A DNA stretch of 64,000 nucleotides. Origin: an uncultured archaeon (lineage in GTDB: Archaea > Iainarchaeota > Iainarchaeia > Iainarchaeales > CAZILS01). Below the pieces are notes generated by a model. It saw only the letters and a list, made by a program, of their open reading frames with translations. It was not told the origin of the DNA and ran no database searches. The translations under genes were made by a program, and so were the position numbers. Positions 1 through 64,000 of this stretch are shown here, in pieces (position 1 is the first letter of the stretch; every line of letters begins with the position of its first letter). The stretch is taken from assembly GCA_964540145.1 (NCBI GenBank), contig CAZILS010000001.1:277540-341539 (forward strand), in the 5' to 3' direction.

Positions 1-1324
1 TTCCCGCGGCATCAAGCTCGTCTGTCTTGTCCCTAACCTTCTTCCCAAGGCCCGCCATCTCGGCTATCCCCCCCGCATTGTCCGCGACAGGGCCGTAGGC
101 GTCAACCGCAAGAGTAACCCCCAAAGTAGAGAGCATACCTACTGCGGCAATGGCTATCCCGAAAAGCCCCGCCAAAGAATATGAAACGTAAATCGCAACC
201 GCAATAACGAAGATAGGCAGGGCAGTTGACTTCATTCCCAAGGCAAGGCCGCTTATCACGTTGGTTGCCGTTCCCGTAAGCGAGGATTCCGCCAGTCTCT
301 GCGTAGGCTTGTACTGGTGTGCGGTGTAGTACTCGGTTAAGTAACCGATTAAAACGCCGGCAACAAGGCCTGTAACCATCGCATAGAAAACTTCAACCGG
401 AACGCCGATAACCATTGTCGTAACAACATATCCCAAAACAGCCATAACAACCGCCGCAAGTATCGTTCCGTTCCTCAAAAGCGCCTGCACATTCCCCCCC
501 TTGTAGAAGTTGACAAACGCAATTCCCGCGAAGGATGAAATAATTCCCGCGCCGGCAAGCCAGAGAGGGAGTGAAATTCCGCGCATGGCGAAAACAGTAA
601 TTCCTATGGCCATCGCCGCAATAATCGACCCAACGTAACTTTCGAACAGGTCAGCACCCATCCCCGCAACATCCCCGACATTATCTCCCACGTTATCCGC
701 GATAACCGCAGGGTTCCTCGGGTCGTCTTCCGGAATTCCGGCCTCAACCTTGCCGACCAAATCGGCGCCCACATCCGCAGCCTTCGTATAAATTCCCCCG
801 CCAACCCTCGCAAAGAGCGCAATCGAGCTTGCGCCGAAACTGAAGCCGAACAGCGCGGTTGTGGGATCCGCAATCCCAAAAATACTGCTGAAAACATTGT
901 AAAGCCCCACAACCCCCACAAGCCCCAAACCCACAACACTAAGGCCCATAACCGCCCCGCTTGAGAACGCAATCTGCAGCGCCCCCTCCAGCGAGCCTTT
1001 TGCGGCTTCGGCTGTCTTGACATTGGATTTGGTCGCTGTCCTCATGCCTATGAAGCCTGCTGCTGCAGAACAAAGCGCGCCTATAACAAACGCCATTGCC
1101 GTGAAAGGGCCTATCGCAAAGAAAAGCACTGCCGCGGCAACAGCCACAAATACACTCAGCCATTTATATTCTGCCGTGAGGAAGGCCATTGCCCCCTCCC
1201 TTATCGCCAGGGAAAGCTCAAGCATCCTTGAATCAGTTACTTTCTGCCTGTCTATCTTCATGTTGAGGAGTGTAGCGCCGAGCAAAGCGACAAGGCCTAA
1301 AACAAAAATCTCGATGAATGCCAT
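1..1324 (-). CDS. hppA: Membrane-bound ion-translocating pyrophosphatase, N-terminal ~441 aa (3' end runs off the window)
   Basis: Absent from the ORF track because it has no in-window stop. My minus-strand translation from ATG 1324 gives [20 protein letters not shown]...[15 protein letters not shown]. At the window edge it reads ...[37 protein letters not shown], which matches the V-PPase [16 protein letters not shown] motif. Confidence 0.85.
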
Positions 1325-1453
1325 TCAATCACATGTTGTATTCATTTCACTAATTTAAATTAATATAAATTTAAAAAGCAAACCCTGTTTGCCCCGTCCT
1401 TGCCCATTTGGGGCATGCAAACCTATTTATTTCCCTATAACCAACAAGGTAAC

Positions 1454-2401
1454 ATGGTCGAGTTCATAGCCTTCTGGATATGCGCCCTTATAATAAGCCT
1501 CGGGGTTCTTGTCAAGAGCGCGGATTGGTTCATCGGCGCTGCCGAGAAGATAGGCCTGCATTTCGGGCTGCCAAGCTTCATTGTCGGGATAACAATTGCG
1601 AGCGTAGGAACTTCCCTCCCCGAACTCCTGACTGCAATTATCGCGGCTTTCACTTCCCCGGAAATCGTAACAGGAACCGCGATAGGCTCGAACATCTCGA
1701 ACATTCTGCTGGTAGTCGGGATTGGCGCCATCGCCGCAAGGCACCTTCGCCTGACATGGGAGCTTATCCATGTCGATTTGCCCATGTTGGTGGGCTCTGC
1801 GTTCCTCCTTTACTTCGCCGCAATGGACGGCACGATAAGCGTCTTTGAGGCGCTGATTTTCCTTGCGATTTACCTTGTTTACATTGAATACACGCTTTCC
1901 CTGCAGAAAAAGAATGTTGAGAGCCAGGATAAAGAGGGGAAGGTGAGGCCGCCCCTTGAAAAGAAGACAATACTTGCCCTGCTCGCAAGCATGGTTCTTC
2001 TTTACATAGGCGCAAATTACACTGTGGAGTCTGTTATAAATCTTTCAGGGCTTCTTGGAATAGGCATGGAAATAATTGCCCTTAGTGCGGTTGCAATCGG
2101 AACTTCGCTCCCTGAGCTAACTGTCAGCATAATGGCGGCAAAGAAGGCGAACTTCGAGCTCGCAGTCGGGAATGTCTTCGGCTCGAACATCTTCAACACA
2201 TTTGTGGTGATAGGAATTCCGGCGCTCCTCGTGCCGCTTGCAGTGCCTGCCTCAATAATCGCACTTGCGCTCCCGTTCATGGTTGTCATAACACTGCTCG
2301 CCTTTTTCATAACCCAGGATAAGGACGTAACAAGATGGGAAGGCGCGCTCCTTGTCCTTCTCTATGTGTTTTTCCTGGGCACGCTTCTTGGGCTAACTTA
2401 A
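1454..2401 (+). CDS. Ca2+/cation antiporter, CaCA (YrbG/NCX-like) family
   Basis: ORF 1400..2401. It has two alpha-repeat motifs (VGTSLPELLTAI and IGTSLPELTVSI) and is multi-TM. I placed the start at ATG 1454 (MVEFIAF...). Confidence 0.8.
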   Translation: MVEFIAFWICALIISLGVLVKSADWFIGAAEKIGLHFGLPSFIVGITIASVGTSLPELLTAIIAAFTSPEIVTGTAIGSNISNILLVVGIGAIAARHLRLTWELIHVDLPMLVGSAFLLYFAAMDGTISVFEALIFLAIYLVYIEYTLSLQKKNVESQDKEGKVRPPLEKKTILALLASMVLLYIGANYTVESVINLSGLLGIGMEIIALSAVAIGTSLPELTVSIMAAKKANFELAVGNVFGSNIFNTFVVIGIPALLVPLAVPASIIALALPFMVVITLLAFFITQDKDVTRWEGALLVLLYVFFLGTLLGLT

Positions 2402-2447
2402 AAAAAAGAAAAATAGGTTACAGGACTTTTCATCTTTGCAGAAGAAA

Positions 2448-2894
2448 TTATCCCGTAACATGTGTTTCGCTCATTATGTTTCCTGAGCCGTCCTTCATTA
2501 TCATCCAGGCATCGACAACTTCCTCGTTCTCCTGTTTGAAGTAGTAGTCCATTGTGTATGTCTCGCCTGCTCCGCTGCTTTCTATTACGGCGTGGCAGTA
2601 CTCTTCGCCCTTGTAGGTCTCGAAACCTGTGATAACAAAGCTGCCCTGTGCCTCAGCGCCGTCTGTCGCTACCGACATGCCTTCCTTACACCACTCGACA
2701 GTTCCTGTCCCTTCAGTGTAGGTTGTTGTTGCGGTCTGTGTTTCCCCGCCCTCGCCTGCGTAAGTGGTTGTGACTGAGGTTTGCTGGCCTGTGGCACCTT
2801 CTGCCGATGTTCCGCCCTGCGGCGATGTTGCGCATCCGCTAAGAACAACAGCTATCAACAGCACAGAAAACAATATTGCTATTTTTGTTTTCAT
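2448..2894 (-). CDS. Hypothetical secreted lipoprotein
   Basis: Signal peptide plus lipobox-like LSGC (MKTKIAILFSVLLIAVVLSGC). The mature N-terminus is Thr/Gly-rich. No family recognised. Confidence 0.6.
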   Translation of the reverse strand: MKTKIAILFSVLLIAVVLSGCATSPQGGTSAEGATGQQTSVTTTYAGEGGETQTATTTYTEGTGTVEWCKEGMSVATDGAEAQGSFVITGFETYKGEEYCHAVIESSGAGETYTMDYYFKQENEEVVDAWMIMKDGSGNIMSETHVTG

Positions 2895-2924
2895 AGTATC
2901 TGGGCATATCTGCCCCGGAAAATA

Positions 2925-3224
2925 TTAAATAGGTTCCTGTCCGGCGCCTTCTTCTTCGTAGCCCTCTTCCATGGGCGCCTCTTCCTCGCTTTCGGCAGGA
3001 ACTTCCTCTTCCATAACAGCCCCGGCTATCTGCTCCCTCTGAAGCCTCTTGTCCGAGAGGAGGAAAAACACAATCAATGCAAGGAGCAAAACCAGGAAGT
3101 AAATAACCATGTTTTCTATCGGGCCCGCAAAGGCATACCTGCACATCGCCCAGCTTATGCCCATGAAGACAACCGCCGCGAGCAGCGAGAAAAGCAGTAT
3201 GAAATGTATCCTTTTCAGCCCCAT
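2925..3224 (-). CDS. Hypothetical small membrane protein with acidic C-terminal tail
   Basis: Two predicted TM segments followed by EEEVPAESEEEAPMEEGYEEEG. No family recognised. Confidence 0.45.
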   Translation of the reverse strand: MGLKRIHFILLFSLLAAVVFMGISWAMCRYAFAGPIENMVIYFLVLLLALIVFFLLSDKRLQREQIAGAVMEEEVPAESEEEAPMEEGYEEEGAGQEPI

Positions 3225-3260
3225 GCCCTATTATTCTCTTTACTTATTTATTAAATTATC

Positions 3261-3968
3261 TTAGAGTTCGATAACCTGCTCTGTCCCGAAAATTTCACTT
3301 CCCTTCACGCCTTGCCCCTCATACAATTCAGGCGGCATCCCGATTCTGCCCAGATACAGTTTCCCGGCAAATTCCTTTGCCCCTTTTTCCATAAGCCCCT
3401 TCTTAGGCAATCCAAAAGTTATCGTTGCGCTTGCCCTTATGCAGGGGTTTCCCACCTTCCCGGTATCTGCATCCAAACCGGAAGGCAAATCAACGGCAAG
3501 CACTTTCTTCCCGCCTGCGTTTATCTCCGCAATCAATTCGGCATATTTTCCCCGCGGGTTCCCCTCCAAGCTGAAGCCGAGCAGGCCGTCGATAACCAAA
3601 CCGAATCCTGAAAAATCAAACGTCCTTTTGCCAAGGTACGCCGTGTTTTTAACCCCCAACCCCTTAAGCGCCCCCAGCTGCCTCCCCGCTTCCCCCCCAA
3701 ACCCACTCTCCGGAAAAGGATGCAGAACCTCAATCCCAAAACCCCTTTTTTTGAGATGCCTTGCTGCGCAGAGGGCATCTCCGCCGTTGTTTCCCTTTCC
3801 CGCACAGCACAAAACCCTGCCTTTGTTATGTAGCAGTTTAGCGGCAACCTCCGCCGTTCTCTTTCCCGCGTGCTCCATCAGTTCCCTTACAGGAACGCCG
3901 GACTCAACAGCTCTTTGGTCCATCTCCATCATCTGCGCCCTCGTGAGCGCGGGAATTTCCTTTGCCAT
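3261..3968 (-). CDS. nnrE: NAD(P)H-hydrate epimerase (YjeF N-terminal domain family)
   Basis: ORF 3261..4118. The motif CCAGKGNNGGDALCAARHL is typical of the YjeF_N domain. I moved the start to ATG 3968 (MAKEIPALT...) because the upstream 50 codons are low-complexity. Confidence 0.75.
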   Translation of the reverse strand: MAKEIPALTRAQMMEMDQRAVESGVPVRELMEHAGKRTAEVAAKLLHNKGRVLCCAGKGNNGGDALCAARHLKKRGFGIEVLHPFPESGFGGEAGRQLGALKGLGVKNTAYLGKRTFDFSGFGLVIDGLLGFSLEGNPRGKYAELIAEINAGGKKVLAVDLPSGLDADTGKVGNPCIRASATITFGLPKKGLMEKGAKEFAGKLYLGRIGMPPELYEGQGVKGSEIFGTEQVIEL

Positions 3969-4012
3969 AAAACCGCATAAATTATATAGTTCCGGGTAGA
4001 TAAACATTCTGT

Positions 4013-4363
4013 ATGGCGACGCTTGAAGAGCTGAAAGGGAAGCTTGCAAACGCCAGGCAGATGAGGGCAAACTGGCACAAAGCGATAGCTGGCAAGACGA
4101 TGGCCGAGATTGACCCAACAGCCAAGGAGAACTTTGTTTTTTGGATGGTGGAGGTTGATAAGCTGAAGCGCAGAATAATGGAAATAGACCCGCAGCATTT
4201 CCAAAAAGAGGCTAAGGAATCGCAGCGCCTTGCGCAGGAATCCGCCAGGAACGCGAAGGATGCCGCCGCCAAGAGCCACAAAACCCTGGCAGGAGCGGAG
4301 GGCGTGCCCGACCCCATAAAGGAGCTCCGTGACAGGCTGAAGAGAACCAACAGGCCCAAATGA
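4013..4363 (+). CDS. Hypothetical coiled-coil protein
   Basis: 116-aa ORF with charged helical composition. It sits in the gap between flanking genes. No family recognised. Confidence 0.45.
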   Translation: MATLEELKGKLANARQMRANWHKAIAGKTMAEIDPTAKENFVFWMVEVDKLKRRIMEIDPQHFQKEAKESQRLAQESARNAKDAAAKSHKTLAGAEGVPDPIKELRDRLKRTNRPK

Positions 4364-4523
4364 GCAAGCCACAACCTTTTTATTCTCTCGCGGCGCATAT
4401 ACATATATGGCTTCAAGAAGGGATCGACAAATCCTACCCTGATTTTCTTTCAGGATCCCTTACATATCTATCTAAATGCCTTGCCCACTATGCATTTATT
4501 CTTTTCCGGGGTGAGACTTAACC

Positions 4524-6047
4524 ATGCCTGAAGGTAAATACATCGAGATAATGGACACAACTTTGCGGGACGGGGAGCAAACCCAAGGGGTTAGTTTCTC
4601 CCCAAACGAAAAGTTTTCCATCGCAAAGAAGCTTCTGGGCTGCGGAGTTGACAGGATAGAAATAGCGAACGCTGCTGTCTCGAAGGGCGAGGAGAAGGCT
4701 GTTAAGAAGATAACCGCCTGGGCGAGGAAAGGCAAGCTGCTCGGCAAGGTTGAAATACTTGGCCTTGTCGATGGAAAAAGGTCTGTTGACTGGATAAGCT
4801 CATGCGGCGGGAAAGTTGTTAACATACTTGCGAAAGGCTCCCTTAGGCATTTGAAAATCCAGCTGAGGAAAACACCTGAACAGCACATAAAAGACATCTC
4901 CGAAACTGTCAAGTATGCGAGGAAAAAAGGCTTCACAGTTAACGTTTACCTCGAGGACTGGAGCAACGGCATGCTTGATTCCAAGGGATATGTCGTTGAG
5001 CTGGTTAATGCCCTGGGCGGGATGGGTGTTGCAAGGGTACTGCTCCCCGACACCTTGGGAATACTTTCCCCGGAAGAGACAGGGGCGTTTGTCCATTGCC
5101 TCGTTGATTTGCATCCCGGCCTGCATTTTGATTACCATGCACACAATGATTATGGCCTTGCATCTGCAAACACCCTTGCCGCAGTTAAGGCAGGCGCCAA
5201 GGGCGTTCATGTAACCGTAAACGGCCTGGGGGAAAGGGCGGGGAACGCCCCTCTTGATGAAGTTACCGCTTTGATAAATGACAAGACCGCTTTCAAAACA
5301 GGCGTGAACGAGAAAAACCTCGTCGGCTTAAGCAGGCTGGTCGAGGCCTTTTCGGGAAGGAGAATTCCCCAGAACAAACCGATAAGCGGGGAAAGTTTCT
5401 TCACTCACACCGGCGGCATACATGCGGATGGGGAGAGGAAGGGGGGAATCTACACCTCCCCCTTAAGCCCGAAGCGTTTCCGGCAGAAGAGGGAATATGC
5501 CCTCGGCAAGCTGAGCGGCAAGGCCAGCCTTGAGAACAACCTCGAACAGATGGGGATAGAACTCAACCGGGAGCAGAAGAAATCATTGCTCGCAAAGGTG
5601 GTGGCGCTCGGCGACCAGAAGAAAACAGTCACTAAGGAAGATTTGCCTTTCTTAATTTCCGATGTACTTCAAGCCCCTGATGAAAAAAAAGTCCTGATAA
5701 AGAAGGTTGTCGTGAATTCCGGAAAAGGGATAACCCCAAGCGCGGAGCTAACTCTTTCTTTCAAGGGAAAGGAGGCCGGTGCAAGCAGCGAAGGAAACGG
5801 GGGGTACGACGCTTTCATGAACGCCCTGAGGAAGGCGGTGAAGCCTTTCGGGATAAGGCTGCCGAAGCTCGTGGATTACAACGTAAGGATACCCCCCGGG
5901 GGCAAGACAGACGCTTTGGTTGAAACAACCATAACCTGGCAGGAAAACGGAAACAGGTTCAAGACAATCGGGGTGGATTCTGACCAGGTTATGGCGGCTG
6001 TTTCCGCAACCGAAAAGATGCTGAACATAGCCGCAATGCGCGGCTAG
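4524..6047 (+). CDS. 2-isopropylmalate synthase / (R)-citramalate synthase family protein
   Basis: N-terminal DTTLRDGEQ motif, HxH metal site (YHAHNDYGLA), and a C-terminal LeuA-dimer-like regulatory domain. LeuA versus CimA cannot be resolved by eye. Confidence 0.9.
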   Translation: MPEGKYIEIMDTTLRDGEQTQGVSFSPNEKFSIAKKLLGCGVDRIEIANAAVSKGEEKAVKKITAWARKGKLLGKVEILGLVDGKRSVDWISSCGGKVVNILAKGSLRHLKIQLRKTPEQHIKDISETVKYARKKGFTVNVYLEDWSNGMLDSKGYVVELVNALGGMGVARVLLPDTLGILSPEETGAFVHCLVDLHPGLHFDYHAHNDYGLASANTLAAVKAGAKGVHVTVNGLGERAGNAPLDEVTALINDKTAFKTGVNEKNLVGLSRLVEAFSGRRIPQNKPISGESFFTHTGGIHADGERKGGIYTSPLSPKRFRQKREYALGKLSGKASLENNLEQMGIELNREQKKSLLAKVVALGDQKKTVTKEDLPFLISDVLQAPDEKKVLIKKVVVNSGKGITPSAELTLSFKGKEAGASSEGNGGYDAFMNALRKAVKPFGIRLPKLVDYNVRIPPGGKTDALVETTITWQENGNRFKTIGVDSDQVMAAVSATEKMLNIAAMRG

Positions 6048-6052
6048 CCCCC

Positions 6053-6487
6053 TCAAAAATCGGGCTTAAGGAGGCAGGTGTACTGTTCCCGTATTTTCCT
6101 GACGTCGCCTGCGGAAAGTTTTTCTTTTCTCAGCATACGGATTATCCTCGCCGCCGCGTCCTTCTGCCCCCTTGTCACTTCCCTCGGCTCCCTTATGTGG
6201 CGCTTGAGCGCATCTATGCACAGTTCCTTCTGTGCGCCCAAATTCTTTTCCACCTCCGCAGGCAGTTTCCCGCCCGCTTCCTTCTCCCCGAGCGCAAATT
6301 CCATGAACTCGAGACCGTGCTCTACAACCTCTATGCGGCAATGGAGTCCCCGCCTCAGCGCACCCTGCGGCATCTTTTGCTTTTCCCCACGGATGTGCCT
6401 GTCACACCTGTTTTTTTCCAGGGCATCCGCTATTTTCCTTTCGCGTTCCCGCCCGGACCTTCCCAGCAGGTTTGCCTTCTTTCCCAA
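6053..6487 (-). CDS. Hypothetical protein
   Basis: 144-aa basic, helical ORF that fills the gap between neighbouring genes. No family recognised. Confidence 0.4.
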   Translation of the reverse strand: MGKKANLLGRSGRERERKIADALEKNRCDRHIRGEKQKMPQGALRRGLHCRIEVVEHGLEFMEFALGEKEAGGKLPAEVEKNLGAQKELCIDALKRHIREPREVTRGQKDAAARIIRMLRKEKLSAGDVRKIREQYTCLLKPDF

Positions 6488-6488
6488 G

Positions 6489-7238
6489 CTATCCCCCGAA
6501 AATAATTTTTGTGAGCCACATTATCCCTATTCCTGTGAGGAACACAATAAAGTTCAGCGCAAGTTTCCTTGTTTCCGTTATTTTCCTAAGTTCGGGGAGC
6601 AGGTCAGAGCTCGCAATATAGATGAAGCCCCCTGCCGCAACCGCAAGCAGGATTACCTGCAGGCCGCCGAACTGCGCGGCGGCAAAGTATCCCGCAACCC
6701 CCCCAAGAACTGCGGTCAGCGCGGTTGCCAGGTTCAGCGCAAGCGCCTTTCCTTTTGAGAAACCGCCGTAAACCAGGACTCCAAAATCCCCTATCTCCTG
6801 CGGTATCTCGTGGAATGCTATCGCAATCGTTGTGGCTATCCCCAGCGGCACGCTCACAAGGAAGCTTGCGGCTATGACAAGGCCGTCGATGAAATTATGG
6901 ATTCCGTCCCCCACAATGTTCATATATGTGAAAGTGTGGATATCGCACTTGCCCTTGTGGCAATGGCGCCAGTGCAGGATTTTCTCAATAAGGAAGAACG
7001 CAACAAAGCCCGCCAGCGCCCACAGGAAAACGTCAATTCCCGCAGCCCCGGCTATCTCGACTGCTTCAGGCAAAAGATGGAGGAAAGCGCCCCCCATCAG
7101 CGCCCCGGCGGAAAGCGCAACCAGGAGCAGCACAAGCCTGTTAAGAAGCCCCTCCTTCATTGAAAGGAAGAATATCCCTATGAGTGAAATAAGGCTGACC
7201 GCCAGCGTCGCCCCGACTATCCATAATATGGTTTCCAT
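6489..7238 (-). CDS. zupT: ZIP family divalent metal (zinc) transporter
   Basis: Multi-TM protein. It carries the HEIPQEIGDFGVL signature of ZIP/ZupT transporters and a His-rich loop (HWRHCHKGKCDIH). Confidence 0.85.
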   Translation of the reverse strand: METILWIVGATLAVSLISLIGIFFLSMKEGLLNRLVLLLVALSAGALMGGAFLHLLPEAVEIAGAAGIDVFLWALAGFVAFFLIEKILHWRHCHKGKCDIHTFTYMNIVGDGIHNFIDGLVIAASFLVSVPLGIATTIAIAFHEIPQEIGDFGVLVYGGFSKGKALALNLATALTAVLGGVAGYFAAAQFGGLQVILLAVAAGGFIYIASSDLLPELRKITETRKLALNFIVFLTGIGIMWLTKIIFGG

Positions 7239-7246
7239 AACACCAC

Positions 7247-7792
7247 CTATTTTTTTGTGTTTGTGCCATTTTTGCCTTTCTTCAGCTCAAATATCTTCGA
7301 CTGCAGCTTTTCAGGGGCAGGAACCGCAAGGAACGACCCTTCCGCCCCGTACCTAACCCAGGAACTCTGCCCCGCCTCTGTCTGTATGTGCACGCTCCCG
7401 AACCCGAAAAGCCTCTCAAGGGCTGTCCTTGACACAATGACATCGGCAACCGCCTCAAGCGGCATTGAATTAATCTCATACCCGAAAAAACCATGCTTGT
7501 AAATTGCCCTCCTGTTTGTGAGCCAGTACCTTTGCTGCCTGCACTTATTGTCGGTCAGCACCCACAGCACAACAAGGTAGAGAAGCCCCGCCATCGCATA
7601 AACCGAAACAACATCCTCGATGCCCACACCTGCCACAAGCTCTATTTCCGAGATAAACCACGCAACCGCAACCGCAAAGGGCAGGGTAATAGCCACCCAC
7701 CGTGTGAAGAGGTAGTATCTCAATGCCTTCAGCGGCTTTATTTCCTCAATCACCTTCTCGCCCTGCAGGAGGTCGAAATATTTCTCAGCCAT
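7247..7792 (-). CDS. Membrane protein with bacterial PH (bPH_2 / YdbS-like) domain
   Basis: Two N-terminal TM helices followed by YWLTNRRAIYKHGFFGYEINSMPLEAVADV...FGFGSVHIQT, which is typical of the bPH_2 family. Confidence 0.65.
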   Translation of the reverse strand: MAEKYFDLLQGEKVIEEIKPLKALRYYLFTRWVAITLPFAVAVAWFISEIELVAGVGIEDVVSVYAMAGLLYLVVLWVLTDNKCRQQRYWLTNRRAIYKHGFFGYEINSMPLEAVADVIVSRTALERLFGFGSVHIQTEAGQSSWVRYGAEGSFLAVPAPEKLQSKIFELKKGKNGTNTKK

Positions 7793-8065
7793 AGTTAAGT
7801 ATTCCTCTCCTGCTTTATATTATTATTCTTCCGGTTTTCGGAGTTCCGGTTCGCACATTTCTCTCCGGATTCCCCCGATTGTTTACCGCGTCAGACGAAA
7901 CTTGCACAAGCCTTAGCCCTGCTTTCCTCGCCCCAAAGTGCCGGTTTTTGCCGAGGCCTGCCCCTGCTTCCTTCGCCCTTCTTCCCGCCAATTTCATTAT
8001 GCCTTTCACACCACAAAAATACAATTTGTCAATAGGTTAATATACCTGTTAGCAGTATTTTTTTC

Positions 8066-8518
8066 ATGGCGAAGAAAGGATACGGGAACCACCGCACTTT
8101 TGGTCAGTACGCTGCCGACCAGCTTGCAGAATGGGCGGGCTCATGGACATTCATAGCCGGGTTTGCGCTTTTCCTCGTTGTGTGGGTGGCACTTAATTCA
8201 TACTGGATACTTTTTCACACATGGGACCCCTATCCGTTTATACTTCTCAACCTCTGCCTCTCATGCCTTGCCGCAATACAGGCCCCTATCATCCTTATGA
8301 GCCAGAACAGGGCAGCCGAGAGGGACAGGGCCGTGGCGCAGCGCGACCACTACGTAAACAGGAAAGCCGAGAAGGAGATAAAGACACTGCAGAAGCACAT
8401 TTTTGAGATAAAGGAAATACTTTCCAAGCAGCCGCAGACAACCCACATAAAGGCGCTCGAAGAAGAGATAAGGCACATCGAAAATGAGATGTCGGAAACC
8501 CTGCATTACCACATTTAG
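8066..8518 (+). CDS. DUF1003 family membrane protein
   Basis: WDPYPFILLNLCLSCLAAIQAPIILMSQNR motif, followed by a C-terminal coiled coil. Confidence 0.7.
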   Translation: MAKKGYGNHRTFGQYAADQLAEWAGSWTFIAGFALFLVVWVALNSYWILFHTWDPYPFILLNLCLSCLAAIQAPIILMSQNRAAERDRAVAQRDHYVNRKAEKEIKTLQKHIFEIKEILSKQPQTTHIKALEEEIRHIENEMSETLHYHI

Positions 8519-9439
8519 CTACTTTCCCTTCTGTTCTTTCAGCCACTTTTTCCGGAGCGGAGCTGCTTTTTTATATTTCGCCTCAAATGCCTTTGCGGCA
8601 GCAGCGTCGCTCGCATAAAGCACCTTGAAGAAGCACCTTCTCCCGAAGGGGCCCATCGCCAGCACCGCATCGTATGTGGGGAACGGAGCATATTTTCCCG
8701 CAAGTATCTGCGAGGCAAGCCCGTCCAAAGCCACGCTGCCTGCCGTAAGTATCATCCTGCCTCTCCCGCCCAATTCCCTGGCTATTTTTTTCCTTATAAT
8801 TTCGCCTGTTTTTTCGTCGACATGGGCCATAAGGGTGTCCCTGTCTTCGGCAGGGAGCCTTGCCGCGAGAAGCCCGGCCATTGCGGGCGTTATTTTCCTG
8901 CTGTTAAGCCGGTTTATTAAATCTCCAACATTCACATCCGCTTCCTTCTGCCATCTCATAATCAAGTCTGCGCTTGCCTCTCCGCGCGGCGCACTCTTCA
9001 GGGCCTTTGCAGCACTCCATGCGAGCCATGGCGCTTTCATTATGATTTCCTTGAGGTTTTTCATGTTTTTCCTGTGCTTTGTTTTCCCGTAGTAAAATGA
9101 AACCCCGTTTGCCACGACCGCTGCGGTGAACAGCGTTGCCAGCATCGTGCCTGTTTCGGCAGCAGCCTTGCCCCATGGTTCCCCCCTCAAAACCTTTTCC
9201 TTCCAGGCCTCGGCAGCCCCGCCAAGGACAACGCCCTTAAGCCAGGTTTTCATATCCACATTCGCCTTGTTTGTGATGTCAAGGCCTTCCTTTGCCCTCC
9301 TGGAAAGCACCTTGTGCGATTCCTCAAGGTCCATCTTCTTCAGCGCCTCAACCTTATTCCGGTGGTAGCGCAAATCACTGATTAGTTTCGGGTATGTGTA
9401 GATTTTCCTGTGGGGTTGCCGCGGTTTTTTCGGCGCCAT
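8519..9439 (-). CDS. Hypothetical protein
   Basis: 306-aa ORF with coding-like composition and no competing ORF. No family recognised. Confidence 0.5.
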   Translation of the reverse strand: MAPKKPRQPHRKIYTYPKLISDLRYHRNKVEALKKMDLEESHKVLSRRAKEGLDITNKANVDMKTWLKGVVLGGAAEAWKEKVLRGEPWGKAAAETGTMLATLFTAAVVANGVSFYYGKTKHRKNMKNLKEIIMKAPWLAWSAAKALKSAPRGEASADLIMRWQKEADVNVGDLINRLNSRKITPAMAGLLAARLPAEDRDTLMAHVDEKTGEIIRKKIARELGGRGRMILTAGSVALDGLASQILAGKYAPFPTYDAVLAMGPFGRRCFFKVLYASDAAAAKAFEAKYKKAAPLRKKWLKEQKGK

Positions 9440-9790
9440 GTTAAAATCTACGCCTTCCCCAAATAAATAGCTGACTGTTTCCCGCGCATCAGGCTATGTT
9501 TACCTGCACTTTCTTGGAGATGTCTATTCCCCCGGGAATGTCCAAAACAGCCTTCACATACCACTTCGGTATTGCGGGGGGGGGGGCAAGCGCCGCAACC
9601 ATCCCGACAACCGCGCCCAATGCCTCCTCCGGCTGCGGCCTCCTTCCCAACAGCAAGAGGCAATTAGAAATATTAAATCCTTATTGTTGTTGAGGCCCTG
9701 TTTCCCGTCGAGTCCCTTCTCATCTCCGCCTTCCCGCCTTTAAGGAAATCAAACATCTTATCGCCGCTCCTTTATTGCCCAAAACCCTAT

Positions 9791-10030
9791 CTATCGGTTG
9801 CCGAACGCGCTGTCCAAGGCCTCCCTGTCAAATCCTTTGACAACCTTGCCGTTCATCTTGAGGACAGGCACAGCTATTTCCCCTGTGAGCCCAATCAACT
9901 CTGCCAAGGCATCCGCATCCTTGTCAACAAGCCTCTCCTCATACTCCGCCTTGTTCTCTTCGAGATAGTCCTTGAGCATTACGCACTTAGGGCATGTCTT
10001 CGCCGAATACACAACCGCTTTTTCCACCAT
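9791..10030 (-). CDS. Glutaredoxin-like / NrdH-like thioredoxin-fold protein
   Basis: ORF 9791..10051. CPKC active-site motif (YSAKTCPKCVMLKDYL) and cis-Pro region (VPVLKMNG). I chose ATG 10030, which lies 1 nt after the stop of the upstream dehydrogenase. Confidence 0.75.
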   Translation of the reverse strand: MVEKAVVYSAKTCPKCVMLKDYLEENKAEYEERLVDKDADALAELIGLTGEIAVPVLKMNGKVVKGFDREALDSAFGNR

Positions 10031-10031
10031 A

Positions 10032-11078
10032 TCACTCCCTGTTTGGTTCAATTATAACCTTAATCGAGCCTTCCCCCTTTGCAACCAATTCAAACCCTTT
10101 GCCGGTTTCCTCCAAGGGAAGCCTATGGGTAATCATCTTCTTCACATTCACCTTTCCGTTTTCGATAAGCTCGATTGCCTCTGCCAATTCCTCATTCACA
10201 GCCGCATACGATGTGAAGATGCTCACTCCCTTCAGCCACAAATCGCATATGTTCACAGGCAGCTCAACTCCGGGGCCGGTTGGAGCAAAGAAAATCACAT
10301 TCCCTCCCTTGTCCACGCTTGCCAAGGCCTGCTTCGCCGCGCTCACCGCCCCCGCGCAGAGGATAACCAAATCAGCCCCCCTTCCGTTGTTAATTTCCTT
10401 TATTTTTTCGGGAACATTTTCGCCTGCGTTGATAACCTCGTCAGCGCCAAACTTTTTCGCCATCCCCAGTTTAAAATCGCTTATGTCGGTTGCAATAACT
10501 TTGCCCGCCCCATAAACTTTCGCAAGCCGCATATGAAGCAGGCCCGACATGCCGCTTCCCAAAACCGCAACAACATCCCCCTTATTGATGCCGACTTTTT
10601 TCTGTGCCCTTATAACACAGCCCAAAGGCTCGACAAAACTTCCCTCCTCAAAATCCATTTTCTTAGGGAGTTTAATAACTCCCGCCTCGAGGTTGACCGC
10701 AGGAACCCTCACAAACTGCGCAAAACCCCCCGGGTAGAAAGTGGTTGAATGCAAAGTTTCACAGGCAGTGTGCTTCCCGGTCTTGCAATATCGGCAGCCG
10801 TTGCACGGCACATGGTGCGTTACGAAAACCCTGTCCCCTTTTTTGAACTTCTCAATGCCCTTCCCTGCCTCGACAACTTCCCCTGAAATCTCATGCCCAA
10901 GAACTTTCGGGGCTTTCTTTATGCGGTACCATTCCATGACATCGCTGCCGCAGATTCCGCTTGCCATCACTTTGACAAGGAGCTCCCCCTTCCCAATCCC
11001 GGGAATGTCCTGCTCCTCCAAACGCACGTCGCTGTTTGAGTAGTACATTGCGACATGCATCTTCCCCAAAGAAATCAC
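10032..11078 (-). CDS. Zinc-dependent alcohol/polyol dehydrogenase (MDR family)
   Basis: GICGSDV...GHEISGEVVEAG catalytic zinc motif, structural Cys cluster (CNGCRYCKTGKHTAC), and GxGxxG Rossmann motif (VLGSGMSG). Confidence 0.85.
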   Translation of the reverse strand: MISLGKMHVAMYYSNSDVRLEEQDIPGIGKGELLVKVMASGICGSDVMEWYRIKKAPKVLGHEISGEVVEAGKGIEKFKKGDRVFVTHHVPCNGCRYCKTGKHTACETLHSTTFYPGGFAQFVRVPAVNLEAGVIKLPKKMDFEEGSFVEPLGCVIRAQKKVGINKGDVVAVLGSGMSGLLHMRLAKVYGAGKVIATDISDFKLGMAKKFGADEVINAGENVPEKIKEINNGRGADLVILCAGAVSAAKQALASVDKGGNVIFFAPTGPGVELPVNICDLWLKGVSIFTSYAAVNEELAEAIELIENGKVNVKKMITHRLPLEETGKGFELVAKGEGSIKVIIEPNRE

Positions 11079-11902
11079 TTCTTGCCCGCATTAGTGGATT
11101 TATTCTTGTGCTCTTCGTAGATGTCATTTGCTTCCTTTGCGGTGAGGCCCTTGTGGACAATCGCGTTCACAGCCTTGATTTTTGCCGCGGGGAAATCGCT
11201 TTGCCATATGTTCCTTCCCATGTCAACACCTATTGCGCCTGCCTGTATCGCATCATAGGCAAGCTTGAAAGCATCCATTTCCGTTTCGAGCTTTGGCCCG
11301 CCCGCTATAACACAGGGAACCGGGCACTTATCCACGACATTCTCAAAACCATCGCAGTAATAGGTTTTCACAAAATGGGCTCCGTGCTCCGCGGCTATCC
11401 TGCACGCCAAACCCAAATACCTCGCATCTCTTTTCGCAAGTTCCTTTCCGACAGCAGTTACCGCAAGAACAGGCATCCCCACTTCCTCGGCATCATTCAC
11501 AAGCTCCGCAAGGTTCAGGATGCTCTCCCTCTCCCCGGGAGCCCCCACAAACACAGACATCGCAACAGCGGATGCGTTCAGCCTTACGGCATCTTCCATA
11601 GAAGTTGTCAGGCCTTCCTGTGAAAGGTCATCCTTCAATACGCTTGTTCCCCCGGAAACCCTCAGCACCATGGGCTTGTCAATCCCCGTATCGATGCAGT
11701 TCCTTAAAACACCTCTTGTCAGCATCAGCGCATCGGCATCATCAAGCAAAGGCTTTACGGTTTCCCCGGGCTTCTCAAGCTTCGTCATAGGCCCCAAAAA
11801 GTAGCCGTGGTCTATGGCCAACATGACAGTATGCCCTGTCCCAGGTTTTATTATTCTGGAAAGCCTGTTCTTCAATCCCCAACCCATTATTCCACCTCGC
11901 AT
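11075..11902 (-). CDS. DhnA/FbaB/LsrF-type class I aldolase family protein
   Basis: LAIDHGYFLGP motif, a VKTYY region and a GGPK region typical of the DeoC/FbaB aldolase superfamily. It overlaps the dehydrogenase start by 4 nt. Substrate is unknown. Confidence 0.75.
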   Translation of the reverse strand: MRGGIMGWGLKNRLSRIIKPGTGHTVMLAIDHGYFLGPMTKLEKPGETVKPLLDDADALMLTRGVLRNCIDTGIDKPMVLRVSGGTSVLKDDLSQEGLTTSMEDAVRLNASAVAMSVFVGAPGERESILNLAELVNDAEEVGMPVLAVTAVGKELAKRDARYLGLACRIAAEHGAHFVKTYYCDGFENVVDKCPVPCVIAGGPKLETEMDAFKLAYDAIQAGAIGVDMGRNIWQSDFPAAKIKAVNAIVHKGLTAKEANDIYEEHKNKSTNAGKK

Positions 11903-11966
11903 TATACAAAATCTAAAAAAATATATAAACCAAATCCCTAAAAACCCCCCCCTCTATTACAAGTAT

Positions 11967-12722
11967 ATGGACCTTTTCCAGGCGATAATTCTGGGCATCT
12001 TTCAGGGCATCTTCGAATGGCTCCCTGTCAGCAGCCAGGGGCAGATAGCGGCAATAGCAGTCTCTTTCTTCGGCATCCCTGCAGATGAGGCGTTAGGCTA
12101 CGCAATCTTCCTGCACATAGGCACTTTGATTGCGGCAGCAGCCTACTTCAGGAAAGAATTGTCGGAAATGGCCCTCGGAAAGGACCGCAAAGCAAGGAAT
12201 TTTATTTTACTCGCGGTTGTTGCAACGGGAATCACCGCTATCCCCTCCTACCTCCTTCTGAAATCGATTCCCCTCACAGGCTTCGCCCTCCTCATCCTAA
12301 TCGCGGTTTTGCTTTTCGTGACGGGCTTTTTGCAGAAGGTAAAATCCAAAAACACAAACCCCGAACTCACAAAAAAGAATTCAGTTATCCTTGGGCTTGC
12401 GCAGGGCTTCTCGGTTTTGCCGGGAATAAGCAGGAGCGGAGTTACAACCGCGGCTTTGCTCCTCGAGGGATTCTCCCCCGAAAGGGCATTCCGCATAAGC
12501 TTCCTTCTCAGTGTTCCCTCCGTCCTGATAGGGGAGATGGCATTCTCAATCCTCGAGCCGATAACATTCGACCTTTCGGCTTTGGTTGCGCTGCTCTTCG
12601 CCTTCGCCTTCGGCTACCTTTCGATAGCGGCGCTGCTTAACTTCGCAAGGGCGATTAATTTCTCGCTGTTCTGCTGGGCGTTTGGAATCCTCTACCTATT
12701 AATAGCCTTCCTCTCAATATGA
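11967..12722 (+). CDS. uppP: Undecaprenyl-diphosphate phosphatase (BacA/UppP)
   Basis: ORF 11814..12722. I moved the start to ATG 11967 (MDLFQAIILGIFQGIFEWLPVSSQG), which is the canonical UppP N-terminus. PGISRSG motif is present. Confidence 0.85.
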   Translation: MDLFQAIILGIFQGIFEWLPVSSQGQIAAIAVSFFGIPADEALGYAIFLHIGTLIAAAAYFRKELSEMALGKDRKARNFILLAVVATGITAIPSYLLLKSIPLTGFALLILIAVLLFVTGFLQKVKSKNTNPELTKKNSVILGLAQGFSVLPGISRSGVTTAALLLEGFSPERAFRISFLLSVPSVLIGEMAFSILEPITFDLSALVALLFAFAFGYLSIAALLNFARAINFSLFCWAFGILYLLIAFLSI

Positions 12723-12726
12723 TTGC

Positions 12727-13710
12727 ATGCCGAACGCAGGGTTTGCCAAGGCTTGCCGTGATTCAGTGGTGGAAGCCATACTTCCCCTAATAGAGGGGCT
12801 TGAGTTCAACTCGTTTGGCCTTGGGATGCGCTGCAAGGAAGAGAAGAGAGACGAACTTAGAAAAACCCTGCAGAAGGAAGTTGTCCTCGCGCTGCAGGAA
12901 AAAACCGGCAAGAAAATCGTAACCGAAAGCCCGGACATTTTCATCACAATTGACTTGCCAAGGAGCCTTGTCATGGTTAATTTAATGCCTGCCTATGTTT
13001 CAGGCCGCTATAACAAACTTGAAAGGGGCCTCGCCCAAACAATCCACTACTGCTTCCGATGCGGGGGGAGGGGATGCGATGATTGCTCCTACACAGGGAA
13101 AACCGGCATGCATTCTGTCCAGGAAATTGTGTCAAAACCCGCGCTTAAATTCTTCTCCGCTTCCTCCACAAAATTACACGGCCAGGGAAGGGAGGACGGG
13201 GATGTCCTCATGCTCGGCAAAGGCAGGCCTTTTGTCCTTGAGTTGGTTGAGCCGGAGAAAAGAAATGTTGGCCTGAAAAAACTGGAGAAAGAAATCAACA
13301 GGGACAAGAGAGTTAAAGTCCGTGATTTCCAATTCTGCGAGAAGAAGGAAATCGCGAGGATAAAGGAACTCAAGACCGATAAGGTTTACCTCGCCATTAT
13401 TGAGTGCGAGGGTGAGCTCCCTGAAAAGGAATTAAAGAAACTCGAAAACCAAACACTTGAAATTATCCAGAAAACTCCTTTACGAGTTGTGAAAAGGCGC
13501 GCCGACCTTGAGAGGAAAAGGAAGGTCCGGCTTTCCGGGGTTAAACCTCTTTCCAAGAACACATTCTCCATTGAGGTAAGGGCGGGAGCGGGCCTTTACA
13601 TAAAAGAATTAATAACCGGGGATGGGGGAAGGACCTCCCCAAGTATTTCCTCGCTGCTTGGGAAGCCATGCAAGTGCACGCAGTTGGATGTCAGAGAAAT
13701 CTGCGAATGA
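12727..13710 (+). CDS. pus10: tRNA pseudouridine-54/55 synthase Pus10 (short N-terminal region)
   Basis: Zn ribbon CFRCGGRGCDDC, catalytic-Asp motif GREDGDVLMLGKGRPFVLEL, and C-terminal KELITGDGGRTSPS. At 327 aa it is shorter than the ~430 aa I recall for characterised archaeal Pus10. Confidence 0.85.
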   Translation: MPNAGFAKACRDSVVEAILPLIEGLEFNSFGLGMRCKEEKRDELRKTLQKEVVLALQEKTGKKIVTESPDIFITIDLPRSLVMVNLMPAYVSGRYNKLERGLAQTIHYCFRCGGRGCDDCSYTGKTGMHSVQEIVSKPALKFFSASSTKLHGQGREDGDVLMLGKGRPFVLELVEPEKRNVGLKKLEKEINRDKRVKVRDFQFCEKKEIARIKELKTDKVYLAIIECEGELPEKELKKLENQTLEIIQKTPLRVVKRRADLERKRKVRLSGVKPLSKNTFSIEVRAGAGLYIKELITGDGGRTSPSISSLLGKPCKCTQLDVREICE

Positions 13711-13734
13711 GCGTTTTTTAACCACTTACAACAC

Positions 13735-14052
13735 ATGTCTGTTATGGCGTACACCTTCACCGGCATCGATATCCTTTTTGTGTTCCTCGTTGTTCACTTC
13801 ACATCCGACTATTTCAAGCTCTACCAAAAAACAACATACATAGACATCGTAACCCACTTCATTGGCGGGCTTGCCCTCGGTTTTTTCATCAAGGATTTCA
13901 CCTTTGCATTTGTCCTGCTCATCGCATGGGAGGCTTTGGAAGTTTTGCTTATCCGCAGGGGCAGCGAAAAGTTCAAGGAAACCTGGCAGAACAAGGTGCG
14001 GGATTTGTTCGCGGGTTTTGCGGGCTGGCTCCTTATGTCCGGGGTGTTTTAG
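13735..14052 (+). CDS. Hypothetical small membrane protein
   Basis: 105 aa with 3 to 4 hydrophobic helices. No family recognised. Confidence 0.5.
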   Translation: MSVMAYTFTGIDILFVFLVVHFTSDYFKLYQKTTYIDIVTHFIGGLALGFFIKDFTFAFVLLIAWEALEVLLIRRGSEKFKETWQNKVRDLFAGFAGWLLMSGVF

Positions 14053-14061
14053 CGCAGCAGC

Positions 14062-15864
14062 CTAGAATATGCCCTCAAGCAGTTTTTTTACCAGCTCGGC
14101 CTTCATGCTTTCCGGCTCTGTCCTGATGTTCACCGCAAACCTGAGGAAGTTCCCGAAGTTGATATTTTCCACATTGTTGATAATGTTCATGAGGTCATCC
14201 AGCGGCATAATCAAGCCTAAGTCCGCATTGTCATACAAGCCATCCCTAACCTTCACAATAAACCCGTTTTCTATGTCCACCTTCAGGTTTATCGTCCTGC
14301 TGTTCACTTCATCCTCGACCTTGAAGTTAACCTTATCCATGCCCCCAAACAGGGTTTGGAACAAAGGATTGGAGTTCAGGAAACTCACGATTGCCTCCGC
14401 ATCCAAACCATACTCCTCAGCGACATCGCTTTCCACTATTCTTCCCGCAGGGCCGGGCTCTTCTTCTTGAGGGGGCTCTTCCCCCGGCTCTGTTTCCTCA
14501 TCTTCCTCTTCTTCAGGAGCAGGCTCAATTTCTATATCTGAAAATACATACTCTCTCGCACAACCCATAGAATCAAACACCTTGTCTTTCTCCTCTCCTC
14601 TAAGTTCAAACTCTTCATCGACGCAGGTCATAGTCATCGCATAAGTCAGATAATTGCAGTATTCAAGTTTTGTCACAGCCTTTACCACATACTCATCCCG
14701 GTAGCCAAAAGAATATTCAAGCAACTCCTCCCCATCTGAACTTTCAAGGCCGTAAGTATTATTGGTTCTGAACTCGTTCTCAAGCCACTCGTACATGGAA
14801 TCCTTGGGAGTGTTATACTTGCTCAGGGTGAAGCTGCAGCTCCCCCTGTTAACCGCCTTGACAGTCTCCACTTCCCGATTTGCGGCAGCAGCCCACTCAG
14901 GCATCCTAACTGAGAAGTCTTCCTGCCTGAACAAAGCATAGGTAGTAGGTTTCTCTTCTTCGATGAGAGGCTCCTCATACGCCCTAAGACACGAGAGTGA
15001 AGACAATGCTCTTTCCATTACCTCTCCCTTGATGCCAAAATCTTTCTCAGAGCAGGCAACAACTGCCCTATATGTCTTGCCGTTGCAGTAAACCATCCGC
15101 ATCTTGACAAGGCTTTCCCCTGTCTCAAAGTCTATCTCCAAATCACCCTCATCATAAGTTGCACCTACCACGCCAGGAGCATTCTCAAGGTAGGCTTTGC
15201 TGTGTTCAAAAAAACCAGTTGCCGTTGCATCATACGCATCTACGGAAACCAAGCAGCTTCCTTCCCTCACCGCAAACAAAGTCTCATCATGATATTCTGC
15301 TTTGCTCTCCTGCCATTCAGGATATTCCATAACAAGGTCCTCTTCCTTAAAGCCGGAATACTCCTGCGCCTCTATGTCCTCTTGCCCATACTCATCCATG
15401 CTCTTTGAGCATTCCGCACTCGCTAGGAAACTGTCCATAACTTCCTTCTCTTTTAGTTCCTGTGGGCAAGAGAATGAGGCGGTGTATGTCTTCCTGTTGC
15501 AGTAAACAAGTTTCAGTTTTGAGTACAAGGGAGTTCCCTCATAGGGCATGACATACTCGGCAGTTAAGTTACTCTTATCCTTTGAGACAAGTTCTGCATC
15601 TTCCGCACTTTCCATGTTCTTTACTATCGCATCGAAGAAGCCATCTGCATCCATATCAACAGTGCTTACAATAACCACGCATTCCCTAAGGACCTTTACC
15701 TTCTCATTGTCGTTCTTGTCTTCCATCTCTGCCCAATCAGGATACTTTACAGAGTAATCCCCTTCCTCAAACTCCAGGAACTCAGTTGCCTTGCCCGGAT
15801 CCTCAGCACACCCGCCGAGCATAACCCCCGCCAACAGCACCAGAACAATCAATATTCGCTTCAT
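14062..15864 (-). CDS. Secreted lipoprotein with three ~125-aa Cys-containing tandem domains, an acidic linker and a C-terminal globular domain
   Basis: Signal/lipobox MKRILIVLVLLAGVMLGGC. There are three internal repeats, each with (Y/M)P(D/E)W...C...(V/E)YCNxxTY...C...C. These are followed by an EPAPEEEEDEETEPGEEPPQEEEPG linker. Confidence 0.7.
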   Translation of the reverse strand: MKRILIVLVLLAGVMLGGCAEDPGKATEFLEFEEGDYSVKYPDWAEMEDKNDNEKVKVLRECVVIVSTVDMDADGFFDAIVKNMESAEDAELVSKDKSNLTAEYVMPYEGTPLYSKLKLVYCNRKTYTASFSCPQELKEKEVMDSFLASAECSKSMDEYGQEDIEAQEYSGFKEEDLVMEYPEWQESKAEYHDETLFAVREGSCLVSVDAYDATATGFFEHSKAYLENAPGVVGATYDEGDLEIDFETGESLVKMRMVYCNGKTYRAVVACSEKDFGIKGEVMERALSSLSCLRAYEEPLIEEEKPTTYALFRQEDFSVRMPEWAAAANREVETVKAVNRGSCSFTLSKYNTPKDSMYEWLENEFRTNNTYGLESSDGEELLEYSFGYRDEYVVKAVTKLEYCNYLTYAMTMTCVDEEFELRGEEKDKVFDSMGCAREYVFSDIEIEPAPEEEEDEETEPGEEPPQEEEPGPAGRIVESDVAEEYGLDAEAIVSFLNSNPLFQTLFGGMDKVNFKVEDEVNSRTINLKVDIENGFIVKVRDGLYDNADLGLIMPLDDLMNIINNVENINFGNFLRFAVNIRTEPESMKAELVKKLLEGIF

Positions 15865-15927
15865 CTAATCGCTAATATTATGTCGAAGTAGTAATAAAAT
15901 AGAGCGCCCTTAGGCTCCCAAAAGAAA

Positions 15928-15999
15928 CGCCCCAGGCGGGAATCGAACCCGCCTCTCAGCCTCGACAGGGCTGCATCCTAGCCGATAGACTACTGGGGC
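15928..15999 (-). tRNA. tRNA-Asp (GUC)
   Basis: Minus strand GCCCCAG-TA-GTCT-ATCGGCTA-GGAT-G-CAGCC-CTGTCGA-GGCTG-AGAG-GCGGG-TTCGATT-CCCGC-CTGGGGC-G. The full cloverleaf was folded by hand. No encoded CCA. Confidence 0.9.
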
Positions 16000-16040
16000 A
16001 TAAACCAATAACTAATTAGGGACTGCTAACCTTTTTTAAC

Positions 16041-18737
16041 CTATTTCTTGTTTTCTGCCCTGCCTGCCGGCTTCCTTTTCCCGAGCATACCCTCGATAGG
16101 CCCCGCAATGTAGGGGACGGCTATTGAGACGAGCGCCCCTGTCGCAAGCAGCCCGAGCTCAAGGCCCGAGAGGGGCGCGGTCCCGAAAATTTCCTGCATG
16201 AACGGCAGGTAGATTGCCGCAAGCTGCAGCAGGAAGGATGCTATAACTGCCATGACAAGGGGGCGGTTGCCGAAGGGGTTCAGTTGCAATGCGGTCTTGT
16301 TCTCCTCCCTGCAGCTGAAAACAAACGCAAGCTCGAAGAACACAATCATGCTGAACACCATCGTCCTTGCCTTGCTCGGCAGGTCGGTGTCGCCGAGATC
16401 CACCCCTGCCGCAGCATCCAGGCCCATGCCGTAGGCAAAGGCTCCCCAACAGAGGATGGTGAGCAAAAGCGTTGCGCAGAGTATGAAAACAAGGAACTTG
16501 CCGAACATGTCCTCGTTTTTCGGCCTCGGGCCTCTCTTCATTATCCCTCTTTCCGCCTTCTCCGTACCGAGCGCGAGTGCGGGAAGCGAATCCGTAACGA
16601 GGTTTATCCAGAGTATCTGGAGCGGGAGCAGGGGCAGGGGGAATCCCATGAGAACAACGCTCCCCACAACCGCAATCTCGCCGAAGTTCGCCGCGAGCAT
16701 GTACTTTATGAATGATTTTATGTTTTGGTATATCCTCCTGCCTTCCGCTATCGCGCTGACGATTGTCGCGAAATTGTCGTCCTTGAGTATTACGTCCGCG
16801 GCACCCTTGCTTACCTCTGTCCCCTTTATCCCCATGGCTATGCCGATGTCAGATTTCTTCAGCGCAGGGGCATCGTTCACCCCGTCCCCGGTAACTCCCA
16901 CCACTTCCCCCATCTCCTGGAGGAGTGTAACAATCCTGTGCTTGTGCTTGGGGTCGGCTCTCGCAAAGATGGAAACTGCGGGGAGAATAAGTTTGAGCTC
17001 CTCGTCGGGCATATTTTCAAGTTCGCTCCCGGTGATTATCCTGCCTGCCTTAAGCCCGACCGCCCCGGCGATTGCCTTCGCCGTGACAGGGTTGTCCCCG
17101 GTTATTATCTTCACGGAGATGCCCGCGGAAACAGCCTCCCTTATCGCCCCCTTCACCTCCTTGCGCGGGGGGTCGAGAAGCGCCACCATCCCGAGCAGCA
17201 CGAGGTTCTTCTCTCTTATGGAAGGCTCGCCCCCGGCGTCCTTATAGGCGACCGCAAGCATCCTGTATGCCTCGCCGGCGAGCGAGTCTGCCTTATCCAT
17301 CAGTTCCCTCTTTCTCTTTCCGGTGAGTTTCTCCTCCTTCCCGGAAACGAGCTCCCTGTCGCACACCCCCAGCACATTCTCCGGCGCCCCTTTAAGGAAT
17401 ATGACGCTGCCCCCGTCCTTCTTGTGGAGCGTGGACATCATTTTCCTCTCCGAGGAGAAGGGAATCTCGGCCAGCCTGTTTTCGAGCGGCTCCACCCCGG
17501 CCTTCTCCGCAAGCACCTTCAGGCAGATTTCTGTCGGGTCGCCGATTATGTTCTGCGCCTTCCCTTCCTCACCAAACTCTATAATCGCGTCGTTGCAGCT
17601 CGCGGCCGCCACCGCAAGCTTCCTCATCGCCTCGTTGCCGCTCTCCTTGCCGCGATAGAGCACCCTGCCATCTGCGCCGTACCCCCGGCCCTCGACCTCG
17701 AATTCCTTGCCGTCGGCAATAACCTTCTTCACAGTCATCTCGTTAAGTGTCAATGTCCCAGTTTTGTCCGAGCATATGACGGTCGCCGATCCCAGCGATT
17801 CTATCACAGCCATCTTCCTGACGATTGCGTCTTTCCTCGCCATCGCCTGCACCCCCAATGCAAGGGTTATCGTAACGACAACAGGAAGGCCTTCCGGAAT
17901 CGCCGCAACCGCCAGCGAAACGCTAAGCATGAACATCTCGAGGAGGTCTATACCCTCGCTTGCCCCAGCCACGAAAAGGACCGCAATCAGCCCGAGGATA
18001 AGCATCCCGAGCTTCTTCCCGAACTGTTCCATCCTCTTGTTGAGAAGCAGCTCAGAGGCCTGCTCTTCCGTTATCATCTCGGCTATGCTCCCGAATTCGG
18101 TCTTCATCCCTGTCCTAACGACAACGCCGGTTGCTTTCCCCCTCACGACAAGGGTGTTCGCGAAAAGCATGTTTCTCCTGTCCGCCACGGGGGTCTCGCT
18201 TTCCATCGCCTCGGCATTCTTGCTCGCCGGAACACTTTCTCCGGTGAGCATGCTCTCGTCCGCGCTCACGGAAAACGCCCTTATTATCCTCATGTCCGCC
18301 GGGACCTTGTCCCCCTCCCTCAGCACAACGATGTCCCCCGGGACTATCTCTTCCGCATTGACCTCCTGTTCTTTCCCGCCCCTCACAACGACGGTCTTGA
18401 GCACCACCATCTCCTTCAGCGCCTTGAGCGCTTTCTCCGCCTTGTACTCCTGGGCGAAGCCGAGCACCGCATTGATAAGGAGTATGGCGAATATCGCGGC
18501 GGCGTCCAGCTGTTCCCCCACGAGGAACGCCACGGTCGCGGCAATGAAAAGTATGTAAACGAGGAAGGACCTGAACTGGTCCACGAATATCTTCAGGAGC
18601 GAGGTCCCCTTCCCCTGCTCTATGGAGTTCTTGCCGAAGGTCTCCAGCCTCTTTTTGGCTTCCTTGGCGGAAAGGCCGTCCCGTGAGCTGTCCAAATCCG
18701 CGAGGACCTTCTCAACGCTCTCGGTATAGGGGCGCAT
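16041..18737 (-). CDS. P-type cation-transporting ATPase (type IIA, Ca2+-ATPase-like)
   Basis: 898 aa. Contains the CSDKTGTLT phosphorylation motif, TGES, TGDNPVTA, GDGVNDAPAL, and the PEGLP motif in M4. Confidence 0.9.
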   Translation of the reverse strand: MRPYTESVEKVLADLDSSRDGLSAKEAKKRLETFGKNSIEQGKGTSLLKIFVDQFRSFLVYILFIAATVAFLVGEQLDAAAIFAILLINAVLGFAQEYKAEKALKALKEMVVLKTVVVRGGKEQEVNAEEIVPGDIVVLREGDKVPADMRIIRAFSVSADESMLTGESVPASKNAEAMESETPVADRRNMLFANTLVVRGKATGVVVRTGMKTEFGSIAEMITEEQASELLLNKRMEQFGKKLGMLILGLIAVLFVAGASEGIDLLEMFMLSVSLAVAAIPEGLPVVVTITLALGVQAMARKDAIVRKMAVIESLGSATVICSDKTGTLTLNEMTVKKVIADGKEFEVEGRGYGADGRVLYRGKESGNEAMRKLAVAAASCNDAIIEFGEEGKAQNIIGDPTEICLKVLAEKAGVEPLENRLAEIPFSSERKMMSTLHKKDGGSVIFLKGAPENVLGVCDRELVSGKEEKLTGKRKRELMDKADSLAGEAYRMLAVAYKDAGGEPSIREKNLVLLGMVALLDPPRKEVKGAIREAVSAGISVKIITGDNPVTAKAIAGAVGLKAGRIITGSELENMPDEELKLILPAVSIFARADPKHKHRIVTLLQEMGEVVGVTGDGVNDAPALKKSDIGIAMGIKGTEVSKGAADVILKDDNFATIVSAIAEGRRIYQNIKSFIKYMLAANFGEIAVVGSVVLMGFPLPLLPLQILWINLVTDSLPALALGTEKAERGIMKRGPRPKNEDMFGKFLVFILCATLLLTILCWGAFAYGMGLDAAAGVDLGDTDLPSKARTMVFSMIVFFELAFVFSCREENKTALQLNPFGNRPLVMAVIASFLLQLAAIYLPFMQEIFGTAPLSGLELGLLATGALVSIAVPYIAGPIEGMLGKRKPAGRAENKK

Positions 18738-18996
18738 GCTATCTATTACTCCCTTATCTAATAAAAGAATTGGTTTTTCAGAGCAAGGATTATAGATGTC
18801 CCGAGAGGATATTTATCATGGCAAAACCAAAGTCCCCGAAAAAGAAGGTGCACCTTGTTTTCCAGTCGCATCCGGGAGGAGAGCCCTACCTGAGGAAAAA
18901 ACCCGGGGAAGGGGGTAAGGTGCACATATCGGAGAAGGCGGCAGGGTGGTCCCATGGAAAGACCGTAAGGAAAGAGGCAAGGCCGAGGAAAACCGC

Positions 18997-20157
18997 CTAG
19001 AGAACCTTATCGAGCTTCCCCAGAACCGTTTTTAGCTCCGCCTCTCCGATTGTGAGCGGGGGCAAAAGCCGTATTACTTCTGGACCTGCCTGCAAAACAA
19101 AAATCCCTTCCTTCATAAGCTTCTCTATGTAGGGTTCCGCTTTCCCATAAAGCTCTATCCCAATCATCAAACCCAAACCGCGCACTTCTTTGATAACTTT
19201 CTTCTCCTTCGCAAGCTTCTCCAGGCCCTGCATAAGCATCTTCCCTTTCTCCTCCACGGCCTTAACCAGCTTCTTCTTCTCAAGGAAATTAATCGCGGCA
19301 AGCGATGCGGCGCACGCCAAGGGATTCCCCCCAAACGTTGTCCCGTGCGATGCCTTAGGGAGCTCTTTCGCAATCCCCTCCTTGAGCAGGGTTGCCCCCA
19401 CCGGAAAGCCGTTGCCCATGGACTTGGCCAGGCAAAGTATGTCCGGCTCTACCCCGAAGTGCTCGAGCGCAAACATCTTCCCCGTTCTCCCAAAACCGGT
19501 CTGTATCTCATCCACTATAAGCAAGGCCCCTGTCTCGTTGCACACCCTTTGGGCGGTTTCCAAGAATTCCCTATTCGCAACGCGCACTCCCCCCTCTCCC
19601 TGCACAACCTCGATTATCAGGGCCGCTGTTTTCCCCGTAACCTTTTCTTCCAGTGCCATCGCATCGTTGAAGGGAACATGCTCAACGCCAGGAACCAAAG
19701 GTTCAAAATACTCCCTATACTCCTTCTTCCACGTTGCACTCAATGCCCCCATCGTCCGCCCATGGAAACCCATCTCCGCAGCAACTACCCCGCTCCGTTT
19801 TGTTGCGGCCTTCGCAAATTTCAGCGCAGCCTCAACACTTTCAGTCCCTGAATTGCAGAGGAAAACCTTATTCAGCTTCTTAGGCGCGAGCTTAACCAGC
19901 TTCTCCATCAGCTTCGCACGCTTGTCATTATACCATATCTCGTTGCAGGCAATTATTTTCTTCGCCTGTGCGCATATCGCCTTCCCCACTTCCGGGTTTG
20001 AATGGCCCATGTTTGCGGTCCCATAGGCGGCTGTGCAGTCCAAATACTTCTTGCCCTTCTCGTCGTACATATAGGAGCCTTTACCCCTCACTATCGCTAT
20101 GGGCCTTTTCGAGTAAATGCCTGTTGTAAGTTTCCCTTCCGCCTTTTTTATGTCCAT
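18997..20157 (-). CDS. Class III PLP aminotransferase (acetylornithine / LysW-lysine aminotransferase type, ArgD/LysJ)
   Basis: GTESVEAALK, DEIQTGFGRTGKMFA and LAKSMGNGFP (PLP lysine) motifs. Confidence 0.85.
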   Translation of the reverse strand: MDIKKAEGKLTTGIYSKRPIAIVRGKGSYMYDEKGKKYLDCTAAYGTANMGHSNPEVGKAICAQAKKIIACNEIWYNDKRAKLMEKLVKLAPKKLNKVFLCNSGTESVEAALKFAKAATKRSGVVAAEMGFHGRTMGALSATWKKEYREYFEPLVPGVEHVPFNDAMALEEKVTGKTAALIIEVVQGEGGVRVANREFLETAQRVCNETGALLIVDEIQTGFGRTGKMFALEHFGVEPDILCLAKSMGNGFPVGATLLKEGIAKELPKASHGTTFGGNPLACAASLAAINFLEKKKLVKAVEEKGKMLMQGLEKLAKEKKVIKEVRGLGLMIGIELYGKAEPYIEKLMKEGIFVLQAGPEVIRLLPPLTIGEAELKTVLGKLDKVL

Positions 20158-20196
20158 GGAAGTAATTAGCGCTTAAGTGGTATTTAAATCTCCCAC

Positions 20197-20886
20197 CTAC
20201 CAAAGGTCGGCAAGCGGCATGAAAACGAATTTGCCTTTTTCCACCCCTACAAACAGCAGGTTGCCGAACCCGAACCTTGACGCCGAAGAGGCGGCATTGG
20301 CGGCGGTGAGATATCCCTCAAGGGTGAATTTGTGCCTGCGCATCATCTTCTCCAGGTGTTTCCTGCCCCTTTCCGTCGGCATCCATTCTTCCAGGGTTTC
20401 CTCAACCGAAGGAAAGTCCACCTTTGGCATTGCGATAAGGTCCCCGGCAATGGCCTCCGCAGGCAGCTCCCTCAGGACAAAAGGGCGGCCTTTCTCCGGC
20501 CTGCCGAATTTCTTAATCCTGTCGCGGATGATTTCAATAATTTTTTCCGCCTTTTTTTTGTCGTTGTCGGAAATCGAGCCTGTGCCGCCATGAATCCTTT
20601 TAATCACAAGTTCCGTTTCCGGGAACGACCTCTTGGCATTAAGCTTCCTTATCCTGAATGTCGGCATTTCGGTTATGTTGCCGGTTGTGAAACGCTCGTC
20701 CCCGAACCACCAAACCCTTTCCCGCCCCTCCCTGCCCTCATAGGCGGCCGGGGCCCTGTGGTCGGCATTCTCCATTTTCGCAAGCAGCCTGTATCCCCTG
20801 TCCAGGTTCCCCTTCCTCTCCTGTTCCTTTTTCGCAAGCCGCCTGAGCCTCTCGACAAGCCTCCTCGGCAGGGGTTTAGGCATCAT
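20197..20886 (-). CDS. Hypothetical protein
   Basis: ORF 20197..21024. I trimmed it to ATG 20886 (MMPKPLP...) because the longer form overlaps the lysA start. No family recognised. Confidence 0.45.
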   Translation of the reverse strand: MMPKPLPRRLVERLRRLAKKEQERKGNLDRGYRLLAKMENADHRAPAAYEGREGRERVWWFGDERFTTGNITEMPTFRIRKLNAKRSFPETELVIKRIHGGTGSISDNDKKKAEKIIEIIRDRIKKFGRPEKGRPFVLRELPAEAIAGDLIAMPKVDFPSVEETLEEWMPTERGRKHLEKMMRRHKFTLEGYLTAANAASSASRFGFGNLLFVGVEKGKFVFMPLADLW

Positions 20887-20950
20887 GGCAATAAAAGCGC
20901 GCAGGTAATATTTAAAATATCGTATAAACACATTCTGTTGGGCTTTTTGA

Positions 20951-22189
20951 ATGTGGTTTGAGCGCGAGGGAAACCTGGAAGTGAGGGGGAACAGGCTGTT
21001 TTTTGGAGGTCTCGAGGCGGGCAAAATTGCGGAGAATTATGGAACCCCTATTTACGTTTACAATCTCGATGAGGTTAGCGCAAATTACAAAAAGATTTCC
21101 AATGCATTCAAGGAAGCCGGAAAAACAGCCCGCATCCACTATGCGATGAAGGCAAACCCAAATACAGATATCCTGCGCACATTGCTAAAGGAAGGCGCCT
21201 ACATTGATGCTGTCTCCCCGCAGGAAGTGAAGCATGCGATTTCTGCCGGTTTTCCCAAGGAAAAAATACTCTTCACAGGCACCTCGGTAAGCAACACAGA
21301 CCTTCTCCGCCTTGCCGGCACAGGCGTAACTATAAACGTAGATTCCTTCTCGCAGATGAGAAGGCTCGCCAAGATGAAGGTTCCGAACAAAAAGATTTCC
21401 ATCCGATGGAACCCCAGCGAAGGCGCAGGCCTGCACGAGCACGTTATCACCGCAGGCAAATACATCAAGTTCGGCATCCCCGAGAAGATGATACTGATGG
21501 CTGTGCAGGAGGCAAGGGCGCTCGGCTTTGAGGTTATAGGTCTGCACCAGCACATTGGCAGCGGCTGGCTGGGAAAAGACGTTGACACATTCCTCAAGAC
21601 AGTTTCAAAAACCCTTGAAATTGCGAAAAAGGCGGAGGAGCTCCTCGGAAAAAAACTTGAGTTTGTAGATTTCGGCGGCGGCCCGGGAATCCGGTACTGC
21701 GGCAGTGACAGGGAATTTCCCTTCGAGAAGTACGCGAAGGGCATCGTTTCAGCCTATAAGAAATCCGGCCTTAAGTGCGAAATCGCAGTCGAGCCCGGCA
21801 GGAGCATTGTGGGCAATGCAGGCATCCTCCTTGCGCAGGTAAATACTGTCGAGGAGAAGAACGTTCCTGTTATCGGGGTTGATGCGGGCTTCAACGACCT
21901 TGTAAGGCCGGCAATGTACTCTTCCTTCCATGAGATAGTCGTCTGCGAAAATGTAGGGGGCAAGGAAAGGAAGAAGTTCCTGGTTGCCGGAAATTTGTGC
22001 GAATCTGGAGATGTGTTCAACACCTCAAAGAAGGAATTGAGGGAACTTCCCTTGCCGAAAGAGGGAGACCACATAGCAATCTTGTCGGCAGGCGCTTACG
22101 GCTACTCGATGGCCTCCACTTACAACATGCGCCCTTTGCCGAACGAAGTAGTAATTTCGAAGGGAAAGGCGCGGCTTTCAAAGGGATAA
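20951..22189 (+). CDS. lysA: Diaminopimelate decarboxylase (group IV PLP decarboxylase)
   Basis: YAMKANPN (PLP lysine), HIGSG, GGGPGIRY, EPGRSIVG and CESGD motifs. Confidence 0.85.
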   Translation: MWFEREGNLEVRGNRLFFGGLEAGKIAENYGTPIYVYNLDEVSANYKKISNAFKEAGKTARIHYAMKANPNTDILRTLLKEGAYIDAVSPQEVKHAISAGFPKEKILFTGTSVSNTDLLRLAGTGVTINVDSFSQMRRLAKMKVPNKKISIRWNPSEGAGLHEHVITAGKYIKFGIPEKMILMAVQEARALGFEVIGLHQHIGSGWLGKDVDTFLKTVSKTLEIAKKAEELLGKKLEFVDFGGGPGIRYCGSDREFPFEKYAKGIVSAYKKSGLKCEIAVEPGRSIVGNAGILLAQVNTVEEKNVPVIGVDAGFNDLVRPAMYSSFHEIVVCENVGGKERKKFLVAGNLCESGDVFNTSKKELRELPLPKEGDHIAILSAGAYGYSMASTYNMRPLPNEVVISKGKARLSKG

Positions 22190-22229
22190 TTTCCTTTCCC
22201 GGCGATTATCCTGCCGGGGCCTTTTTGTA

Positions 22230-22643
22230 TCATTTTCTTGCCATGCTTCTTTCCGGCCTCTGCCCACGGCGCCCTGCGCCAATTCCGCCGCGGTTGCGCC
22301 CTCTTCCTCGGCCTATCCCGCCGCCGCGCCCTGCCGCAGCCCCAGTAGCGCCGTAAAACTCGTAATTTCCCCCTTCCACCCTGATTGCCTTCCCGTTCAC
22401 AATCGCATCCGCAAGGGTTTCTCTCGCCTTTTCAAGCAGCCTGTGCAGCGTCGGCTGGCTAACGCCCATTTGCTCTGCCGCCTCGCTCTGCCCCAATTTC
22501 TCCAAATCGCAGAGCCTTACCGCCTCAAGGCCCTCTAAGTTTAAGACAGCCTCCCCAAGCCCGGCAAGCGGCAGGCCTGCGGGCTTGAAGTAGGTTGTTT
22601 GCGGGCTGAATGAAACCCGCCTTGGTATGGCAGGCCTTGGCAT
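22230..22643 (-). CDS. DUF134 (UPF0251) putative HTH DNA-binding protein with Gly/Arg-rich tail
   Basis: RRVSFSPQTTYFKPAGLPL...EAVRLCDLEKLGQSEAAEQMGVSQPTLHRLLEKAR...GKAIRVEGG matches the DUF134 pattern. Confidence 0.8.
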   Translation of the reverse strand: MPRPAIPRRVSFSPQTTYFKPAGLPLAGLGEAVLNLEGLEAVRLCDLEKLGQSEAAEQMGVSQPTLHRLLEKARETLADAIVNGKAIRVEGGNYEFYGATGAAAGRGGGIGRGRGRNRGGIGAGRRGQRPERSMARK

Positions 22644-22870
22644 TATTCCTTCTCCAGTTCCTGAATTTCCCTTTCAATTGCCTCTTTCTCAGCCCTGAGA
22701 ACCCTGATTCGTTCCTCTTTTGGCCGGCCTGCGGCGTACGCAAACCTTCCGCGGCGGATTCCGCGCCCTGCGTCAAATCCCGCGGCGCCTCTCGCGCCCC
22801 TTCCGCACGGTCCCATTCCTCTTCCTAGCGGGCCTGTTCCGTAAGGCCCTGTCCCGTCAAATCCCGGCAT
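22643..22870 (-). CDS. DUF5320-like small protein (Gly-rich N-terminus plus coiled coil)
   Basis: ORF 22643..23020, trimmed to ATG 22870. Sequence MPGFDGTGPYGTGPLGRGMGPCGRG...LRAEKEAIEREIQELEKE. The stop and start codons are shared with the DUF134 gene. Confidence 0.65.
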   Translation of the reverse strand: MPGFDGTGPYGTGPLGRGMGPCGRGARGAAGFDAGRGIRRGRFAYAAGRPKEERIRVLRAEKEAIEREIQELEKE

Positions 22871-23061
22871 ATTTACCGCCTCCTTAATCCTTTTTACAGC
22901 CGCCCCTTCCGTGGCCCGCACCTTTTCCCTTGCGGCCCATCTCGTGCATGCGGCTTCCTTTTCTCGGTCCTGTTCCGTCCATATTCGGCATGTTATCATC
23001 TCCCTGTGGCTTTGCCACAATATGTCGCCTATAATGAATATATATTCATAATAATATTTAA

Positions 23062-23826
23062 ATGTTCGCTTTCCCTTATTTTCGCATGGAGCCCTATCTC
23101 GGGAGAACAGGACGATATTGGGAACTTGATTTTATTAGGGGGCTTGCGGTCATAGCAATGGCCCTCTTCCACCTCCTCTTTGACCTCAACTATTTTGCGG
23201 GGCAGTCCTTCAGCCTTGACTCCGGCATCTGGTTCTTCGTGGGGAGGTTTTCGGGCACAGCATTCATCTTCCTTGCAGGGGTTTCTCTAACCCTGAGCTA
23301 TTCCCGAGTTTCGGGTCTTTCCCAAAAACAAATCAACTCCGGTTTCCTAAGGAGGGGACTGAAAATATTCCTCTATGGGATGGCGATAACAGTTTTCACC
23401 CTCCTCGCTTTCCCGCAGGAGACAATCCTTTTCGGGGTTCTCCACCTCATAGGCCTATCGATAATCCTCTCGGCGCCCTTTCTGAAACTCCGGGGGAAGG
23501 AGAACCTCTTTCTGGGCACAGTAATTATTGTTCTTGGATTAATCGTTTCAACAATGCGCTTCGGTTTCCCCTGGCTTCTCTGGCTTGGCCTAACCCCCTT
23601 AAACTTCATTACTTTCGATTACTTTCCATTGCTTCCCTGGTTCGGCCTTGTGCTCCTCGGGATATTCTTCGGCAAGTTATTGTATCCGCGGGGAAAAAGA
23701 AAAATTGAAATCGTGGATTTTTCAAAATCTATTTTGGTTAGAGCCGTGTGTTTCATCGGAAGGAATTCCCTGCCAATTTATTTCCTCCACCAGCCGATAA
23801 TTGTGGCAATAATCCTGCTTATTTGA
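23062..23826 (+). CDS. DUF1624 / heparan-alpha-glucosaminide N-acetyltransferase-like membrane protein
   Basis: ELDFIRGLAVIAMALFH N-terminal motif. Multi-TM protein. Confidence 0.65.
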   Translation: MFAFPYFRMEPYLGRTGRYWELDFIRGLAVIAMALFHLLFDLNYFAGQSFSLDSGIWFFVGRFSGTAFIFLAGVSLTLSYSRVSGLSQKQINSGFLRRGLKIFLYGMAITVFTLLAFPQETILFGVLHLIGLSIILSAPFLKLRGKENLFLGTVIIVLGLIVSTMRFGFPWLLWLGLTPLNFITFDYFPLLPWFGLVLLGIFFGKLLYPRGKRKIEIVDFSKSILVRAVCFIGRNSLPIYFLHQPIIVAIILLI

Positions 23827-24673
23827 CGGGGACTTTCGCAAGAACTTCTTTGAGTTCATCTGCCGCCTTTGCCCCTGTTTCAAGAACAGGGGTGAGCAAA
23901 ACAATCGCGTCAACAACCCCCCTGTCATAGCTAATTTTTCCCGCCAGTTTTTCACCGGCAAACTTTTCTATCTTTTCGGAAAACCCGGGGTTGATATCCC
24001 ACCGGTTTATTATTATGCAATAGGGCACCTTGAAATGGTTCACGACCGTAAGCACACGCTTCAGGTCGCTAAGGCCGCTCGGGGTGGGCTCGGTAACAAG
24101 AACCGCGTAATCTGTATTGACCACTGCGGCATTTACCGTGCAGCCTATCCCTGCGGCGGCGTCCAGCACCATAACCTCGTGTTCTCTCCTGTCCGCTTCC
24201 TTCCTAACCTCCGCAACTATCTTCCCGCTGCACCTCTCCCCCGGAAAGAGTTTCCCTGAAATGAGCGGGAAATCCAAATCCTTCTCGTTGGACTGCACAA
24301 GCCCGTTGTAAACCTTCCGCATGTTCACGGTCCCTGCGGCAGGGCATACAATCTTGCACACCTCGCAGCCCTCGCAGAGCAGCCTGTTCACGGCATATTT
24401 CCCCTCTTTTTTCTCGATAGCACCGAACCTGCATTTTTGGAAACACCTCCCGCACGCTATGCACGTTTCCGCATTTATTTCCGCCTTTATGCTCGTCGAA
24501 ACCTTCCTCTCGTTTTCAAAAGTATTCACGCCCAGCCACAGGCCAAGGTTCGCGGCATCAACATCGCAGTCGACCGCAACAACTTTTTTTTCCTTGGACA
24601 GGAGAAGCGCAAGGCTGCTTGCAACCATGCTTTTTCCAACACCCCCCTTGCCCCCGGCAACAACCACCTTCAA
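23819..24673 (-). CDS. MinD/ParA-type P-loop ATPase with inserted 2x[4Fe-4S] ferredoxin domain
   Basis: P-loop GGKGGVGKS. Two ferredoxin motifs, CIACGRCFQKC and CEGCEVCKIVCP. Confidence 0.85.
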   Translation of the reverse strand: MKVVVAGGKGGVGKSMVASSLALLLSKEKKVVAVDCDVDAANLGLWLGVNTFENERKVSTSIKAEINAETCIACGRCFQKCRFGAIEKKEGKYAVNRLLCEGCEVCKIVCPAAGTVNMRKVYNGLVQSNEKDLDFPLISGKLFPGERCSGKIVAEVRKEADRREHEVMVLDAAAGIGCTVNAAVVNTDYAVLVTEPTPSGLSDLKRVLTVVNHFKVPYCIIINRWDINPGFSEKIEKFAGEKLAGKISYDRGVVDAIVLLTPVLETGAKAADELKEVLAKVPVK

Positions 24674-25494
24674 AGCAGCCCCTCCAGCCCTTCCAATTTT
24701 CCCTTGGAGTATGCCTCTATAACTTCCCTGCTATAGGGAATTTCAAACGAAATTTTTGTTTTGTGTTTTTTCGCAAGCCGGTAAATGAGTTTTTTATCCC
24801 CGACAGTGCTCTTGTTCACCACGATTTCCGCCGGCACCCCCATTATCCCAATCAGCTCAAGCATCAGCCCCAAATCATATTCCCCCAAAGGGGTTGGCTC
24901 GGTGACCCCGAAAATTTTTTCAGAACCAACCAATGCGCTTATTACCGAGCAGTGCATTCCCGCGGCGCTGTCAACAATAATGAAATCCGCCCTTTCCCTC
25001 TCCGCAGCCTTGTCTGCAGCAGTCTTTGTTTTTGAAACAACCCGGCTTGTTTCTGCCAGGCCCTCCCTACTTCTCCCGCTAACGAGGAGAATGTTCTTAT
25101 TTATCCTGTTCTCAAAAACCTCCCCGACCATTACCTCTCTTGCGGAGATTGCGCCCTGCGGGCACGCAACAAAACAGGCGCCGCACGCATCGCACAAATT
25201 GTCGAAGAACTCGGGCTGTTTTCCGCTTGCCCAAAATATTGCGTTCCTTGTGCACGCCTTTGCGCACATCCCGCACTTAACGCATTTTCCTTTATCTGCT
25301 TTTGGATAGTCCAGCGTTATTCCCTTTCCGGATTTGAGTTCCTTTCCCAGCAGCAAATGGCAGTTGGGGCATTCGACATCCGCGTCAACCAAAACAACTT
25401 TTTTCCCTTCCTTTGCAAGCTTAAGCGCATAAAGCACGGAGAAAGTGCTCTTTCCCGTTCCCCCCTTGCCCCCTGTCACCGCAATCCTCTTCAC
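24670..25494 (-). CDS. MinD/ParA-type P-loop ATPase with inserted 2x[4Fe-4S] ferredoxin domain (paralogue)
   Basis: P-loop GGKGGTGKS. Ferredoxin motifs CVKCGMCAKAC and CDACGACFVACP. It overlaps its neighbours by 4 nt. Confidence 0.85.
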   Translation of the reverse strand: MKRIAVTGGKGGTGKSTFSVLYALKLAKEGKKVVLVDADVECPNCHLLLGKELKSGKGITLDYPKADKGKCVKCGMCAKACTRNAIFWASGKQPEFFDNLCDACGACFVACPQGAISAREVMVGEVFENRINKNILLVSGRSREGLAETSRVVSKTKTAADKAAERERADFIIVDSAAGMHCSVISALVGSEKIFGVTEPTPLGEYDLGLMLELIGIMGVPAEIVVNKSTVGDKKLIYRLAKKHKTKISFEIPYSREVIEAYSKGKLEGLEGLL

Positions 25495-26258
25495 AGCGAG
25501 GGCCTCCTTTTCCTGGTTTCTTCAATATCAAGCACCTTTACCTCGGGCCTTTCCTTATCGTAGATTGAAATCGCATTAAGGCCCCGTCTCCCGAACTCCC
25601 CTTTGATTTCCATAATCTCCTTCATCCCAAGGGGTTTTTCCCTGCTTGGCCGGTATGGCGTGTTTATCTCCACCTCGTCCGGCATTATATCCATGGCAAG
25701 CTCCGCAATTTCGCCTGCCCTGTCCCTGTTCCTTTCAAGGAACATGCACTGCAGCGCAAACTTTCCCTTAAACCCTTTCCTGAATTTCTTGATTCCCACA
25801 AGGGTGTTTTCAAACGTTATTCCCTTAACAGGAACATTTATCTCTTCAAACAGTTCCTGGTTTGGCGCATCAAGCTTCGCAACAACCTCATCAGCCCCCG
25901 AAAGCTCCCTCCGCACATCCTTCTCCCCCAGAAGGCTTGAGTTTGTCAGAACCGCAATCGGCAAATCAGTTAGGCGCTTCGCAATGCCGATGCACTCCCC
26001 GATGTTTTTTGCGAGGGTGGGCTCCCCGCTCCCGGAAAAGGTCACGATGTCGGCCTCCGCAAGTTTCAGCGCATCCTCAAGGCTTTTTTCCGCCTCCGCA
26101 CTCTCCACAAACAGCCCCCTCTCCGCTGTTTTATTTATGGTTTTCCCAAGCTGGCAATAGGTGCAGTCGAAACTGCATGCCTTCGGCCCGCAGATAAGGT
26201 CAATCCCCAAACTCCTGCCAAGCCTCCAGGATGCAACAGGCCCATAAACTGTTTTCAT
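25491..26258 (-). CDS. Radical SAM protein (small, 255 aa)
   Basis: CSFDCTYC (Cx3Cx2C) follows an N-terminal YGPVASWRLGRSLGIDL motif. A GSGEPTL SAM-binding motif is present. Confidence 0.8.
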   Translation of the reverse strand: MKTVYGPVASWRLGRSLGIDLICGPKACSFDCTYCQLGKTINKTAERGLFVESAEAEKSLEDALKLAEADIVTFSGSGEPTLAKNIGECIGIAKRLTDLPIAVLTNSSLLGEKDVRRELSGADEVVAKLDAPNQELFEEINVPVKGITFENTLVGIKKFRKGFKGKFALQCMFLERNRDRAGEIAELAMDIMPDEVEINTPYRPSREKPLGMKEIMEIKGEFGRRGLNAISIYDKERPEVKVLDIEETRKRRPSL

Positions 26259-26268
26259 CCTTGGCCCC

Positions 26269-26607
26269 CTAATGGGTGTGCTGGCAGACAGGCGCCCCGC
26301 CTTTCAATTCTCCTGAAAGGTATTTAGAGATTACTTTATCCACATCCCCGTCAACACCCGCAACAACCTCTATCCCAAGCTCCCCGAACAAGCCTGCTGC
26401 TCTCGGCCCTATTCCGCAGGTTATTATCCTTTTCACGCCCTTTTCGGAGAGGAATTTTGGGAGGAAAAACGGCTCATGCCCCGGGTTTGGCACCTCTTTC
26501 CTCGCAACCTCCTTGCCGTTATTCTCCTCGAAAATCACGTACTTCTCACAGCGCCCGAAATGCGCGCTTACTTTTTTCCCGTCAACCGAAACCGCGACCT
26601 TCATCAT
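26269..26607 (-). CDS. NifX/NifB-C-terminal-like (dinitrogenase FeMo-cofactor-binding fold) protein
   Basis: MKVAVSVDGKKVSAHFGRCEKYVIFE...GIGPRAAGLFGELGIEVV matches the Nitro_FeMo-Co domain pattern. Confidence 0.8.
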   Translation of the reverse strand: MMKVAVSVDGKKVSAHFGRCEKYVIFEENNGKEVARKEVPNPGHEPFFLPKFLSEKGVKRIITCGIGPRAAGLFGELGIEVVAGVDGDVDKVISKYLSGELKGGAPVCQHTH

Positions 26608-26996
26608 TGCGCCCCCATCGTGCCGGCGGCCTTGCCCCTGCCGAATTCCCCGGGCTCCTTTATTTCCTCAAGCCCGCCCTTCGCAAGTTTCGCAACAGCC
26701 TCCGTTATCTTCATTCCCCCGGCAGAATAAACCTTTATGCCGGCCTTGTCCAGCGGGCCGAATGCATTGGGCCCCATGTTCCCCGTCAAAACCGCCTCAA
26801 CACCCTTTCCCGCAACGGTATTTGCGGCAATCATCCCCGCCCCGCCGGCGGCATTTATTCCCGCATTTTCGACAAATTCGCTTTTTTTTATCTCCCCGTC
26901 CTCAACTTCAAGGATTAGGAAACCGGCACACCTCCCGAAAACAGGGGTAACATTCCCTTCCGGGCTGTCGGAACCTGCGCTTACCGCAACTTTCAT
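26604..26996 (-). CDS. NifX/NifB-C-terminal-like (FeMo-cofactor-binding fold) protein (paralogue)
   Basis: MKVAVSAGSDS...VTPVFGRCAGFLILE...AGGAGMIAANTVAGKGVEAVLTGNMGPNAFGPLDKAGIKV. Confidence 0.8.
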   Translation of the reverse strand: MKVAVSAGSDSPEGNVTPVFGRCAGFLILEVEDGEIKKSEFVENAGINAAGGAGMIAANTVAGKGVEAVLTGNMGPNAFGPLDKAGIKVYSAGGMKITEAVAKLAKGGLEEIKEPGEFGRGKAAGTMGAQ

Positions 26997-27059
26997 AATA
27001 TCGCCTCCGATTAGAATATTGATTAACTTTACATAAAGGTTATGGTTGTTGGATATTTT

Positions 27060-27461
27060 TCAAGCTTGCCATTTTTCCATGCCGAGCCTTTCGATTGCCG
27101 CCTTAGCATCTCCTATCCTGAAAAGGTGGCTTCTGCATTTGCAGTCGGAGCAGCCGAATTTCGGGACAGGCTCTCCAACCTGTCCAAGAATTTGTGCAAT
27201 TTCACATTCTTTTTTCCCCGCCCCTTCCGAGAAATATACTTCCCCCACGGAAACACCGCGGCCGGCAAGCAGATAGTCTATGTGCCAGTGCATTTTCTTG
27301 CCCTTTTTTTTGAGGTGCCTTCCTATCCTCCCCTCCAATGAGTTCATCGCACTGCCCACATAGGCATACATGCCTTCCCTGAATTCAATTTCTCCAAGCG
27401 AGCCTACTTTTACCAACTGCCTTTTTGGCACCCTGGCCAGGAGGACATAGGTTCCCTTCAT
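27060..27461 (-). CDS. DUF123 / GIY-YIG (Uri) superfamily nuclease-like protein
   Basis: GTYVLLARV...GMYAYVGSAMNSLEGRIGRHLKK...HWHIDYLL is typical of the archaeal DUF123 family. Confidence 0.75.
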   Translation of the reverse strand: MKGTYVLLARVPKRQLVKVGSLGEIEFREGMYAYVGSAMNSLEGRIGRHLKKKGKKMHWHIDYLLAGRGVSVGEVYFSEGAGKKECEIAQILGQVGEPVPKFGCSDCKCRSHLFRIGDAKAAIERLGMEKWQA

Positions 27462-27929
27462 TTAAGGGCATCCCCCCTCCAGTTTCCTCTTCAGCCAGCC
27501 GATTTTTTCCGCCTTCTCCCCCCCTGTGAATCCGGGAATACAGGGCTTTATGTCAAGGAGGGGCGTATTGTCAAGCATGTCAACACCGCTTACCTTCAGG
27601 GTGTTTCCCTCTTTCCCAAGGAGCCTTACCTCTGAAACCCCTATCGGGTTGGGCCTCCGGGGCGCCCTTGTGGCAAAAAGCCCCCTCTCCTTTTTATCAA
27701 GGAAAGGCCTTACCTTGAGCCTGAAACCTTCCGACCGGTGGAAGGCATAAATGAGCATTATCCTGGAAAATCCCCCGACATCGTCCAGGCCTTCCGCATA
27801 CTCGGGGAAAACCTCCACCCTGCCTTCCTCATTGGACCTTGAGGGCTGTATCGGGGTTTCCCCCTTTTTTGAGAAAGGGGTGTGTATAATTCCTATCGGT
27901 TTCATCCTGAAGTCCATGTTCCCCCTCAA
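27462..27929 (-). CDS. trmO: tRNA (adenine37-N6)-methyltransferase TrmO/TsaA family
   Basis: PIGIIHTPF...TPIQP...FATRAPRRPNPIGVSEVRLL...VSGVDMLDNTPLLDIKP motifs. Confidence 0.8.
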   Translation of the reverse strand: MRGNMDFRMKPIGIIHTPFSKKGETPIQPSRSNEEGRVEVFPEYAEGLDDVGGFSRIMLIYAFHRSEGFRLKVRPFLDKKERGLFATRAPRRPNPIGVSEVRLLGKEGNTLKVSGVDMLDNTPLLDIKPCIPGFTGGEKAEKIGWLKRKLEGGCP

Positions 27930-28369
27930 AACTTAACCTGCTCCTCTTTTAGGGTGTTCAGGATTATCTGTGTTTCAGTGCGCTCGATAAAGTCATAGGT
28001 CTGTATCTTCTTGATGAATGCATCGAACGCCTGCCTGTTCCTGTGCCTCACAAGGACAACAACATCCCACGGCCCCGTGACATCATAAACCGCGCAGACA
28101 TTCGGGTTTACCGCAATCTTCCTCTCGACCTCGAACAGCTTTCCCTTCGAAACCTTGACTGTGACAATCGCCTCAAACTCGTAGCCCATCTTTGGATAGT
28201 CAAATATCGCGGAATACTTCCTTATAACCCCTTTCTCTTCCAACGCCTGTACCCTCTTTATCACAGTCCCTGTCGCAAGCTTTGCCCTCTTGGCAAGCTT
28301 ATTGAAGGACATCCTTGCGTTCTTCACCAATTCGTTCAAAATAGCCGCGTCATTTTTGTCAATTTGCAT
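27926..28369 (-). CDS. lrp: Lrp/AsnC family transcriptional regulator
   Basis: N-terminal HTH (DKNDAAILNELVKNARMSFNKLAKRAKLATGTVIKRVQALEEKGVI) followed by a RAM domain. It is divergent from glnA. Confidence 0.85.
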   Translation of the reverse strand: MQIDKNDAAILNELVKNARMSFNKLAKRAKLATGTVIKRVQALEEKGVIRKYSAIFDYPKMGYEFEAIVTVKVSKGKLFEVERKIAVNPNVCAVYDVTGPWDVVVLVRHRNRQAFDAFIKKIQTYDFIERTETQIILNTLKEEQVKF

Positions 28370-28522
28370 GTTTCTTCACCATATTTGTTCAATATAAAAT
28401 AAATATGTTGCACAAACGTTAAAAAACCCACCTATTCCGTGCCTAAACTGGACAAATTTTAGCCCAAAACCCAGAAACATTTATAAATAACCGATGCGCT
28501 TATGGTTAGAGAGGTGATTTTT

Positions 28523-29854
28523 ATGGACTCCAAGGCAGTATTGCAGAAAGCAAAAAAAGACGGCGTCAAGTTCGTTGAATTGCAGTTCACGGACATTTTC
28601 GGCGCCATAAAATCGGTGACTATCACCGCCGAAAGGCTGGATGAGGCGATTGGCAGAGGGATATGGTTTGACGGTTCGAGCATCGAGGGCTTCACAAGGA
28701 TATGCGAGAGCGACATGTACCTAATGCCGGACATTGACACTTACGCGGTCTTGCCCTGGAAGAGCAACGGCAACAACACAGCAAGGTTTATCTGCGACGT
28801 TTACACCCCCGACGGGAAGCCGTATGCAGGCGCCCCAAGGGCTGTGCTGAAGGCTATGCTCGAGAAGGCAAAAAAGCTCGGCTATATCTATAACGTCGGC
28901 CCTGAATTGGAGTTCTTCCTTTTCAAAAAGGATGAGTGCGGCTGTATGGTTCCGCACGATAGTGCAGGGTATTTTGACTATGCGCCGAGCGACATGGCGT
29001 CTGGCGTGAGGGAGATAATAACAAAGAACCTCGAGCAATTCGGCTTCGACGTCGAGATGCTGCACCATGAAGTTGCGCCCGGCCAGCACGAAATCGACTT
29101 CAAGTATGGCGAGGCCCTCATACAGGCCGACAGGGTGATGACCTTCAAGTATGTTGCGAAGACCATTGCGCAGGAGCACGGCCTTCACGCGAGCTTCATG
29201 CCCAAGCCCATATTCGGGGAGAACGGGAGCGGGATGCACGTGCACCAAAGCCTTTATGATGTGAAGAAGAAGACAAATGTTTTCTACGATGCAAAGGGCG
29301 AGTTCAAGGTAAGCGACATCGCAAGGTCATTCATAGCCGGCCAGCTGGAGCACGCGAGGGCATTCTGTGCGGTAACCGCCCCCACCGTAAATTCATACAA
29401 GCGTTTGGTTCCGGGTTATGAGGCTCCGGTCTATGCCTGTTATGGGCAAAAGAACCGCTCCGCAATGATTAGAATACCGAGGTACTCTCCGGGAAGGGAG
29501 CAAAGCACCCGCGCGGAGCTGAGGTGCCCCGATCCCTCTTCAAACCCATACCTTGCATTTGCGGTGATGCTTGCGGCAGGCATGGACGGCATGGAAAGGA
29601 AGCTTACCCCCCCGAAGGCGGTCGAGGAGAACGTCTATGAGTTCGACAAGGCAATGCTCGGGAAGAAGGGCATAGCAACCCTGCCGGGCTCTTTGGAAGA
29701 GGCAATCTGCGAACTTTCCAAGGACAAGGTAATGATGGATGCTCTCGGCGAAGATCTTGGGCCAAAGTTCGTCAAGGCGAAGAAGCAGGAATACGACAGC
29801 TTTAAGTTAGCTGTTACAGACTGGGAAAAAGACAGGTATTTCGGGGTTCTTTGA
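28523..29854 (+). CDS. glnA: Glutamine synthetase type I
   Basis: ORF 28502..29854. I prefer ATG 28523 because GGTGA lies 7 nt upstream. VKFVELQFTDIFG, FDGSSIEGF, GPELEFF, GSGMHVHQS and NRSAMIRIP motifs are present. Confidence 0.9.
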   Translation: MDSKAVLQKAKKDGVKFVELQFTDIFGAIKSVTITAERLDEAIGRGIWFDGSSIEGFTRICESDMYLMPDIDTYAVLPWKSNGNNTARFICDVYTPDGKPYAGAPRAVLKAMLEKAKKLGYIYNVGPELEFFLFKKDECGCMVPHDSAGYFDYAPSDMASGVREIITKNLEQFGFDVEMLHHEVAPGQHEIDFKYGEALIQADRVMTFKYVAKTIAQEHGLHASFMPKPIFGENGSGMHVHQSLYDVKKKTNVFYDAKGEFKVSDIARSFIAGQLEHARAFCAVTAPTVNSYKRLVPGYEAPVYACYGQKNRSAMIRIPRYSPGREQSTRAELRCPDPSSNPYLAFAVMLAAGMDGMERKLTPPKAVEENVYEFDKAMLGKKGIATLPGSLEEAICELSKDKVMMDALGEDLGPKFVKAKKQEYDSFKLAVTDWEKDRYFGVL

Positions 29855-30064
29855 ACCCCCCTTTTTCTTTTTTATTTTTCTATTTCACAGCGCCCAGCCG
29901 CTGCTGACCACAAGCGCCACAAGTATCGCTACCGTGAGAACCAACTTATACTTCAACATTTTCTTACACTCCCTGCATCACTGCCCCCAATACGCACGCC
30001 GGCATAGCCATAATTAGCTGTATTGGGAGCGAATTTTTTTATTCGTTATTCTTTAGTCTTTGTT

Positions 30065-31426
30065 TTATTTAAATCTTTTGGCATCCGTGCGCGGCATCCA
30101 TGCGCCTGTTTTGTAAATTGCGCCGCCTATTGCCGAGAACAGGACAAGACCGGCAACCATGCTCCACCAAATCCCCTCCAAACCAAAAATATTTTTCATG
30201 AAGAACGCAGCCGCGATAACGACAGCCCAGTTCAGGCCCATCAGCGCCGCGGAAAGCATTGTCCTCCCCGCGCCCTGGAAGACTGCGACAAGGAGCATTG
30301 CTATCCCCCTGAACACATAGCCGAGGGCAACGATGGAAAGGTATGTTGCGCCCATTGTAATCACGCCCTGCTCCGTAGTGAAAATCCCGAAAAATAGGCC
30401 CGGGAAAATTACCATGAATGCGGTTGCCGCCAGCATCAATGCGGAAACCCCCACAATCGCCACCTTCAGGGTTTTTCCCACTCTTTCGGGCTTTCCCGCG
30501 CCGAGGTTCTGCCCCGTAATCGCGACCAATGCGGACATCACGCCCACAACAGGCATCACCGCAAGCGAGTCTATCCTCAAACCAACGCCATATGCCGCAA
30601 TGGCAAAGCTCCCGAAGCCCGCAACCAGTGACATCATTATCATCATCCCCAACGAGTTTATCACGTTCCCGAACGAGGCGGGAATCCCCAGCCGGAAAAT
30701 TCTTTTCGCAATTTCCGGGCTGAATTTGAAATACCTCGGGCTTAATTCAATCTTTGTCTGCGCCTTCCCTGTGTAAAGGAACCCGATGACGAGCGCCGCG
30801 CCTATCGACCTCGCAATGACGGTCGCGAGCGCCGCCCCGGCAATGCCCAATGCGGGAAAGCCGAAAAGCCCGAATATCAGGAGGGGGTCGAGCACGATGT
30901 TCAGAAAAACCGCTATCAGGTTGAACTTGAAGGGGGTTTTTGAATCGCCTTCCGCCTGCAGTATCCCCTGCCCGACAAATCCCACGAACAGGAACGCAAA
31001 CCCTATGAAAATAAGCCTTGAGTACTCGACCGTAAGCGAAAGCACATTCCCTTCTGCCCCCATAAAAACGAATATCGGCTCGGAAAAGAGTATCCCCAAT
31101 ACCGCAATCACAATCCCGACAGCTGCGGAAAGCAGCAGGGCATGCTCGGCGGCATTTGCTGCCCTCCGCATGTTCTTTCTCCCTATGTTTTTGGAGACCA
31201 TTATCGTTGCGCCAACACTTAATCCGCTGGCAAGCGCGATGAATATGAACACAACAGGAAAGGTAAGGGAGACCGCGGCAAGGTCCTCTGCGCCAAGCAT
31301 CCCCACAAATATCGTGTCTATGATGTTGAACGCGGACTGCAGGAACATCCCTAGGACTATGGGGGCTGCAAGCATGATAAGATTCTTAAGAATGCTCCCT
31401 TCGGTGAGGTCTCTCCCCGGCTTCAT
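30065..31426 (-). CDS. MATE family efflux transporter
   Basis: 453 aa, 12 TM segments. N-terminal GSILKNLIMLAAPIVLGMFLQSAFNIIDTIFVG is typical of the MATE/NorM family. Confidence 0.85.
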   Translation of the reverse strand: MKPGRDLTEGSILKNLIMLAAPIVLGMFLQSAFNIIDTIFVGMLGAEDLAAVSLTFPVVFIFIALASGLSVGATIMVSKNIGRKNMRRAANAAEHALLLSAAVGIVIAVLGILFSEPIFVFMGAEGNVLSLTVEYSRLIFIGFAFLFVGFVGQGILQAEGDSKTPFKFNLIAVFLNIVLDPLLIFGLFGFPALGIAGAALATVIARSIGAALVIGFLYTGKAQTKIELSPRYFKFSPEIAKRIFRLGIPASFGNVINSLGMMIMMSLVAGFGSFAIAAYGVGLRIDSLAVMPVVGVMSALVAITGQNLGAGKPERVGKTLKVAIVGVSALMLAATAFMVIFPGLFFGIFTTEQGVITMGATYLSIVALGYVFRGIAMLLVAVFQGAGRTMLSAALMGLNWAVVIAAAFFMKNIFGLEGIWWSMVAGLVLFSAIGGAIYKTGAWMPRTDAKRFK

Positions 31427-31542
31427 TTGGCTATTGGGCAGGGGAAAGGATAAAAATGCTTACAGTCACTTTCTCACATTCACCTTAACCGTGAGAAAAA
31501 CAATTTTTTCACGCCATTGCCTAGCGGGATAATTATTATATA

Positions 31543-33147
31543 TCAATCCTCAATTGCCCTGTGCCATTTCCTCACAACAAGGGAAGCGGGCTTATTCCTC
31601 ACGCTCGACGACTTCTCGAAGCTGTACTTTTCCTTGAAATCATCCTCAACCCAGTAGCCCCATGTCATAACCCCCGCAAGCCATTCCTCATCAAGGGTTG
31701 AGCGGAAAAAAGCCTCGTACAAATCCGCCTGCGCAACCAAATCCTGCTTAACTTGGGGAGCGGAGGCCATCGGCTCAAACCACTCGTTCTTTGCCGAATA
31801 ATCCCTGCTCTGGTAGGCAAGCAGCATAACTATTGGCGTTCCGTATTTTTCATAGAAAGGCGTGTATAGCCTGCCGTTGGTTTCCCGCATCTTCTCCACG
31901 AGGGTTTCTATGGAAGGCCTTTCCTCCTCAGAAAGCATCTCCCATGAATACACAATCACAAAGTCTAGGTCATCGGCCCATACAATTTCGTTCAAATATG
32001 TCCCATAGCCGTCCTCAAAAACAACCTGGGTTAGCTTCCCATCATACACAGAGCGCACCTTCGCAATCAGGTTTCTCCACCTCTGTTCGAACTGCCTTTT
32101 CATGGGGCCCTCAAGCTGCTTTCCAAGCGCCAATACCTTGATATCATTTTCATTGGCTACTTTTGCGGCATACATCATGTAATTCTCAAAATTCTCAAAC
32201 CACGCATCCCAATACTCCTTCGCCTCCGGGTCGTCCGGGTTTGCGACTATCCTTTCCCCCATCTCCCTGTCCTTGGCCTGCCCCTCCGCCCATTTCTCGT
32301 TCAGCAGTTCAAAGAACGCATCCCAATCGTCCCCCAATGCAAGCCTTTCCTCCTCGGTCACGTTCCACTCGACTTCGGTGTACATCATAAAATTAAGGCC
32401 TTTGCTTTTGGCACCGCTTACAAAAGTCCCGAAGTCAGCATCGCTTGGCATCCCCGCGCCGAAATCAGTCTCGGCCTCGTTCACAAGCTTCGGCATGTTC
32501 TCCGCGTCAATGTAGCTCCAGTAATAGTCATAGGCGAACCACTCCCCCCCGTCCTCAACCATCGAATCATATGTCTCAAGAATATCGCCGTCCCTGACAT
32601 TGTTTGTGATGAAGCCGCCCGCATCCATCACAGTATGCCCCTTGATAAACCCGGGCTTGCTTACCTTCCCCGAACCTGTCCAGAGCAGCCCGTTCCTTAT
32701 CGCCTCGCCATACCTAACCTTGTATGAAAGCGTTTCCGTCCTCTTGTCCCCGGAAGAGTAATAATAACTCAGCCCATCCCCTACTTTCGCATCCATCCCC
32801 CCGCTTTCGAAATAGTAATTTGTTTCCCCTTCCATGGGAATTTCCTCGCCGTTCAGGTGGAGAACCAACCCCCTTTCCGTTTCGGGGACGGCAACCTCGA
32901 AGTTTATCTTAACGGGAGTTCCGGCAGGCAAATTTTCCCTTTGGTATTTCTCTATTTTTCCCGGAAGGTCCTCAACCGCGCCGATAATCCCTCCCGCCCC
33001 CTCTTGGACCGACTGTTTCAAACCCGCTTCGCTCCACTCCTCCCCCGTGCACCAGGGAGGAACAGGGCCTTCCCACTCGGCAGGGGGGCATATGCATCCG
33101 CTTAGCACAACCGAAAAAAAAACCAGTATTGCAATAATCCTGCGCAT
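31543..33147 (-). CDS. Secreted lipoprotein, C-terminal region possibly a glycoside-hydrolase-like TIM barrel
   Basis: ORF 31543..33300, trimmed to ATG 33147 (MRRIIAILVFFSVVLSGC signal/lipobox). The Trp/Tyr/acidic-rich C-terminal half resembles carbohydrate-active enzymes. The family is not firmly recognised. Confidence 0.5.
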   Translation of the reverse strand: MRRIIAILVFFSVVLSGCICPPAEWEGPVPPWCTGEEWSEAGLKQSVQEGAGGIIGAVEDLPGKIEKYQRENLPAGTPVKINFEVAVPETERGLVLHLNGEEIPMEGETNYYFESGGMDAKVGDGLSYYYSSGDKRTETLSYKVRYGEAIRNGLLWTGSGKVSKPGFIKGHTVMDAGGFITNNVRDGDILETYDSMVEDGGEWFAYDYYWSYIDAENMPKLVNEAETDFGAGMPSDADFGTFVSGAKSKGLNFMMYTEVEWNVTEEERLALGDDWDAFFELLNEKWAEGQAKDREMGERIVANPDDPEAKEYWDAWFENFENYMMYAAKVANENDIKVLALGKQLEGPMKRQFEQRWRNLIAKVRSVYDGKLTQVVFEDGYGTYLNEIVWADDLDFVIVYSWEMLSEEERPSIETLVEKMRETNGRLYTPFYEKYGTPIVMLLAYQSRDYSAKNEWFEPMASAPQVKQDLVAQADLYEAFFRSTLDEEWLAGVMTWGYWVEDDFKEKYSFEKSSSVRNKPASLVVRKWHRAIED

Positions 33148-33272
33148 CGCAAGGCTAATGTATAAACTCATAGAAAAAGCTTGCGGTTTCCGCTGAACTC
33201 GTTTCGCCAAACCGCGAAAATGAATGAAAAGAAAAAAAATCAATATTTGCTTTATTAACCAAAAAATTGGAA

Positions 33273-33416
33273 CTACTGGTCCCTTTTCTTCAGATAGCAT
33301 TCCCTGCAGTAGACAGGCCTTTTCCCGTCCGGCTTGAAAGGAACTTCAGTTTCGGCACCGCATTCTGCGCAAGTTACCTTGTGCATCTCTCTGGGGCCTC
33401 TGTCGTCATATCCCAT
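33273..33416 (-). CDS. 47-aa CxxC-x17-CxxC zinc-ribbon protein (not in the ORF track)
   Basis: My translation is MGYDDRGPREMHKVTCAECGAETEVPFKPDGKRPVYCRECYLKKRDQ-stop. It shows the CxxC-x17-CxxC spacing and FxPxxxRPVYCxxC pattern of a domain that is also found fused to archaeal DEAD-box helicases. Confidence 0.7.
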   Translation of the reverse strand: MGYDDRGPREMHKVTCAECGAETEVPFKPDGKRPVYCRECYLKKRDQ

Positions 33417-33711
33417 ATTTTTCACCTAATTTTTTTATTGGCATTGATTGCTCAACGCATATCTATATGCCCATCGTCAGCTTTATAAGGCAGGCGGTCG
33501 GGGCCGAATGTCCTAAAACCGCTAAAAAGGCTATTTAAGGCAAAAACAAACCTTTATAAAGGTTCGATGACCCAATTAGTATGTAGAAAAGAAAGAGTGG
33601 CTGAAAGTTAACCTGATTTTCTTAAATGAAAAAACTCTCCCATCCTGAATCAAGGAGGAGGAACGTTAGCTTCGTGCTTTTTCTTGGAAAAAAGCAAACA
33701 GGTGATACATA

Positions 33712-34830
33712 GTGAAATTCGAAGACTTAGGTCTAAACACAGAACTAGGCCATGCCATTGACGGTATGGGCTTTAAACAACCGTCGGACGTACAGGAAAA
33801 ATCAATACCGTGCATCCTTGAGGGAAAGGATGTCATAGCGCAGGCGAGGACCGGCACAGGAAAGACAGCCGCCTTCTCCATACCTCTGCTCGAGCAGCTT
33901 GCGGGGAGCAAGGCCGAGGTGCAGGCGCTTGTGGTTGTTCCCACACGGGAACTTGCCATGCAGGTTAAGAAGGAATTTAGCGACCTTGCGAAAGGCCAGA
34001 AAATTTATTGCCTTGCCGTATTTGGCGGGCAGAGCATAAACATGCAGTACAGTGATTTGAGGAAGGGGCAGCATGTTCTCGTTGCAACTCCCGGAAGGCT
34101 GATGGACTTTATGCAAAGGCGCTGGCTCAGCCTCGACAAGGTAAAATATGTTGTTCTGGACGAAGCGGACAAGATGCTCGACATGGGATTCAGGGACGAC
34201 ATTGATTTCATACTTTCAAGGTGCCCGGAGAAAAGGCAGACGATGCTTTTTTCGGCAACCATACCGGAGCCGATAATGTCGCTTGCGGAGAAGCATCTCA
34301 GCCCAGACAAGGAATTCCTGAATGTTTCCCAGGACAAGGTCGCTGTAGACGAGGTCGACCAGTATTACATAAGCGTCGACCCGCGGGAAAGGGTATCGGT
34401 GCTTGCGGACCTTATCTATGATAAGGGAATGAAGAGGTGCCTGATTTTTTGCAGAACGCAGAGGACCGCCGACTGGCTTTCAAACCAGCTCTATAGGAGA
34501 AAGGTAAAGGCCCGTTCAATCCACGGCGGCCTTTCGCAGAACATAAGGCAGCGCGTTCTTAAGGAATTTAAGGACGGGAAGACCGAGGTTCTCGTAGGCA
34601 CCGACCTTGTTGCAAGGGGTTTGCACATTGAGGACGTTTCCCATGTCATCAACTTTGATTTCCCGAAAGAAAGGGAAACCTACGTGCACAGAATCGGCAG
34701 GACTGCAAGGTTCGGAAAAAGGGGCGAGGCCATAACCTTCTGCACAAACCTCATGGATGTGCAGGAGATAGGGAGAATAGCGCAGGAAGTTAACACGCCT
34801 ATACACGAGCTTGTCGAGATGCCGCAGTAG
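33712..34830 (+). CDS. DEAD-box ATP-dependent RNA helicase
   Basis: GTG start with GGTGA 8 nt upstream. Q-motif (FKQPSDVQ), AQARTGTGKT, DEAD (VLDEADKM), SAT and HRIGRTAR motifs. Confidence 0.9.
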   Translation: MKFEDLGLNTELGHAIDGMGFKQPSDVQEKSIPCILEGKDVIAQARTGTGKTAAFSIPLLEQLAGSKAEVQALVVVPTRELAMQVKKEFSDLAKGQKIYCLAVFGGQSINMQYSDLRKGQHVLVATPGRLMDFMQRRWLSLDKVKYVVLDEADKMLDMGFRDDIDFILSRCPEKRQTMLFSATIPEPIMSLAEKHLSPDKEFLNVSQDKVAVDEVDQYYISVDPRERVSVLADLIYDKGMKRCLIFCRTQRTADWLSNQLYRRKVKARSIHGGLSQNIRQRVLKEFKDGKTEVLVGTDLVARGLHIEDVSHVINFDFPKERETYVHRIGRTARFGKRGEAITFCTNLMDVQEIGRIAQEVNTPIHELVEMPQ

Positions 34831-34846
34831 CTGCGGCAGGCCCCCC

Positions 34847-35767
34847 CTATTCGATGGTTCCTGCACCGATTACCCTCGGCCTGGCGCCTATATCGATAAG
34901 TGCAACCTTCTCCCCGCTTCTTGCGGCAATCGTTTTTCCAAGCTCAAGCACAAGGGGCTCTTTCGATTTTACCTTGCATCCCACAACCTGGAGCCTGCAC
35001 TGGAGATGTAATTGCACACCCTCCCCAAACTCCCCTTTCCAGAATTTGCTTCTGCCGAATGAAACCTTAACTTCATTTACGGGCTTGAATTCATCTCCTT
35101 CGGCAAGCACAAGCCCCCTCGAGAAGCCATCGGGGGTTATTCCCTTAAGCGAGAGGCCGACCCTGTCGTAGCATCCCGCGTCCTGCACATCCTTGTCCTG
35201 TTTCTGGATGGACTTAACAAGAGCCTCCTGCCTTTCACCGATGCCGGGAAAAACCCCGAGCTTCTGGAACTTTTCAACCTTTCCCCGCAAAACAAATCCA
35301 AGGCCGACAGTGCCGACACTTCTCACGGTGAACATGGAATCCATATCGACAATTGTTTCGCCATCCGCCTTCGCCATTTCGGTATTGCCTACCTTGCCAA
35401 GAATTTCATTTTTAGATATCCTTTCATACCCTTCAGCCACGGTTCCGGAAACCACCTTCCCAAGGAGCGTTTCATCCACAAGCTCCCCCGCAATGAGGAA
35501 GCCCTTTTCTTTTCCCATAGCGTCCAGCGCAACGATTATCTCCCCAAGAACAGCGTTTATTTCGTTCACTTCCAGCACAACGCACTGCGAGAGGTGCAGC
35601 GCCTGCAGCAAAGGGTTGATTTTCTCGGGATGCCCCTTCGGCAATATGAAGCTCAGCCTCCTTTCCCCATATGTGCGGTGGTAGAACTCGAGGTCTGATT
35701 CGCTTTCCCTTTTGCCCAGTTCCTTCGCAAGGCTTTCCGAAAAAATCGCGCAGTTAATGCTGTCCAT
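34847..35767 (-). CDS. EF-Tu/EF-1alpha-like protein with a degenerate (non-GTPase) G domain
   Basis: The central segment VRSVGTVGLGFVLRGKVEKFQKLGVFPG...AGCYDRVGLSLKGI...RGLVLA resembles EF-Tu beta-barrel domain II. The N-terminus (MDSINCAIFSESLAKELGK) has no GxxxxGK[ST], DxxG or NKxD motifs. Confidence 0.6.
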   Translation of the reverse strand: MDSINCAIFSESLAKELGKRESESDLEFYHRTYGERRLSFILPKGHPEKINPLLQALHLSQCVVLEVNEINAVLGEIIVALDAMGKEKGFLIAGELVDETLLGKVVSGTVAEGYERISKNEILGKVGNTEMAKADGETIVDMDSMFTVRSVGTVGLGFVLRGKVEKFQKLGVFPGIGERQEALVKSIQKQDKDVQDAGCYDRVGLSLKGITPDGFSRGLVLAEGDEFKPVNEVKVSFGRSKFWKGEFGEGVQLHLQCRLQVVGCKVKSKEPLVLELGKTIAARSGEKVALIDIGARPRVIGAGTIE

Positions 35768-36148
35768 TACCTAACCTTGCTGCGCGCGGTTTTTAACGCT
35801 ACCGTCCAAAGGCGCCCCGCGGGGCTGCGGGGCCATCAAGGCGGCGCGACGGTGCACTTCCGCAGCGCGACGGTGCACTTCCGCAGCTCTTGCTTCCTTG
35901 CTTACAACAAACGCCGTGGTGCACCACGTCTTTTCCTCGAATAGCCCCTGTTCTATCCCTCAAGTTTTTGAGTTGCTGTTGTAGGTTGCCTCTCCGCCCA
36001 ATGTCCCGGTTTCCGTGCAACTGCCCCCCGGCAACCCCGAGCACGACTTTTTTAATTACCGAAGGGCTATTTCCCCCATGCCCTCGACAAACGTCTCCCT
36101 GTTTGCCATGCACTGCCCGGGCAGCTCTCCATAACAGGGGTTTCCCGC
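35768..36148. ncRNA. Candidate structured ncRNA of unknown class (381-nt GC-rich intergenic segment)
   Basis: This long gap between two minus-strand genes contains many perfect helices and a 21-nt tandem duplication. It has no credible ORF. Class and strand are unresolved (see findings). Confidence 0.35.
35844..35885. repeat. Perfect tandem duplication, 2 x 21 nt (gcgcgacggtgcacttccgca)
   Basis: Read directly from the sequence. Copies are at 35844-35864 and 35865-35885. Confidence 0.95.
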
Positions 36149-36988
36149 CTACCCTACCCTGCTTATCCTTATCCCGTCCACCAGCAAGGCAACCTTGAAT
36201 TTCCCGCTTTTTTCGAGGGCCTTCAGCATGTTCTTCCACCTGTTCCTGAAGAACCTCCCGGCCTCACTCTTGGTTCTCCTCCCGCCGTACAATTCCCAAA
36301 CCTTTTCGGGGTATTCGGGGTAGTCCTCGAATATGTATGCCGTCCCGCCCTCCGCAAGGCTGTTTGCCGCCTTCCTCAAGGCAATGTGGGGCTGTGCGGA
36401 ATAATAAATCCCTCCAAAATATGAAACAACCAAGTCATAGTGCCTTTTCGGGAGGAAACTCTCCGCGGAAACCCCGGAGAATTTGTCGATGCCCCCCCGC
36501 CCTATGTTTTTCGCCATTTCCGGGCTTTTAGTGAGCGCAACAGCAGTGGTCTCAACCCTCTCCCCGAACTTTTCCTTAAGCTGCGACAGGAAATGGCCAT
36601 CGCCAGCCCCGATATCCAGCACAGCCGCCTTCCCCTTCCTTTCCAGGGTATCCTTCACCTCCCCCGCAAAGTCGACGTATTCGCCCGCCCCGGGGTCGAA
36701 GATGCTGTATGTGCAGGACCCTTCCGGGTCGTTGTCGAGCTTTCTGCCCAGCCTATAGCCCCTTTTTTTGTCGTATTGCCTGGAGCGCATTATCCCGGAT
36801 TTCAGCACGCTCCTCACATTGCCCTTCCGCAGCACCCTCTTCAGCTGCAGGTGGGCCCCCTCAATCTCTTTGTTGAGGTATTTTGGCCCCCGCCTTTCGG
36901 GCCCGGAACCTGTTCCCTGCGAAATTTTCCCATCAGGGCATTTCTTTTTTGCCCCCGCGGGCTTCCCCCCCTTTCCCGGTTTTGCCAT
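36149..36988 (-). CDS. Class I SAM-dependent methyltransferase with basic Gly/Lys-rich N-terminal extension
   Basis: Motif I VLDIGAGDGHF and a post-I acidic residue. N-terminus MAKPGKGGKPAGAKKK. A TATA-like TTTTTATT lies about 21 nt upstream of the ATG, which suggests a leaderless transcript. Confidence 0.75.
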   Translation of the reverse strand: MAKPGKGGKPAGAKKKCPDGKISQGTGSGPERRGPKYLNKEIEGAHLQLKRVLRKGNVRSVLKSGIMRSRQYDKKRGYRLGRKLDNDPEGSCTYSIFDPGAGEYVDFAGEVKDTLERKGKAAVLDIGAGDGHFLSQLKEKFGERVETTAVALTKSPEMAKNIGRGGIDKFSGVSAESFLPKRHYDLVVSYFGGIYYSAQPHIALRKAANSLAEGGTAYIFEDYPEYPEKVWELYGGRRTKSEAGRFFRNRWKNMLKALEKSGKFKVALLVDGIRISRVG

Positions 36989-37093
36989 AAATAAACAACC
37001 GCCCCGGAGAATAAAAAGAAAGGGGGTTTCCCTCCCTCGGGGAGGGGGCAGGCGGTGCCTGTCATACGGTAAATTCCCGCCTCCCGGAGTTGC
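36971..37093. repeat. Direct repeat copy A (123 bp, 1 mismatch versus copy B)
   Basis: Hand alignment with 39588-39710. The copies are identical except 36980 t versus 39597 c. Copy A covers the methyltransferase promoter and its first 6 codons. Confidence 0.9.
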
Positions 37094-37413
37094 GCACTGG
37101 GAGATTGGTGTGCGGTAAGTGGTTGGTGGCCTGTGGAATTGTGTACTTGTTTCATCTCATCAGGTCTCCTAATTCAGCTATTTCCCTGAATTACATATTT
37201 CCATCCTGGCTTCCGTTGCTTTTTCTTTCGCCGGCCTTTTTTCTAGGGCTTATTGCCATGTTTTTCCGTTTGCTATGGCTCCCGGTGCCAGTTGTGGCGC
37301 TTGGTGCGCTACGACGGCAATTTTTTGCGAGTATATTTTCCCAGCAAGTCTTTAGGAAGTTTCTGATTCTTTTTTCCGCATCTTTTTAGCTTTCTCCGTT
37401 TGGAAATGGTTTA

Positions 37414-37605
37414 TCAATGCATTTCTGTAAAGATTGTTTTGTTTTTGAAAAGTCTTTGCCGGTTAAATCTCCGTAATTGCATTAGTTCGATTGATTGCTT
37501 TTTTCCAAGTTCTGGCAATTCTCCTTGTTGCCAGCCTGTGTCAAGCCTTTTCTCGTTGTCTATTGTTGTGCCATGAACAAAATAGGTTATCTTACTGGTT
37601 CTCAT
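37414..37605 (-). pseudogene. N-terminal fragment resembling a histidine-phosphatase (phosphoglycerate-mutase-like) family protein
   Basis: 63-aa ORF. ITYFVHGTTIDNEKRLDTGWQQGELPELGKKQ resembles the xRHGxTxxN...GW N-terminus of the family, with the Arg replaced. It is truncated after about 45 homologous residues. Confidence 0.3.
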
Positions 37606-38605
37606 TTAATCGTTTCTTCACTTTTTTCAACAGTTTTTCAATTATGAGTTTCTTGTTTTCTTTTATTACCTCTTCTATTTCTTTTGCTCTTTTTTCCAGG
37701 CAGGAAACCACAAACTTAGTGAACTTATAATACTGTTTTGATAGCTGGACTCTTTCAAGCAATACAATGTAGCTCTGCCTGTTTCCCAAATTGATTATTG
37801 CCCTTGGAAAGCCTTCTTTTTGCAGTGCCCAGTTCAGTATCTCTCTTCCTGCCCTGCCGTTTCCGTCTCTGAATGGGTGAATGTGTTCAAATCTTGCGTG
37901 GAACTCCGAAGCCAATTCAATAATATGTTTTTTACCTTTTTTGTGCCATTCAACCAGTTTTTCCATCTCTTTCTCCACGTCTTTCGCTTTAACCGGTTTT
38001 ACTTTTGACGCCTGGATGAATATCGGCCCGTCCCTGTATTCGCCTGGCTTTTTGTCCTTGAAGCCGTCCATTATCGCAGCGTGAATCTTCCTGATGCCCC
38101 TTTCGTTCATTTCTTTTATCTTACCCGAAACCTTTGCTGCTTTTTTCATGTTTTCGATTTCTTTTATTTCATCAAGTTTTTTTCCCGCTACTGATGCGCC
38201 CTTTGTCAGGACAATGTTTGCTTCCTGCAAACTCAAAGAATTCCCTTCAACCGAAGCGCTTCCCTGCGCATACCTTACAAACTCGTCTTCCTTGAATGAT
38301 TCAAATCCCTCCGGAAAAAAGTCTTTCATTATTTTAAAATCAACTTTCAGTCTTTCAAGGGCCAGCAGGTCAGAAAAGGACAAAACATTCAAATCAAATT
38401 CCTTTTGGCTTTTCTTCGCGTTCTCCAACGCCTTTTTTCTTATCAGTTCATCAAATGCGTTTTCTGTTTTTTCTTCCACTTGCGTTTTGTTGCCGAGAAA
38501 GAAACTAACCCGTTTACCATCTATTCTGTCCTCTAAGTAAAAGTAGTCTTTTCCTTTGATTTTGCGTTTTGAAACAAACATACAATATTTAACACCAGAA
38601 AACAT
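37592..38605 (-). CDS. Fic/DOC family protein (probable AMPylase) with N-terminal inhibitory helix motif
   Basis: Fic core HPFRDGNGRAGR. SASVEG matches the (S/T)xxxE(G/N) autoinhibition motif and lies upstream of the core. Confidence 0.85.
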   Translation of the reverse strand: MFSGVKYCMFVSKRKIKGKDYFYLEDRIDGKRVSFFLGNKTQVEEKTENAFDELIRKKALENAKKSQKEFDLNVLSFSDLLALERLKVDFKIMKDFFPEGFESFKEDEFVRYAQGSASVEGNSLSLQEANIVLTKGASVAGKKLDEIKEIENMKKAAKVSGKIKEMNERGIRKIHAAIMDGFKDKKPGEYRDGPIFIQASKVKPVKAKDVEKEMEKLVEWHKKGKKHIIELASEFHARFEHIHPFRDGNGRAGREILNWALQKEGFPRAIINLGNRQSYIVLLERVQLSKQYYKFTKFVVSCLEKRAKEIEEVIKENKKLIIEKLLKKVKKRLNENQ

Positions 38606-38826
38606 TAAAAAGCAACATGTTAGTCTTTATGGTGATAACTCGTTTTTTGGCTCTTTCCGCTCGGCGTGATTAGTGTAATCCCGCCTCCTCGAAGATGGAG
38701 GCGTACTTTAAAATTAATTCCCGCCTCCCAACCTCCATCTCTGATTGCAACTCCCGACATTTTCAGCCATTGCTTACCTTGAGCCAGTTAATTTGTTTTA
38801 AATATTCTTAAGGATTAGTTGTTATT

Positions 38827-39249
38827 ATGGAGAAGAAATTTTACTTGGACACTGCCATCTGGCGGGACTATTTTGAGGACCGAAAAGACGGCATCAGGCC
38901 ATTGGGGGAGTTTGCTTTTCAATTCCTGAAAAATTGCGAGAAGAAAGGCTGCCTGGTTTTGTATTCTGAGTTTGTTGTCCATGAATTGAAAAAGGATTAT
39001 TCTGATGAAAAAGTAAAGCTGGTTTTTTCTTCTTTTCAGGACTTTCTTGTTGAAGTTCCTATTTTGCCTGAACAGTATTTGGAAGCCAAGAAATTGGCGA
39101 GTCAGAAAAAGGGTTCTCACGAAACAGACATTTTACATGCTATTCTGGCAAGAGACAACAAGGCTGTTCTGGTTACGAGAGATGCTCATTTTGACTGCTT
39201 AAGAGGCCTTGTTGAAATTAGTATGCCGGAAGAAATTACTTTTGATTGA
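38827..39249 (+). CDS. PIN-domain protein (VapC-like ribonuclease toxin)
   Basis: KFYLDTAIW (first acidic residue), ETDILHA, and LVTRDAHF (last acidic residue). 140 aa. Confidence 0.7.
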   Translation: MEKKFYLDTAIWRDYFEDRKDGIRPLGEFAFQFLKNCEKKGCLVLYSEFVVHELKKDYSDEKVKLVFSSFQDFLVEVPILPEQYLEAKKLASQKKGSHETDILHAILARDNKAVLVTRDAHFDCLRGLVEISMPEEITFD

Positions 39250-39529
39250 ATCTTTTTTCCAACATTTCTATAAATTCTTGCCCTGCCTCTTCACGCAGCT
39301 TCCTGAACTCTTCATCAGTTTTTGCTTTTCCCTGGCCTTTGAATATTCCCCTTGCCGCATAAAGAGCCTGCCAGGCCTTCTTTTTTTCTCTCCGCTCTGC
39401 AAGTTGTTTTAGCTTGTCTCTAATGGACTCTCTGATAAACTCGGTTTTAGTGCTGTAACTGAATTCTTTCATGTCTTTTTCAATCTGCCTTGCGATAGCA
39501 GTATCCAGCTGAATGCTTATATGCTCCAT
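39236..39529 (-). CDS. Ribbon-helix-helix (CopG/antitoxin-like) protein
   Basis: ORF 39236..39736, trimmed to ATG 39529. MEHISIQLDTAIARQIEKDMKEFSYSTKTEFIRESIRDKL has the RHH beta-alpha-alpha pattern. Its 3' end overlaps the PIN gene 3' end by 14 nt (convergent). Confidence 0.6.
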   Translation of the reverse strand: MEHISIQLDTAIARQIEKDMKEFSYSTKTEFIRESIRDKLKQLAERREKKKAWQALYAARGIFKGQGKAKTDEEFRKLREEAGQEFIEMLEKRFNQK

Positions 39530-39587
39530 AGCATATTGTAATACATAATGCTTTTTATAAACCTTGCGTTTCAGGCATGTTCCCCGT

Positions 39588-39710
39588 CTTTCCCGGCTTT
39601 GCCATAAATAAACAACCGCCCCGGAGAATAAAAAGAAAGGGGGTTTCCCTCCCTCGGGGAGGGGGCAGGCGGTGCCTGTCATACGGTAAATTCCCGCCTC
39701 CCGGAGTTGC
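39588..39710. repeat. Direct repeat copy B (123 bp)
   Basis: See copy A. Downstream on the minus strand it starts a 16-codon mini-ORF, MAKPGKTGNMPETQGL-stop, that mimics the methyltransferase N-terminus. Confidence 0.9.
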
Positions 39711-39892
39711 ACCGGGGATCTCTCGGTGTCCGTCACGTCCGGACGGTACGGCGCCTATCTGAAGATAGGCGTAGCTCGTTCCATCCCTGATGGAACTCGC
39801 AGTTAATCGCCCGCAATTGCCGTTAGGCAATTTTCCAACAGTCTACAGCCGAGCGCTTTAGCTACTAAGCTAAGGCGGGATTAATCCCTAAT

Positions 39893-40726
39893 CTATTTTG
39901 CCCTGTTCTTGTTTAAAAGTCTATCGTAGAGCAAAGGCCACAGCAGGGTTATCCACAGGCCCCCCAGAAACGTGCTTCCAACCCTGTATTCGAGGGGCAG
40001 GGCTGTTACGAGAACAGGAGCCGCAAGCGCAACCAACCCCAAAAAACCGATACTGATTTTCTTCCAGCACCTCACAAGCGAGTTTTCCGGATGTTTCAGT
40101 TTTCCGTGGTAAAGGATATATCCCAAATAATAGCCAAGCACAACCGCGCTTAATATGGGGCTGACGAACAGCACAAAGAGCGCAAAGGGAACAAGCACAT
40201 AAATGCCGAGAAGCCTCTTCGATTTCCCATGGGCATAATGAAGGAGCCTGAAGTTTATTACCCCTATAAAATAACCAAGCAGCAAGCCGGCAATAACATC
40301 GCTGAGGAAGTGCATCCCCAAATAGAGCCGCGTGAAACCAACCACAAAAACCAATGCGAGCAAAACAATCTTTTTATTTTCCGAAAGAAAGTGGGACATG
40401 TGCCCGTATGCCGCAGCCATCAAAGTTGCGTGCCCCGAGGGAAAGGAAGCCTGCTCAAGCTCGTAGAAGGAGATTCCCCTCGGTGTTTCAGGCCTCGGCC
40501 TCCCCACAAAACCCTTCACCAGGCCGACAACAACCGAGGAAACGACAACAAAACTCATGATGAAGAACGAGTCCTTTTCCCTTCCCCTCCAGTAATAAAC
40601 CGCGGCAATCCCCGTCCAGAAGACAGGGTTCCCTATGAAGGTAAGCGCAACCATGAAAATGTCAATGAAGGGACCGGCAAAACTTTGCGCAAGCGAAACA
40701 GAGGCAAGGTCAATGCTCTCAATCAT
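39893..40726 (-). CDS. PAP2 family (type 2 phosphatidic acid / undecaprenyl-PP) phosphatase
   Basis: KxxxxxxRP (KGFVGRPRP), PSGH (FPSGHATL) and SRxxxxxHxxxD (TRLYLGMHFLSDV) motifs. Confidence 0.85.
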   Translation of the reverse strand: MIESIDLASVSLAQSFAGPFIDIFMVALTFIGNPVFWTGIAAVYYWRGREKDSFFIMSFVVVSSVVVGLVKGFVGRPRPETPRGISFYELEQASFPSGHATLMAAAYGHMSHFLSENKKIVLLALVFVVGFTRLYLGMHFLSDVIAGLLLGYFIGVINFRLLHYAHGKSKRLLGIYVLVPFALFVLFVSPILSAVVLGYYLGYILYHGKLKHPENSLVRCWKKISIGFLGLVALAAPVLVTALPLEYRVGSTFLGGLWITLLWPLLYDRLLNKNRAK

Positions 40727-41166
40727 TTATTCTTCATCCTCTTGAGGCGCTTCATCCCGGGAATCTCTATCTCCGAGTAATCGACCATAAGCCCGCTTTC
40801 CTTCAGTGCCTTCCTCGCAGCGTATGCCTTGCAAAAGCCCATAAGCTCCTTCTGCTCGTTCTTCTGGAACCTCTCAAGCTCGCATATCTCTTTTATCGCA
40901 CCGGTTACCGCCCTGCTGTTCAAGGAAGCGAGCGCCTTCGCAATCCCCGCCTCGCCCTTGCCGAAATCAATCTCATTCAAAGCAGCGTCAACCCTCCCCA
41001 AATCGACAATCTTCCTCAAATTGCCCTCGACCTTGTTGTCAATGCCCATCGTAAGGCTCGCAAGAAACTCCATAATGCTTTTCGCATCTGTCTTTTCGTC
41101 TATCTTTAGTTTCTTGACCGAAACCCAATCCGAGTAGTTTGAAATGAACTGTATCTGCTGCTCCAT
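40723..41166 (-). CDS. Hypothetical protein
   Basis: ORF 40723..41268, trimmed to ATG 41166 because the longer form runs into the tRNA gene. No family recognised. Confidence 0.5.
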   Translation of the reverse strand: MEQQIQFISNYSDWVSVKKLKIDEKTDAKSIMEFLASLTMGIDNKVEGNLRKIVDLGRVDAALNEIDFGKGEAGIAKALASLNSRAVTGAIKEICELERFQKNEQKELMGFCKAYAARKALKESGLMVDYSEIEIPGMKRLKRMKNK

Positions 41167-41221
41167 CCTATCACCCTGAATATTATATTTTCCCAGTTTA
41201 AAAGTCTTTGGGAAGCAATAG

Positions 41222-41406
41222 AGCTCCGGGCGGGATTTGAACCCGCGACCTGCGGATAGCTTTGCCATAAGCGTAAGCCGGACGGAAAGCCCCGCCTTTC
41301 AGTGCGGGGCAGGATGGTTGAGCCCAAAAGGGCGAAACCAGACCCGCGCCAGCCGCGCGTGACGGCGTACAAGTCCGCCGCAATAGCCAGGCTATGCTAC
41401 CGGAGC
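41222..41406 (-). tRNA. tRNA-Thr (UGU) with 110-nt intron at canonical position 37/38
   Basis: Exon 1 is 41406-41368 (GCTCCGG-TA-GCAT-AGCCTGGCTA-TTGC-G-GCGGA-CTTGTA). Exon 2 is 41257-41222 (A-TCCGC-AGGTC-GCGGG-TTCAAAT-CCCGC-CCGGAGC-T). The intron is 41367-41258. The discriminator U matches the other tRNA-Thr in this window. Confidence 0.8.
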
Positions 41407-41478
41407 CGCAATTGCACACTAATTGGCGGGAATAATGTTTAAATTCCCTTGCCTTTGCCCTCCGGGCAGGGCAGAACC

Positions 41479-42564
41479 CTATTCAAAGAACTTGTGGTAT
41501 GTGGTGTGCAGGAGCTTCTTCGCCTTCGCACTGCCCGGCTTCCCAAGGAAGTCCTTGTACAGCTTCTTAACCGAGGGGTTTTCCGAGGCTATCCTCTTCT
41601 TTTTCCCCTTGTCAATCCTGTACAGTGCGTCTTTCCTCTTTTCAATTATGTCAAGGGTTGTCCTCGGCTGGCCCGCGCCCCCCACACACCCGCCGAAACA
41701 CGCCATGCATTCTATGATGCCAAATTCCTTTACTCTTTCAGCGTCATTCAATAACTGCGAGGCATACCTCAACCCATTTATCACCGCAACCTTTATTTTT
41801 TCCTTTCCAATCCTGACTTCGGCCTCCTTAATCCCCTCAAGACCCCTTACCTCCCTGAACTCGATAATCCCAACCGTTTTGCCGGTTATTTTCGCGGCAA
41901 GCCTCAGCACAGTTTCAAGAACTCCGCCTGTTGCGCCGAAAATATTTGCGGAGCCTGTCGATTCCCCCAGCAGGGAATCAAATTTGCTTTCCTTAGCCTT
42001 CTTTAGGTCCAGCCCCCTTTGCTTCAGCAACCCCGCAAGCTCGACTGTTGTAAGCACCTTGTCAACGTTCCTCCTGCCTTCAACCCTTAGCTCGGGCCGC
42101 ATCGCCTCCGCCTTCTTGATTATGCACGGCATTACCGAAACAACATAAATATCCTCCGGCTTCAGCTTCTTCTTCTGCGCAAAGTATGTTTTTATCAGCG
42201 CGCCCATAACCTCCTGCGGGCTCCTGCAGCTGCAGAGGTTATCAACGTATTCGGGGTGGGTGTGTTCGATGTAACTGACAAAGCCGGGGCAGCACGATGT
42301 CATTATCGGCAGCTTCCCCCCCTTCTTTTTCCTCTCAAGGAATTCGTAGGTTTCCTCCATTGTCACTATATCCGCGCCTGTGCAGGTGTCGAAAACAGCG
42401 TCAAACCCGAGTTCCTTCAAAACCCCAACCAGTTTCCCTGTAACAATTTTTCCCGGCTTATAGCCGAACTCCTCCCCGATGGAAACCCTCATAGAGGGCG
42501 AGGTCTGCACAACAAGGAATTTCTTCTTCGAGTCAAGCTCCTCAACCACTTTTTCAAAGCCCAT
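41479..42564 (-). CDS. hydA: [FeFe]-hydrogenase catalytic subunit, H-domain only (minimal form)
   Basis: H-cluster motifs TSCCPGF (L1), VMPCIIKKAEA (L2) and ECMACFGGCVGGAGQP (L3), plus FGATGGVLE and VRGLEGIKEAEV. There are no N-terminal ferredoxin-type Cys motifs. The ORF track gives 41479..42738. I prefer ATG 42564 (361 aa) because a TATA box lies about 20 nt upstream and the longer form overlaps the divergent gene. Confidence 0.85.
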   Translation of the reverse strand: MGFEKVVEELDSKKKFLVVQTSPSMRVSIGEEFGYKPGKIVTGKLVGVLKELGFDAVFDTCTGADIVTMEETYEFLERKKKGGKLPIMTSCCPGFVSYIEHTHPEYVDNLCSCRSPQEVMGALIKTYFAQKKKLKPEDIYVVSVMPCIIKKAEAMRPELRVEGRRNVDKVLTTVELAGLLKQRGLDLKKAKESKFDSLLGESTGSANIFGATGGVLETVLRLAAKITGKTVGIIEFREVRGLEGIKEAEVRIGKEKIKVAVINGLRYASQLLNDAERVKEFGIIECMACFGGCVGGAGQPRTTLDIIEKRKDALYRIDKGKKKRIASENPSVKKLYKDFLGKPGSAKAKKLLHTTYHKFFE

Positions 42565-42606
42565 GTCCAATATATGGAAACTATTATATAAAAGATTGAC
42601 GTTATT
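42565..42606. promoter_or_regulatory. Compact bidirectional promoter with palindromic TATA element (ttatataa)
   Basis: The 42-bp gap between the divergent starts at 42564 (-) and 42607 (+) has TTATATAA centred in it, about 18 to 20 nt from each ATG. This is consistent with two leaderless archaeal transcripts. Confidence 0.5.
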
Positions 42607-43170
42607 TTGGAGATGCCGAACAAGGATTATTTTGTTTCCGTTATGGGCCACAGGCTTACCCTTGAGGACCGGTTCAAGAACGTTGAGTTTTTCATTTATT
42701 CGGCGATGGTTTTCCTCGTGCCGTTCTTTTTTGGGCACATCCAGAGCCTGCCGAACCAGTTCGTCGTGGGGAGCATAGTGAACTGCTGCCTCGCCCTTGG
42801 CGCGCTTTACCTCGGGATGCGGAAAGTCCTCCCTTTAATCGCCCTGCCGAGCATAGCGGCTTTCCTCACAGGGGTTATCTTCGGGCCGGAGAGCCTTTAC
42901 CTCCTTTATCTTATGCCGTTCATCTGGCTCGGCAATGCGATTTTCGTTTACACAATAAAGCTGCTTAAGCTCGCAAGGGGAAGCAACTATGCACTCTCCC
43001 TTGCTTGGGCAGCGGCGGGAAAGTCAATCTTTTTGCTCGCGGCAGCATTCGCCCTTGTCAGCCTTGCAATAATCCCCATACAGTTCCTCTTCGCAATGGG
43101 CCTGCTCCAGCTGGCAACCGCCCTTACAGGGGGGGCAATGGCCGGCACAATCTATGTTCTGAGGAGATAG
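42607..43170 (+). CDS. Hypothetical integral membrane protein (5-6 TM)
   Basis: 187-aa hydrophobic protein. Its stop is 1 nt before the next gene. No family firmly recognised. Confidence 0.55.
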   Translation: MEMPNKDYFVSVMGHRLTLEDRFKNVEFFIYSAMVFLVPFFFGHIQSLPNQFVVGSIVNCCLALGALYLGMRKVLPLIALPSIAAFLTGVIFGPESLYLLYLMPFIWLGNAIFVYTIKLLKLARGSNYALSLAWAAAGKSIFLLAAAFALVSLAIIPIQFLFAMGLLQLATALTGGAMAGTIYVLRR

Positions 43171-43171
43171 C

Positions 43172-43426
43172 ATGTTCCCCGATGTCATGCTTGTAATGGT
43201 AACAGACAGGAAAAAATCAGCATTGAAAATCCAGAAAGCACTTACAAAAAGCGGCTGTGCAATCCAGGCGAGAATAGGCCTGCACGAAACCACAAAAACA
43301 TGCTCGAACGCCGCGCTCATGGTACTCCAGCTTGCGGGGACAAAGGCGGAAACTGCGGAGCTGAGAAAAAACCTGAATGCCATCGCAGGGGTAAGGGCAA
43401 AGCTCTTCGACCCAAAGAAGTTCTGA
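43172..43426 (+). CDS. Small ACT/NikR-C-like protein resembling the TM1266-type putative iron-only hydrogenase system regulator
   Basis: 84 aa. VMLVMVTDRKKSALKIQKALTKSG..IQARIGLHE....AALMVLQLAGTKAETAELRKNLNAIAGVRAKLF follows the beta-alpha-beta-beta-alpha-beta pattern and the xxGRxGxP / LxxKLxxIxGVxxK positions I remember for that family. The assignment is from memory. Confidence 0.45.
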   Translation: MFPDVMLVMVTDRKKSALKIQKALTKSGCAIQARIGLHETTKTCSNAALMVLQLAGTKAETAELRKNLNAIAGVRAKLFDPKKF

Positions 43427-43437
43427 AAGTTGCTATT

Positions 43438-45036
43438 ATGATTCCCGTTGAGCTTATTTTCACGGTAATTTCCAGCCTGATACTTTTCCTTTACGGGATA
43501 GAGCACTTCAGCAGCAAGATACAGCAGATTGCGGGGGGCAATTTCAGGGCGCTTCTCGGAAGGGCAACCTCCAACAGGGTTTCAGGCGCGCTCCTTGGGG
43601 CAGCCGCAACCGCAATAACCCAGTCAAGCACCGCAATAACCGTAATTGCGGTAAGCCTTGTCAATTCAGGAACCATTTCTTTCGCCCAGAGCTTAGGGAT
43701 AATCATAGGGGCAAATATCGGAACGACAGTTACCGCGCAGCTCGTTGCGTTCAAGCTCACCGCATTCGGCCCTGTTTTCATTGCCCTCGGTTTCCTCCTC
43801 GACTTGTTTGGGGGAAAGAAATACAGGTTTCTTGGCAAGCCGATATTCTACTTCGGCCTTGTATTCTTCGCCCTCAATATGATGTCCTCCACAATAGCGC
43901 CGCTGCAGGACGACCCTTTCATAGATTCGCTTTTCGGGCACACAAGCAATGTCCTGGTTGCGCTCATTGTGGGAACACTCTTGACAGTGCTGTTCCAGTC
44001 GAGCTCTGTCACAACAGGTCTCATAGTTGTTTTTTCAATGGGCGGCTTCCTTTCAGTGGGGCAGGCCATACCCCTTCTCCTCGGCGCGAATATAGGGACA
44101 ACCGCAACCGCGTTCATAGCCTCCTCAAGGATGGGCCTTTTCGCAAGGAGGTCCGCGATGGCGCACTTCCTGTTCAATGTCGGAGCCGCCGTAATCTTCC
44201 TGCCTTTCCTCGGGGTTTTTGCCGCAGGGGTTTCCTCTTTCGGCGGGACTGTCGCGCAGCAGGTCGCAAACGCCCACCTCATATTCAATATTATTGCCGC
44301 GGTAATTTTCCTCGCTTTGATAAACCCCTTCAGGGAACTTGTGGAGAGGATAGTCGGGGGCGAGGAGAAGGAAATACTTTTCGAGGCGAAATACCTGGGC
44401 AAGGAACTCCCGAAGGGCAATGTTAAGGCGCTTTCCGCAATAGAAAAGGAACTCGGATATTCCATGGGCATAACACTCGAGCTTCTCGACGACTCGATGG
44501 ATGTGCTTGAGACAGTTTCCAAGGAACTTGAGGACAGGGTGTTGAAGCTCGAGAAACTGAACGACTACCTTGATGAGGCGGTTGGGGCCGCGATATTCCG
44601 CCTCTCAAGGAGAAAGCTGACAGAAGATGAGGCAATGCGGACAACACTCCTGATACGGATATCGAATGTGATTGAGAGAATAGGCGACAGCGGCAAGGAC
44701 ATCGCGGAGATTGCCATGGACGTTGCGGAGAACGGGAGGCCGCTGAAGCCGGAACTCGCCTCCGACTTACGGGAGTGCTACGATATGATGCGGAAAAACA
44801 TCTCGCTGCTCAAGGACAATTTCCCGAGGGCAACCGCAAAAATCGTCGATGAGATAAGGGCGAATGACAACGAGCTGCGCAGGCGCATAACGAAGCGGTA
44901 CGAGGAGCACCTTGCCAGGCTTTCCGAGGAGGGTCCGCTGTCGGACAGCACCTTCCTTGAACTGCTTTCGATTATAGAATCCTTAAACTCAAAAAACAGG
45001 GAAATAAGGAAGCTGACGGAGCAATACCCCCTATAA
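43438..45036 (+). CDS. Na+/phosphate cotransporter family protein with C-terminal PhoU-like domain
   Basis: ORF 43300..45036, trimmed to ATG 43438 (MIPVELIF...). It has duplicated TQSSTAITV / FQSSSVTTG motifs typical of NptA-type transporters and a helical PhoU-like C-terminus. Confidence 0.8.
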   Translation: MIPVELIFTVISSLILFLYGIEHFSSKIQQIAGGNFRALLGRATSNRVSGALLGAAATAITQSSTAITVIAVSLVNSGTISFAQSLGIIIGANIGTTVTAQLVAFKLTAFGPVFIALGFLLDLFGGKKYRFLGKPIFYFGLVFFALNMMSSTIAPLQDDPFIDSLFGHTSNVLVALIVGTLLTVLFQSSSVTTGLIVVFSMGGFLSVGQAIPLLLGANIGTTATAFIASSRMGLFARRSAMAHFLFNVGAAVIFLPFLGVFAAGVSSFGGTVAQQVANAHLIFNIIAAVIFLALINPFRELVERIVGGEEKEILFEAKYLGKELPKGNVKALSAIEKELGYSMGITLELLDDSMDVLETVSKELEDRVLKLEKLNDYLDEAVGAAIFRLSRRKLTEDEAMRTTLLIRISNVIERIGDSGKDIAEIAMDVAENGRPLKPELASDLRECYDMMRKNISLLKDNFPRATAKIVDEIRANDNELRRRITKRYEEHLARLSEEGPLSDSTFLELLSIIESLNSKNREIRKLTEQYPL

Positions 45037-45059
45037 AAAAAGAAAAAAGAAGCCCACGG

Positions 45060-45515
45060 CTATTCCATGAACTTCGCGATTACTATTCCCGCAGTCGGCA
45101 TGTATAGGATGCTCCCCACAATGGCGCTCATATGGAAACCCAATGGGTAGGCCATGCTGCTCCACACGAGGAAGATGCTTGGCAAACTGACAACTATCCA
45201 CATAAGGATGCCGAACATTTTTCCCTTTGCAATTGCGTTCCCCTTCAGCGCGGACCCCAGCCTGCAGTACACATATGCCATCGCAAACGCCAACACCCAG
45301 TACTGCGCGAAGAAAAGCACGGATATCGGGTCTTCAATAGGCCTCATCCCCCCGAGGGAGAAAATGTCATATTGCATCCCCGGAACCATATTTACTATCG
45401 CATCCGCTATCCGGGAAATCAGCAGCATCGCCAGCCCTGCGAGAACCCCCGATGTGATGAATTTTTTAGTGTTCATAAGAACCAAAACAATAACATCTTT
45501 CCGCAATTTAAGCAT
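45060..45515 (-). CDS. Hypothetical membrane protein
   Basis: 151 aa with 4 TM segments. No family recognised. Confidence 0.5.
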   Translation of the reverse strand: MLKLRKDVIVLVLMNTKKFITSGVLAGLAMLLISRIADAIVNMVPGMQYDIFSLGGMRPIEDPISVLFFAQYWVLAFAMAYVYCRLGSALKGNAIAKGKMFGILMWIVVSLPSIFLVWSSMAYPLGFHMSAIVGSILYMPTAGIVIAKFME

Positions 45516-45540
45516 TTCGCTGCACAGTTATGTAGAGAAA

Positions 45541-46182
45541 ATGCCATTTAACTGCGAAAAATGCGGCGAATGCTGCAGGCGCTACTGGATAACGGTTCTT
45601 CCGGATGAGCTCGAGAAGGAGGCGGGGTTTTTGAAAATCCCTGTTCGGGAATTTGTGAATAAATATACAAGACTCTACCTCCGCCTCTTTCCCATGCAAA
45701 GCGAGCACAGGAAACACGGTCTTGTAATAAGCTCTGCCCTGCTCCCGAAGAAAGTGGCGAGGAAGGCGGAGCACATCCTGTATGCGCTCCCAGATTTCTT
45801 TTTGGCCTTGCCCACTCTCGCCTTCAAACGCAGGGGCAAAACATGCATCTTTTTCGATGAAAAAAAAGGCTGTGAAATCCAAGAGGTAAAGCCCGAGCAG
45901 TGCTCCCTCTTCCCGGAAATCTCGATGAGCGGCACTCCTCTCAAAGAGCTATACCCTTTCTGCCTCGGCCTTAAAATCAATGGGGGGAAAAGAAAAACAG
46001 AGCTTGAGAAAAACCACTATCAAAACGTTTTCGGTTATTTCGAAAGGGTGGGGGAGGAAGGCTTCAAGAAAGTGTGGAAACACTGGCCGAAGGAAGGGAT
46101 AGCGGTCCTGAAAGGAAAAAAATTAGGGGACATTTCCGGGAAGGAATTTTTCGAGGCTATTTCAGCAACAGCTTCTCCCTGA
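45541..46182 (+). CDS. YkgJ family (CxxCxxCC) putative zinc/iron-chelating protein
   Basis: ORF 45154..46182, trimmed to ATG 45541. MPFNCEKCGECCRRYWI matches the CxxCxxCC signature. A second Cys pair lies in GKTCIFFDEKKGCEI...C. Confidence 0.65.
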   Translation: MPFNCEKCGECCRRYWITVLPDELEKEAGFLKIPVREFVNKYTRLYLRLFPMQSEHRKHGLVISSALLPKKVARKAEHILYALPDFFLALPTLAFKRRGKTCIFFDEKKGCEIQEVKPEQCSLFPEISMSGTPLKELYPFCLGLKINGGKRKTELEKNHYQNVFGYFERVGEEGFKKVWKHWPKEGIAVLKGKKLGDISGKEFFEAISATASP

Positions 46183-46744
46183 GCTCCTCAAGGTTCACGG
46201 ATGTGTCCTTGCACCCTTCCCTTAAAAGTAGAACTCCCTGCGGCGCAATCTTCCCGCCGCGAAGCGCATTCATCGCCATCTGCATCTCCGCAAAGCAGCT
46301 AACCCCCAAAACCCCCTTGTACTTCTTCTCATTGATGATTTTGTAAACCATGCTCCCCCCGGGAACAATATACAGGCCGCCGTACTTGAATTCATCCGCA
46401 AGCTTCTTTATCTTGGGGACCTGGCAACGCCCGCAGCTTGCGCACTCCCAGCCCCACTCCCCCATTTTCGCCTTGCACTTCTCCGAGTCCCTTATGCACT
46501 GCGGGACAAACAACGCCCTTTTTTTCGGGGGCACAGCCCTGAACCTAATCTCATTCAGCTTGTTCCTTATCTCAACATGCGTGTAATTAAGGAGCCTCTC
46601 GTTCAGGCCAAGCCCCATTCCGATTGCCTGGGTTGTCTTCGCGATGTTTTGATGGGCTCCGCTGTCGATAAGCTCGGCAATGGCTGCCTTGATTTTTCTC
46701 GTTAGCGGGAGCTGTTTCCCGACCTTCCGGTTCTTCGCATCCAT
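46157..46744 (-). CDS. DUF116 family Cys-rich protein
   Basis: ORF 46157..46936, trimmed to ATG 46744. LFVPQCIRD...C...WECASCGRC...IVPGGSMV...GVSCFAE matches the DUF116 pattern. Confidence 0.65.
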   Translation of the reverse strand: MDAKNRKVGKQLPLTRKIKAAIAELIDSGAHQNIAKTTQAIGMGLGLNERLLNYTHVEIRNKLNEIRFRAVPPKKRALFVPQCIRDSEKCKAKMGEWGWECASCGRCQVPKIKKLADEFKYGGLYIVPGGSMVYKIINEKKYKGVLGVSCFAEMQMAMNALRGGKIAPQGVLLLREGCKDTSVNLEELREKLLLK

Positions 46745-46973
46745 ACATACCCTTTCCCCTGCAACCGTTAAAAATTGCATGCCCGGGGCATGCTCCCAGT
46801 TAGCTTTATTAATCCCAAACCTCCATATCTGAGAAAAATATATCTGCTTTTTCCCCGATTCCGGCGCCCTTAGAATCCCTCCCGATTCCCCAAGCGCCTC
46901 CGGGGCGGAGATGCACGAGCGCCCCTGTTCAGGCAAACCTTAAATATCCCAATTGCGTTATACACTCGGTTTC

Positions 46974-49900
46974 ATGGCCGAGAACCTTTACCTTGAAAGC
47001 TGCCGCACCCTACTCGAGGGGCTTGCCGATGCGGTGGGGCTTGCCGATCTCAACGGAAACATTCTCTATGTGAATCCCGCCTTTGAGAAGGTGACAGGCT
47101 ACAAAAAAAGCGAGATTGAGGGCAGGCCTGCGGTGGCGCTCGCGAAGAAGCTGGTTGTTCCCCCGGAAGCCAAGGGTGTGCTGCAGAATTTCCGGCGCAT
47201 CCCCACAGGAAGGAACTCCAATGCCCCCTCCCAATTCAGGATACGCAGGAAAGACGGAAAAGAAATCTATGTGCTGGGCTCGGCAGGCCAAATAAGGGAC
47301 GGTGCCGGAAACCTTGTGTTCATCGAGTACTCGATGCGGGAAATAACGAATATGGTGGAAGGGGAACGCAAACTAAGGGAAAGCGAGCTGCGCTACCGAA
47401 GGCTTTTCGAAACAGCGAAGGATGCCATCCTGATAATAGATTCGGAAACCGGGAAAATAATTGATTCAAACCCCTATCTTTCCGAGGTGCTCGGCTACCC
47501 CCAAAGCCACTTTATCGGCAAGCGGCTCTGGCAGATAAGCCCGCTAAAGGACATTGCCGGGAACAAGGGCAAATTCAGGGAACTCCGGAGGGAAAAGTAT
47601 ATGCGCTATGAGTACCTTCCCTTGGAAACAAAGGCGGGAAAACGGCTTGAGGTCGAATTCGTAAGCAATGTGTATCTGGTGGGAAAAAAGAAGATTGTCC
47701 AGTGCAACATCAGGAACATAACCGAGAGGAAAAAGTCCGAAGAAGAGAAGGAGCTGAACAGCAAACGTCTGGCATCCTTTGTCAAGGACCTCAATAATGC
47801 CAACATAATGCTTTCGGAGAGCGAGGCAAAGGCAAAGGAAACCGATATCTTGAACAAGGTAATCGCCGAAACCGGCGGGGCAAAAAGCATTGACTCGCTC
47901 TTAAAAACAACCCTTGATTCCGTAATGAAGCACATGGGCTTTGAAGGGGGAGGAATTTACCTAATCGACTGGAAAAAGAGGCTTGCCGAGATGAAACTGT
48001 CAAAAGGCCTCCCCAAATGGTTTATTTCGGAGATTGAATCGCTCAGCGTTGACGCAAAGCCCTATGCCAAAATTTTCATAAAGAAGAGGCCGATAATCAT
48101 GGACAATTATGCCGGGCTTGCCTCCGCAAGGGCGAAGCGCTCCGGCTTCAAGAGCCTCGCAAGCATCCCGCTGGTCTCAAGGGGAAAGGTCCTTGGTGCG
48201 CTAAATGTCGCAAGCAAGACCCTGCGTGCCTTCACGGAAACCGAGAAAAGGCTCCTCTTTTCCATAGGGAGGGAGGTAGGCGCCGCGCTTGCGAGGATGC
48301 TCGCGGAGAATAAGATAAAGGAGGCGGCAAGGCGGATGAAGATACTGAACCAGATAATCTCCAAGTCCGCCTCGGCGAGGGACATGGAAACCCTTCTCAA
48401 GAGCCTCTCCCGCTCGACCATAAAACTCCTCGATTTCGATTTTGGCGGCGCCTACATCCTCAACAAGGAGGAGGGGACGGCCAAACTCCGCTATTCCGAG
48501 GGCATTCCCAAAAAATTCCTTGGGAAGGTCGGTAGCGTGAAAACATCGGACAAGCCTTACGATGTTGCCTTTTCCGGGGAGAGGGCCCTTTTTGTAGAGG
48601 ACTACCCCTCCTTCGACCCGGAGTTCGCGAAAGGCACGGGAATTCTTTCCGCAACCATGCTCCCGGTAAAGTCCGGCGGCAGCGTCATCGCGACACTGAA
48701 CTTCGGGAGCCGCCGAAGAAAATCCTTCTCAAACGAGGAGAGGCACATCCTCAAATCGGTTGCGATTGAGACCACGGGCGCGATTTCCAGGATGCTCTCC
48801 CGCGAGAAGCTGAAGAAGAGCGAGGCCAAGTTCAGGACTGTTGTTGAAAATGTCCGGATGCACATCGGCGCAATAGATGAATTAGGGGTTTTCACAATCT
48901 GGAACAAATATTCGGAGAAGATGCTTGGCTACAAGGGGGAAGAGGCAATAGGCAAGCTAAGCCCAAGGGAACTCTTTGAGACGGAGAAGGAGTACAGGGA
49001 GCTCCTCAAGACCGCGCGCACCGAAGGCCTCTATGACCGGGAAACCAACTTCGTCAGGAAGGACGGGTCTGTGTTCCCTGTGCACCTCATCGTTGCGCCG
49101 CGCAGGGAGGGAAAGAAAACCACGGGCTACTATGGCATTGCGGAGGACATAACCGAGAGGAAAAGGGCGGAAAATTCCCTGAGGCAAAGCGAGGAAAAAT
49201 ACAGGAACCTGGCCGAAACCCTGAATGAGGGGATATGGCTGCTTGATAAGGGCGCAAAAACAACCTTCGTAAACCCCGCACTGGCAGAAATGCTCGGCTA
49301 TTCCGGGAAGGAACTGCTCGGCACTCCGGCAGCCGACTTTCTCGACTCCGCGGGCGAGAGGAAAATGAAGGAGATGATGAAGCGCAGGAAGGCGGGCAAG
49401 AAAGACCGCTACGAGCTCGACTTCTACAAGAAAGACGGGAAGAAGATGCGTGCGCTGGTTTCCGCAAGCCCTGTGAAGGATGAAAAAGGAAATTACGCCG
49501 GCTCGCTTGCGGGGATAATCGACATCACCGCAGAGAAGGCGGCGGAGGAGGAACTGAGGAAGGCGTATGCCGAGCTTATGAAGGTTGACGAGATGAAGGA
49601 TGACTTCATGAATATCGCGGCCCACGAACTCAAAACACCGCTTGTAACGGTCATCGGCTATCTCGATATCCTGCAGAGCGGGAGGATGGGGAAGCTAAGC
49701 GAGGAACAGAAGAACTCAATCAATATCGCTTACCGCAATACAAGGAGGTTGCAGCTCCTGATAAACGACATAATCGACATTACGAAGCTTGAAAGCGGCA
49801 CCATGCGGTTTAATGTGAAAAAGTTTGGCCCTGCGAAGGCAATACTGAATGTTGCAAGCGATTTTCGGGAAAGGGCGAAGGAGAAAAGACTGCATTTGAA

Positions 49901-50366
49901 AGTCGACCTTCCGCATAAACTGAAAACGATAACTGCGGACGAGAGAAGGGTTGCGCAGGTACTGGCAAACCTTATTGACAATGCCATCAAGTTCACCGAC
50001 AAGGGCGCTATAACTATTTCAGCAAAGCCGGGGAAAAACCACCTCGATATTTCGGTAACCGATACCGGGAAGGGGATAAATCCTTCGGATATGGACAAGC
50101 TGTTTGAAAAGTTTTTTATCGGCGAACAGGTATTGCAGAAGATAGGCGGCACAGGCCTTGGCCTGGCTATCTGCAAGGGAATAGCGCTTGCCCACGGCGG
50201 GGATATCCTTGTGGGCTCAAAAAGGGGCAAAGGCTCGACCTTCACGTTTAGGCTTCCTTATACCGCAGCCGCACTGGCGCCCGGAAAGTTCGCAGTCGCC
50301 ATCCCGCAGGAAACCTTCAAAAAGAACACCGCCCTAAAGGGCGCAAAAGACGTTCAAGGCATATAG
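46974..50366 (+). CDS. Multi-PAS/GAF sensor histidine kinase (~1130 aa, no TM segment seen)
   Basis: Several PAS repeats (NPAFEKVTGYKKSEIEG, NPYLSEVLGYPQSHFIG, WNKYSEKMLGYKGEEAIG, NPALAEMLGYSGKELLG), two GAF-like segments, HisKA H-box (AAHELKTPL), and HATPase N and G boxes (NLIDNAIKF, GTGLGLAICKGI). Confidence 0.85.
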   Translation: MAENLYLESCRTLLEGLADAVGLADLNGNILYVNPAFEKVTGYKKSEIEGRPAVALAKKLVVPPEAKGVLQNFRRIPTGRNSNAPSQFRIRRKDGKEIYVLGSAGQIRDGAGNLVFIEYSMREITNMVEGERKLRESELRYRRLFETAKDAILIIDSETGKIIDSNPYLSEVLGYPQSHFIGKRLWQISPLKDIAGNKGKFRELRREKYMRYEYLPLETKAGKRLEVEFVSNVYLVGKKKIVQCNIRNITERKKSEEEKELNSKRLASFVKDLNNANIMLSESEAKAKETDILNKVIAETGGAKSIDSLLKTTLDSVMKHMGFEGGGIYLIDWKKRLAEMKLSKGLPKWFISEIESLSVDAKPYAKIFIKKRPIIMDNYAGLASARAKRSGFKSLASIPLVSRGKVLGALNVASKTLRAFTETEKRLLFSIGREVGAALARMLAENKIKEAARRMKILNQIISKSASARDMETLLKSLSRSTIKLLDFDFGGAYILNKEEGTAKLRYSEGIPKKFLGKVGSVKTSDKPYDVAFSGERALFVEDYPSFDPEFAKGTGILSATMLPVKSGGSVIATLNFGSRRRKSFSNEERHILKSVAIETTGAISRMLSREKLKKSEAKFRTVVENVRMHIGAIDELGVFTIWNKYSEKMLGYKGEEAIGKLSPRELFETEKEYRELLKTARTEGLYDRETNFVRKDGSVFPVHLIVAPRREGKKTTGYYGIAEDITERKRAENSLRQSEEKYRNLAETLNEGIWLLDKGAKTTFVNPALAEMLGYSGKELLGTPAADFLDSAGERKMKEMMKRRKAGKKDRYELDFYKKDGKKMRALVSASPVKDEKGNYAGSLAGIIDITAEKAAEEELRKAYAELMKVDEMKDDFMNIAAHELKTPLVTVIGYLDILQSGRMGKLSEEQKNSINIAYRNTRRLQLLINDIIDITKLESGTMRFNVKKFGPAKAILNVASDFRERAKEKRLHLKVDLPHKLKTITADERRVAQVLANLIDNAIKFTDKGAITISAKPGKNHLDISVTDTGKGINPSDMDKLFEKFFIGEQVLQKIGGTGLGLAICKGIALAHGGDILVGSKRGKGSTFTFRLPYTAAALAPGKFAVAIPQETFKKNTALKGAKDVQGI

Positions 50367-50413
50367 AAAGCTATTTATATGACAAAAACAGTAGAAATTT
50401 AGGGTGAGGCATT

Positions 50414-50776
50414 ATGGCAAAAATTTTGGTAGTTGACAACGAGCAGGATACGGTAGAACTTGTGAAGACAATCCTTGAGAAAGAAGGATATAAGATTGTC
50501 GAGGCGTTTAACGGCAGGGACGCCCTTGCCAAGAACGAGAAGGAAAACCCCGATCTCGTCCTGCTCGACATAATGATGCCCGATTTGAGCGGCTGGGATG
50601 TTTACCAAAGGCTTAGGAAGAAAAACCCGGAGGCGAAGGTTGCGTTGCTCAGCATAATAGAGGTTTCCGATGACCGGAGAAAGAGGCTCCTGAATGAGGG
50701 GCTAAGCGACTACGTCCTCAAGCCCTTCACCGCAAAAGAACTCATAGAACGGGTTAGAGCAATTGTAAAGCCATAA
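50414..50776 (+). CDS. Single-domain response regulator (REC only, CheY-like)
   Basis: ILVVDNE, DLVLLDIMMPDLSG (phospho-acceptor Asp) and KPF motifs. There is no output domain. Confidence 0.85.
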   Translation: MAKILVVDNEQDTVELVKTILEKEGYKIVEAFNGRDALAKNEKENPDLVLLDIMMPDLSGWDVYQRLRKKNPEAKVALLSIIEVSDDRRKRLLNEGLSDYVLKPFTAKELIERVRAIVKP

Positions 50777-51011
50777 TTTTGGATTTTTTTCCATTCAAGC
50801 TGATTATTTCGTTGCCCTTGACCGAGAATACAATCCGATATTTTCCCACATGCTCGCTTCTCCTTTTTTTGAATACGTTCGAGAGCGGCTTCGCAAGCAG
50901 GGGGGTTATAGAGATTTTTTCTATGCCTTTGAGAACCTGCCCCGCAACCGATTTGTCAAGCTTCTTCAGCCCCTTTTTTGCACGCGATGAATAGGCAATA
51001 CCATAGGTTAT
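50754..51011 (-). pseudogene. RelE/ParE-like toxin remnant without canonical start codon or cognate antitoxin
   Basis: My minus-strand translation is (E)ITYGIAYSSRAKKGLKKLDKSVAGQVLKGIEKISITPLLAKPLSNVFKKRRSEHVGKYRIVFSVKGNEIISLNGKKSKIMALQLL-stop. It shows the RelE/ParE pattern (xYxIxYSxxAxKxLKKLDK...GxYRIxF). The frame opens only 5 codons upstream (TAG) with no ATG, GTG or TTG. Its 3' end overlaps the response-regulator gene. Confidence 0.45.
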
Positions 51012-51017
51012 TTCAAA

Positions 51018-51088
51018 GCCCCAGCCCTAAAGGACTGCGGCACGTTTTGCCCCAGCCCTAAAGGACTGCGGCACGTTTTGCCCCAGCC
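51018..51088. repeat. Tandem 31-bp repeat (2 full copies plus 9-nt third copy) duplicating the tRNA-Glu 3' end and trailer
   Basis: gccccagccctaaaggactgcggcacgtttt occurs at 51018-51048 and at 51049-51079. It is followed by gccccagcc at 51080-51088, which is the acceptor 3' strand of tRNA-Glu. Confidence 0.95.
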
Positions 51089-51209
51089 GGGATTTGAACC
51101 CGAGTCTCCAACTTTCGACGGCGGTACCGGCCCTAAAAGGGCAGTATATGAATCCCGGAGGATCCGCCATGAGAGGCTGGCGTGCTTAGCCGGACTACAC
51201 TACCGGGGC
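51079..51209 (-). tRNA. tRNA-Glu (CUC) with 56-nt intron at 37/38
   Basis: Exon 1 is 51209-51170 (GCCCCGG-TA-GTGT-AGTCCGGCTAA-GCAC-G-CCAGC-CTCTCA). The intron is 51169-51114. Exon 2 is 51113-51079 (A-GTTGG-AGAC-TCGGG-TTCAAAT-CCCGG-CTGGGGC-A). The body closely resembles archaeal tRNA-Glu. Confidence 0.75.
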
Positions 51210-51462
51210 TACACACAGGCGGTTGTGTTATCGCCGTCCTGTTGAACACAGCTCAACAGAACCTCTCACCCCCTCGTCGAGGGGGCTCGATAAATATGCC
51301 TTGTTGACATAACTGGTGTTGCAAAGCTATTTAAATTCTTCATGTTCCCTTGTTCTACCTGTGCCAATGAGGAGCAGGCTGAGCACTGACCGACCCCGCC
51401 CCCAAAGGGCTTCCCGCTGGAAGGGGGAGGGATGAAGACGATTATGAGTTCCGAGGCACGAT

Positions 51463-51852
51463 TTACATGTCCTCCAGTTTCCACATTATCTCAACGTCTT
51501 CCTCAATAAGATACGCGCTTGCCCCGACCATCGCATATTCCCCATCAATATAGAATCCCCAGTAGCTTGTTTCCCCCGAAGGAATCCCCGCTATCGAGGT
51601 TATGAATTCCCCCATCCCAGGATATTCCGTTGTTTCGATATCTGTCAATCCCCTCATCACGGAGATGATATACCTTCCCTTTGCAACCTCAACCGACTTT
51701 TCGAGAATTATTTCTCCCCGACCATCGATAACCACAACAGAAACATTCGTCTTTGTGCTTTTCCCGGGCTCACTTTGGCTGGTGATACATCCTGACATTA
51801 GTAACAGTGCCGTCAGGATTAGTGCGGGCAATACTGACAATTTTGAGTTCAT
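51463..51852 (-). CDS. DUF4430-like secreted lipoprotein
   Basis: ORF 51463..51990, trimmed to ATG 51852 (GGAGG 8 nt upstream). Signal/lipobox LLLMSGC. The motif ...GEFITSIAGIPSGETSYWGFYIDGEYAMVGASAY is typical of DUF4430. Confidence 0.65.
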   Translation of the reverse strand: MNSKLSVLPALILTALLLMSGCITSQSEPGKSTKTNVSVVVIDGRGEIILEKSVEVAKGRYIISVMRGLTDIETTEYPGMGEFITSIAGIPSGETSYWGFYIDGEYAMVGASAYLIEEDVEIMWKLEDM

Positions 51853-52450
51853 CCTTTTTCCTCCATAGTTTAAGCATCGGCGCCGCAAGTTTCGCAAACA
51901 CCGCATTTGTTCCTGCATGCAGCGCGGAAAACGGCAGCGAGGCAAGCATATACAAAGGCAATGCAAACAGCCCAATTCCCAGCAGGCCAAGCCCCGTAAA
52001 GAACCCGCCTATATTAACCACAACTTCGTAAAGCACAGTGCCTGCAATGCTGAGCAAAACAAGGTCCCTTGTTTTCGGTTTTTTAATTTTCCCGAAAATC
52101 CCCCCGATTATGCCCGCAGCAGCGCCCCCCAGCGCCTGGAAAATTGTCCACGGACCCTGCAAACCCCAGACCATGAAATTGGAAATTATGTAGGCGCTCC
52201 CGCCCAGCATTGCGCCCTCCCTCATGCCAAAGAGCAGCCCTGCCAAAATCGCCAGCGGAATAATCGGCTCAACACTCGGCACCATCTGCAGCGCAACCCT
52301 TCCCCCGACAGCTGCTGCAAGCAAACCCATGAAAATGGCAAACGACTTAACCTCGTTCCTAAGTTTATCGCCCTGCCATAGCTTGAGGAAAGCCTTCTCA
52401 ACGGCCTTTTTCTTCTTCTTCTGGAGCTGTTCTGTTAGGGTCTGTGCCAT
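51770..52450 (-). CDS. Membrane protein resembling an ECF-transporter substrate-capture (S) component
   Basis: 226 aa with 5 to 6 TM segments, rich in small residues. It is adjacent to a DUF4430 gene, which is a common pairing. The family assignment is tentative. Confidence 0.5.
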   Translation of the reverse strand: MAQTLTEQLQKKKKKAVEKAFLKLWQGDKLRNEVKSFAIFMGLLAAAVGGRVALQMVPSVEPIIPLAILAGLLFGMREGAMLGGSAYIISNFMVWGLQGPWTIFQALGGAAAGIIGGIFGKIKKPKTRDLVLLSIAGTVLYEVVVNIGGFFTGLGLLGIGLFALPLYMLASLPFSALHAGTNAVFAKLAAPMLKLWRKKDELKIVSIARTNPDGTVTNVRMYHQPK

Positions 52451-52484
52451 GCTAAAACCAGCGCTTTTCTTTATATAAGGCTTA

Positions 52485-52559
52485 TGCCGGCGATGGGATA
52501 TGAACCCACGACCCCCAGATTATGAGTCTGGTGCTCTAACCAGGCTGAGCTACGCCGGC
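52485..52559 (-). tRNA. tRNA with CAU anticodon (elongator Met or Ile2)
   Basis: GCCGGCG-TA-GCTC-AGCCTGGTTA-GAGC-A-CCAGA-CTCATAA-TCTGG-GGGTC-GTGGG-TTCATAT-CCCAT-CGCCGGC-A. The G1:C72 pair argues against an initiator tRNA. Confidence 0.9.
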
Positions 52560-52632
52560 ACACGACGTGTGTAAAGCCTTGCTATAGATTCGCCCCTGAA
52601 ACCTTTAAAACCGTACCTGTCGGGTATGGCTG

Positions 52633-53307
52633 TCAGGAATAGTCCATTCTGCTTTTTACTTTAACTTTGTCCCCTCCATGGAGAACAACCCTGTCGGCAT
52701 AGCCTATAAACAGCCCTGTTTCAAGAACACCCGGAATTTCCTTAGCCTGGTATTCAAGGTCTTCCAAAGAATAAATTTCGTCAACCTCGACATCCGCGAG
52801 GTAATTCCCGCTTTCGGCCATCGCTTCTTTCTTCCCATTCATTCGCAGGCTTGCTTCCCCAAGCTTTCCCAGCTGCATAACCGTCCTGGCGTGCCCAAAG
52901 GGCGCAACCTCAAAAGGGATAACCCCCTTAAGCTTCTTGACAAAATTCTCCTCCTCAATCACAACAACCATAACCTCTCCGCTCTGCGCTATCATCTTAT
53001 CCCTTACGAGCGAATGGGAATCTCTCTTTATAAAGTTGAAATCCCCATCAACCATGTCTGCGAACTCAACCGCAACATCTATCTCATCTTTATTCAGGGT
53101 TGTTATCTCAAGGCCCATTGCCGCGGCCAAGCCGGCTATCCTGGCGGAGGTAGGCACTATCTTCACGGTCTCGCCTTTATCCTCGAGGGCGAGCGCCAGC
53201 TTCTTGACAAACTTCTCGCCAAGTTCGGAAGTGCCTATGGAAACAACATCCCCTGCCTTGATATACTTCGCAATGAACTGCCCTATGTGCTCGTCTCTCA
53301 ATGCCAT
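52633..53307 (-). CDS. Ribose-5-phosphate isomerase A-like protein (divergent active-site motifs)
   Basis: It is collinear with RpiA (PFEVAP, SGNYLAD, PGVLETGLF). However, GTGST is replaced by GTSELG, DGADE by EFADM, and KGGGAALTREK by KRDSHSLVRDK. Confidence 0.6.
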   Translation of the reverse strand: MALRDEHIGQFIAKYIKAGDVVSIGTSELGEKFVKKLALALEDKGETVKIVPTSARIAGLAAAMGLEITTLNKDEIDVAVEFADMVDGDFNFIKRDSHSLVRDKMIAQSGEVMVVVIEEENFVKKLKGVIPFEVAPFGHARTVMQLGKLGEASLRMNGKKEAMAESGNYLADVEVDEIYSLEDLEYQAKEIPGVLETGLFIGYADRVVLHGGDKVKVKSRMDYS

Positions 53308-53417
53308 GTGAACCGCTATAATTAGTGCCTTGGTGTTAATAAAAATAAGCCCCCGCCCCTACGAGGGACGTAAGCCTCCATCCGCAAGGGGGGGCTGTCG
53401 GCTTAATCCGCAGATTA

Positions 53418-53491
53418 AGCCCCAACCGGGATTTGAACCCGGGACCTCGTCCTTACCAAGGACGCGCTCTGGCCACTGAAGCTATTGGGGC
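53418..53491 (-). tRNA. tRNA-Thr (GGU)
   Basis: GCCCCAA-TA-GCTT-CAGTGGCCA-GAGC-G-CGTCC-TTGGTAA-GGACG-AGGTC-CCGGG-TTCAAAT-CCCGG-TTGGGGC-T. Confidence 0.9.
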
Positions 53492-53536
53492 GTTTAAAGA
53501 ATAGGATTGGACAAAGTTTAAAAGTCTTTCAAAAAG

Positions 53537-54481
53537 CTAAAGCCACTTGAGTCTCCAGAAAATCCCTGCTGTGAGCAGGGACAAAGCAAACGCAAGCCCG
53601 ATTGTTATGTAGAATGCAATGTCATGATTCTGCAGCGGCAGTTCTATGTTCATCCCATATATACTCGCCACCAAAGTGGGAATCATCAACACAATCGTAA
53701 TCAGGGTCAGCACCTTCATAATGCTCCCCAAATTGTTAGAGATAATCGAGGAATAGGAATTCATCGTATTGTTAAGTATGTTGCCGGAAACCGCAATCAT
53801 CGCAAGCGCCTGCTTGTTGTCGATGATTATGTCCTCCAAAAGCTCCTTGTCTTCCTCAAATATCTGGACAACCCCTCCCCTCATAACCCTTTCCAGCACT
53901 CTCTGGTTTGCGATAGCGCCGTTGTTGAAGTAAACAAGGGTTTTCTGGATATCCATCAGCCTCATTATCTCCTCGTTCTTCATCGATTCTTTCAAGGTAG
54001 TTTCTATCTCCTCAACCTTCTTGTCAAGTATGCTCAAATGCTTTAGGTAATTGTAGGTCGACCGCTCCATAATCTGCAGGAGAAAGCGCCCCCTTTTCCC
54101 GGTCGAAAACCTCTTCACTTTCTTGTTCAGAAAATCCCCTATTGTCGGGGTTTTTTTGAGGCAGATTGTCGCCAGGATATTGTTGTTCACGGCGACACCC
54201 AGAGGCAGCGTGCTTATCTGCTCAAGGGTTTCTCCCCTCTCGCGGTAAGGCACTCTCACAATAATGTTTACTGCACCGTTATCCTCAATGTCAACACGGG
54301 GCATTTCATCCTCGTCCAGCGCATCCTTTAGCAGGTCTGCGTCAATGTCAAGCGCTTCCGCTATCTGTTTCAGCTCCGCCTCAGTCGGGGCAACAGCGTC
54401 TATCCATGCATTCGCTTCGACTTTGTCAAGGGGGGTGTATTCCGTATCCGCCGTCTTCTTTGTGTATATATTCAGGGCCAT
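53537..54481 (-). CDS. corA: CorA family magnesium/cobalt transporter
   Basis: YGMNIE (GMN motif) between two C-terminal TM helices. 314 aa. Confidence 0.85.
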   Translation of the reverse strand: MALNIYTKKTADTEYTPLDKVEANAWIDAVAPTEAELKQIAEALDIDADLLKDALDEDEMPRVDIEDNGAVNIIVRVPYRERGETLEQISTLPLGVAVNNNILATICLKKTPTIGDFLNKKVKRFSTGKRGRFLLQIMERSTYNYLKHLSILDKKVEEIETTLKESMKNEEIMRLMDIQKTLVYFNNGAIANQRVLERVMRGGVVQIFEEDKELLEDIIIDNKQALAMIAVSGNILNNTMNSYSSIISNNLGSIMKVLTLITIVLMIPTLVASIYGMNIELPLQNHDIAFYITIGLAFALSLLTAGIFWRLKWL

Positions 54482-54554
54482 GCCATTCGCCTCTAATCTA
54501 TCTAATGGCGCTTGTGCTTTTTAATGGTTTTGGGGCGCGCGCCTGCCTCGCCAT

Positions 54555-55307
54555 TTGGCATCAGAAACAAATAATAACTACCTTATCCATATTAAAAACA
54601 TGGGCTGGGTTCTGGATTTATATTGGCTGCTTGCGGTTCTTTCGGTTCCTGCCGCACTTTTCCTCAGCTTTTCAGCCTACCGCCTAAACCCGAAAGGGAA
54701 GATTAACAGGGCATTTGCGTTTGGCACATTTCTTGTTGCGGTTTGGACCCTAAATCTTGCCGTGCGTGGCGTTGTAACCGACATGTACCTTAACGCCTTT
54801 CTTTTCCAGGTTTTCTACGTGAACGTTGTACTCATAACAGGGGTTGTCCTTGACATTATGCAGATGTTTTCCGGGGTTAAATACAGGCGTTTCCTTAACT
54901 ATGTGCCCGCGGCAATACTCGCCCCTGCCGTGCTCCTCGTTAACAATTTCATAATACCCCCGGCAAAGTATTGGTACACGATAGTTGGGTCGATAGGCCC
55001 CTTTGCCTGGGTTGTCCTTGGATATTTCTTTATTTACCTGATATGGGATGCCGCCCTTATCTATGTTGCTTGGAAAAAGGTTGGCGAGAAGGCGAAGCCC
55101 CACCTTGGTGCGCTCCTCCTGGTAATTGCGCCATGGCTGCTGATGAGCCTGATAGACGTCATTGTCAGGATGTTCGGCATTCCCCTGCCTTCCCTGACCT
55201 GCGTTTACACCGTCCCAACCGCGCTTGTCGGCGCATACTATTTCAGGAAGCTCGGCAGGAAAACAATTGGAGAAGCCCCTGCTGCAGGTTCGGAGCCGCA
55301 CCCTTAG
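54555..55307 (+). CDS. Hypothetical 7-TM membrane protein
   Basis: 250 aa, about 7 hydrophobic helices. It may be related to histidine-kinase N-terminal 7TM sensor modules, but no kinase domain is present. Confidence 0.5.
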   Translation: MASETNNNYLIHIKNMGWVLDLYWLLAVLSVPAALFLSFSAYRLNPKGKINRAFAFGTFLVAVWTLNLAVRGVVTDMYLNAFLFQVFYVNVVLITGVVLDIMQMFSGVKYRRFLNYVPAAILAPAVLLVNNFIIPPAKYWYTIVGSIGPFAWVVLGYFFIYLIWDAALIYVAWKKVGEKAKPHLGALLLVIAPWLLMSLIDVIVRMFGIPLPSLTCVYTVPTALVGAYYFRKLGRKTIGEAPAAGSEPHP

Positions 55308-55349
55308 CCGCCGCATCCCTTTGGCTTTTTCATAAAGCCGCCCCTTTAA

Positions 55350-56606
55350 TCACGAGTAAAGCTTGCAATCCCCAACCTTATCCAAACCAACTTTCTTTTG
55401 CTTCCCCGACTTCATGTCCTTAAGGAGCGCCTTCCCTTCCTTCAGCTCCTTCTCACCGATGATAAGCGCGAAGGGGATTCCATTCGAGTTCGCATAATTC
55501 AAATTTTTTGAGGGGTTCCTGCCCATCAAATCCATCTCCGCGGGAATCCCGCAGGCCCTGATGCGCTGCACAGCGCCCACAACCGCTTCCTTCTCTTTCT
55601 CGCCGCCAATCGCAAAGCCGTAAACTTTCGTTCCCCCCTCTACCTCTCCTTTCCTCGCCTCAAGCGCATCAACTATCCTGTCAACGCCGTAGCTTATCCC
55701 GACAGCCTCAACATCCCTGCCGCAGTACAGCCCAACAAGCCCGTCATACCTTCCCCCTCCCCCGCAGCTGACATTAACTTCGCCCATAACCTTGACCTCA
55801 AAGACAGTTGAGGTGTAATAGTCCAGGCCGCGCGCCAAGCACAGGTCAACCTCGACAAACTTTGATAATTTTTGTTTTTTGATAAGGGAAAGCAGTTCGT
55901 TCAACCCAACCAAACCTTCATCATCTTTGCCCACTAACTTTTCAACCTTTTTCAGGTCGTTCTTCTCAAGAACTCCAAGTATCTTTGTTTCAATGCCCCT
56001 GCCTTTCATCTCTTCCTTCACTTTTTCCTTCCCGATTTTATCCAGTTTGTCGATTGCCCTGAAGCAGTCCGCAACTTTCGCGTCTGGAATTCCGGTTTTA
56101 TTTGCAATCGAGTCAAGCAGTTTCCTGTTGTTCACCTTAATCACAAACTTTAAACCAAGTTCCCTGAATACCCGGGCTGTTGCGGCAATGAGCTCAAACT
56201 CCGCAAGCATTCCCTTAACCCCGACAACATCAATATCTGCTTGGGTAAACTCCCTATACCTGTTTTTCTGCGGCCTATCATATCTCCATACCTGCCCAAT
56301 CTGCCACCTCTTGAATGGCAAAGGCAAACCGGGATTAGCAGCCACAACCCTCGCCAAAGGAACAGTGAAATCGAACCTCATGCCCACATCCCTGCCCCCC
56401 TTATCTTTGAAGGCATATATCTCATTTGCAACCTCTTCTCCGGATGCCCCTTTCTTTGTGAGCAGGCCGAGCTCCTCCAGCGCGGGGGTTTCGAGAGGGG
56501 AGAAGCCATAGGCTATGAAAGTCTGCCTGCATACAGCTTCAACCAACTTCTTTATCTTGGCCCTGTCCCCAAGATAATCCCTCATTCCCCGCACTGTTTT
56601 GTACAT
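55350..56606 (-). CDS. hisS: Histidyl-tRNA synthetase
   Basis: Class II motifs (RGMRDYL, FRYDRPQKNRYREFTQADIDVVG, GGGGRYD) and a C-terminal anticodon-binding domain. Confidence 0.9.
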   Translation of the reverse strand: MYKTVRGMRDYLGDRAKIKKLVEAVCRQTFIAYGFSPLETPALEELGLLTKKGASGEEVANEIYAFKDKGGRDVGMRFDFTVPLARVVAANPGLPLPFKRWQIGQVWRYDRPQKNRYREFTQADIDVVGVKGMLAEFELIAATARVFRELGLKFVIKVNNRKLLDSIANKTGIPDAKVADCFRAIDKLDKIGKEKVKEEMKGRGIETKILGVLEKNDLKKVEKLVGKDDEGLVGLNELLSLIKKQKLSKFVEVDLCLARGLDYYTSTVFEVKVMGEVNVSCGGGGRYDGLVGLYCGRDVEAVGISYGVDRIVDALEARKGEVEGGTKVYGFAIGGEKEKEAVVGAVQRIRACGIPAEMDLMGRNPSKNLNYANSNGIPFALIIGEKELKEGKALLKDMKSGKQKKVGLDKVGDCKLYS

Positions 56607-57482
56607 CTACTTCACCACTTTATTCAATGGGAACTCGACTATATCCTCTGCCCCGGATTTCCTGAGCTTTGGAATCAAATCCCTTGAAACCTCCTCCCTT
56701 ACCACGGTCATTACATCGACTGCCGTGCCCTTAGCCAATCTTGAGATGGTCGGGTTTTTCATGGCAGGAAGTGTTTTTAGAACAACATCCAGCCTATTCT
56801 CCGGAACATTCATCATCAGGCCAACCATTTCCTCGGCCTGCAATGCGCCTGTCAAGAGCATGGAGATGTTCTCCATCTTCTCCCTTTTCCACGTGTCCTT
56901 CCACGAATCCTTGTTCGCTATCAGCCTTGTCGTTGATTCAAAGAGGGTGTCTATTATCCTCAAATTATTCGCCCTCAATGAGCTTCCTGTTTCCGTTATT
57001 TCGACAATTGCGTCGGCCAGCCTCGGCGGCTTAACCTCGGTTGCTCCCCAAGAAAACTCGACATTTGCCTTTACCCCATTCTTCCTTAGGTAGTCCTTTG
57101 TTGCGTTGACAAGCTCTGTTGCTATTGTCTTTCCTTTCAAATCCTTGACAGACCTTATCTTGGATTTTTCAGGAACTGCCAGCACCCATTTCACAGGGCT
57201 TCTGCTCTGCTTCGCATAGACAAGCTCGGCAACCTCCTTAACACTTGCCCTGTTCTCCTTAACCCAGTCGCTCCCTGTCAAGCCCAGATCCATTATGCCC
57301 TGCTCGACATACTTCGCCATTTCCTGGGCGCGAACCATAATACATTCAATTTCAGGGTCGTCAATTTTCGGATAGTAGGAGCGGGAGCTTACGTTGATTC
57401 CGTATCCCGCCTTTTTGAACAACCCTATCGTGGATTCCATAAGGCTTCCTTTCGGCAAGCCCAATATTATTTTCCTGCTCAT
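56607..57482 (-). CDS. hisG: ATP phosphoribosyltransferase (long form with C-terminal regulatory domain)
   Basis: [18 protein letters not shown] and ATELVN motifs. At 291 aa it includes the HisG_C domain. Confidence 0.9.
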
Positions 57483-57868
57483 TTTTTCCCTCCATAAACC
57501 TCTTCAGGGTCGAATACCTTCTTCCCAATCTCGCTTACATTTCCTTCGCTGTCAACCTTCTTGTAAAAGCAACTTCGATAGCCAGTATGGCACGCCGCAT
57601 CCCCCACCTGGTTAATCTTGAGCAGGACAGAATCATTGTCGCAGTCAAGGAAGATCTCCTTTACCTCCTGCACGTTTCCGCTGCTCTCCCCCTTAACCCA
57701 GAGTTTCCGCCTGCTCCTGCTCCAGTAGCAGGCCTTCCCCTCTCGTAGAGTTTTTTCCCATGCCTCCCGGTTCATGAATGCCTGCATCAGGATTTCCCCT
57801 GTCTTGTAGTCCTGCGCTATCGCAACTACCAATCCCTGCTCATTGAATTTAGGCTCAACCAAAGTCAA
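57479..57868 (-). CDS. hisI: Phosphoribosyl-AMP cyclohydrolase
   Basis: [30 protein letters not shown] and [21 protein letters not shown] motifs. No fused HisE domain. Confidence 0.9.
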
Positions 57869-58529
57869 CCCCCTCCAGTTTTATTTTTCCTGTGTAAAGC
57901 GCCATGCCCACAACCGCATCTATCCCCAGCTTATCCAGCATCTCCACTTCCTCCATACTTGAAATACCGCCCGCCATAGTAATCCTGTTATTGGTTGCTC
58001 CCTTGAGCTTCTTAATTGTTTCCAAATCAATCCCCGACATCAAACCTTCCCTGTCAACCGCAGTATAGAGGAATTCCGAGCAATAGCCTTCCAATTCCTT
58101 TGCAAGCTCCATAGGGGTTATATCGGTCTCTTTCTGCCAGCCCTCAACAACAACCTTCCCCCTGAAGGAATCAACAGCAACAATAATTTTGTCCTTTCCT
58201 ATAGCCCCCGCCAGTTCCTCCATAAATTCCTTTTTCGCCTTTGTCCCTATGATTATTTTCTCCGCACCTGCATCCAAAACTCCCCTGGCTTTTTCAACTG
58301 CCCTAATGCCCCCTCCCACCCTTGCCTTCACAATCTTGGAGATTTCCTTAACAATATCAAGGTTGCTGCCCTTGCCCATCGCTGCATCCAAATCAATGAC
58401 CTGCACCGCCTTGAAACCTGCAAGTCTCTTCGCAAATTCAACAGGGCCTTCTATCTCAAGCTTCTTCTCCTTGCCCTGCTGCAGCTGAACAACCTTTCCG
58501 CCCATCAAATCAATACTTGGAATTATCAT
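57855..58529 (-). CDS. hisA: ProFAR isomerase
   Basis: [19 protein letters not shown] and GGISS motifs. Confidence 0.85.
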
Positions 58530-59338
58530 AGCCTCACCTCTACCCCCTTCTCCCTCAAATACTTTTTCACATCCCCGACCGTAAACTCGTTGAAGTGGAA
58601 GATCGAGGCGGCAAGTGCGGCATCCGCCTTCCCTTCCTTAAACACCTCGACAAAACTGTCAAGCCTCCCTCCCCCTCCGGAGGCGATTACAGGAATCCCA
58701 ACTTCCTCGCTAACCGCTCTTGTCAGCTCCAAGTCAAAACCTTCCTTTGTCCCGTCCCTGTCCATCGATGTAAGCAAAACCTCGCCCGCCCCCCTCTCTA
58801 CAGCCTCCTTTATCCAGGCAAGCGCATCTCTCCCCGTGAACTCCCTTCCCCCATAGCAGGAACACTCAAACCAGCACTTGCCCTTCTCTGTTTCAACCAT
58901 AACCCTGCCTTCCTTTTCCCCATACCTTCGCTTCGCGTCAACCGCCAGAACACAGGCCTGGCTCCCGTACAGCCTGCTAATTTCATTTACCAAATCAGGG
59001 TTTTTCAGGGCAGCTGTGTTCACCGAAACCTTGTCAGCGCCCGCACTGAAAACCTTTTTCACATCCCCGATTGATTTGATGCCCCCTCCCACAGTAATCG
59101 GCACAAACACACTTTCGGTTGTCTTTTTTATCACATCAACCATTGTTCCCCGCCTCTCCGCGCTTGCGGTAATGTCCAGAAACACAATTTCATCCGCGCC
59201 CTGCCTGTAATACTCCTCTGCCCTCTCCCAAGGCACTCCCGCATACTTAATCCGCTTAAACTCCACTCCCTTCACTACCCTTCCCTCCTTGACCGAAAGG
59301 TCACAATCCAAACAAGGAATTATCCTTTTCGCCAGCAT
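58526..59338 (-). CDS. hisF: Imidazole glycerol phosphate synthase, cyclase subunit
   Basis: [35 protein letters not shown] and ASGGGG motifs. Confidence 0.9.
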
Positions 59339-59950
59339 CTACATCTCCACGAAATTTTTAAGCATCCGCAATCCCGCTTCTCCGCTCTTCTCGGGGTGGA
59401 ACTGCACCGCAAAGACCTTACCCTTCTCCACCGCGCTTGCATATTTTTTTGTGTATTCGGTCTCTGCCGAGACAATTTCCCTATCCCGGGGCACAACATA
59501 GTAAGAGTGAACAAAGTAGGCATAGCTGCCTGTCTTCACGCCCTGAAACAATTTACTTTCTTTCTTTACAATCTCCAGCCGATTCCACCCGATTTGGGGA
59601 ACCTTAATTCCGTTTCCTTTCGATTCGAACTTAACACATTTTCCCTTGAAAATTTCAAGTCCCTTAACATCGGGATTCTCCTCGCTTCCCCCAAACAAAG
59701 TCTGCTGCCCCAAACAAATCCCGAGGAAAGGCTTCCCTTCGCCTATGGCATCCTTTATCGCCTTATCCAGCCCGGCACTTTCCAAATTTGCCATGACATC
59801 GCCGAAGGCTCCAACCCCCGGAAAGATAACCTTCTCGCAGCTATCCAAATCCCCGGCATCGGAGCAAACCCTAACATCGGCGCCTGCCCTGCGCAGCGCA
59901 TTTTCAACGCTGCGAAGGTTTCCCGCGCCGTAGTCTATTACCGATATCAT
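59339..59950 (-). CDS. hisH: Imidazole glycerol phosphate synthase, glutamine amidotransferase subunit
   Basis: ORF 59339..60004, trimmed to ATG 59950 (ATGA overlap with the hisB stop). MISVIDYGAGNLRSV, GICLGQQ (nucleophile Cys) and FHPE motifs. Confidence 0.9.
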   Translation of the reverse strand: MISVIDYGAGNLRSVENALRRAGADVRVCSDAGDLDSCEKVIFPGVGAFGDVMANLESAGLDKAIKDAIGEGKPFLGICLGQQTLFGGSEENPDVKGLEIFKGKCVKFESKGNGIKVPQIGWNRLEIVKKESKLFQGVKTGSYAYFVHSYYVVPRDREIVSAETEYTKKYASAVEKGKVFAVQFHPEKSGEAGLRMLKNFVEM

Positions 59951-60534
59951 ATCTTTCCCTTTGTTGTGGGCAGTTTTCCTCCCGCCCTCTTGTCCTTTTC
60001 GCACGCAAACCTCATTGCGCGCGCAAAGGCCTTGAACATTGCCTCTGCCTTGTGGTGGTCATTCTCCCCATAGACCTTCATCTGCACGTTTGCCTTCGCG
60101 TTCATCGCAAAAGCCTGGAAAAACTCGGGGATAGCCTCGGTGCGCGCATCCTTCACATCATATTTCTTGAATTTAACGCCGACTTTTGAGTATCCCCTTC
60201 CTCCAAGGTCGACAGCACACAACGCAAGGGATTCATCCATCGGGATGCTTGCATCGCCATAGCGGAATATCCCCGCCCTGTTCCCAAGGGCCTTGGAAAA
60301 GGCTTCCCCCAGCGCAATGCCCACATCCTCGACAGTGTGGTGCTCATCAACCCCCAAATCCCCTTTCGCCTTCACCTCAATATCAAAAAGGCCGTGTTTG
60401 GCGAAAAGCTCGAGCATGTGGTCGAAGAAGCCAACGCCTGTGCCAATTTTTGCGCTTCCTTTCCCGTCTACCTCAAGCTTCACCGTAATGTCTGTCTCCT
60501 TTGTCTTTCTCTTAACCTGCGCTTTCCTCATCAT
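59947..60534 (-). CDS. hisB: Imidazoleglycerol-phosphate dehydratase
   Basis: TKETDI, FFDHML, DEHHTVEDVGIALG and NDHHKAEAMFKAFARA motifs. Confidence 0.9.
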   Translation of the reverse strand: MMRKAQVKRKTKETDITVKLEVDGKGSAKIGTGVGFFDHMLELFAKHGLFDIEVKAKGDLGVDEHHTVEDVGIALGEAFSKALGNRAGIFRYGDASIPMDESLALCAVDLGGRGYSKVGVKFKKYDVKDARTEAIPEFFQAFAMNAKANVQMKVYGENDHHKAEAMFKAFARAMRFACEKDKRAGGKLPTTKGKI

Positions 60535-61592
60535 TTTCCCTCCTCGTAGATTTCCTTAACCGCATTAAGCAATTCCTTTGTTTGTTCGACTGTTCCAATC
60601 CCTATCCTCGCATATCCCTTAAGCATAGGATAGGCGCTTACATCCCTGATAAGTATCCCCCTTTCTTTCAGCCCGGAAATAACTTCCTTTTCCTTTCCCC
60701 CGAACTCGGCCATAAGGAAGTTTGCCCTCGTGGGCACATACCTTATCCCAAGTTCATCCAACCCCTTATACATCATTTTCCTTGCGGCATCAACTTCCCC
60801 GACATAGCCCTTAACATATTCCAAATCGCCCAAAGCAGCGCCAACCGCAACCTCCGCCATAATGTTCACGGAGTAGGGGGACATTGATTTCATCAATACT
60901 GCCGCATTCTCTTTGCAGCTCGCAACATACCCCGCCCTCAATCCCGCGAGACCGAACGCCTTTGAAAAAGTCCTAAGCACAAACAGGTTGTCATATTCAT
61001 TGATTAAATCAATAACGCTCTCCTTCATATACGCAAAGTATGCCTCATCAACAATCACGGCGGCTTCATTCTCCGCCGCCTTTTCAATCACTTTAACAAT
61101 GTCCTTTCTTTCAACGCCTGTGCCTGTGGGGTTGTTCGGGTTGCATATTATCACAAGGCCCGTCTTATTCCCGATTGCCTTAAGCGCCTCTTCGGTTGGA
61201 AAGGAAAAATCGCTTTCATACGCCACTTCCCTTATCTTTGCGCCCTGCCTCTCGGCATAGAAGTAAAACATCGCAAAACTCGGCGTAGGTATGACAATTT
61301 CCCGGCCTTTCTCAACATACGCCGTTATTATCGCGTTGATTGCGTCATCAGACCCGTTTGTTGGAACAACCTCCCCGACCTCAACCCCGCTGTACTTTGC
61401 AATAATCTCCTTCAGCCCGCTATACTCGGGATAGGTGCTCAAATCCGCGGCGCTGACCTTTCTCAAGGCATCAAGCACCTTCGGGGAACAGCCTATGCTG
61501 TTCTCATTGAAGTCAAGCCTTACTTTTCCGCGCCTGCTTGCGGTAGGAGGCGAGTAGGGCCTCATCTCCCTCACGGCTTTCGTCGGTTTCAT
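60531..61592 (-). CDS. hisC: Histidinol-phosphate aminotransferase
   Basis: LDFNEN, NPNNPTG, DEAY and RTFSKAFGLAGLR (PLP lysine) motifs. Confidence 0.9.
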   Translation of the reverse strand: MKPTKAVREMRPYSPPTASRRGKVRLDFNENSIGCSPKVLDALRKVSAADLSTYPEYSGLKEIIAKYSGVEVGEVVPTNGSDDAINAIITAYVEKGREIVIPTPSFAMFYFYAERQGAKIREVAYESDFSFPTEEALKAIGNKTGLVIICNPNNPTGTGVERKDIVKVIEKAAENEAAVIVDEAYFAYMKESVIDLINEYDNLFVLRTFSKAFGLAGLRAGYVASCKENAAVLMKSMSPYSVNIMAEVAVGAALGDLEYVKGYVGEVDAARKMMYKGLDELGIRYVPTRANFLMAEFGGKEKEVISGLKERGILIRDVSAYPMLKGYARIGIGTVEQTKELLNAVKEIYEEGK

Positions 61593-62545
61593 TTTCCTCC
61601 CTCCATAACCTTCGGCAGGGAATTCACATCAAGCATAATGGCGTTTGCCCCCATCTCCTTGAACTCATCAAGCACGTTCCTTCCCATCGCACCGCTAAGC
61701 ACGGCGACGCTGAAAAACCTGCCGCTAAGCTCCCTCGCCTTCTCAACAGTCTCAATATCGTCCCTCGTATCCCCGACGTAAATTGCCTTCTTGCCCTTCA
61801 GCCTTTTCCGCATCTCAAATATCGCATCGGGAAACGGCTTCCTCTTCAGCGTTCCCTTCGCAAAATCATCCTCCGATATAACTTTCCCGGCCTTAAGAAA
61901 ATCAAGCCCGCACATCTCCAGCGCCATCTTCGCCTCCCGCAGCGGTCTCCCCGTGACAATCCCGAACTTCAGCTTCGAATTCCTCATCCACCCAACCGTT
62001 TTTTTGTCGACCAAAACCTTTTCCTTCTTTATGAAACCTTCCCCCCTGACAAAGGCCGGTTTCCGTTTGTAAATCTTCGTGAACAGCTCCTCCCCCAGGT
62101 AATACTCCTGGAACAGCTCCCACAGCTTTTCTTTGTCCCACCTTTCACAAATCTTGTCCCATTCGACGCTTTTCCTCGCGGTCTTCTCCGCATTTTCTAT
62201 TCCCCCTCCCAAATCCTTAATCTCATTCGCAAAGTCCTCAAGCCCCCCTTCAAAACCATAGCTCTTCATGAGCTGGTAGAGGGCGAGCGCATACGTCAAA
62301 TCCCAGTCGTTGTTGAACATCCCCGCATTCTTCACAATTTGGGTGTCCTCAACCTTCAATGCCTCGGGCATCTTCTCGGAAAGAACCTCCCTGAAATACC
62401 TCTTCACAGCCTCAACAGCAACCCTCCTGTATGATTTGCTCACATCGACCAAAACCCCGTCTATGTCAAGGATTATGGTGTCGGCTAGCCTGATCTCCTT
62501 CTCGACCGCAATGTCGACCCACATCCCTTCTGTTTCCTTGTACAT
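61589..62545 (-). CDS. HAD-superfamily hydrolase embedded in the his operon (candidate histidinol-phosphate phosphatase)
   Basis: HAD motif I (ILDIDGVLVDVS), motif II (IVTGR), motif III/IV (K...YVGDTRDD), and a large cap insertion with FNNDWDLT. It is translationally coupled to hisD and hisC. Confidence 0.7.
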   Translation of the reverse strand: MYKETEGMWVDIAVEKEIRLADTIILDIDGVLVDVSKSYRRVAVEAVKRYFREVLSEKMPEALKVEDTQIVKNAGMFNNDWDLTYALALYQLMKSYGFEGGLEDFANEIKDLGGGIENAEKTARKSVEWDKICERWDKEKLWELFQEYYLGEELFTKIYKRKPAFVRGEGFIKKEKVLVDKKTVGWMRNSKLKFGIVTGRPLREAKMALEMCGLDFLKAGKVISEDDFAKGTLKRKPFPDAIFEMRKRLKGKKAIYVGDTRDDIETVEKARELSGRFFSVAVLSGAMGRNVLDEFKEMGANAIMLDVNSLPKVMEGGK

Positions 62546-62546
62546 T

Positions 62547-63842
62547 TCACTTCATCCTCATTTTCACCGCATTGGCGTGCCCTTCAAGGCCTTCGCTTTC
62601 CGCAAGCGCAACAGCTGTTTTTCCCAGCCTTTTCAGGCCTTCTTTCGAGAGCTTCTGCACAGCTATAACTTTCACAAAGTCCGCAGCGCTTAAACCGCCC
62701 CTTGCCCTCGCAAAGCCCCCTGTCGGCAGGACATGGTTCGTGCCTGTCGCATAGTCCCCCATAACCTCGGCGGAGTACTCGCCAAGGAACACTCCTCCCG
62801 CATTCCTTACTTTCTTCAGCAGCTTCTCATCGCAGCCCGCAATTTCAAGGTGCTCCGGCGCAAACCCGTTCGCAATCCCGAACGCCTCATTCAAATTTTT
62901 CACTATCAAAATCCCGCCGTATTTTTTCAGTGACTTTTTCGCTGTTGCGGCAGTGGACAATTCTTTCACCTGCCTTTTCACCTCTTCCTTAACTTCCTTG
63001 GCCAATTTCCCGGAGGTTGTAACCAATATCGAGGAGGCGTTCTCGTCGTGTTCCGCCTGCGCAAGCAAATCAGCAGCAATAAACCTCGGGTTTCCATTCT
63101 CGGCAATAACCATGACCTCGCTCGGCCCCGCGAGGAAATCTATTCCGCAGATGCCAAACACCATCTTCTTCGCGGCTGTAACAAAAATATTTCCCGGCCC
63201 CACCACCTTGTCGCACTTAGGGATGCTTTCGGTGCCGTATGCCATCGCGGCTATCGCCTGCGCCCCGCCAACCCTGAAAACCCTGTCAACGCCGGCGATT
63301 TTCGCCGCGGCAAGCACCATCGGGTTGACGTTTCCCGTGTTTTTGCCCTGCGGAGCCCCGCTACACCCGGGCGGCGTGCACATAATTATCTTAGGAACTC
63401 CCGCAGCCTTTGCGGGCAATGCATTCATCAGCACAGAGCTAGCCAAGGGATATTTCCCTGCCGGAACGTATATCCCGACAACATCCAAGGGCCTAACTAT
63501 CTCCCCTGCAACAGCGCCCTTCCCCACCCTCCTTGACCATTCTTTGGGCAGCTGCCCTTTCGCAAACAGCTCAATATTCCTTTTCGCGGTTTTCAGGGCG
63601 GAAAGCTCCGCCCTGCCTATCTTTCCCAAAGATGCGTTAATCTCTGTTCTAGGCACCTCTATTCCCTTAAGCGCAACCCTGTCAAATTTCTTTGTGTATT
63701 TGCGCAAAGCCCTGTCCCCCTGCTTTTTGACAGTCTCCAGAATAGGCTTCACTGTTTTTTCCGCCCCTGAAAAACCAGAGCTTCTCTCCTTCTTTATCCT
63801 TTCAATGCCCTTTATTGTTATTTCCCTAATCATGGCTTCCAC
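62547..63842 (-). CDS. hisD: Histidinol dehydrogenase
   Basis: GGAQAIAAMAYGT, VGPGNIFV, AEHD, APEHLE and HVLPT motifs. Confidence 0.9.
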   Translation of the reverse strand: MEAMIREITIKGIERIKKERSSGFSGAEKTVKPILETVKKQGDRALRKYTKKFDRVALKGIEVPRTEINASLGKIGRAELSALKTAKRNIELFAKGQLPKEWSRRVGKGAVAGEIVRPLDVVGIYVPAGKYPLASSVLMNALPAKAAGVPKIIMCTPPGCSGAPQGKNTGNVNPMVLAAAKIAGVDRVFRVGGAQAIAAMAYGTESIPKCDKVVGPGNIFVTAAKKMVFGICGIDFLAGPSEVMVIAENGNPRFIAADLLAQAEHDENASSILVTTSGKLAKEVKEEVKRQVKELSTAATAKKSLKKYGGILIVKNLNEAFGIANGFAPEHLEIAGCDEKLLKKVRNAGGVFLGEYSAEVMGDYATGTNHVLPTGGFARARGGLSAADFVKVIAVQKLSKEGLKRLGKTAVALAESEGLEGHANAVKMRMK

Positions 63843-64000
63843 TCTCCATAAGAATCAGTGAAGGTTCTCCCCCCTATCGCACATGCGCTCCCCCCGCAAT
63901 ATGCAAGAGGCGGAAGAGGAACAATCCCCTGTTTTAGGTCCAAACCCCTTAATTAGTGTTTCCATAGGGATTAGGGCGGCAGCAGGGCCGGCGCCGGGAA

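Follow-up and report, generated by a model that had tools for sequence, protein, structure and literature searches.

A gene cluster within a 64 kb window (the whole stretch of DNA analysed) of contig CAZILS010000001.1, from an uncultured archaeon of the DPANN / Iainarchaeota, is probably an archaeal version of the orange protein (ORP) cluster, encoding a proposed metal-sulfide machine. Our best reading is that the products form an ATP-driven, redox-active system that would move Fe-S or thiometallate species in anaerobes. The original prediction for this DNA holds in its architecture, its gene coupling and its general idea of metallocluster handling, but not in its specific link to an [FeFe]-hydrogenase. 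Its claim that such an ensemble lacks an assigned cofactor or phenotype is incorrect, as the gene set is that of the Orp3/4/5/8/9 complex of Desulfovibrio (PMC6345978, PMC8359166). The features concerned are as follows.

22230..22643, minus strand: DUF134 (UPF0251) HTH protein, 137 aa (DUF134 3.9e-25, Sigma70_r4-like HTH)
22643..22870, minus strand: DUF5320 protein, 75 aa (DUF5320 5.5e-08, above cut-off)
23062-23826, plus strand: HGSNAT-type membrane acyltransferase, between the ATPase block and the DUF5320/DUF134 block
23819..24673, minus strand: ATPase A, MinD/NifH-class P-loop, 284 aa, with an inserted 2x[4Fe-4S] ferredoxin domain
24670..25494, minus strand: ATPase B, MinD/NifH-class P-loop, 274 aa, with an inserted 2x[4Fe-4S] ferredoxin domain
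25491..26258, minus strand: radical SAM enzyme, 255 aa (Radical_SAM 8.8e-13)
26269..26607, minus strand: NifX112, NifX-fold protein, 112 aa (Nitro_FeMo-Co 6.3e-19)
26604..26996, minus strand: NifX130, NifX-fold protein, 130 aa (Nitro_FeMo-Co 4.3e-22), first gene of the core operon
26997..27059, minus strand: 63-nt spacer between the DUF123 and NifX130 genes
27060..27461, minus strand: DUF123 protein, 133 aa (DUF123 1.5e-29), between the TrmO-like and first NifX genes
27462..27929, minus strand: TrmO-like protein, 155 aa (TrmO_N 2.3e-35), class VIII SAM-binding beta-barrel
27926..28369, minus strand: Lrp/AsnC regulator, 147 aa, with a 4-nt overlap onto the TrmO-like start

Domains were assigned by profile HMM searches with Pfam and NCBIfam models, and the Pfam models confirm the domain calls made previously for all seven genes. 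The close coupling described for these genes is also borne out, with overlaps of 4, 4, 4 and 1 nt. Within the core the minus-strand junctions are -4 nt from NifX130 to NifX112, +10 from NifX112 to the radical SAM gene, and -4 both from there to ATPase B and from ATPase B to ATPase A, while the DUF5320 and DUF134 genes do share stop and start codons (-1 nt, TAATG). Because the DUF5320 match in the open reading frame 22643-23020 begins only at residue 51, we place the real start at the ATG of position 22870, which follows an AGGAGG. The HGSNAT-type acyltransferase is not conserved with the cluster, being present at 1 of 79 related radical SAM loci and at none of 74 ATPase loci. Upstream of 26996 the same-strand block runs on unbroken through the DUF123, TrmO-like and AsnC/Lrp genes, with junctions of 63, 0 and -4 nt respectively; the TrmO-like and DUF123 genes that abut the cluster here, beyond the region originally delimited, are among its less ordinary features. 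The 63-nt spacer contains a TATA-like TTTATGTAAA and a GGAGG located 7 nt ahead of the ATG, and may possibly act as an internal archaeal promoter. The Lrp/AsnC gene is possibly the first of the transcription unit, although its membership is uncertain, and a counterpart lies near the radical SAM gene at just 1 of the 79 loci.

Comparison with related loci (labelled L009 to L115) places the NifX-fold proteins and the ATPases in the ORP family. NifX130 is by its matches a protein of the orange-protein / MTH1175 / IssA type, and is Orp8-like. In a search of PDB sequences it matches MTH1175 (1EO1, 9.5e-25) and D. gigas ORP (2WFB, 6.8e-13), and its best matches among the related loci are the ORP orthologues of L085 and L086 (36% identity). 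At this type of locus an orthologue 75% identical to the D. gigas orange protein is encoded alongside DUF134 and a Gly/Arg-rich open reading frame. Identity between our cluster and the genes flanking that orthologue is 31-36%, rising to 54% for the DUF134 gene that adjoins it in L085. NifX112 is assigned to the Orp5 / MrpORP-C-terminal (Di-Nase) type: it matches positions 264-365 of the NCBIfam MrpORP model NF041136 (4e-25) as well as PH0822 (2YX6, 7.4e-16), and its best match is the small NifX gene that follows the ATPase genes in genuine ORP clusters (31%). It contains the motifs HFGRCE and, at the C-terminus, CQH, for comparison with CxHFGHCE and CDH in MrpORP (PMC6345978). The ATPases, which are 35% identical to each other, both match CbiA/MinD (2.4e-16 for ATPase A and 3.6e-15 for ATPase B) and Fer4 families. 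The best match of ATPase B is the first ATPase of L085/L086 (34%) and that of ATPase A is the second (34-36%); the two are orthologues of the first and second ATPase genes, respectively, of bacterial ORP clusters. Gene order and strand are shared across archaea and bacteria. In a set of 20 metagenome loci anchored on the ATPases and flanked on both sides by 5 kb or more of sequence, 19 carry a NifX gene together with the ATPase pair, and the co-occurrence of genes in the cluster is far beyond chance.

In Desulfovibrio, Orp3 co-purifies with Orp4 and Orp8, and the complex is loaded with Fe-S by MrpORP (PMC6345978), an Orp5 homologue binds a [2Fe-2S] cluster (PMC6345978, PMC8359166), and orp expression is observed only at low redox potential (PMC8359166). 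Our cluster shares with this complex a paralogous pair of MinD-type ATPases with two [4Fe-4S] motifs each, an ORP-type NifX protein accompanied by a second small NifX protein with Cys/His motifs, an operonic layout and a distribution confined to anaerobes. In contrast, the Mrp-NifX fusion Orp9 is not encoded in the 64 kb window, a radical SAM gene lies between the NifX and ATPase genes, and TrmO-like and DUF123 genes are located upstream. Sigma-54/OrpR control is also lacking, because the host is an archaeon, and a DUF134 HTH protein is found instead. An archaeal copy of ORP type, AF2378-AF2380, has been noted previously (PMC3949148).

The Desulfovibrio work also suggests a potential cargo. 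Orp8 homologues bind a [S2MoS2CuS2MoS2] cluster non-covalently, and D. gigas ORP assembles this cluster from thiomolybdate (PMC6345978); the Mo/Cu cluster may be adventitious. A role in Mo-enzyme synthesis was proposed by the A. fulgidus authors (PMC3949148), and the NifX-fold proteins could accordingly bind the thiometallates of sulfidic habitats, either for detoxification or to supply Mo/W enzymes. We consider such dedicated Mo/W handling quite unlikely, since Fe, Co, Ni or Cd can take the place of the Mo/Cu cluster (PMC6345978), the window shows no genes of the mod, moa or moe type and none for Mo/W enzymes, and none were noted among the genes called at the loci of close relatives. In the closest relatives the cluster instead lies amid FeoB, DtxR/FeoA, ZIP, CDF, Mrp-type ATPase and encapsulated-ferritin-like genes, and this adjacency of Feo, DtxR, ZIP and CDF genes is a less ordinary feature. 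Genes for IscU-like proteins, thioredoxin and disulfide reductase are further recurrent neighbours at related loci. A fusion of an MTH1175 domain with a CDF transporter, encoded in a Fur-controlled operon, has been described (PMC1874648).

The conserved residues of the ATPases suggest how an ORP-type metal-sulfide machine might operate. Each protein contains two CxxCxxCxxxC motifs, and the deviant Walker A, the eight ferredoxin cysteines and one switch-II cysteine are invariant in both paralogues. The invariant positions in the alignment of ATPase B are GKGGTGK, D37, D39, the eight ferredoxin cysteines, D175, G179 and C182, the last of which aligns with Cys178 of ATPase A; ATPase B additionally bears the archaeal CPNC motif. 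ATPases A and B, which are of the Orp3/Orp4 type, most likely form a heterodimer. Nucleotide-dependent closure of this dimer would bring Cys182 and Cys178 together at the subunit interface, to which the built-in ferredoxin domains could deliver low-potential electrons. Motif spacing is the sole basis for this heterodimer and for the part given to the switch-II cysteines at its interface, because the ATPase structure model (pLDDT 49.5) was too poor for use. ATP hydrolysis may then be used to load, reductively mobilise or pass on an anionic inorganic metal-sulfide, the candidate cargo being an Fe-S, thioferrate-like or thiometallate species held non-covalently on the NifX-fold carriers, with Cys and His residues of NifX112 as likely ligands for an Fe-S cluster. 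Such a system would serve general Fe-S and metal homeostasis in strict anaerobes rather than act as a dedicated hydrogenase maturase.

Parallels with other systems are partial. Nitrogenase cofactor assembly (NifB, NifX/NafY, NifH) similarly combines a radical SAM enzyme, NifX-fold carriers and SIMIBI-class ATPases, and from motif spacing we take the switch-II cysteine to lie near the position of NifH Cys132. NifH, however, lacks ferredoxin inserts, and nitrogenase or NifEN genes are absent here. With NTPases of the Mrp/NBP35/ApbC, CooC and HypB types the ATPases share the deviant Walker A SIMIBI fold and, presumably, a site for a metal or cluster at a dimer interface controlled by nucleotide, and Mrp-type genes occur inside related ORP clusters. 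In contrast to Mrp/NBP35, the ATPases contain the inserted 2x[4Fe-4S] domain and lack the C-terminal CxxC; there is no solved structure of the ferredoxin-insert subfamily. Membership of the MinD family would also be compatible with a cell-division or positioning system whose ATPases respond to redox state, as proposed for Desulfovibrio Orp. Loss of the activator OrpR leads to morphological defects, the sole ORP phenotype in Desulfovibrio, and MrpORP localises to the cell poles in D. vulgaris (PMC6345978, PMC8359166). The authors of that work nevertheless grade the role as unclear and possibly indirect (PMC8359166), and the neighbouring genes are of NifX-fold, Fe-S, metal-transport and redox types, with no MinC, MinE or FtsZ-linked genes nearby, which makes a positioning function very unlikely.

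A less ordinary component of this ORP operon is the 255-aa radical SAM enzyme, which has a single cluster motif (C28-x3-C32-x2-C35) and an N-terminal YGPVxSWRLGxSLGxD. These three cysteines are the only ones invariant in its family, auxiliary-cluster cysteines are absent, and the protein scores far under the cut-off of every NCBIfam model; its family is uncharacterised. The AF2 model (pLDDT 94.8) gives NifB as the top Foldseek hit, but its margin is negligible, PFL-AE, viperin and DesII having about the same score, and unlike NifB the enzyme does not contain any K-cluster ligands. Weak pVip matches (32 bits) and viperin-like best PDB sequence matches (5.5e-07) could be taken to indicate an anti-phage viperin with partner ATPases. 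These matches span only residues 26-140, the shared radical SAM core, the other genes match defence models merely through generic P-loop or HTH domains, and the conserved neighbours are metal and redox genes, so that a defence role is scarcely credible.

The relationship of this enzyme to the ORP genes varies between loci. In 43 of 79 species a member of the radical SAM family has ORP genes no more than 8 kb away, nearly always on the same strand. For example, in L009, L045, L050 and L066 the two ATPase genes flank the radical SAM gene, with 4-nt overlaps, and L030 keeps this order with different junctions, while a longer paralogue adjoins genuine Mrp-NifX fusions in L112 and L115. Viewed from the ATPases, the 255-aa type is found in only 2 of the 20 loci described above, or 5 if the longer paralogue is counted, and is therefore accessory. 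The TrmO-like gene lies within 8 kb of the radical SAM gene at 30 of the 79 loci, in 16 of them directly adjacent, making it the commonest direct neighbour, and DUF123 (which contains the motif GCxDCxCxSH) is found at 19. In Thermoplasmatota the radical SAM and TrmO-like genes are paired, with CutA and DUF123, and there are no ORP genes within 8 kb. It could thus be argued that two unrelated modules adjoin here, an ORP core and a SAM-dependent nucleic-acid or tRNA modification unit comprising the radical SAM, TrmO-like and DUF123 proteins, especially as the TrmO-like protein exceeds the NCBIfam TrmO cut-off (TIGR00104, 130 bits against 93) and the radical SAM family carries the label wyosine synthetase at JGI. 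We regard this as unlikely. The 54% co-location rate is well above chance, the overlapping arrangement of the radical SAM gene between ATPases recurs in several lineages, and DUF123 occupies the same position in L097. The match to the TYW1 model is only 22 bits against a cut-off of 318. The TrmO-like protein consists of the N-terminal domain only; archaeal TrmO homologues do not possess the C-terminal domain that binds tRNA, and no m6t6A has been reported from the tRNA of archaea (PMC4132733). Within an ORP-type machine, the radical SAM and TrmO-like proteins would instead form an accessory SAM-using module, which may need the ATPases to reduce it or to donate Fe-S, or may modify the cargo.

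The proposed hydrogenase link started from a sound observation: the window does encode a genuine 361-aa group A1-type HydA, and HydE, HydF and HydG are not visible in the 64 kb. Most archaeal genomes with HydA lack HydEFG and a pathway yet to be found has been postulated (PMC11216029), and several lineages carrying the radical SAM family (Iainarchaeota, Micrarchaeota, Woesearchaeota, Altiarchaeales and Asgard) are also reported to have HydA. An alternative H-cluster maturation route is nevertheless highly improbable. HydA is 15 kb from the cluster with unrelated genes in between, it does not appear within 8-10 kb of any of the 79 radical SAM or 74 ATPase loci, and in two related genomes (HydA 68% and 54% identical) ORP and radical SAM genes are absent within 10 kb of HydA. 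Likeness to HydE/HydF/HydG is confined to the general logic of radical SAM chemistry plus an NTPase: sequence kinship is limited to the radical SAM core, with similarity to HydE/HydG not above noise, there is only one cluster and neither auxiliary cluster nor GTPase, and none of the genes suggests a source of CO, CN or azadithiolate. Desulfovibrio, from which the ORP complex studies come, has HydEFG. The cluster is also frequent in lineages, and in cultured archaea, that have no HydA; cultured archaea lack [FeFe]-hydrogenase with the exception of Asgard enrichment cultures (PMC11216029).

In the ORP-type reading the DUF134 protein is a probable dedicated regulator and, with its DUF5320 partner, may replace the sigma-54 activator OrpR. 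DUF134 is present at 22 of the 79 radical SAM loci and at 13 of the 20 ATPase loci, and is followed by DUF5320 or a Gly/Arg-rich open reading frame in L028, L035, L063, L077, L079, L081 and L085. The DUF134 protein has a 42-residue RGG-rich tail (pI 12.0), and the N-terminal half of the DUF5320 protein is cationic and rich in Gly, Arg and aromatic residues (pI 11.3), with one Cys; the original prediction gives its C-terminal part as a putative coiled coil. P. furiosus IssA, which stores thioferrate, is grouped with MTH1175 in a suggested IssA clade within the domain family of NifX130 (PMC5524996); the passages searched there contain no link between IssA and an ATPase pair. NifX130 shares the IPR003731/NifX fold, with MTH1175 as its best solved match, and may likewise bind an anionic inorganic Fe-S species non-covalently, its relatives occurring in an iron-homeostasis context. 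The defining feature of IssA is a long cationic tail, whereas NifX130 is acidic (pI 5.2) and its GRG tail is short, at about 15 residues, and the cationic Gly/Arg/aromatic sequence is found here on separate proteins, DUF5320 and the DUF134 tail. A DUF5320-like mini-ORF of 35 codons is also present at 22884-22991.

The minus-strand gene set at 22230-26996, described in the original prediction as an Fe-S and NifX-like cofactor-handling cluster, is confirmed by the ORF list and by Pfam and NCBIfam scans, and belongs to an already named system, the orange protein (ORP) cluster. Its core genes and the genes adjoining them are listed below.

Core and adjoining genes of the ORP-type cluster (window positions, strand, product)
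26604-26996, minus strand: NifX130, a 130-aa Nitro_FeMo-Co protein (Pfam 4.3e-22), transcribed first of the core
26269-26607, minus strand: NifX112, a 112-aa Nitro_FeMo-Co protein (6.3e-19)
25491-26258, minus strand: radical SAM protein of 255 aa with the motif CSFDCTYC (8.8e-13)
24670-25494, minus strand: ATPase B, a MinD/CbiA-type P-loop protein (Pfam CbiA and Fer4)
23819-24673, minus strand: ATPase A, a MinD/CbiA-type P-loop protein (Pfam CbiA and Fer4)
23062-23826, plus strand: HGSNAT-type membrane acyltransferase, convergent with and overlapping the cluster, separating the core from the DUF5320 and DUF134 genes
27060-27461, minus strand: DUF123 gene with a GCxDCxCxSH motif
27462-27929, minus strand: TrmO-like gene, 155 aa, TrmO_N domain only
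27926-28369, minus strand: Lrp/AsnC gene in the same-strand block, 5' of the TrmO-like gene

Membership of the ORP family was assessed by taking the sequence of Desulfovibrio gigas ORP from the PDB, searching for orthologues, retrieving two genomic contexts (loci L085 and L086) and comparing their products with those of the window by BLASTP. At the 75%-identical orthologue of D. gigas ORP in L085 the genes are ordered DUF134, a 112-aa Gly/Arg/Gln-rich ORF, ORP, ATPase 1, ATPase 2 and a small NifX. The best match of NifX130 in these loci is ORP itself (36% identity), that of NifX112 is the small NifX downstream of the ATPases (31%), and DUF134 matches DUF134 (54%). ATPase B and ATPase A match ATPase 1 (34%) and ATPase 2 (34-36%), respectively, so that each pairs with a different one of the two ATPases beside the D. 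gigas-type ORP, in the manner of Orp3 and Orp4. A search of PDB sequences likewise gave MTH1175 (9.5e-25) and D. gigas ORP (2WFB, 6.8e-13) as the best solved relatives of NifX130, which as a single-domain NifX-fold homologue of D. gigas ORP corresponds to Orp8. NifX112, a second small NifX-fold protein that by this comparison corresponds to the Fe-S protein Orp5, matches the C-terminal domain of the NCBIfam MrpORP model (4e-25) and contains an HFGxC motif together with a C-terminal Cys/His. Judged by this clean orthology pattern in BLASTP, the window carries an ORP cluster.

The D. vulgaris system comprises two paralogues of 41% similarity, Orp3 and Orp4, both of which have a pair of [4Fe-4S] ferredoxin motifs; Orp8, which is homologous to the orange protein; the small Orp5, a homologue of which binds a [2Fe-2S] cluster; and Orp9 (MrpORP), an Mrp-NifX fusion that loads Fe-S onto the Orp3-Orp4-Orp8 complex. 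A Mo/Cu-sulfide cluster is bound non-covalently by ORP itself, and OrpR is a sigma-54-dependent, redox-sensing activator, the loss of which causes morphological defects (PMC6345978, PMC8359166, PMC4641369). An archaeal copy, AF2378-AF2380, which is constitutively highly expressed in Archaeoglobus fulgidus, has also been described (PMC3949148). The earlier statement that no cofactor or phenotype had been assigned to these genes was therefore incorrect, since both the cofactors and the OrpR phenotype are published. ORP clusters rank with the more widely distributed gene sets confined to anaerobes that have yet to be given a biochemical function, in spite of more than a decade of work on Desulfovibrio. 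What is new here in detail is an archaeal variant putatively controlled by DUF134 and accompanied by radical SAM, TrmO-like and DUF123 genes, with no Mrp fusion in view. No further P-loop or NifX ORF that could represent the Mrp/NBP35-NifX fusion occurs in the 64-kb window, nor does an EBP gene for OrpR/sigma-54 control. The regulator position, which OrpR holds in Desulfovibrio, is occupied in the window by DUF134, as it is at the 75%-identical ORP orthologue. To our knowledge archaea do not possess sigma-54.

The distribution of these genes was followed from two anchors. A scan with one genome per species gave 80 loci, 79 of which contain an orthologous radical SAM ORF, and each was scored by phmmer with the window proteins within 8 kb of that gene; as short contigs are frequent, the resulting counts are minima. 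An ORP-type ATPase or NifX was found in at least 43 of the 79 loci, both together in at least 31, DUF134 in at least 22, the TrmO-like gene in at least 30 (directly adjoining the radical SAM gene in 16) and DUF123 in at least 19, and in all but a few cases the ORP genes share the strand of the radical SAM gene. For example, the radical SAM gene is placed between the two ATPase genes, with 4-nt overlaps, in MAGs of Syntrophoarchaeum, Halobacteriota and Thermoplasmatota (L009, L045, L050 and L066); in a Methanophagales MAG (L030) the order is the same and the junctions differ. Additional recurrent neighbours, named from cluster-representative sequences without HMM confirmation, are an MBL-fold protein (29/79), a SAM methyltransferase (27/79), thioredoxin (19/79), a pyridine-nucleotide disulfide oxidoreductase (18/79), an IscU/NifU-like protein (14/79), CutA (13/79) and DUF89 (9/79).

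Anchoring on the ATPase, a metagenome scan yielded 74 loci, 20 of which have at least 5 kb of flanking sequence on both sides. Within this subset a NifX gene of any kind is present at 19 loci, DUF134 at 13, DUF5320 at five and the 255-aa radical SAM type at two, or five if a paralogue of about 315 aa is included. DUF123 is inserted between two ORP ATPase genes in L097 (8739-9131), with overlapping stops and starts. The fixed core of the system is thus the ATPase pair plus NifX-fold proteins, and the radical SAM, TrmO-like, DUF123 and Mrp genes are accessories that enter and leave the operon. DUF134, with or without DUF5320, is the common putative regulator rather than OrpR.

The tight coupling that had been predicted for the cluster is evident from core junctions of -4, +10, -4 and -4 nt in transcription order (ORF coordinates) and from the one-base overlap of the DUF5320 stop and DUF134 start codons; DUF5320 starts at the ATG at 22870 and not at the TTG at 23020. 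Neither the radical SAM-anchored nor the ATPase-anchored loci show conservation of the intervening HGSNAT gene. As to boundaries, the genes assigned to 22230-26996 stand, but the upstream end does not, as the same-strand block runs on through DUF123, TrmO-like and Lrp/AsnC genes with junctions of 63, 0 and -4 nt. TrmO-like and DUF123 belong in the description of the cluster because they recur with the radical SAM gene, and it should be extended upstream to about 27929; an AsnC gene is found near the radical SAM gene in one of the 79 loci, and its membership is uncertain. The 63-nt spacer 5' of NifX130 may hold an internal promoter, given a TATA-like element and a GGAGG within it. The regions upstream of DUF5320, NifX130 and AsnC have no word of 8 nt or more in common that might be a shared operator, and scanning for sigma-70 promoters and terminators, a model not applicable to archaea, gave no meaningful excess.

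Several small features lie in the AT-rich divergent region between HGSNAT and DUF5320/DUF134 and in the leader. A perfect 16-bp palindrome, ATGAATATATATTCAT, at 23034-23049 occurs once in the window (0.17 expected by chance) and is a candidate DUF134 operator, or may reflect mere promoter AT-richness; a second inverted repeat, TGTGGCTTTGCCACA, is located at 23005-23019. Just 5' of the DUF5320 gene, a 35-codon mini-ORF (22884-22991, minus strand), MPNMDGTGPRKGSRMHEMGRKGKGAGHGRGGCKKD, has its own GGGAG and encodes the DUF5320 N-terminal MPxxDGTGP motif plus one Cys. Either a leader peptide or a truncated second paralogue of DUF5320 may be encoded here.

The radical SAM protein belongs to a family of 6426 clusters (E<=1e-5), all of about 255 aa, with named homologues in several DPANN lineages, Thermoplasmatales, Syntropharchaeia and Petrotogales, the closest being 58% identical and from Woesearchaeota. 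Over 12 diverse members the mean column identity is 65%; the protein has a distinctive N-terminal YGPVxSWRLGxSLGxD hairpin, and the only invariant cysteines are the three of the CX3CX2C motif. It falls far under every curated NCBIfam cut-off, which rejects a tungsten-cofactor radical SAM maturase (40.6 against 380 bits), MoaA (31.6 against 325) and TYW1 (22.1 against 318). The match to prokaryotic viperin (pVip) is partial, at 32 bits over residues 26-140, and on this ground an anti-phage defence reading was rejected. NifB was also discarded, as the K1 and K2 Cys/His ligands are absent. The structure model (pLDDT 94.8) has NifB as its best Foldseek match (E 2.3e-10, TM 0.64), but NifB, viperin, DesII, PFL-AE, TYW1 and RlmN all score TM 0.58-0.67, which is not discriminating, and the modelled fold therefore points to no particular substrate.

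A longer radical SAM paralogue (about 310-320 aa), extended at its C terminus by a weakly winged-helix-like segment, is found in the ORP clusters of L112, L115, L146 and L158, and on this sequence evidence a second radical SAM clade shares the ORP association. It stands beside true Mrp-NifX (MrpORP-type) fusions in L112 (13216-16243) and L115 (11804-14061), and is directly adjacent in the latter.

The TrmO-like protein scores 130 bits against TIGR00104 (cut-off 93). The C-terminal DPRxxY tRNA-binding domain of TrmO, which is needed for tRNA methylation in E. coli, is absent in all archaeal homologues, although these bind SAM (PMC4132733). A less likely possibility is that the radical SAM, TrmO-like and DUF123 proteins form a separate nucleic-acid modification module; DUF123 recurs near the radical SAM gene and in one case lies between the two ATPase genes. 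A literature search on DUF134 and DUF5320, on COG numbers and on TrmO with radical SAM returned no functional study of these families in an ORP context.

The original prediction also proposed, speculatively, that the cluster serves an [FeFe]-hydrogenase encoded in the same window. The hydrogenase is real: HydA (41479-42564, minus strand) is a minimal enzyme of 361 aa with an H-domain, a fused small-subunit domain and all three H-cluster motifs (TSCCP, MPCxxK and ExMxCxxGCxxG), a 419-aa ORF being an upstream extension of the gene that the database calls at 361 aa. HydE, HydF and HydG are, as predicted, not visible within the 64 kb. The nearest named relatives come from Diapherotrites (68%) and Micrarchaeota (63%), and the protein fits the group A1 enzymes from DPANN archaea described by Greening et al. 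2024, which average 363 residues and are active after artificial maturation (PMC11216029). The idea of a dedicated maturation system addresses a real gap, because a full HydEFG set occurs in only 5 of 130 archaeal HydA genomes and another pathway has been postulated (PMC11216029). Maturation of the H-cluster by the ORP and radical SAM genes is nevertheless not supported. HydA lies 15 kb from the cluster with unrelated genes on both strands between them, and no HydA was found within 8-10 kb of the radical SAM gene (79 loci) or of the ATPase gene (74 loci, including the 20 with long flanks). Conversely, no ORP or radical SAM genes occur within 10 kb of HydA in two related genomes (HydA 68% and 54% identical). 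Cultured archaea, A. fulgidus for one, moreover have ORP-type genes, and outside the Asgard enrichment cultures they do not possess [FeFe]-hydrogenase (PMC11216029). Neither HydE nor HydG is among the NCBIfam matches of the radical SAM protein at E<=0.01, and it has no extra conserved Cys for an auxiliary cluster. The overlap in lineages between the radical SAM family and HydA (several DPANN phyla and Asgard) is what anaerobes in general would be expected to show.

In both related loci, a ZIP-family transporter gene (L167, 7589-8356; L168, 11905-12669) lies no more than about 2.5 kb from HydA, and L168 also has a Fur gene near HydA. The window has a ZIP gene at 6489-7238, but 35 kb from HydA.

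Each of the two ATPases has the ferredoxin insert that had been predicted, seen as two CxxCxxCxxxC motifs after the switch-I region. Alignment of 13 archaeal and bacterial orthologues, together with comparison of the window pair, shows that the deviant Walker A motif GKGGTGK[ST], the switch I DxD, the eight ferredoxin cysteines, the Walker B Asp and the following Gly are invariant. So is a Cys three residues past this Gly (Cys182 in B, Cys178 in A), which by motif spacing would lie in switch II, putatively close to the position of NifH Cys132. Its putative placement at the ATPase dimer interface likewise comes from motif spacing. The PDB search gave no solved structure for the ferredoxin-insert ATPase subfamily, and a two-sequence model of ATPase B was poor (pLDDT 49.5) and unusable.

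From these motifs a working cycle can be envisaged, in which ATP would close an A:B dimer and a Cys-lined metal or cluster site would form at the interface, the inserted ferredoxin domains would pass low-potential electrons to this site, and hydrolysis would power the loading of an inorganic metal-sulfide species borne by the NifX-fold carriers, its reductive release or its transfer. For the radical SAM and TrmO-like pair, the ATPases could serve as reductant or Fe-S donor, or the pair could modify the cargo. It is very improbable, in our estimation, that the ensemble is a nitrogenase-independent relative of NifB/NifX/NifH logic that builds or remodels complex Fe-S species, with the TrmO-like protein donating a SAM methyl group, the radical SAM enzyme acting on NifX-held cargo, the ATPase heterodimer giving ATP-gated low-potential electrons, and the product passing to metalloenzymes of strict anaerobes, conceivably [FeFe]-hydrogenase in HydEFG-less DPANN.

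Metal homeostasis genes near related clusters give a clue to function. The closest relatives of the window cluster (radical SAM 59% identical) are set between iron and metal genes. One is arranged as DUF134, CDF transporter, DUF5320, NifX, NifX, ATPase, ATPase, Mrp-type ATPase, radical SAM, encapsulated-ferritin-like, FeoB and DtxR/FeoA; the other as FeoB, DtxR/FeoA, dehydrogenase, ZIP, DUF134, an unannotated ORF, CDF, TrmO-like, a further unannotated ORF, NifX, NifX, radical SAM, ATPase and ATPase. Mrp-NifX fusions or stand-alone Mrp genes are present in related clusters, and in Acidithiobacillus ferrooxidans a CDF transporter is fused to an MTH1175 domain in a Fur-controlled operon (PMC1874648). 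Less likely readings are a role of the MinD-like ATPases in cell division, as proposed in Desulfovibrio, and the handling of thiomolybdate or Mo/W by the system; the findings direct experiments towards Fe-S and metal-sulfide trafficking and away from cell division.

IssA of Pyrococcus furiosus and MTH1175 share a proposed IssA clade of the domain family, and IssA stores Fe and S as anionic thioferrate by means of a Gly/aromatic/cationic tail (PMC5524996). NifX130 contains the domain (IPR003731), but its pI of 5.2 and tail of about 15 residues do not match the high pI and long Gly-rich cationic tail given there for IssA, and this identity was rejected. In contrast, Gly/Arg/aromatic character is found in the N-terminal half of the window DUF5320 protein (pI 11.3) and in the DUF134 tail (pI 12.0), and judging by composition it is possible that these tails are a trans-acting equivalent of that of IssA.

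The analysis offers three handles on the ORP system: the radical SAM family and TrmO-like protein, which are repeatedly encoded in the operons of archaea, Chloroflexota and candidate phyla; DUF134 in the place of OrpR; and the iron and metal transporters around the cluster in close relatives. DUF134, DUF5320, DUF123 and archaeal TrmO-like proteins thereby gain a testable context.

Elsewhere in the window, three ORFs have no Pfam match, 8519-9439 (minus strand, 306 aa), 14062-15864 (minus strand, 600 aa) and 20197-21024 (minus strand, 275 aa). The last also has no NCBIfam match and overlaps a 209-aa plus-strand ORF, and its reality is uncertain. Pus10 is present. A low-GC patch between the cluster and HydA (37592-39249; 0.43 against about 0.51) encodes a Fic-domain protein (37592-38605) and a PIN-domain protein (38827-39249), and may be a mobile or toxin-antitoxin island of small size. 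On the plus strand, 46953-50776 encodes a large PAS/GAF histidine kinase (1137 aa) and, after it, a free-standing receiver domain protein; for a DPANN-type genome such a sensory system looks large.

Follow-up and report, generated by a model that had tools for sequence, protein, structure and literature searches.

The [FeFe]-hydrogenase encoded in the DNA analysed here is very probably a functional, monomeric enzyme of the minimal group A1 class, and its host an uncultivated archaeon that probably belongs to the DPANN group. This reading comes from computational analyses of a 64-kb stretch of DNA, hereafter called the window. The hydrogenase gene, hydA, is divergent from two genes coding for a membrane protein, hyd6TM, and for an 84-aa protein related to TM1266 of Thermotoga maritima (Table 1). 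Homologous loci found in other contigs are designated below by L numbers.

Table 1. Features of the hydA locus (positions counted from the first nucleotide of the window)
Feature	Position	Strand	Basis and remarks
tRNA-Thr(TGT) with a 110-nt intron	41221..41406	-	Rfam tRNA, 46.7 bits over 185 nt; ARAGORN with intron option
hydA, minimal, M1-type, group A [FeFe]-hydrogenase (361 aa)	41479..42564	-	H-domain and fused C-terminal small-subunit-like domain; Pfam, NCBIfam, PDB match, motifs
Divergent intergenic region, putative bidirectional promoter (48 bp)	42565..42612	.	Central A/T-rich TATA element TTTTATATAA at 42584-42593, 24.5 nt from both start codons
Spurious 58-codon upstream extension, GTG start	42565..42738	-	Excluded from hydA; no Cys, no domain, overlaps the divergent hyd6TM
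hyd6TM (185 aa, six helices)	42613..43170	+	No Pfam/NCBIfam family; AlphaFold2 and Foldseek; divergent from hydA at 48 bp
84-aa ACT/NikR-C-like protein, CPF_0552 family	43172..43426	+	NCBIfam, PDB profile search, AlphaFold2/Foldseek; 1-nt gap after hyd6TM
Na/Pi-cotransporter-PhoU fusion gene	43438..45036	+	Pfam Na_Pi_cotrans (1.4e-56) and PhoU; starts 12 nt past the 84-aa gene

Gene model and domain composition of HydA

Mechanical ORF calling gives a 419-aa ORF (41479-42738, minus strand) that contains hydA. We regard this long form as an artefact and retained the ATG at position 42564, because the product in the database record is exactly the 361-aa HydA and its close relatives are all 358-366 aa long, because the TATA box TTTTATATAA is centred 24.5 nt upstream of that ATG, and because the N-terminal extension of the long form has no Cys residues, is absent from homologues and overlaps the divergent gene. 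The length of 361 aa that the first-pass annotation had deduced from the promoter-supported start is thus upheld. Another long ORF, antisense within hydA (41423-42148, plus strand), only mirrors the conserved coding strand and is no gene.

Pfam analyses of the 419-aa form identified a Fe_hyd_lg_C domain at residues 74-355 (E = 3.5e-86, 289.3 bits for a gathering cutoff of 22.1), and the hydA product also matches Fe_hyd_SSU (E = 4.9e-22, 78.2 bits, cutoff 24). The Pfam scan revealed nothing beyond these two domains, and in particular no Fer4 or Fer2 domain. In the NCBIfam scan, the product covers only the C-terminal, H-domain part of the models for full-length group A enzymes, e.g. positions 211-570 of 571.

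The best PDB match is HydA1 of the electron-bifurcating HydABC complex of Thermoanaerobacter kivui (8a6t_A, E = 6.9e-100, residues 3-358), and the clostridial enzyme CpI (4xdc) is matched with an E value of 2.4e-87. HydA aligns end to end with the H-domain and the C-terminal small-subunit-like segment of both proteins, which in addition carry approximately 210 N-terminal residues with three to four accessory Fe-S clusters that are absent from the present protein. The architecture proposed at first sight, an H-domain deprived of N-terminal accessory Fe-S domains, is therefore confirmed by Pfam, NCBIfam and the alignment to proteins of solved structure. Unlike the T. kivui enzyme, which has HydB and HydC partners, HydA appears to stand alone, as no ORF for NuoE/NuoF-like HydC/HydB proteins and no second hydrogenase were found anywhere in the 64-kb window. 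The lack of neighbouring HydB/HydC diaphorase subunits is what separates group A1 from A3.

HydA also resembles the M1-type HydA1 of Chlamydomonas reinhardtii (PDB 3lx4/6gm5), another H-domain-only enzyme with the H-cluster motifs, which it matches over residues 11-251 with an E value of about 1e-77. The algal enzyme receives electrons straight from ferredoxin. It has 457 aa and extra loop insertions, in an organism endowed with HydEF and HydG, whereas the present HydA is some 100 aa shorter and closer to the bacterial group A enzymes.

H-cluster motifs and catalytic competence

The signature motifs of [FeFe]-hydrogenases are all present (numbering of the 361-aa HydA). Motif L1, TSC(C/S)P, is found as TSCCPGF at residues 89-95 and aligns with TSCCP of 8a6t, 7qv7 and DdH; motif L2, MPCxxKxxE, reads MPCIIKKAE at 145-153; and motif L3, ExMxCxxGCxxGGGQP, corresponds to ECMACFGGCVGGAGQP at 285-300, with both ligand Cys residues kept. 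The sequences FGATGGVLE and CMACFGGCVGGAGQP are found at residues 209-217 and 286-300, respectively. The H-cluster ligands are C92, C147, C289 and C293, and the proton-relay residue is C91. The alignment to solved structures showed conservation of TSCCP, MPCxxKxxE, MxCxxGC and of the EE..E..R and SPQ residues of the proton path. All the motifs quoted in the first-pass annotation, and the complete ligand set that it claimed, were thus located, and no H-cluster Cys was lost on alignment.

That annotation had also pointed out the sequence GGAGQP in the place of the usual GGGQP. The difference is genuine: one Gly of the usual (G/N/M/D)GGGQP is replaced by Ala, and nothing is inserted. Its alleged peculiarity did not hold up, however. 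An Ala replaces the second of the three Gly residues before QP in 16 of the 23 minimal homologues, vs. 2 of 97 full-length ones. GGAGQP is thus a normal signature of the archaeal minimal clade and no oddity of this gene.

[quoted passage not shown] For this search, all ORFs of at least 300 aa and most of those of 150-299 aa were analysed with Pfam and/or NCBIfam. None of the former group matches radical-SAM enzymes of the HydE/G type or GTPases of the HydF type, and the sole radical-SAM ORF of the window (25491-26258, 255 aa) has generic matches only, at 41 bits or less. The absence of maturase genes from the window, reported from the initial reading, is thus borne out by these scans.

This absence might suggest that HydA is non-catalytic, whether as a sensory hydrogenase, as a Nar1/Narf-like factor of Fe-S assembly or as an apo-protein never provided with a di-iron subsite. 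We consider this very improbable. HydA retains all the catalytic signatures, among them the TSCCP Cys that relays protons, the Lys and Glu of MPCxxKxxE and the Met of MxC, and Pfam detected neither a PAS or other sensory domain nor an N-terminal Nar1-type Cys cluster in the hydA product. Furthermore, HydA shares 46-51% identity with catalytic group A enzymes of solved structure, and a dN/dS of 0.074 relative to the L058 orthologue indicates strong purifying selection. Finally, other members of group A1 are active once matured artificially (PMC11216029), as detailed below. A catalytically competent HydA is thus the reading that we retain.

Assignment to the minimal group A1 class

In the database search, the top 12 matches are all proteins of 358-375 aa, and those with names come from Ca. 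Diapherotrites (68% identity), Micrarchaeota (63%) and Iainarchaeum bins. The full-length enzymes of bacteria rank next, at approximately 50% identity. We built a tree of 120 homologues, a distance (neighbour-joining) tree only, in which a single clade, with this HydA among its members, gathers 22 of the 23 proteins no longer than 400 aa. The phylogenetic check suggested with the initial annotation thus groups HydA with the minimal enzymes of ~360 aa. Among the loci that we fetched, the ~360-aa form is found in archaeal ones only, the bacterial hydA genes coding for proteins of 476-625 aa. A single-protein scan of genome contigs returned mostly bacterial loci with full-length hydrogenases, L003 being the sole archaeal minimal locus.

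As pointed out in the first-pass annotation, very small archaeal [FeFe]-hydrogenases are a recent discovery. The archaeal minimal group A1 class, with a mean length of 363 aa, was described in Iainarchaeota, Micrarchaeota and Nanoarchaeota (Greening et al., Cell 2024, PMC11216029). Two of its members, Mu from Micrarchaeota UBA95 and Ia from Ca. Iainarchaeum andersonii, produced H2 in Escherichia coli lysates after maturation with [2Fe]adt (PMC11216029). Based on its length, architecture, clade and the description of the class, HydA is a further member of this class as judged from sequence; it adds a new protein to a known class, whose description and proof of activity were published in 2024 (PMC11216029).

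Like the enzymes of this class, HydA is an H-domain-only protein of ~360 aa without HydB/HydC partners. Its gene lies beside hyd6TM. The published hosts of minimal A1 enzymes are DPANN-type archaea that mostly lack HydEFG, with a hyd6TM gene often adjoining that of the hydrogenase (PMC11216029). HydA is a different sequence from the published ones, its nearest named relative being 68% identical, and its locus has a neighbouring TM1266-like gene that goes without mention in the main text of the paper on the minimal A1 class (PMC11216029).

Archaeal context of the contig

Downstream of hydA, at a distance of 73 bp and in the same orientation, lies an intron-bearing tRNA-Thr gene. The window also harbours a second intron-containing tRNA gene as well as genes for Pus10 and a DUF2666 protein, and the GC content is 0.505-0.510 at the hydA locus vs. 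about 0.51 for the whole window. Scanning the locus for sigma-70 promoters and terminators yielded no useful information, which is no surprise in an archaeon. The intron tRNAs, Pus10, DUF2666, the TATA-type promoter and the even GC content thus support the archaeal context put forward in the first-pass annotation, with an archaeal contig to which hydA is native.

Given the position of its clade among bacterial group A sequences with about 50% identity, and with bacterial HydABC-type enzymes as its best PDB and NCBIfam matches, one might ask whether the hydrogenase block is bacterial DNA, resulting from mis-assembly of a contaminant or from a very recent transfer. Several acquisitions of [FeFe]-hydrogenases by archaea have been inferred (Greening et al., PMC11216029). 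Nevertheless, we hold a bacterial origin of this block to be extremely unlikely. In addition to the tRNA next to hydA, the TATA-type promoter and a local GC content that matches the mean of the window, the same gene order is found in an independent assembly (L001), and the loci of orthologues on other archaeal contigs have flanking genes in common with the present one, e.g. those for a DEAD helicase, a Fic protein and a DUF1440-like protein. Moreover, none of the bacterial loci that we fetched has a ~360-aa form. The risk of a bacterial contaminant raised at the outset is therefore not substantiated.

The host is probably an uncultivated archaeon of the DPANN group. The window encodes a his operon, a LeuA-like protein and GlnA, and such amino-acid biosynthesis is more than expected of a DPANN genome.

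The divergent hyd6TM unit and its promoter

The 48-bp region between hydA and hyd6TM has a core, CTTTTATATAAT, that is conserved together with the flanking AATAAC..CAA in the orthologous loci L050 and L054. From these sequence features, we infer that it is a bidirectional promoter yielding leaderless or near-leaderless transcripts. The block of three genes, hydA, hyd6TM and the 84-aa gene, is conserved with differing flanks in L050, L054, L051 and L058-L060, and dN/dS values of 0.04-0.12 across the three genes indicate that all are under purifying selection. The Na/Pi-cotransporter-PhoU gene that follows codes for a protein of 532 aa in L001 and is absent from the same position in L050, L051 and L054. 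It may share an operon with the hyd6TM pair here, and it is no conserved neighbour.

The name hyd6TM was given to an uncharacterized membrane protein of four to six helices encoded beside group A hydrogenase genes (PMC11216029). The 185-aa protein fits this description by its number of helices and its position beside hydA, and we identified it as hyd6TM on that basis. It belongs to no Pfam or NCBIfam family, all 15 members of its family lack Pfam matches even at E values up to 10, and a profile of the family found no match among PDB sequences. A DUF6580-like membrane protein encoded elsewhere in the window (51770-52450) was ruled out as a paralogue, with an hhalign probability of 0.7%.

The AlphaFold2 model of hyd6TM (pLDDT of 83.9) has six predicted helices. 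The top five PDB matches in Foldseek, including 5edl and TmRibU, are all S-components of ECF transporters, with probabilities of 0.97-0.99; these are weak matches, with TM scores of 0.42-0.63, rmsd values of 5-6 Å and E values of only 0.04-0.8. The predicted fold of hyd6TM thus appears to resemble that of ECF S-components such as RibU, ThiT and 5edl, which we take to be YkoE, with six membrane helices in about 185 aa. In contrast to those proteins, hyd6TM resembles no Pfam family and no PDB chain in sequence, and no EcfA or EcfT is at hand, as neither an ABC-ATPase gene nor an EcfT gene was found among the scanned ORFs of the window.

The 84-aa TM1266-like protein

The 84-aa ORF was initially described as co-oriented with a membrane-protein gene and as coding for a TM1266-like regulator. 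The first statement is correct, both genes being on the plus strand and only 1 nt apart. As for the second, the homology is real. Although a PDB search with the single sequence gave nothing meaningful, and a word-indexed search for homologues of the 84-aa protein just three proteins, a profile of nine sequences found TM1266 (2nzc_A, E = 5.8e-7, residues 5-81), and 2nzc is also the best Foldseek match of the AlphaFold2 model (TM 0.71-0.78). The protein does not belong to the TM1266 family proper, however: it scores 25.7 bits with the TM1266 equivalog model (TIGR03959), for a cutoff of 60.8 bits. It passes marginally for the sister family CPF_0552_fam (NF052672; 85.2 bits for a cutoff of 85), with which the L050 and L054 orthologues score 91.8 and 95.0 bits, respectively. 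The 84-aa protein is thus a TM1266 homologue of the sister CPF_0552 family, and 'regulator' is only an annotation label for TM1266-type proteins.

In bacteria, the TM1266 family is linked to hydE/F/G neighbourhoods, according to its TIGRFAM description. Like T. maritima TM1266 (2nzc), the type of protein that TIGR03959 calls 'iron-only hydrogenase system putative regulator', the 84-aa protein has an ACT/NikR-C-like, beta-alpha-beta-beta-alpha-beta fold and is encoded in an [FeFe]-hydrogenase locus. Unlike TM1266, it carries a Cys29/His38/Cys44 triad, specific to its subfamily in our alignment, and its gene adjoins hyd6TM and hydA instead of hydE/F/G. The gene has a dN/dS of 0.039. It accompanies hyd6TM only in the present subclade and in L051 and L018.

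Possible roles of the three proteins

In the proposed mechanism, C92, C147, C289 and C293 would hold the [4Fe-4S] part of the H-cluster, with C293 bridging to the di-iron subsite, and C91, the E70/E71 and E74 pair, R78 and S115 would make up the canonical proton pathway. Since HydA has no accessory Fe-S domains, a soluble carrier would pass electrons straight to the exposed H-cluster. This carrier is most likely reduced ferredoxin, such that fermentative reducing power would leave the cell as H2. Both the donor and the direction of the reaction are deduced. Ferredoxin is proposed from the class of the enzyme only, as no gene for a ferredoxin or for a pyruvate:ferredoxin oxidoreductase was seen in the 64-kb window. 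The compact bidirectional TATA promoter would drive both hydA and the divergent two-gene unit, making hyd6TM and the 84-aa protein a co-regulated accessory module. Our working model is that the pair may consist of a protein for the binding or uptake of a small molecule or metal and a ligand-sensing partner.

A more far-reaching possibility, which we regard as unlikely, is that the conserved trio of hydA, hyd6TM and the gene for the Cys-His-Cys TM1266-like protein would be co-transcribed and form a self-contained module. The pair would then provide or insert the di-iron subsite, or a precursor of it scavenged from the environment or from partner cells, and thereby replace HydE/F/G in archaea that lack maturases. 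The pair would then represent a HydEFG-independent route to the H-cluster and not a generic co-regulated transporter, with HydA as described above, an interpretation that we likewise deem unlikely. In such a route, hyd6TM would take up or hand over the precursor, whose binding or chaperoning would fall to the small Cys/His/Cys protein. Candidates might be iron, a dithiomethylamine or Fe-carbonyl-cyanide precursor, or else a pre-made di-iron unit scavenged from neighbouring cells.

Several observations speak for a HydEFG-independent route. The hyd6TM gene adjoins hydA or hydCBA, i.e. a hydrogenase gene of the minimal or the HydABC type, in all eight other related loci examined (L003, L018, L050, L051 and L054-L057). 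It was found beside a hydrogenase gene in 48 of 80 metagenome loci, and in 14 of the 20 that have at least 2.5 kb on both sides. Its predicted fold is reminiscent of substrate-capture S-components, and invariant polar residues (Q49, N57, N108, K137, Q166 and T169) are located in its helices. In the archaeal subfamily, C29, H38 and C44 are added to a protein family already tied to maturase genes. One bacterial HydABC locus, L018, also has an adjacent TM1266-like/hyd6TM-like pair, and no HydE/F/G genes were found within 10 kb of it. Lastly, archaea with minimal enzymes mostly lack HydEFG, the full set being present in only 5 of 130 archaeal genomes (PMC11216029).

This support is guilt by association throughout, however, and it is silent on mechanism. 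No hydrogenase gene is found near hyd6TM in 6 of the 20 well-flanked loci, and the restricted distribution of the 84-aa gene also argues against such a route. Maturases are likewise lacking for the ultraminimal hydrogenases of group E and in 'Ca. P. syntrophicum', an Asgard archaeon with a group B enzyme. Moreover, the L055 gene is located directly upstream of thiM-thiE, an arrangement that recalls thiazole-transporter operons and suggests ordinary vitamin uptake. We thus favour a co-regulated accessory module of binding or uptake and sensing proteins next to a minimal hydrogenase.

Significance

HydA adds one sequence to a class that was already described and biochemically validated (PMC11216029). 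Enzymes of the minimal class are of use as H2 catalysts of very small size, and they provide evidence of fermentation to H2 in DPANN-type archaea. How the H-cluster is assembled without HydE/F/G is a question for the entire class, for which this locus offers a compact, testable set of candidates, namely three genes under purifying selection around one conserved, putative bidirectional promoter of 48 bp, among them one whose product has a predicted transporter-like fold and one related to a small family linked to maturation. To our knowledge, no small protein family other than TM1266 has so far been connected by annotators with loci for [FeFe]-hydrogenase maturation. Were the pair necessary or sufficient for activation, the question of H-cluster assembly without HydE/F/G would be answered; otherwise, the finding would be an ordinary one. 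As it stands, the hyd6TM and 84-aa genes represent a modest lead on how archaea may build this cofactor without the usual helper proteins.

The hydA gene and its product

Mechanical ORF calling gave hydA a GTG start and a 419-aa product. Pfam assigns it no domains besides the [FeFe]-hydrogenase large-subunit C-terminal (H-cluster) domain (E 3.5e-86) and, at the C-terminus, the small-subunit domain (E 4.9e-22). As only the C-terminal H-domain portion of the NCBIfam group A models aligns (e.g. positions 211-570 of 571), its scores are below the full-length cutoffs. The H-domain-only enzyme described in the first-pass annotation was thus recovered, and the motifs quoted there are all found in the 361-aa form of the protein. 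That shorter form, also proposed at first, holds, with the ATG at 42564 as the true start. Residue for residue, it is the product on record, the 12 nearest homologues in database searches have 358-375 aa, the centre of a TTTTATATAA element falls 24.5 nt upstream of this ATG, and the 58 preceding codons are devoid of cysteine and overlap the divergent gene, hyd6TM.

In end-to-end alignments to solved enzymes, both the cysteine ligands and the residues of the proton path (acidic, Arg and Ser) are kept. Solved-structure matches were T. kivui HydA1 (8a6t, E 6.9e-100), HDCR HydA2 (7qv7), the D. desulfuricans enzyme (8ryh) and CpI (4xdc, E 2.4e-87). That a protein with these residues would be a non-catalytic paralogue is disfavoured.

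Coordinates of features in the window and in loci fetched for comparison
Feature	Locus	Position (strand)	Remarks
hydA, mechanical ORF	window	41479-42738 (-)	419 aa
hydA, ATG start	window	41479-42564 (-)	361 aa
TSCCPGF	hydA	residues 89-95	361-aa numbering
MPCIIKKAE	hydA	residues 145-153	361-aa numbering
FGATGGVLE	hydA	residues 209-217	361-aa numbering
CMACFGGCVGGAGQP	hydA	residues 286-300	361-aa numbering
TTTTATATAA element	window	42584-42593	
hyd6TM	window	42613-43170 (+)	185 aa
TM1266-like gene	window	43172-43426 (+)	84 aa
tRNA-Thr(TGT)	window	41221-41406 (-)	110-nt intron
tRNA-Ser(CGA)	window	51079-51209 (-)	56-nt intron
Three-gene cluster	window	23819-26258 (-)	
Radical-SAM ORF	window	25491-26258	255 aa
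Fic-domain gene	window	37592-38605	
Low-GC region	window	38000-40000	GC 0.429
DUF1440-like gene	window; L050; L051; L054	45060-45515 (-); 14368-14778; 8802-9206; 13043-13453	136-151 aa
CxxCxxCC and DUF116 genes	window	45154-46182 (+) and 46157-46936 (-)	both Cys-rich
Sensor histidine kinase	window	46953-50366 (+)	1137 aa
ZIP permease	window; L050; L051; L052; L054; L055	6489-7238 (-); 7589-8356; 12495-13229; 11905-12669; 10491-11240; 4377-5117	
hyd6TM-thiM-thiE	L055	10001-12039	same strand
hyd6TM homologue	L065	4777-5346	
Cys-rich ORFs	L065	7496-9407	

Classification of the hydrogenase

The closest database proteins are all ~360 aa long, the named ones coming from bins labelled Ca. Diapherotrites (68% identity), Micrarchaeota (63%) and Iainarchaeum (49%). 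Next come bacterial enzymes of 570-590 aa at ~50% identity. Placement by phylogeny, suggested at first as a check, was obtained for 120 homologues with a distance tree, in which a single clade unites 22 of the 23 short proteins, the window hydA product among them. Among the loci fetched, the short form is archaeal only, and the bacterial hydA genes code for 476-625 aa. The GGAGQP first noted in place of GGGQP is a one-residue G-to-A change and the norm of the clade (16 of 23 short proteins vs 2 of 97 long ones).

The window hydA fits exactly the archaeal minimal group A1 class of Greening et al. (Cell 2024, PMC11216029; mean 363 aa), whose members come from Iainarchaeota, Micrarchaeota and Nanoarchaeota. 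H2 production by two such enzymes, Mu and Ia, was seen in E. coli lysates once they had been matured with [2Fe]adt. Of 130 archaeal genomes with a hydrogenase, only 5 encode all three maturases, and an unknown alternative maturation route was proposed (PMC11216029). As the class is already published, the hydrogenase and its maturase puzzle are known, and the window hydA is a further member.

A 4-kb contig of a MAG labelled Methanosarcinaceae (L009, JAFGCK010000098.1) carries a 593-aa bacterial-type hydA, nearly equal in length to those of Rikenellaceae and Bacteroidales loci. This probably reflects mis-binning of a bacterial contig rather than a methanogen hydrogenase.

Maturases and archaeal setting

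Every ORF of at least 300 aa and most of those of 150-299 aa in the window were searched against Pfam, NCBIfam or both. None matched HydE, HydF or HydG, in line with what had been seen by eye. The sole radical-SAM ORF among those scanned has generic family matches only and is followed by two genes for MinD/ParA-type P-loop ATPases, each with an inserted 2x[4Fe-4S] ferredoxin domain. This cluster, ~16 kb from hydA, is not HydE/F/G. The window harbours neither a NuoE/NuoF-like HydC/HydB gene nor a second hydrogenase. That the hydA product would be an apo-protein is disfavoured. Relative to L058, an 88%-identical orthologue locus, dN/dS is 0.074 for hydA, 0.115 for hyd6TM and 0.039 for the small gene, ratios that are approximate because synonymous divergence is near saturation.

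The window is archaeal, as initially described. Two tRNA genes with introns, missed by default ARAGORN, were recovered by Rfam and ARAGORN intron mode; that for tRNA-Thr shares the strand of hydA and is 73 bp downstream of it. The window codes for Pus10 and DUF2666 proteins, the GC content of the locus (0.505-0.510) is the window average, and gene order matches that of L001, an independent short assembly. The hydrogenase block being a bacterial contaminant is disfavoured. Biosynthesis genes in the window, among them a his operon and those for GlnA and a LeuA-like protein, are more than would be expected of a DPANN genome.

GC falls from ~0.51 elsewhere to 0.429 at 38000-40000. This region contains the Fic-domain gene and several small ORFs, and could be an islet of mobile or toxin-antitoxin type. 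In L050, too, a Fic gene is close to hydA.

The accessory genes and their neighbourhood

The divergent hydA and hyd6TM genes are 48 bp apart, and a single A/T-rich element between them has its centre 24.5 nt from each start codon. Its core and flanks are kept in L050 and L054, though what borders the block on the outside varies among genomes. We infer that this region is a shared bidirectional promoter.

The membrane protein hyd6TM, a label confined to figure legends in PMC11216029, matches no Pfam or NCBIfam family. A word-indexed search found few homologues (15 clusters, the four organism-named ones from Diapherotrites, Micrarchaeota or unclassified archaeal bins); a full profile search collected 787 representatives at 50% identity. 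In all related contexts looked up, the gene is beside an [FeFe]-hydrogenase gene: divergent from the minimal enzyme (L050, L051, L054), directly upstream on the same strand (L003), convergent with a 358-aa hydrogenase (L057), next to hydCBA operons, either divergent or overlapping their end (L055, L056), or near hydCBA in one bacterial bin (L018). In metagenomes, a hydrogenase subunit adjoins it in 48 of 80 loci, and in 14 of the 20 that are flanked by 2.5 kb or more on each side.

The AlphaFold2 model of hyd6TM is confident (pLDDT 83.9) and has six helices. Its five best PDB matches are all ECF-transporter S-components, 5edl and four TmRibU crystal forms (probability 0.97-0.99, TM 0.42-0.63), but with weak E-values of 0.04-0.8. 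The S-component-like fold is a new, putative assignment; no sequence-level link to this family was found, and no ECF energising module was seen in the window.

In L055, hyd6TM precedes thiM (hydroxyethylthiazole kinase) and thiE-like genes, divergent from hydCBA. By analogy with bacterial thiazole-transporter operons, this arrangement hints at a vitamin-precursor substrate. In L065, no hydrogenase lies within 4.7 kb of hyd6TM; ORFs ~2 kb downstream resemble CO-dehydrogenase or hybrid-cluster protein by eye. L065 and L103 share a similar predicted permease, which directly adjoins hyd6TM in L103 and is ~0.8 kb downstream of it in L065.

The small gene is, as first reported, co-oriented with hyd6TM, and starts after a 1-nt gap. 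Its likeness to TM1266 stands as homology: a 9-sequence profile found TM1266 (2nzc) over nearly its full length (E 5.8e-7), and 2nzc is the best structural match of the model, ahead of ACT domains and NikR C-terminal domains. It does not extend to TM1266 equivalog status, the score being under that NCBIfam cutoff; the CPF_0552 family is matched marginally (85.2 vs 85 bits). A Cys29/His38/Cys44 triad is conserved in the archaeal subfamily, unlike in TM1266 and the bacterial L018 protein. The gene accompanies hyd6TM only in this subclade (window, L050, L054, L058-L060 and, inverted, L051), as well as in L018; it is missing from the other 77 of the 80 metagenome loci scanned. None of the papers searched deals with the function of hyd6TM or TM1266-like proteins.

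A membrane protein with a weak DUF1440 match, encoded 1-4 kb from hydA in the window, L050, L051 and L054 and directly upstream of the TM1266-like gene in L051, may be a fourth, loosely linked member. ZIP-family metal permease genes lie ~1-3 kb from hydA in five related archaeal loci, with a Fur-family gene in between in L052; the window orthologue is 47-50% identical, but 35 kb away. The multi-PAS/GAF histidine kinase gene, which precedes one for a response regulator in L001, is at a distance of 3.5 kb from the hydrogenase block. Downstream of a Na/Pi transporter gene, a YkgJ-type CxxCxxCC protein (putative Zn/Fe-chelating) adjoins a DUF116 protein.

Interpretation

The initial observation was confirmed and its interpretation supported. 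The evidence best fits a functional minimal group A1 hydrogenase of an archaeon that is probably of DPANN type. Ferredoxin would be the electron donor of this enzyme and H2 evolution its catalytic direction, and its gene would be co-regulated with hyd6TM and the small gene through the putative shared promoter. It seems quite unlikely that the cofactor is acquired independently of HydEFG with the help of hyd6TM and the small Cys/His/Cys protein. The conserved association of the genes is the one observation in its favour; against it, six of the 20 well-flanked hyd6TM loci have no hydrogenase, and thiM-thiE directly follow hyd6TM in one locus, a placement that by analogy suggests an ordinary vitamin-type transporter.

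The novelty of the window hydA is limited, as it joins a published class. What is added is an ECF-like predicted fold for hyd6TM, the homology of the small protein to TM1266 along with its Cys/His/Cys signature, the putative bidirectional promoter and a quantified hyd6TM-hydrogenase association. Combined, these define a few candidates, amenable to direct tests, for the question of maturation.
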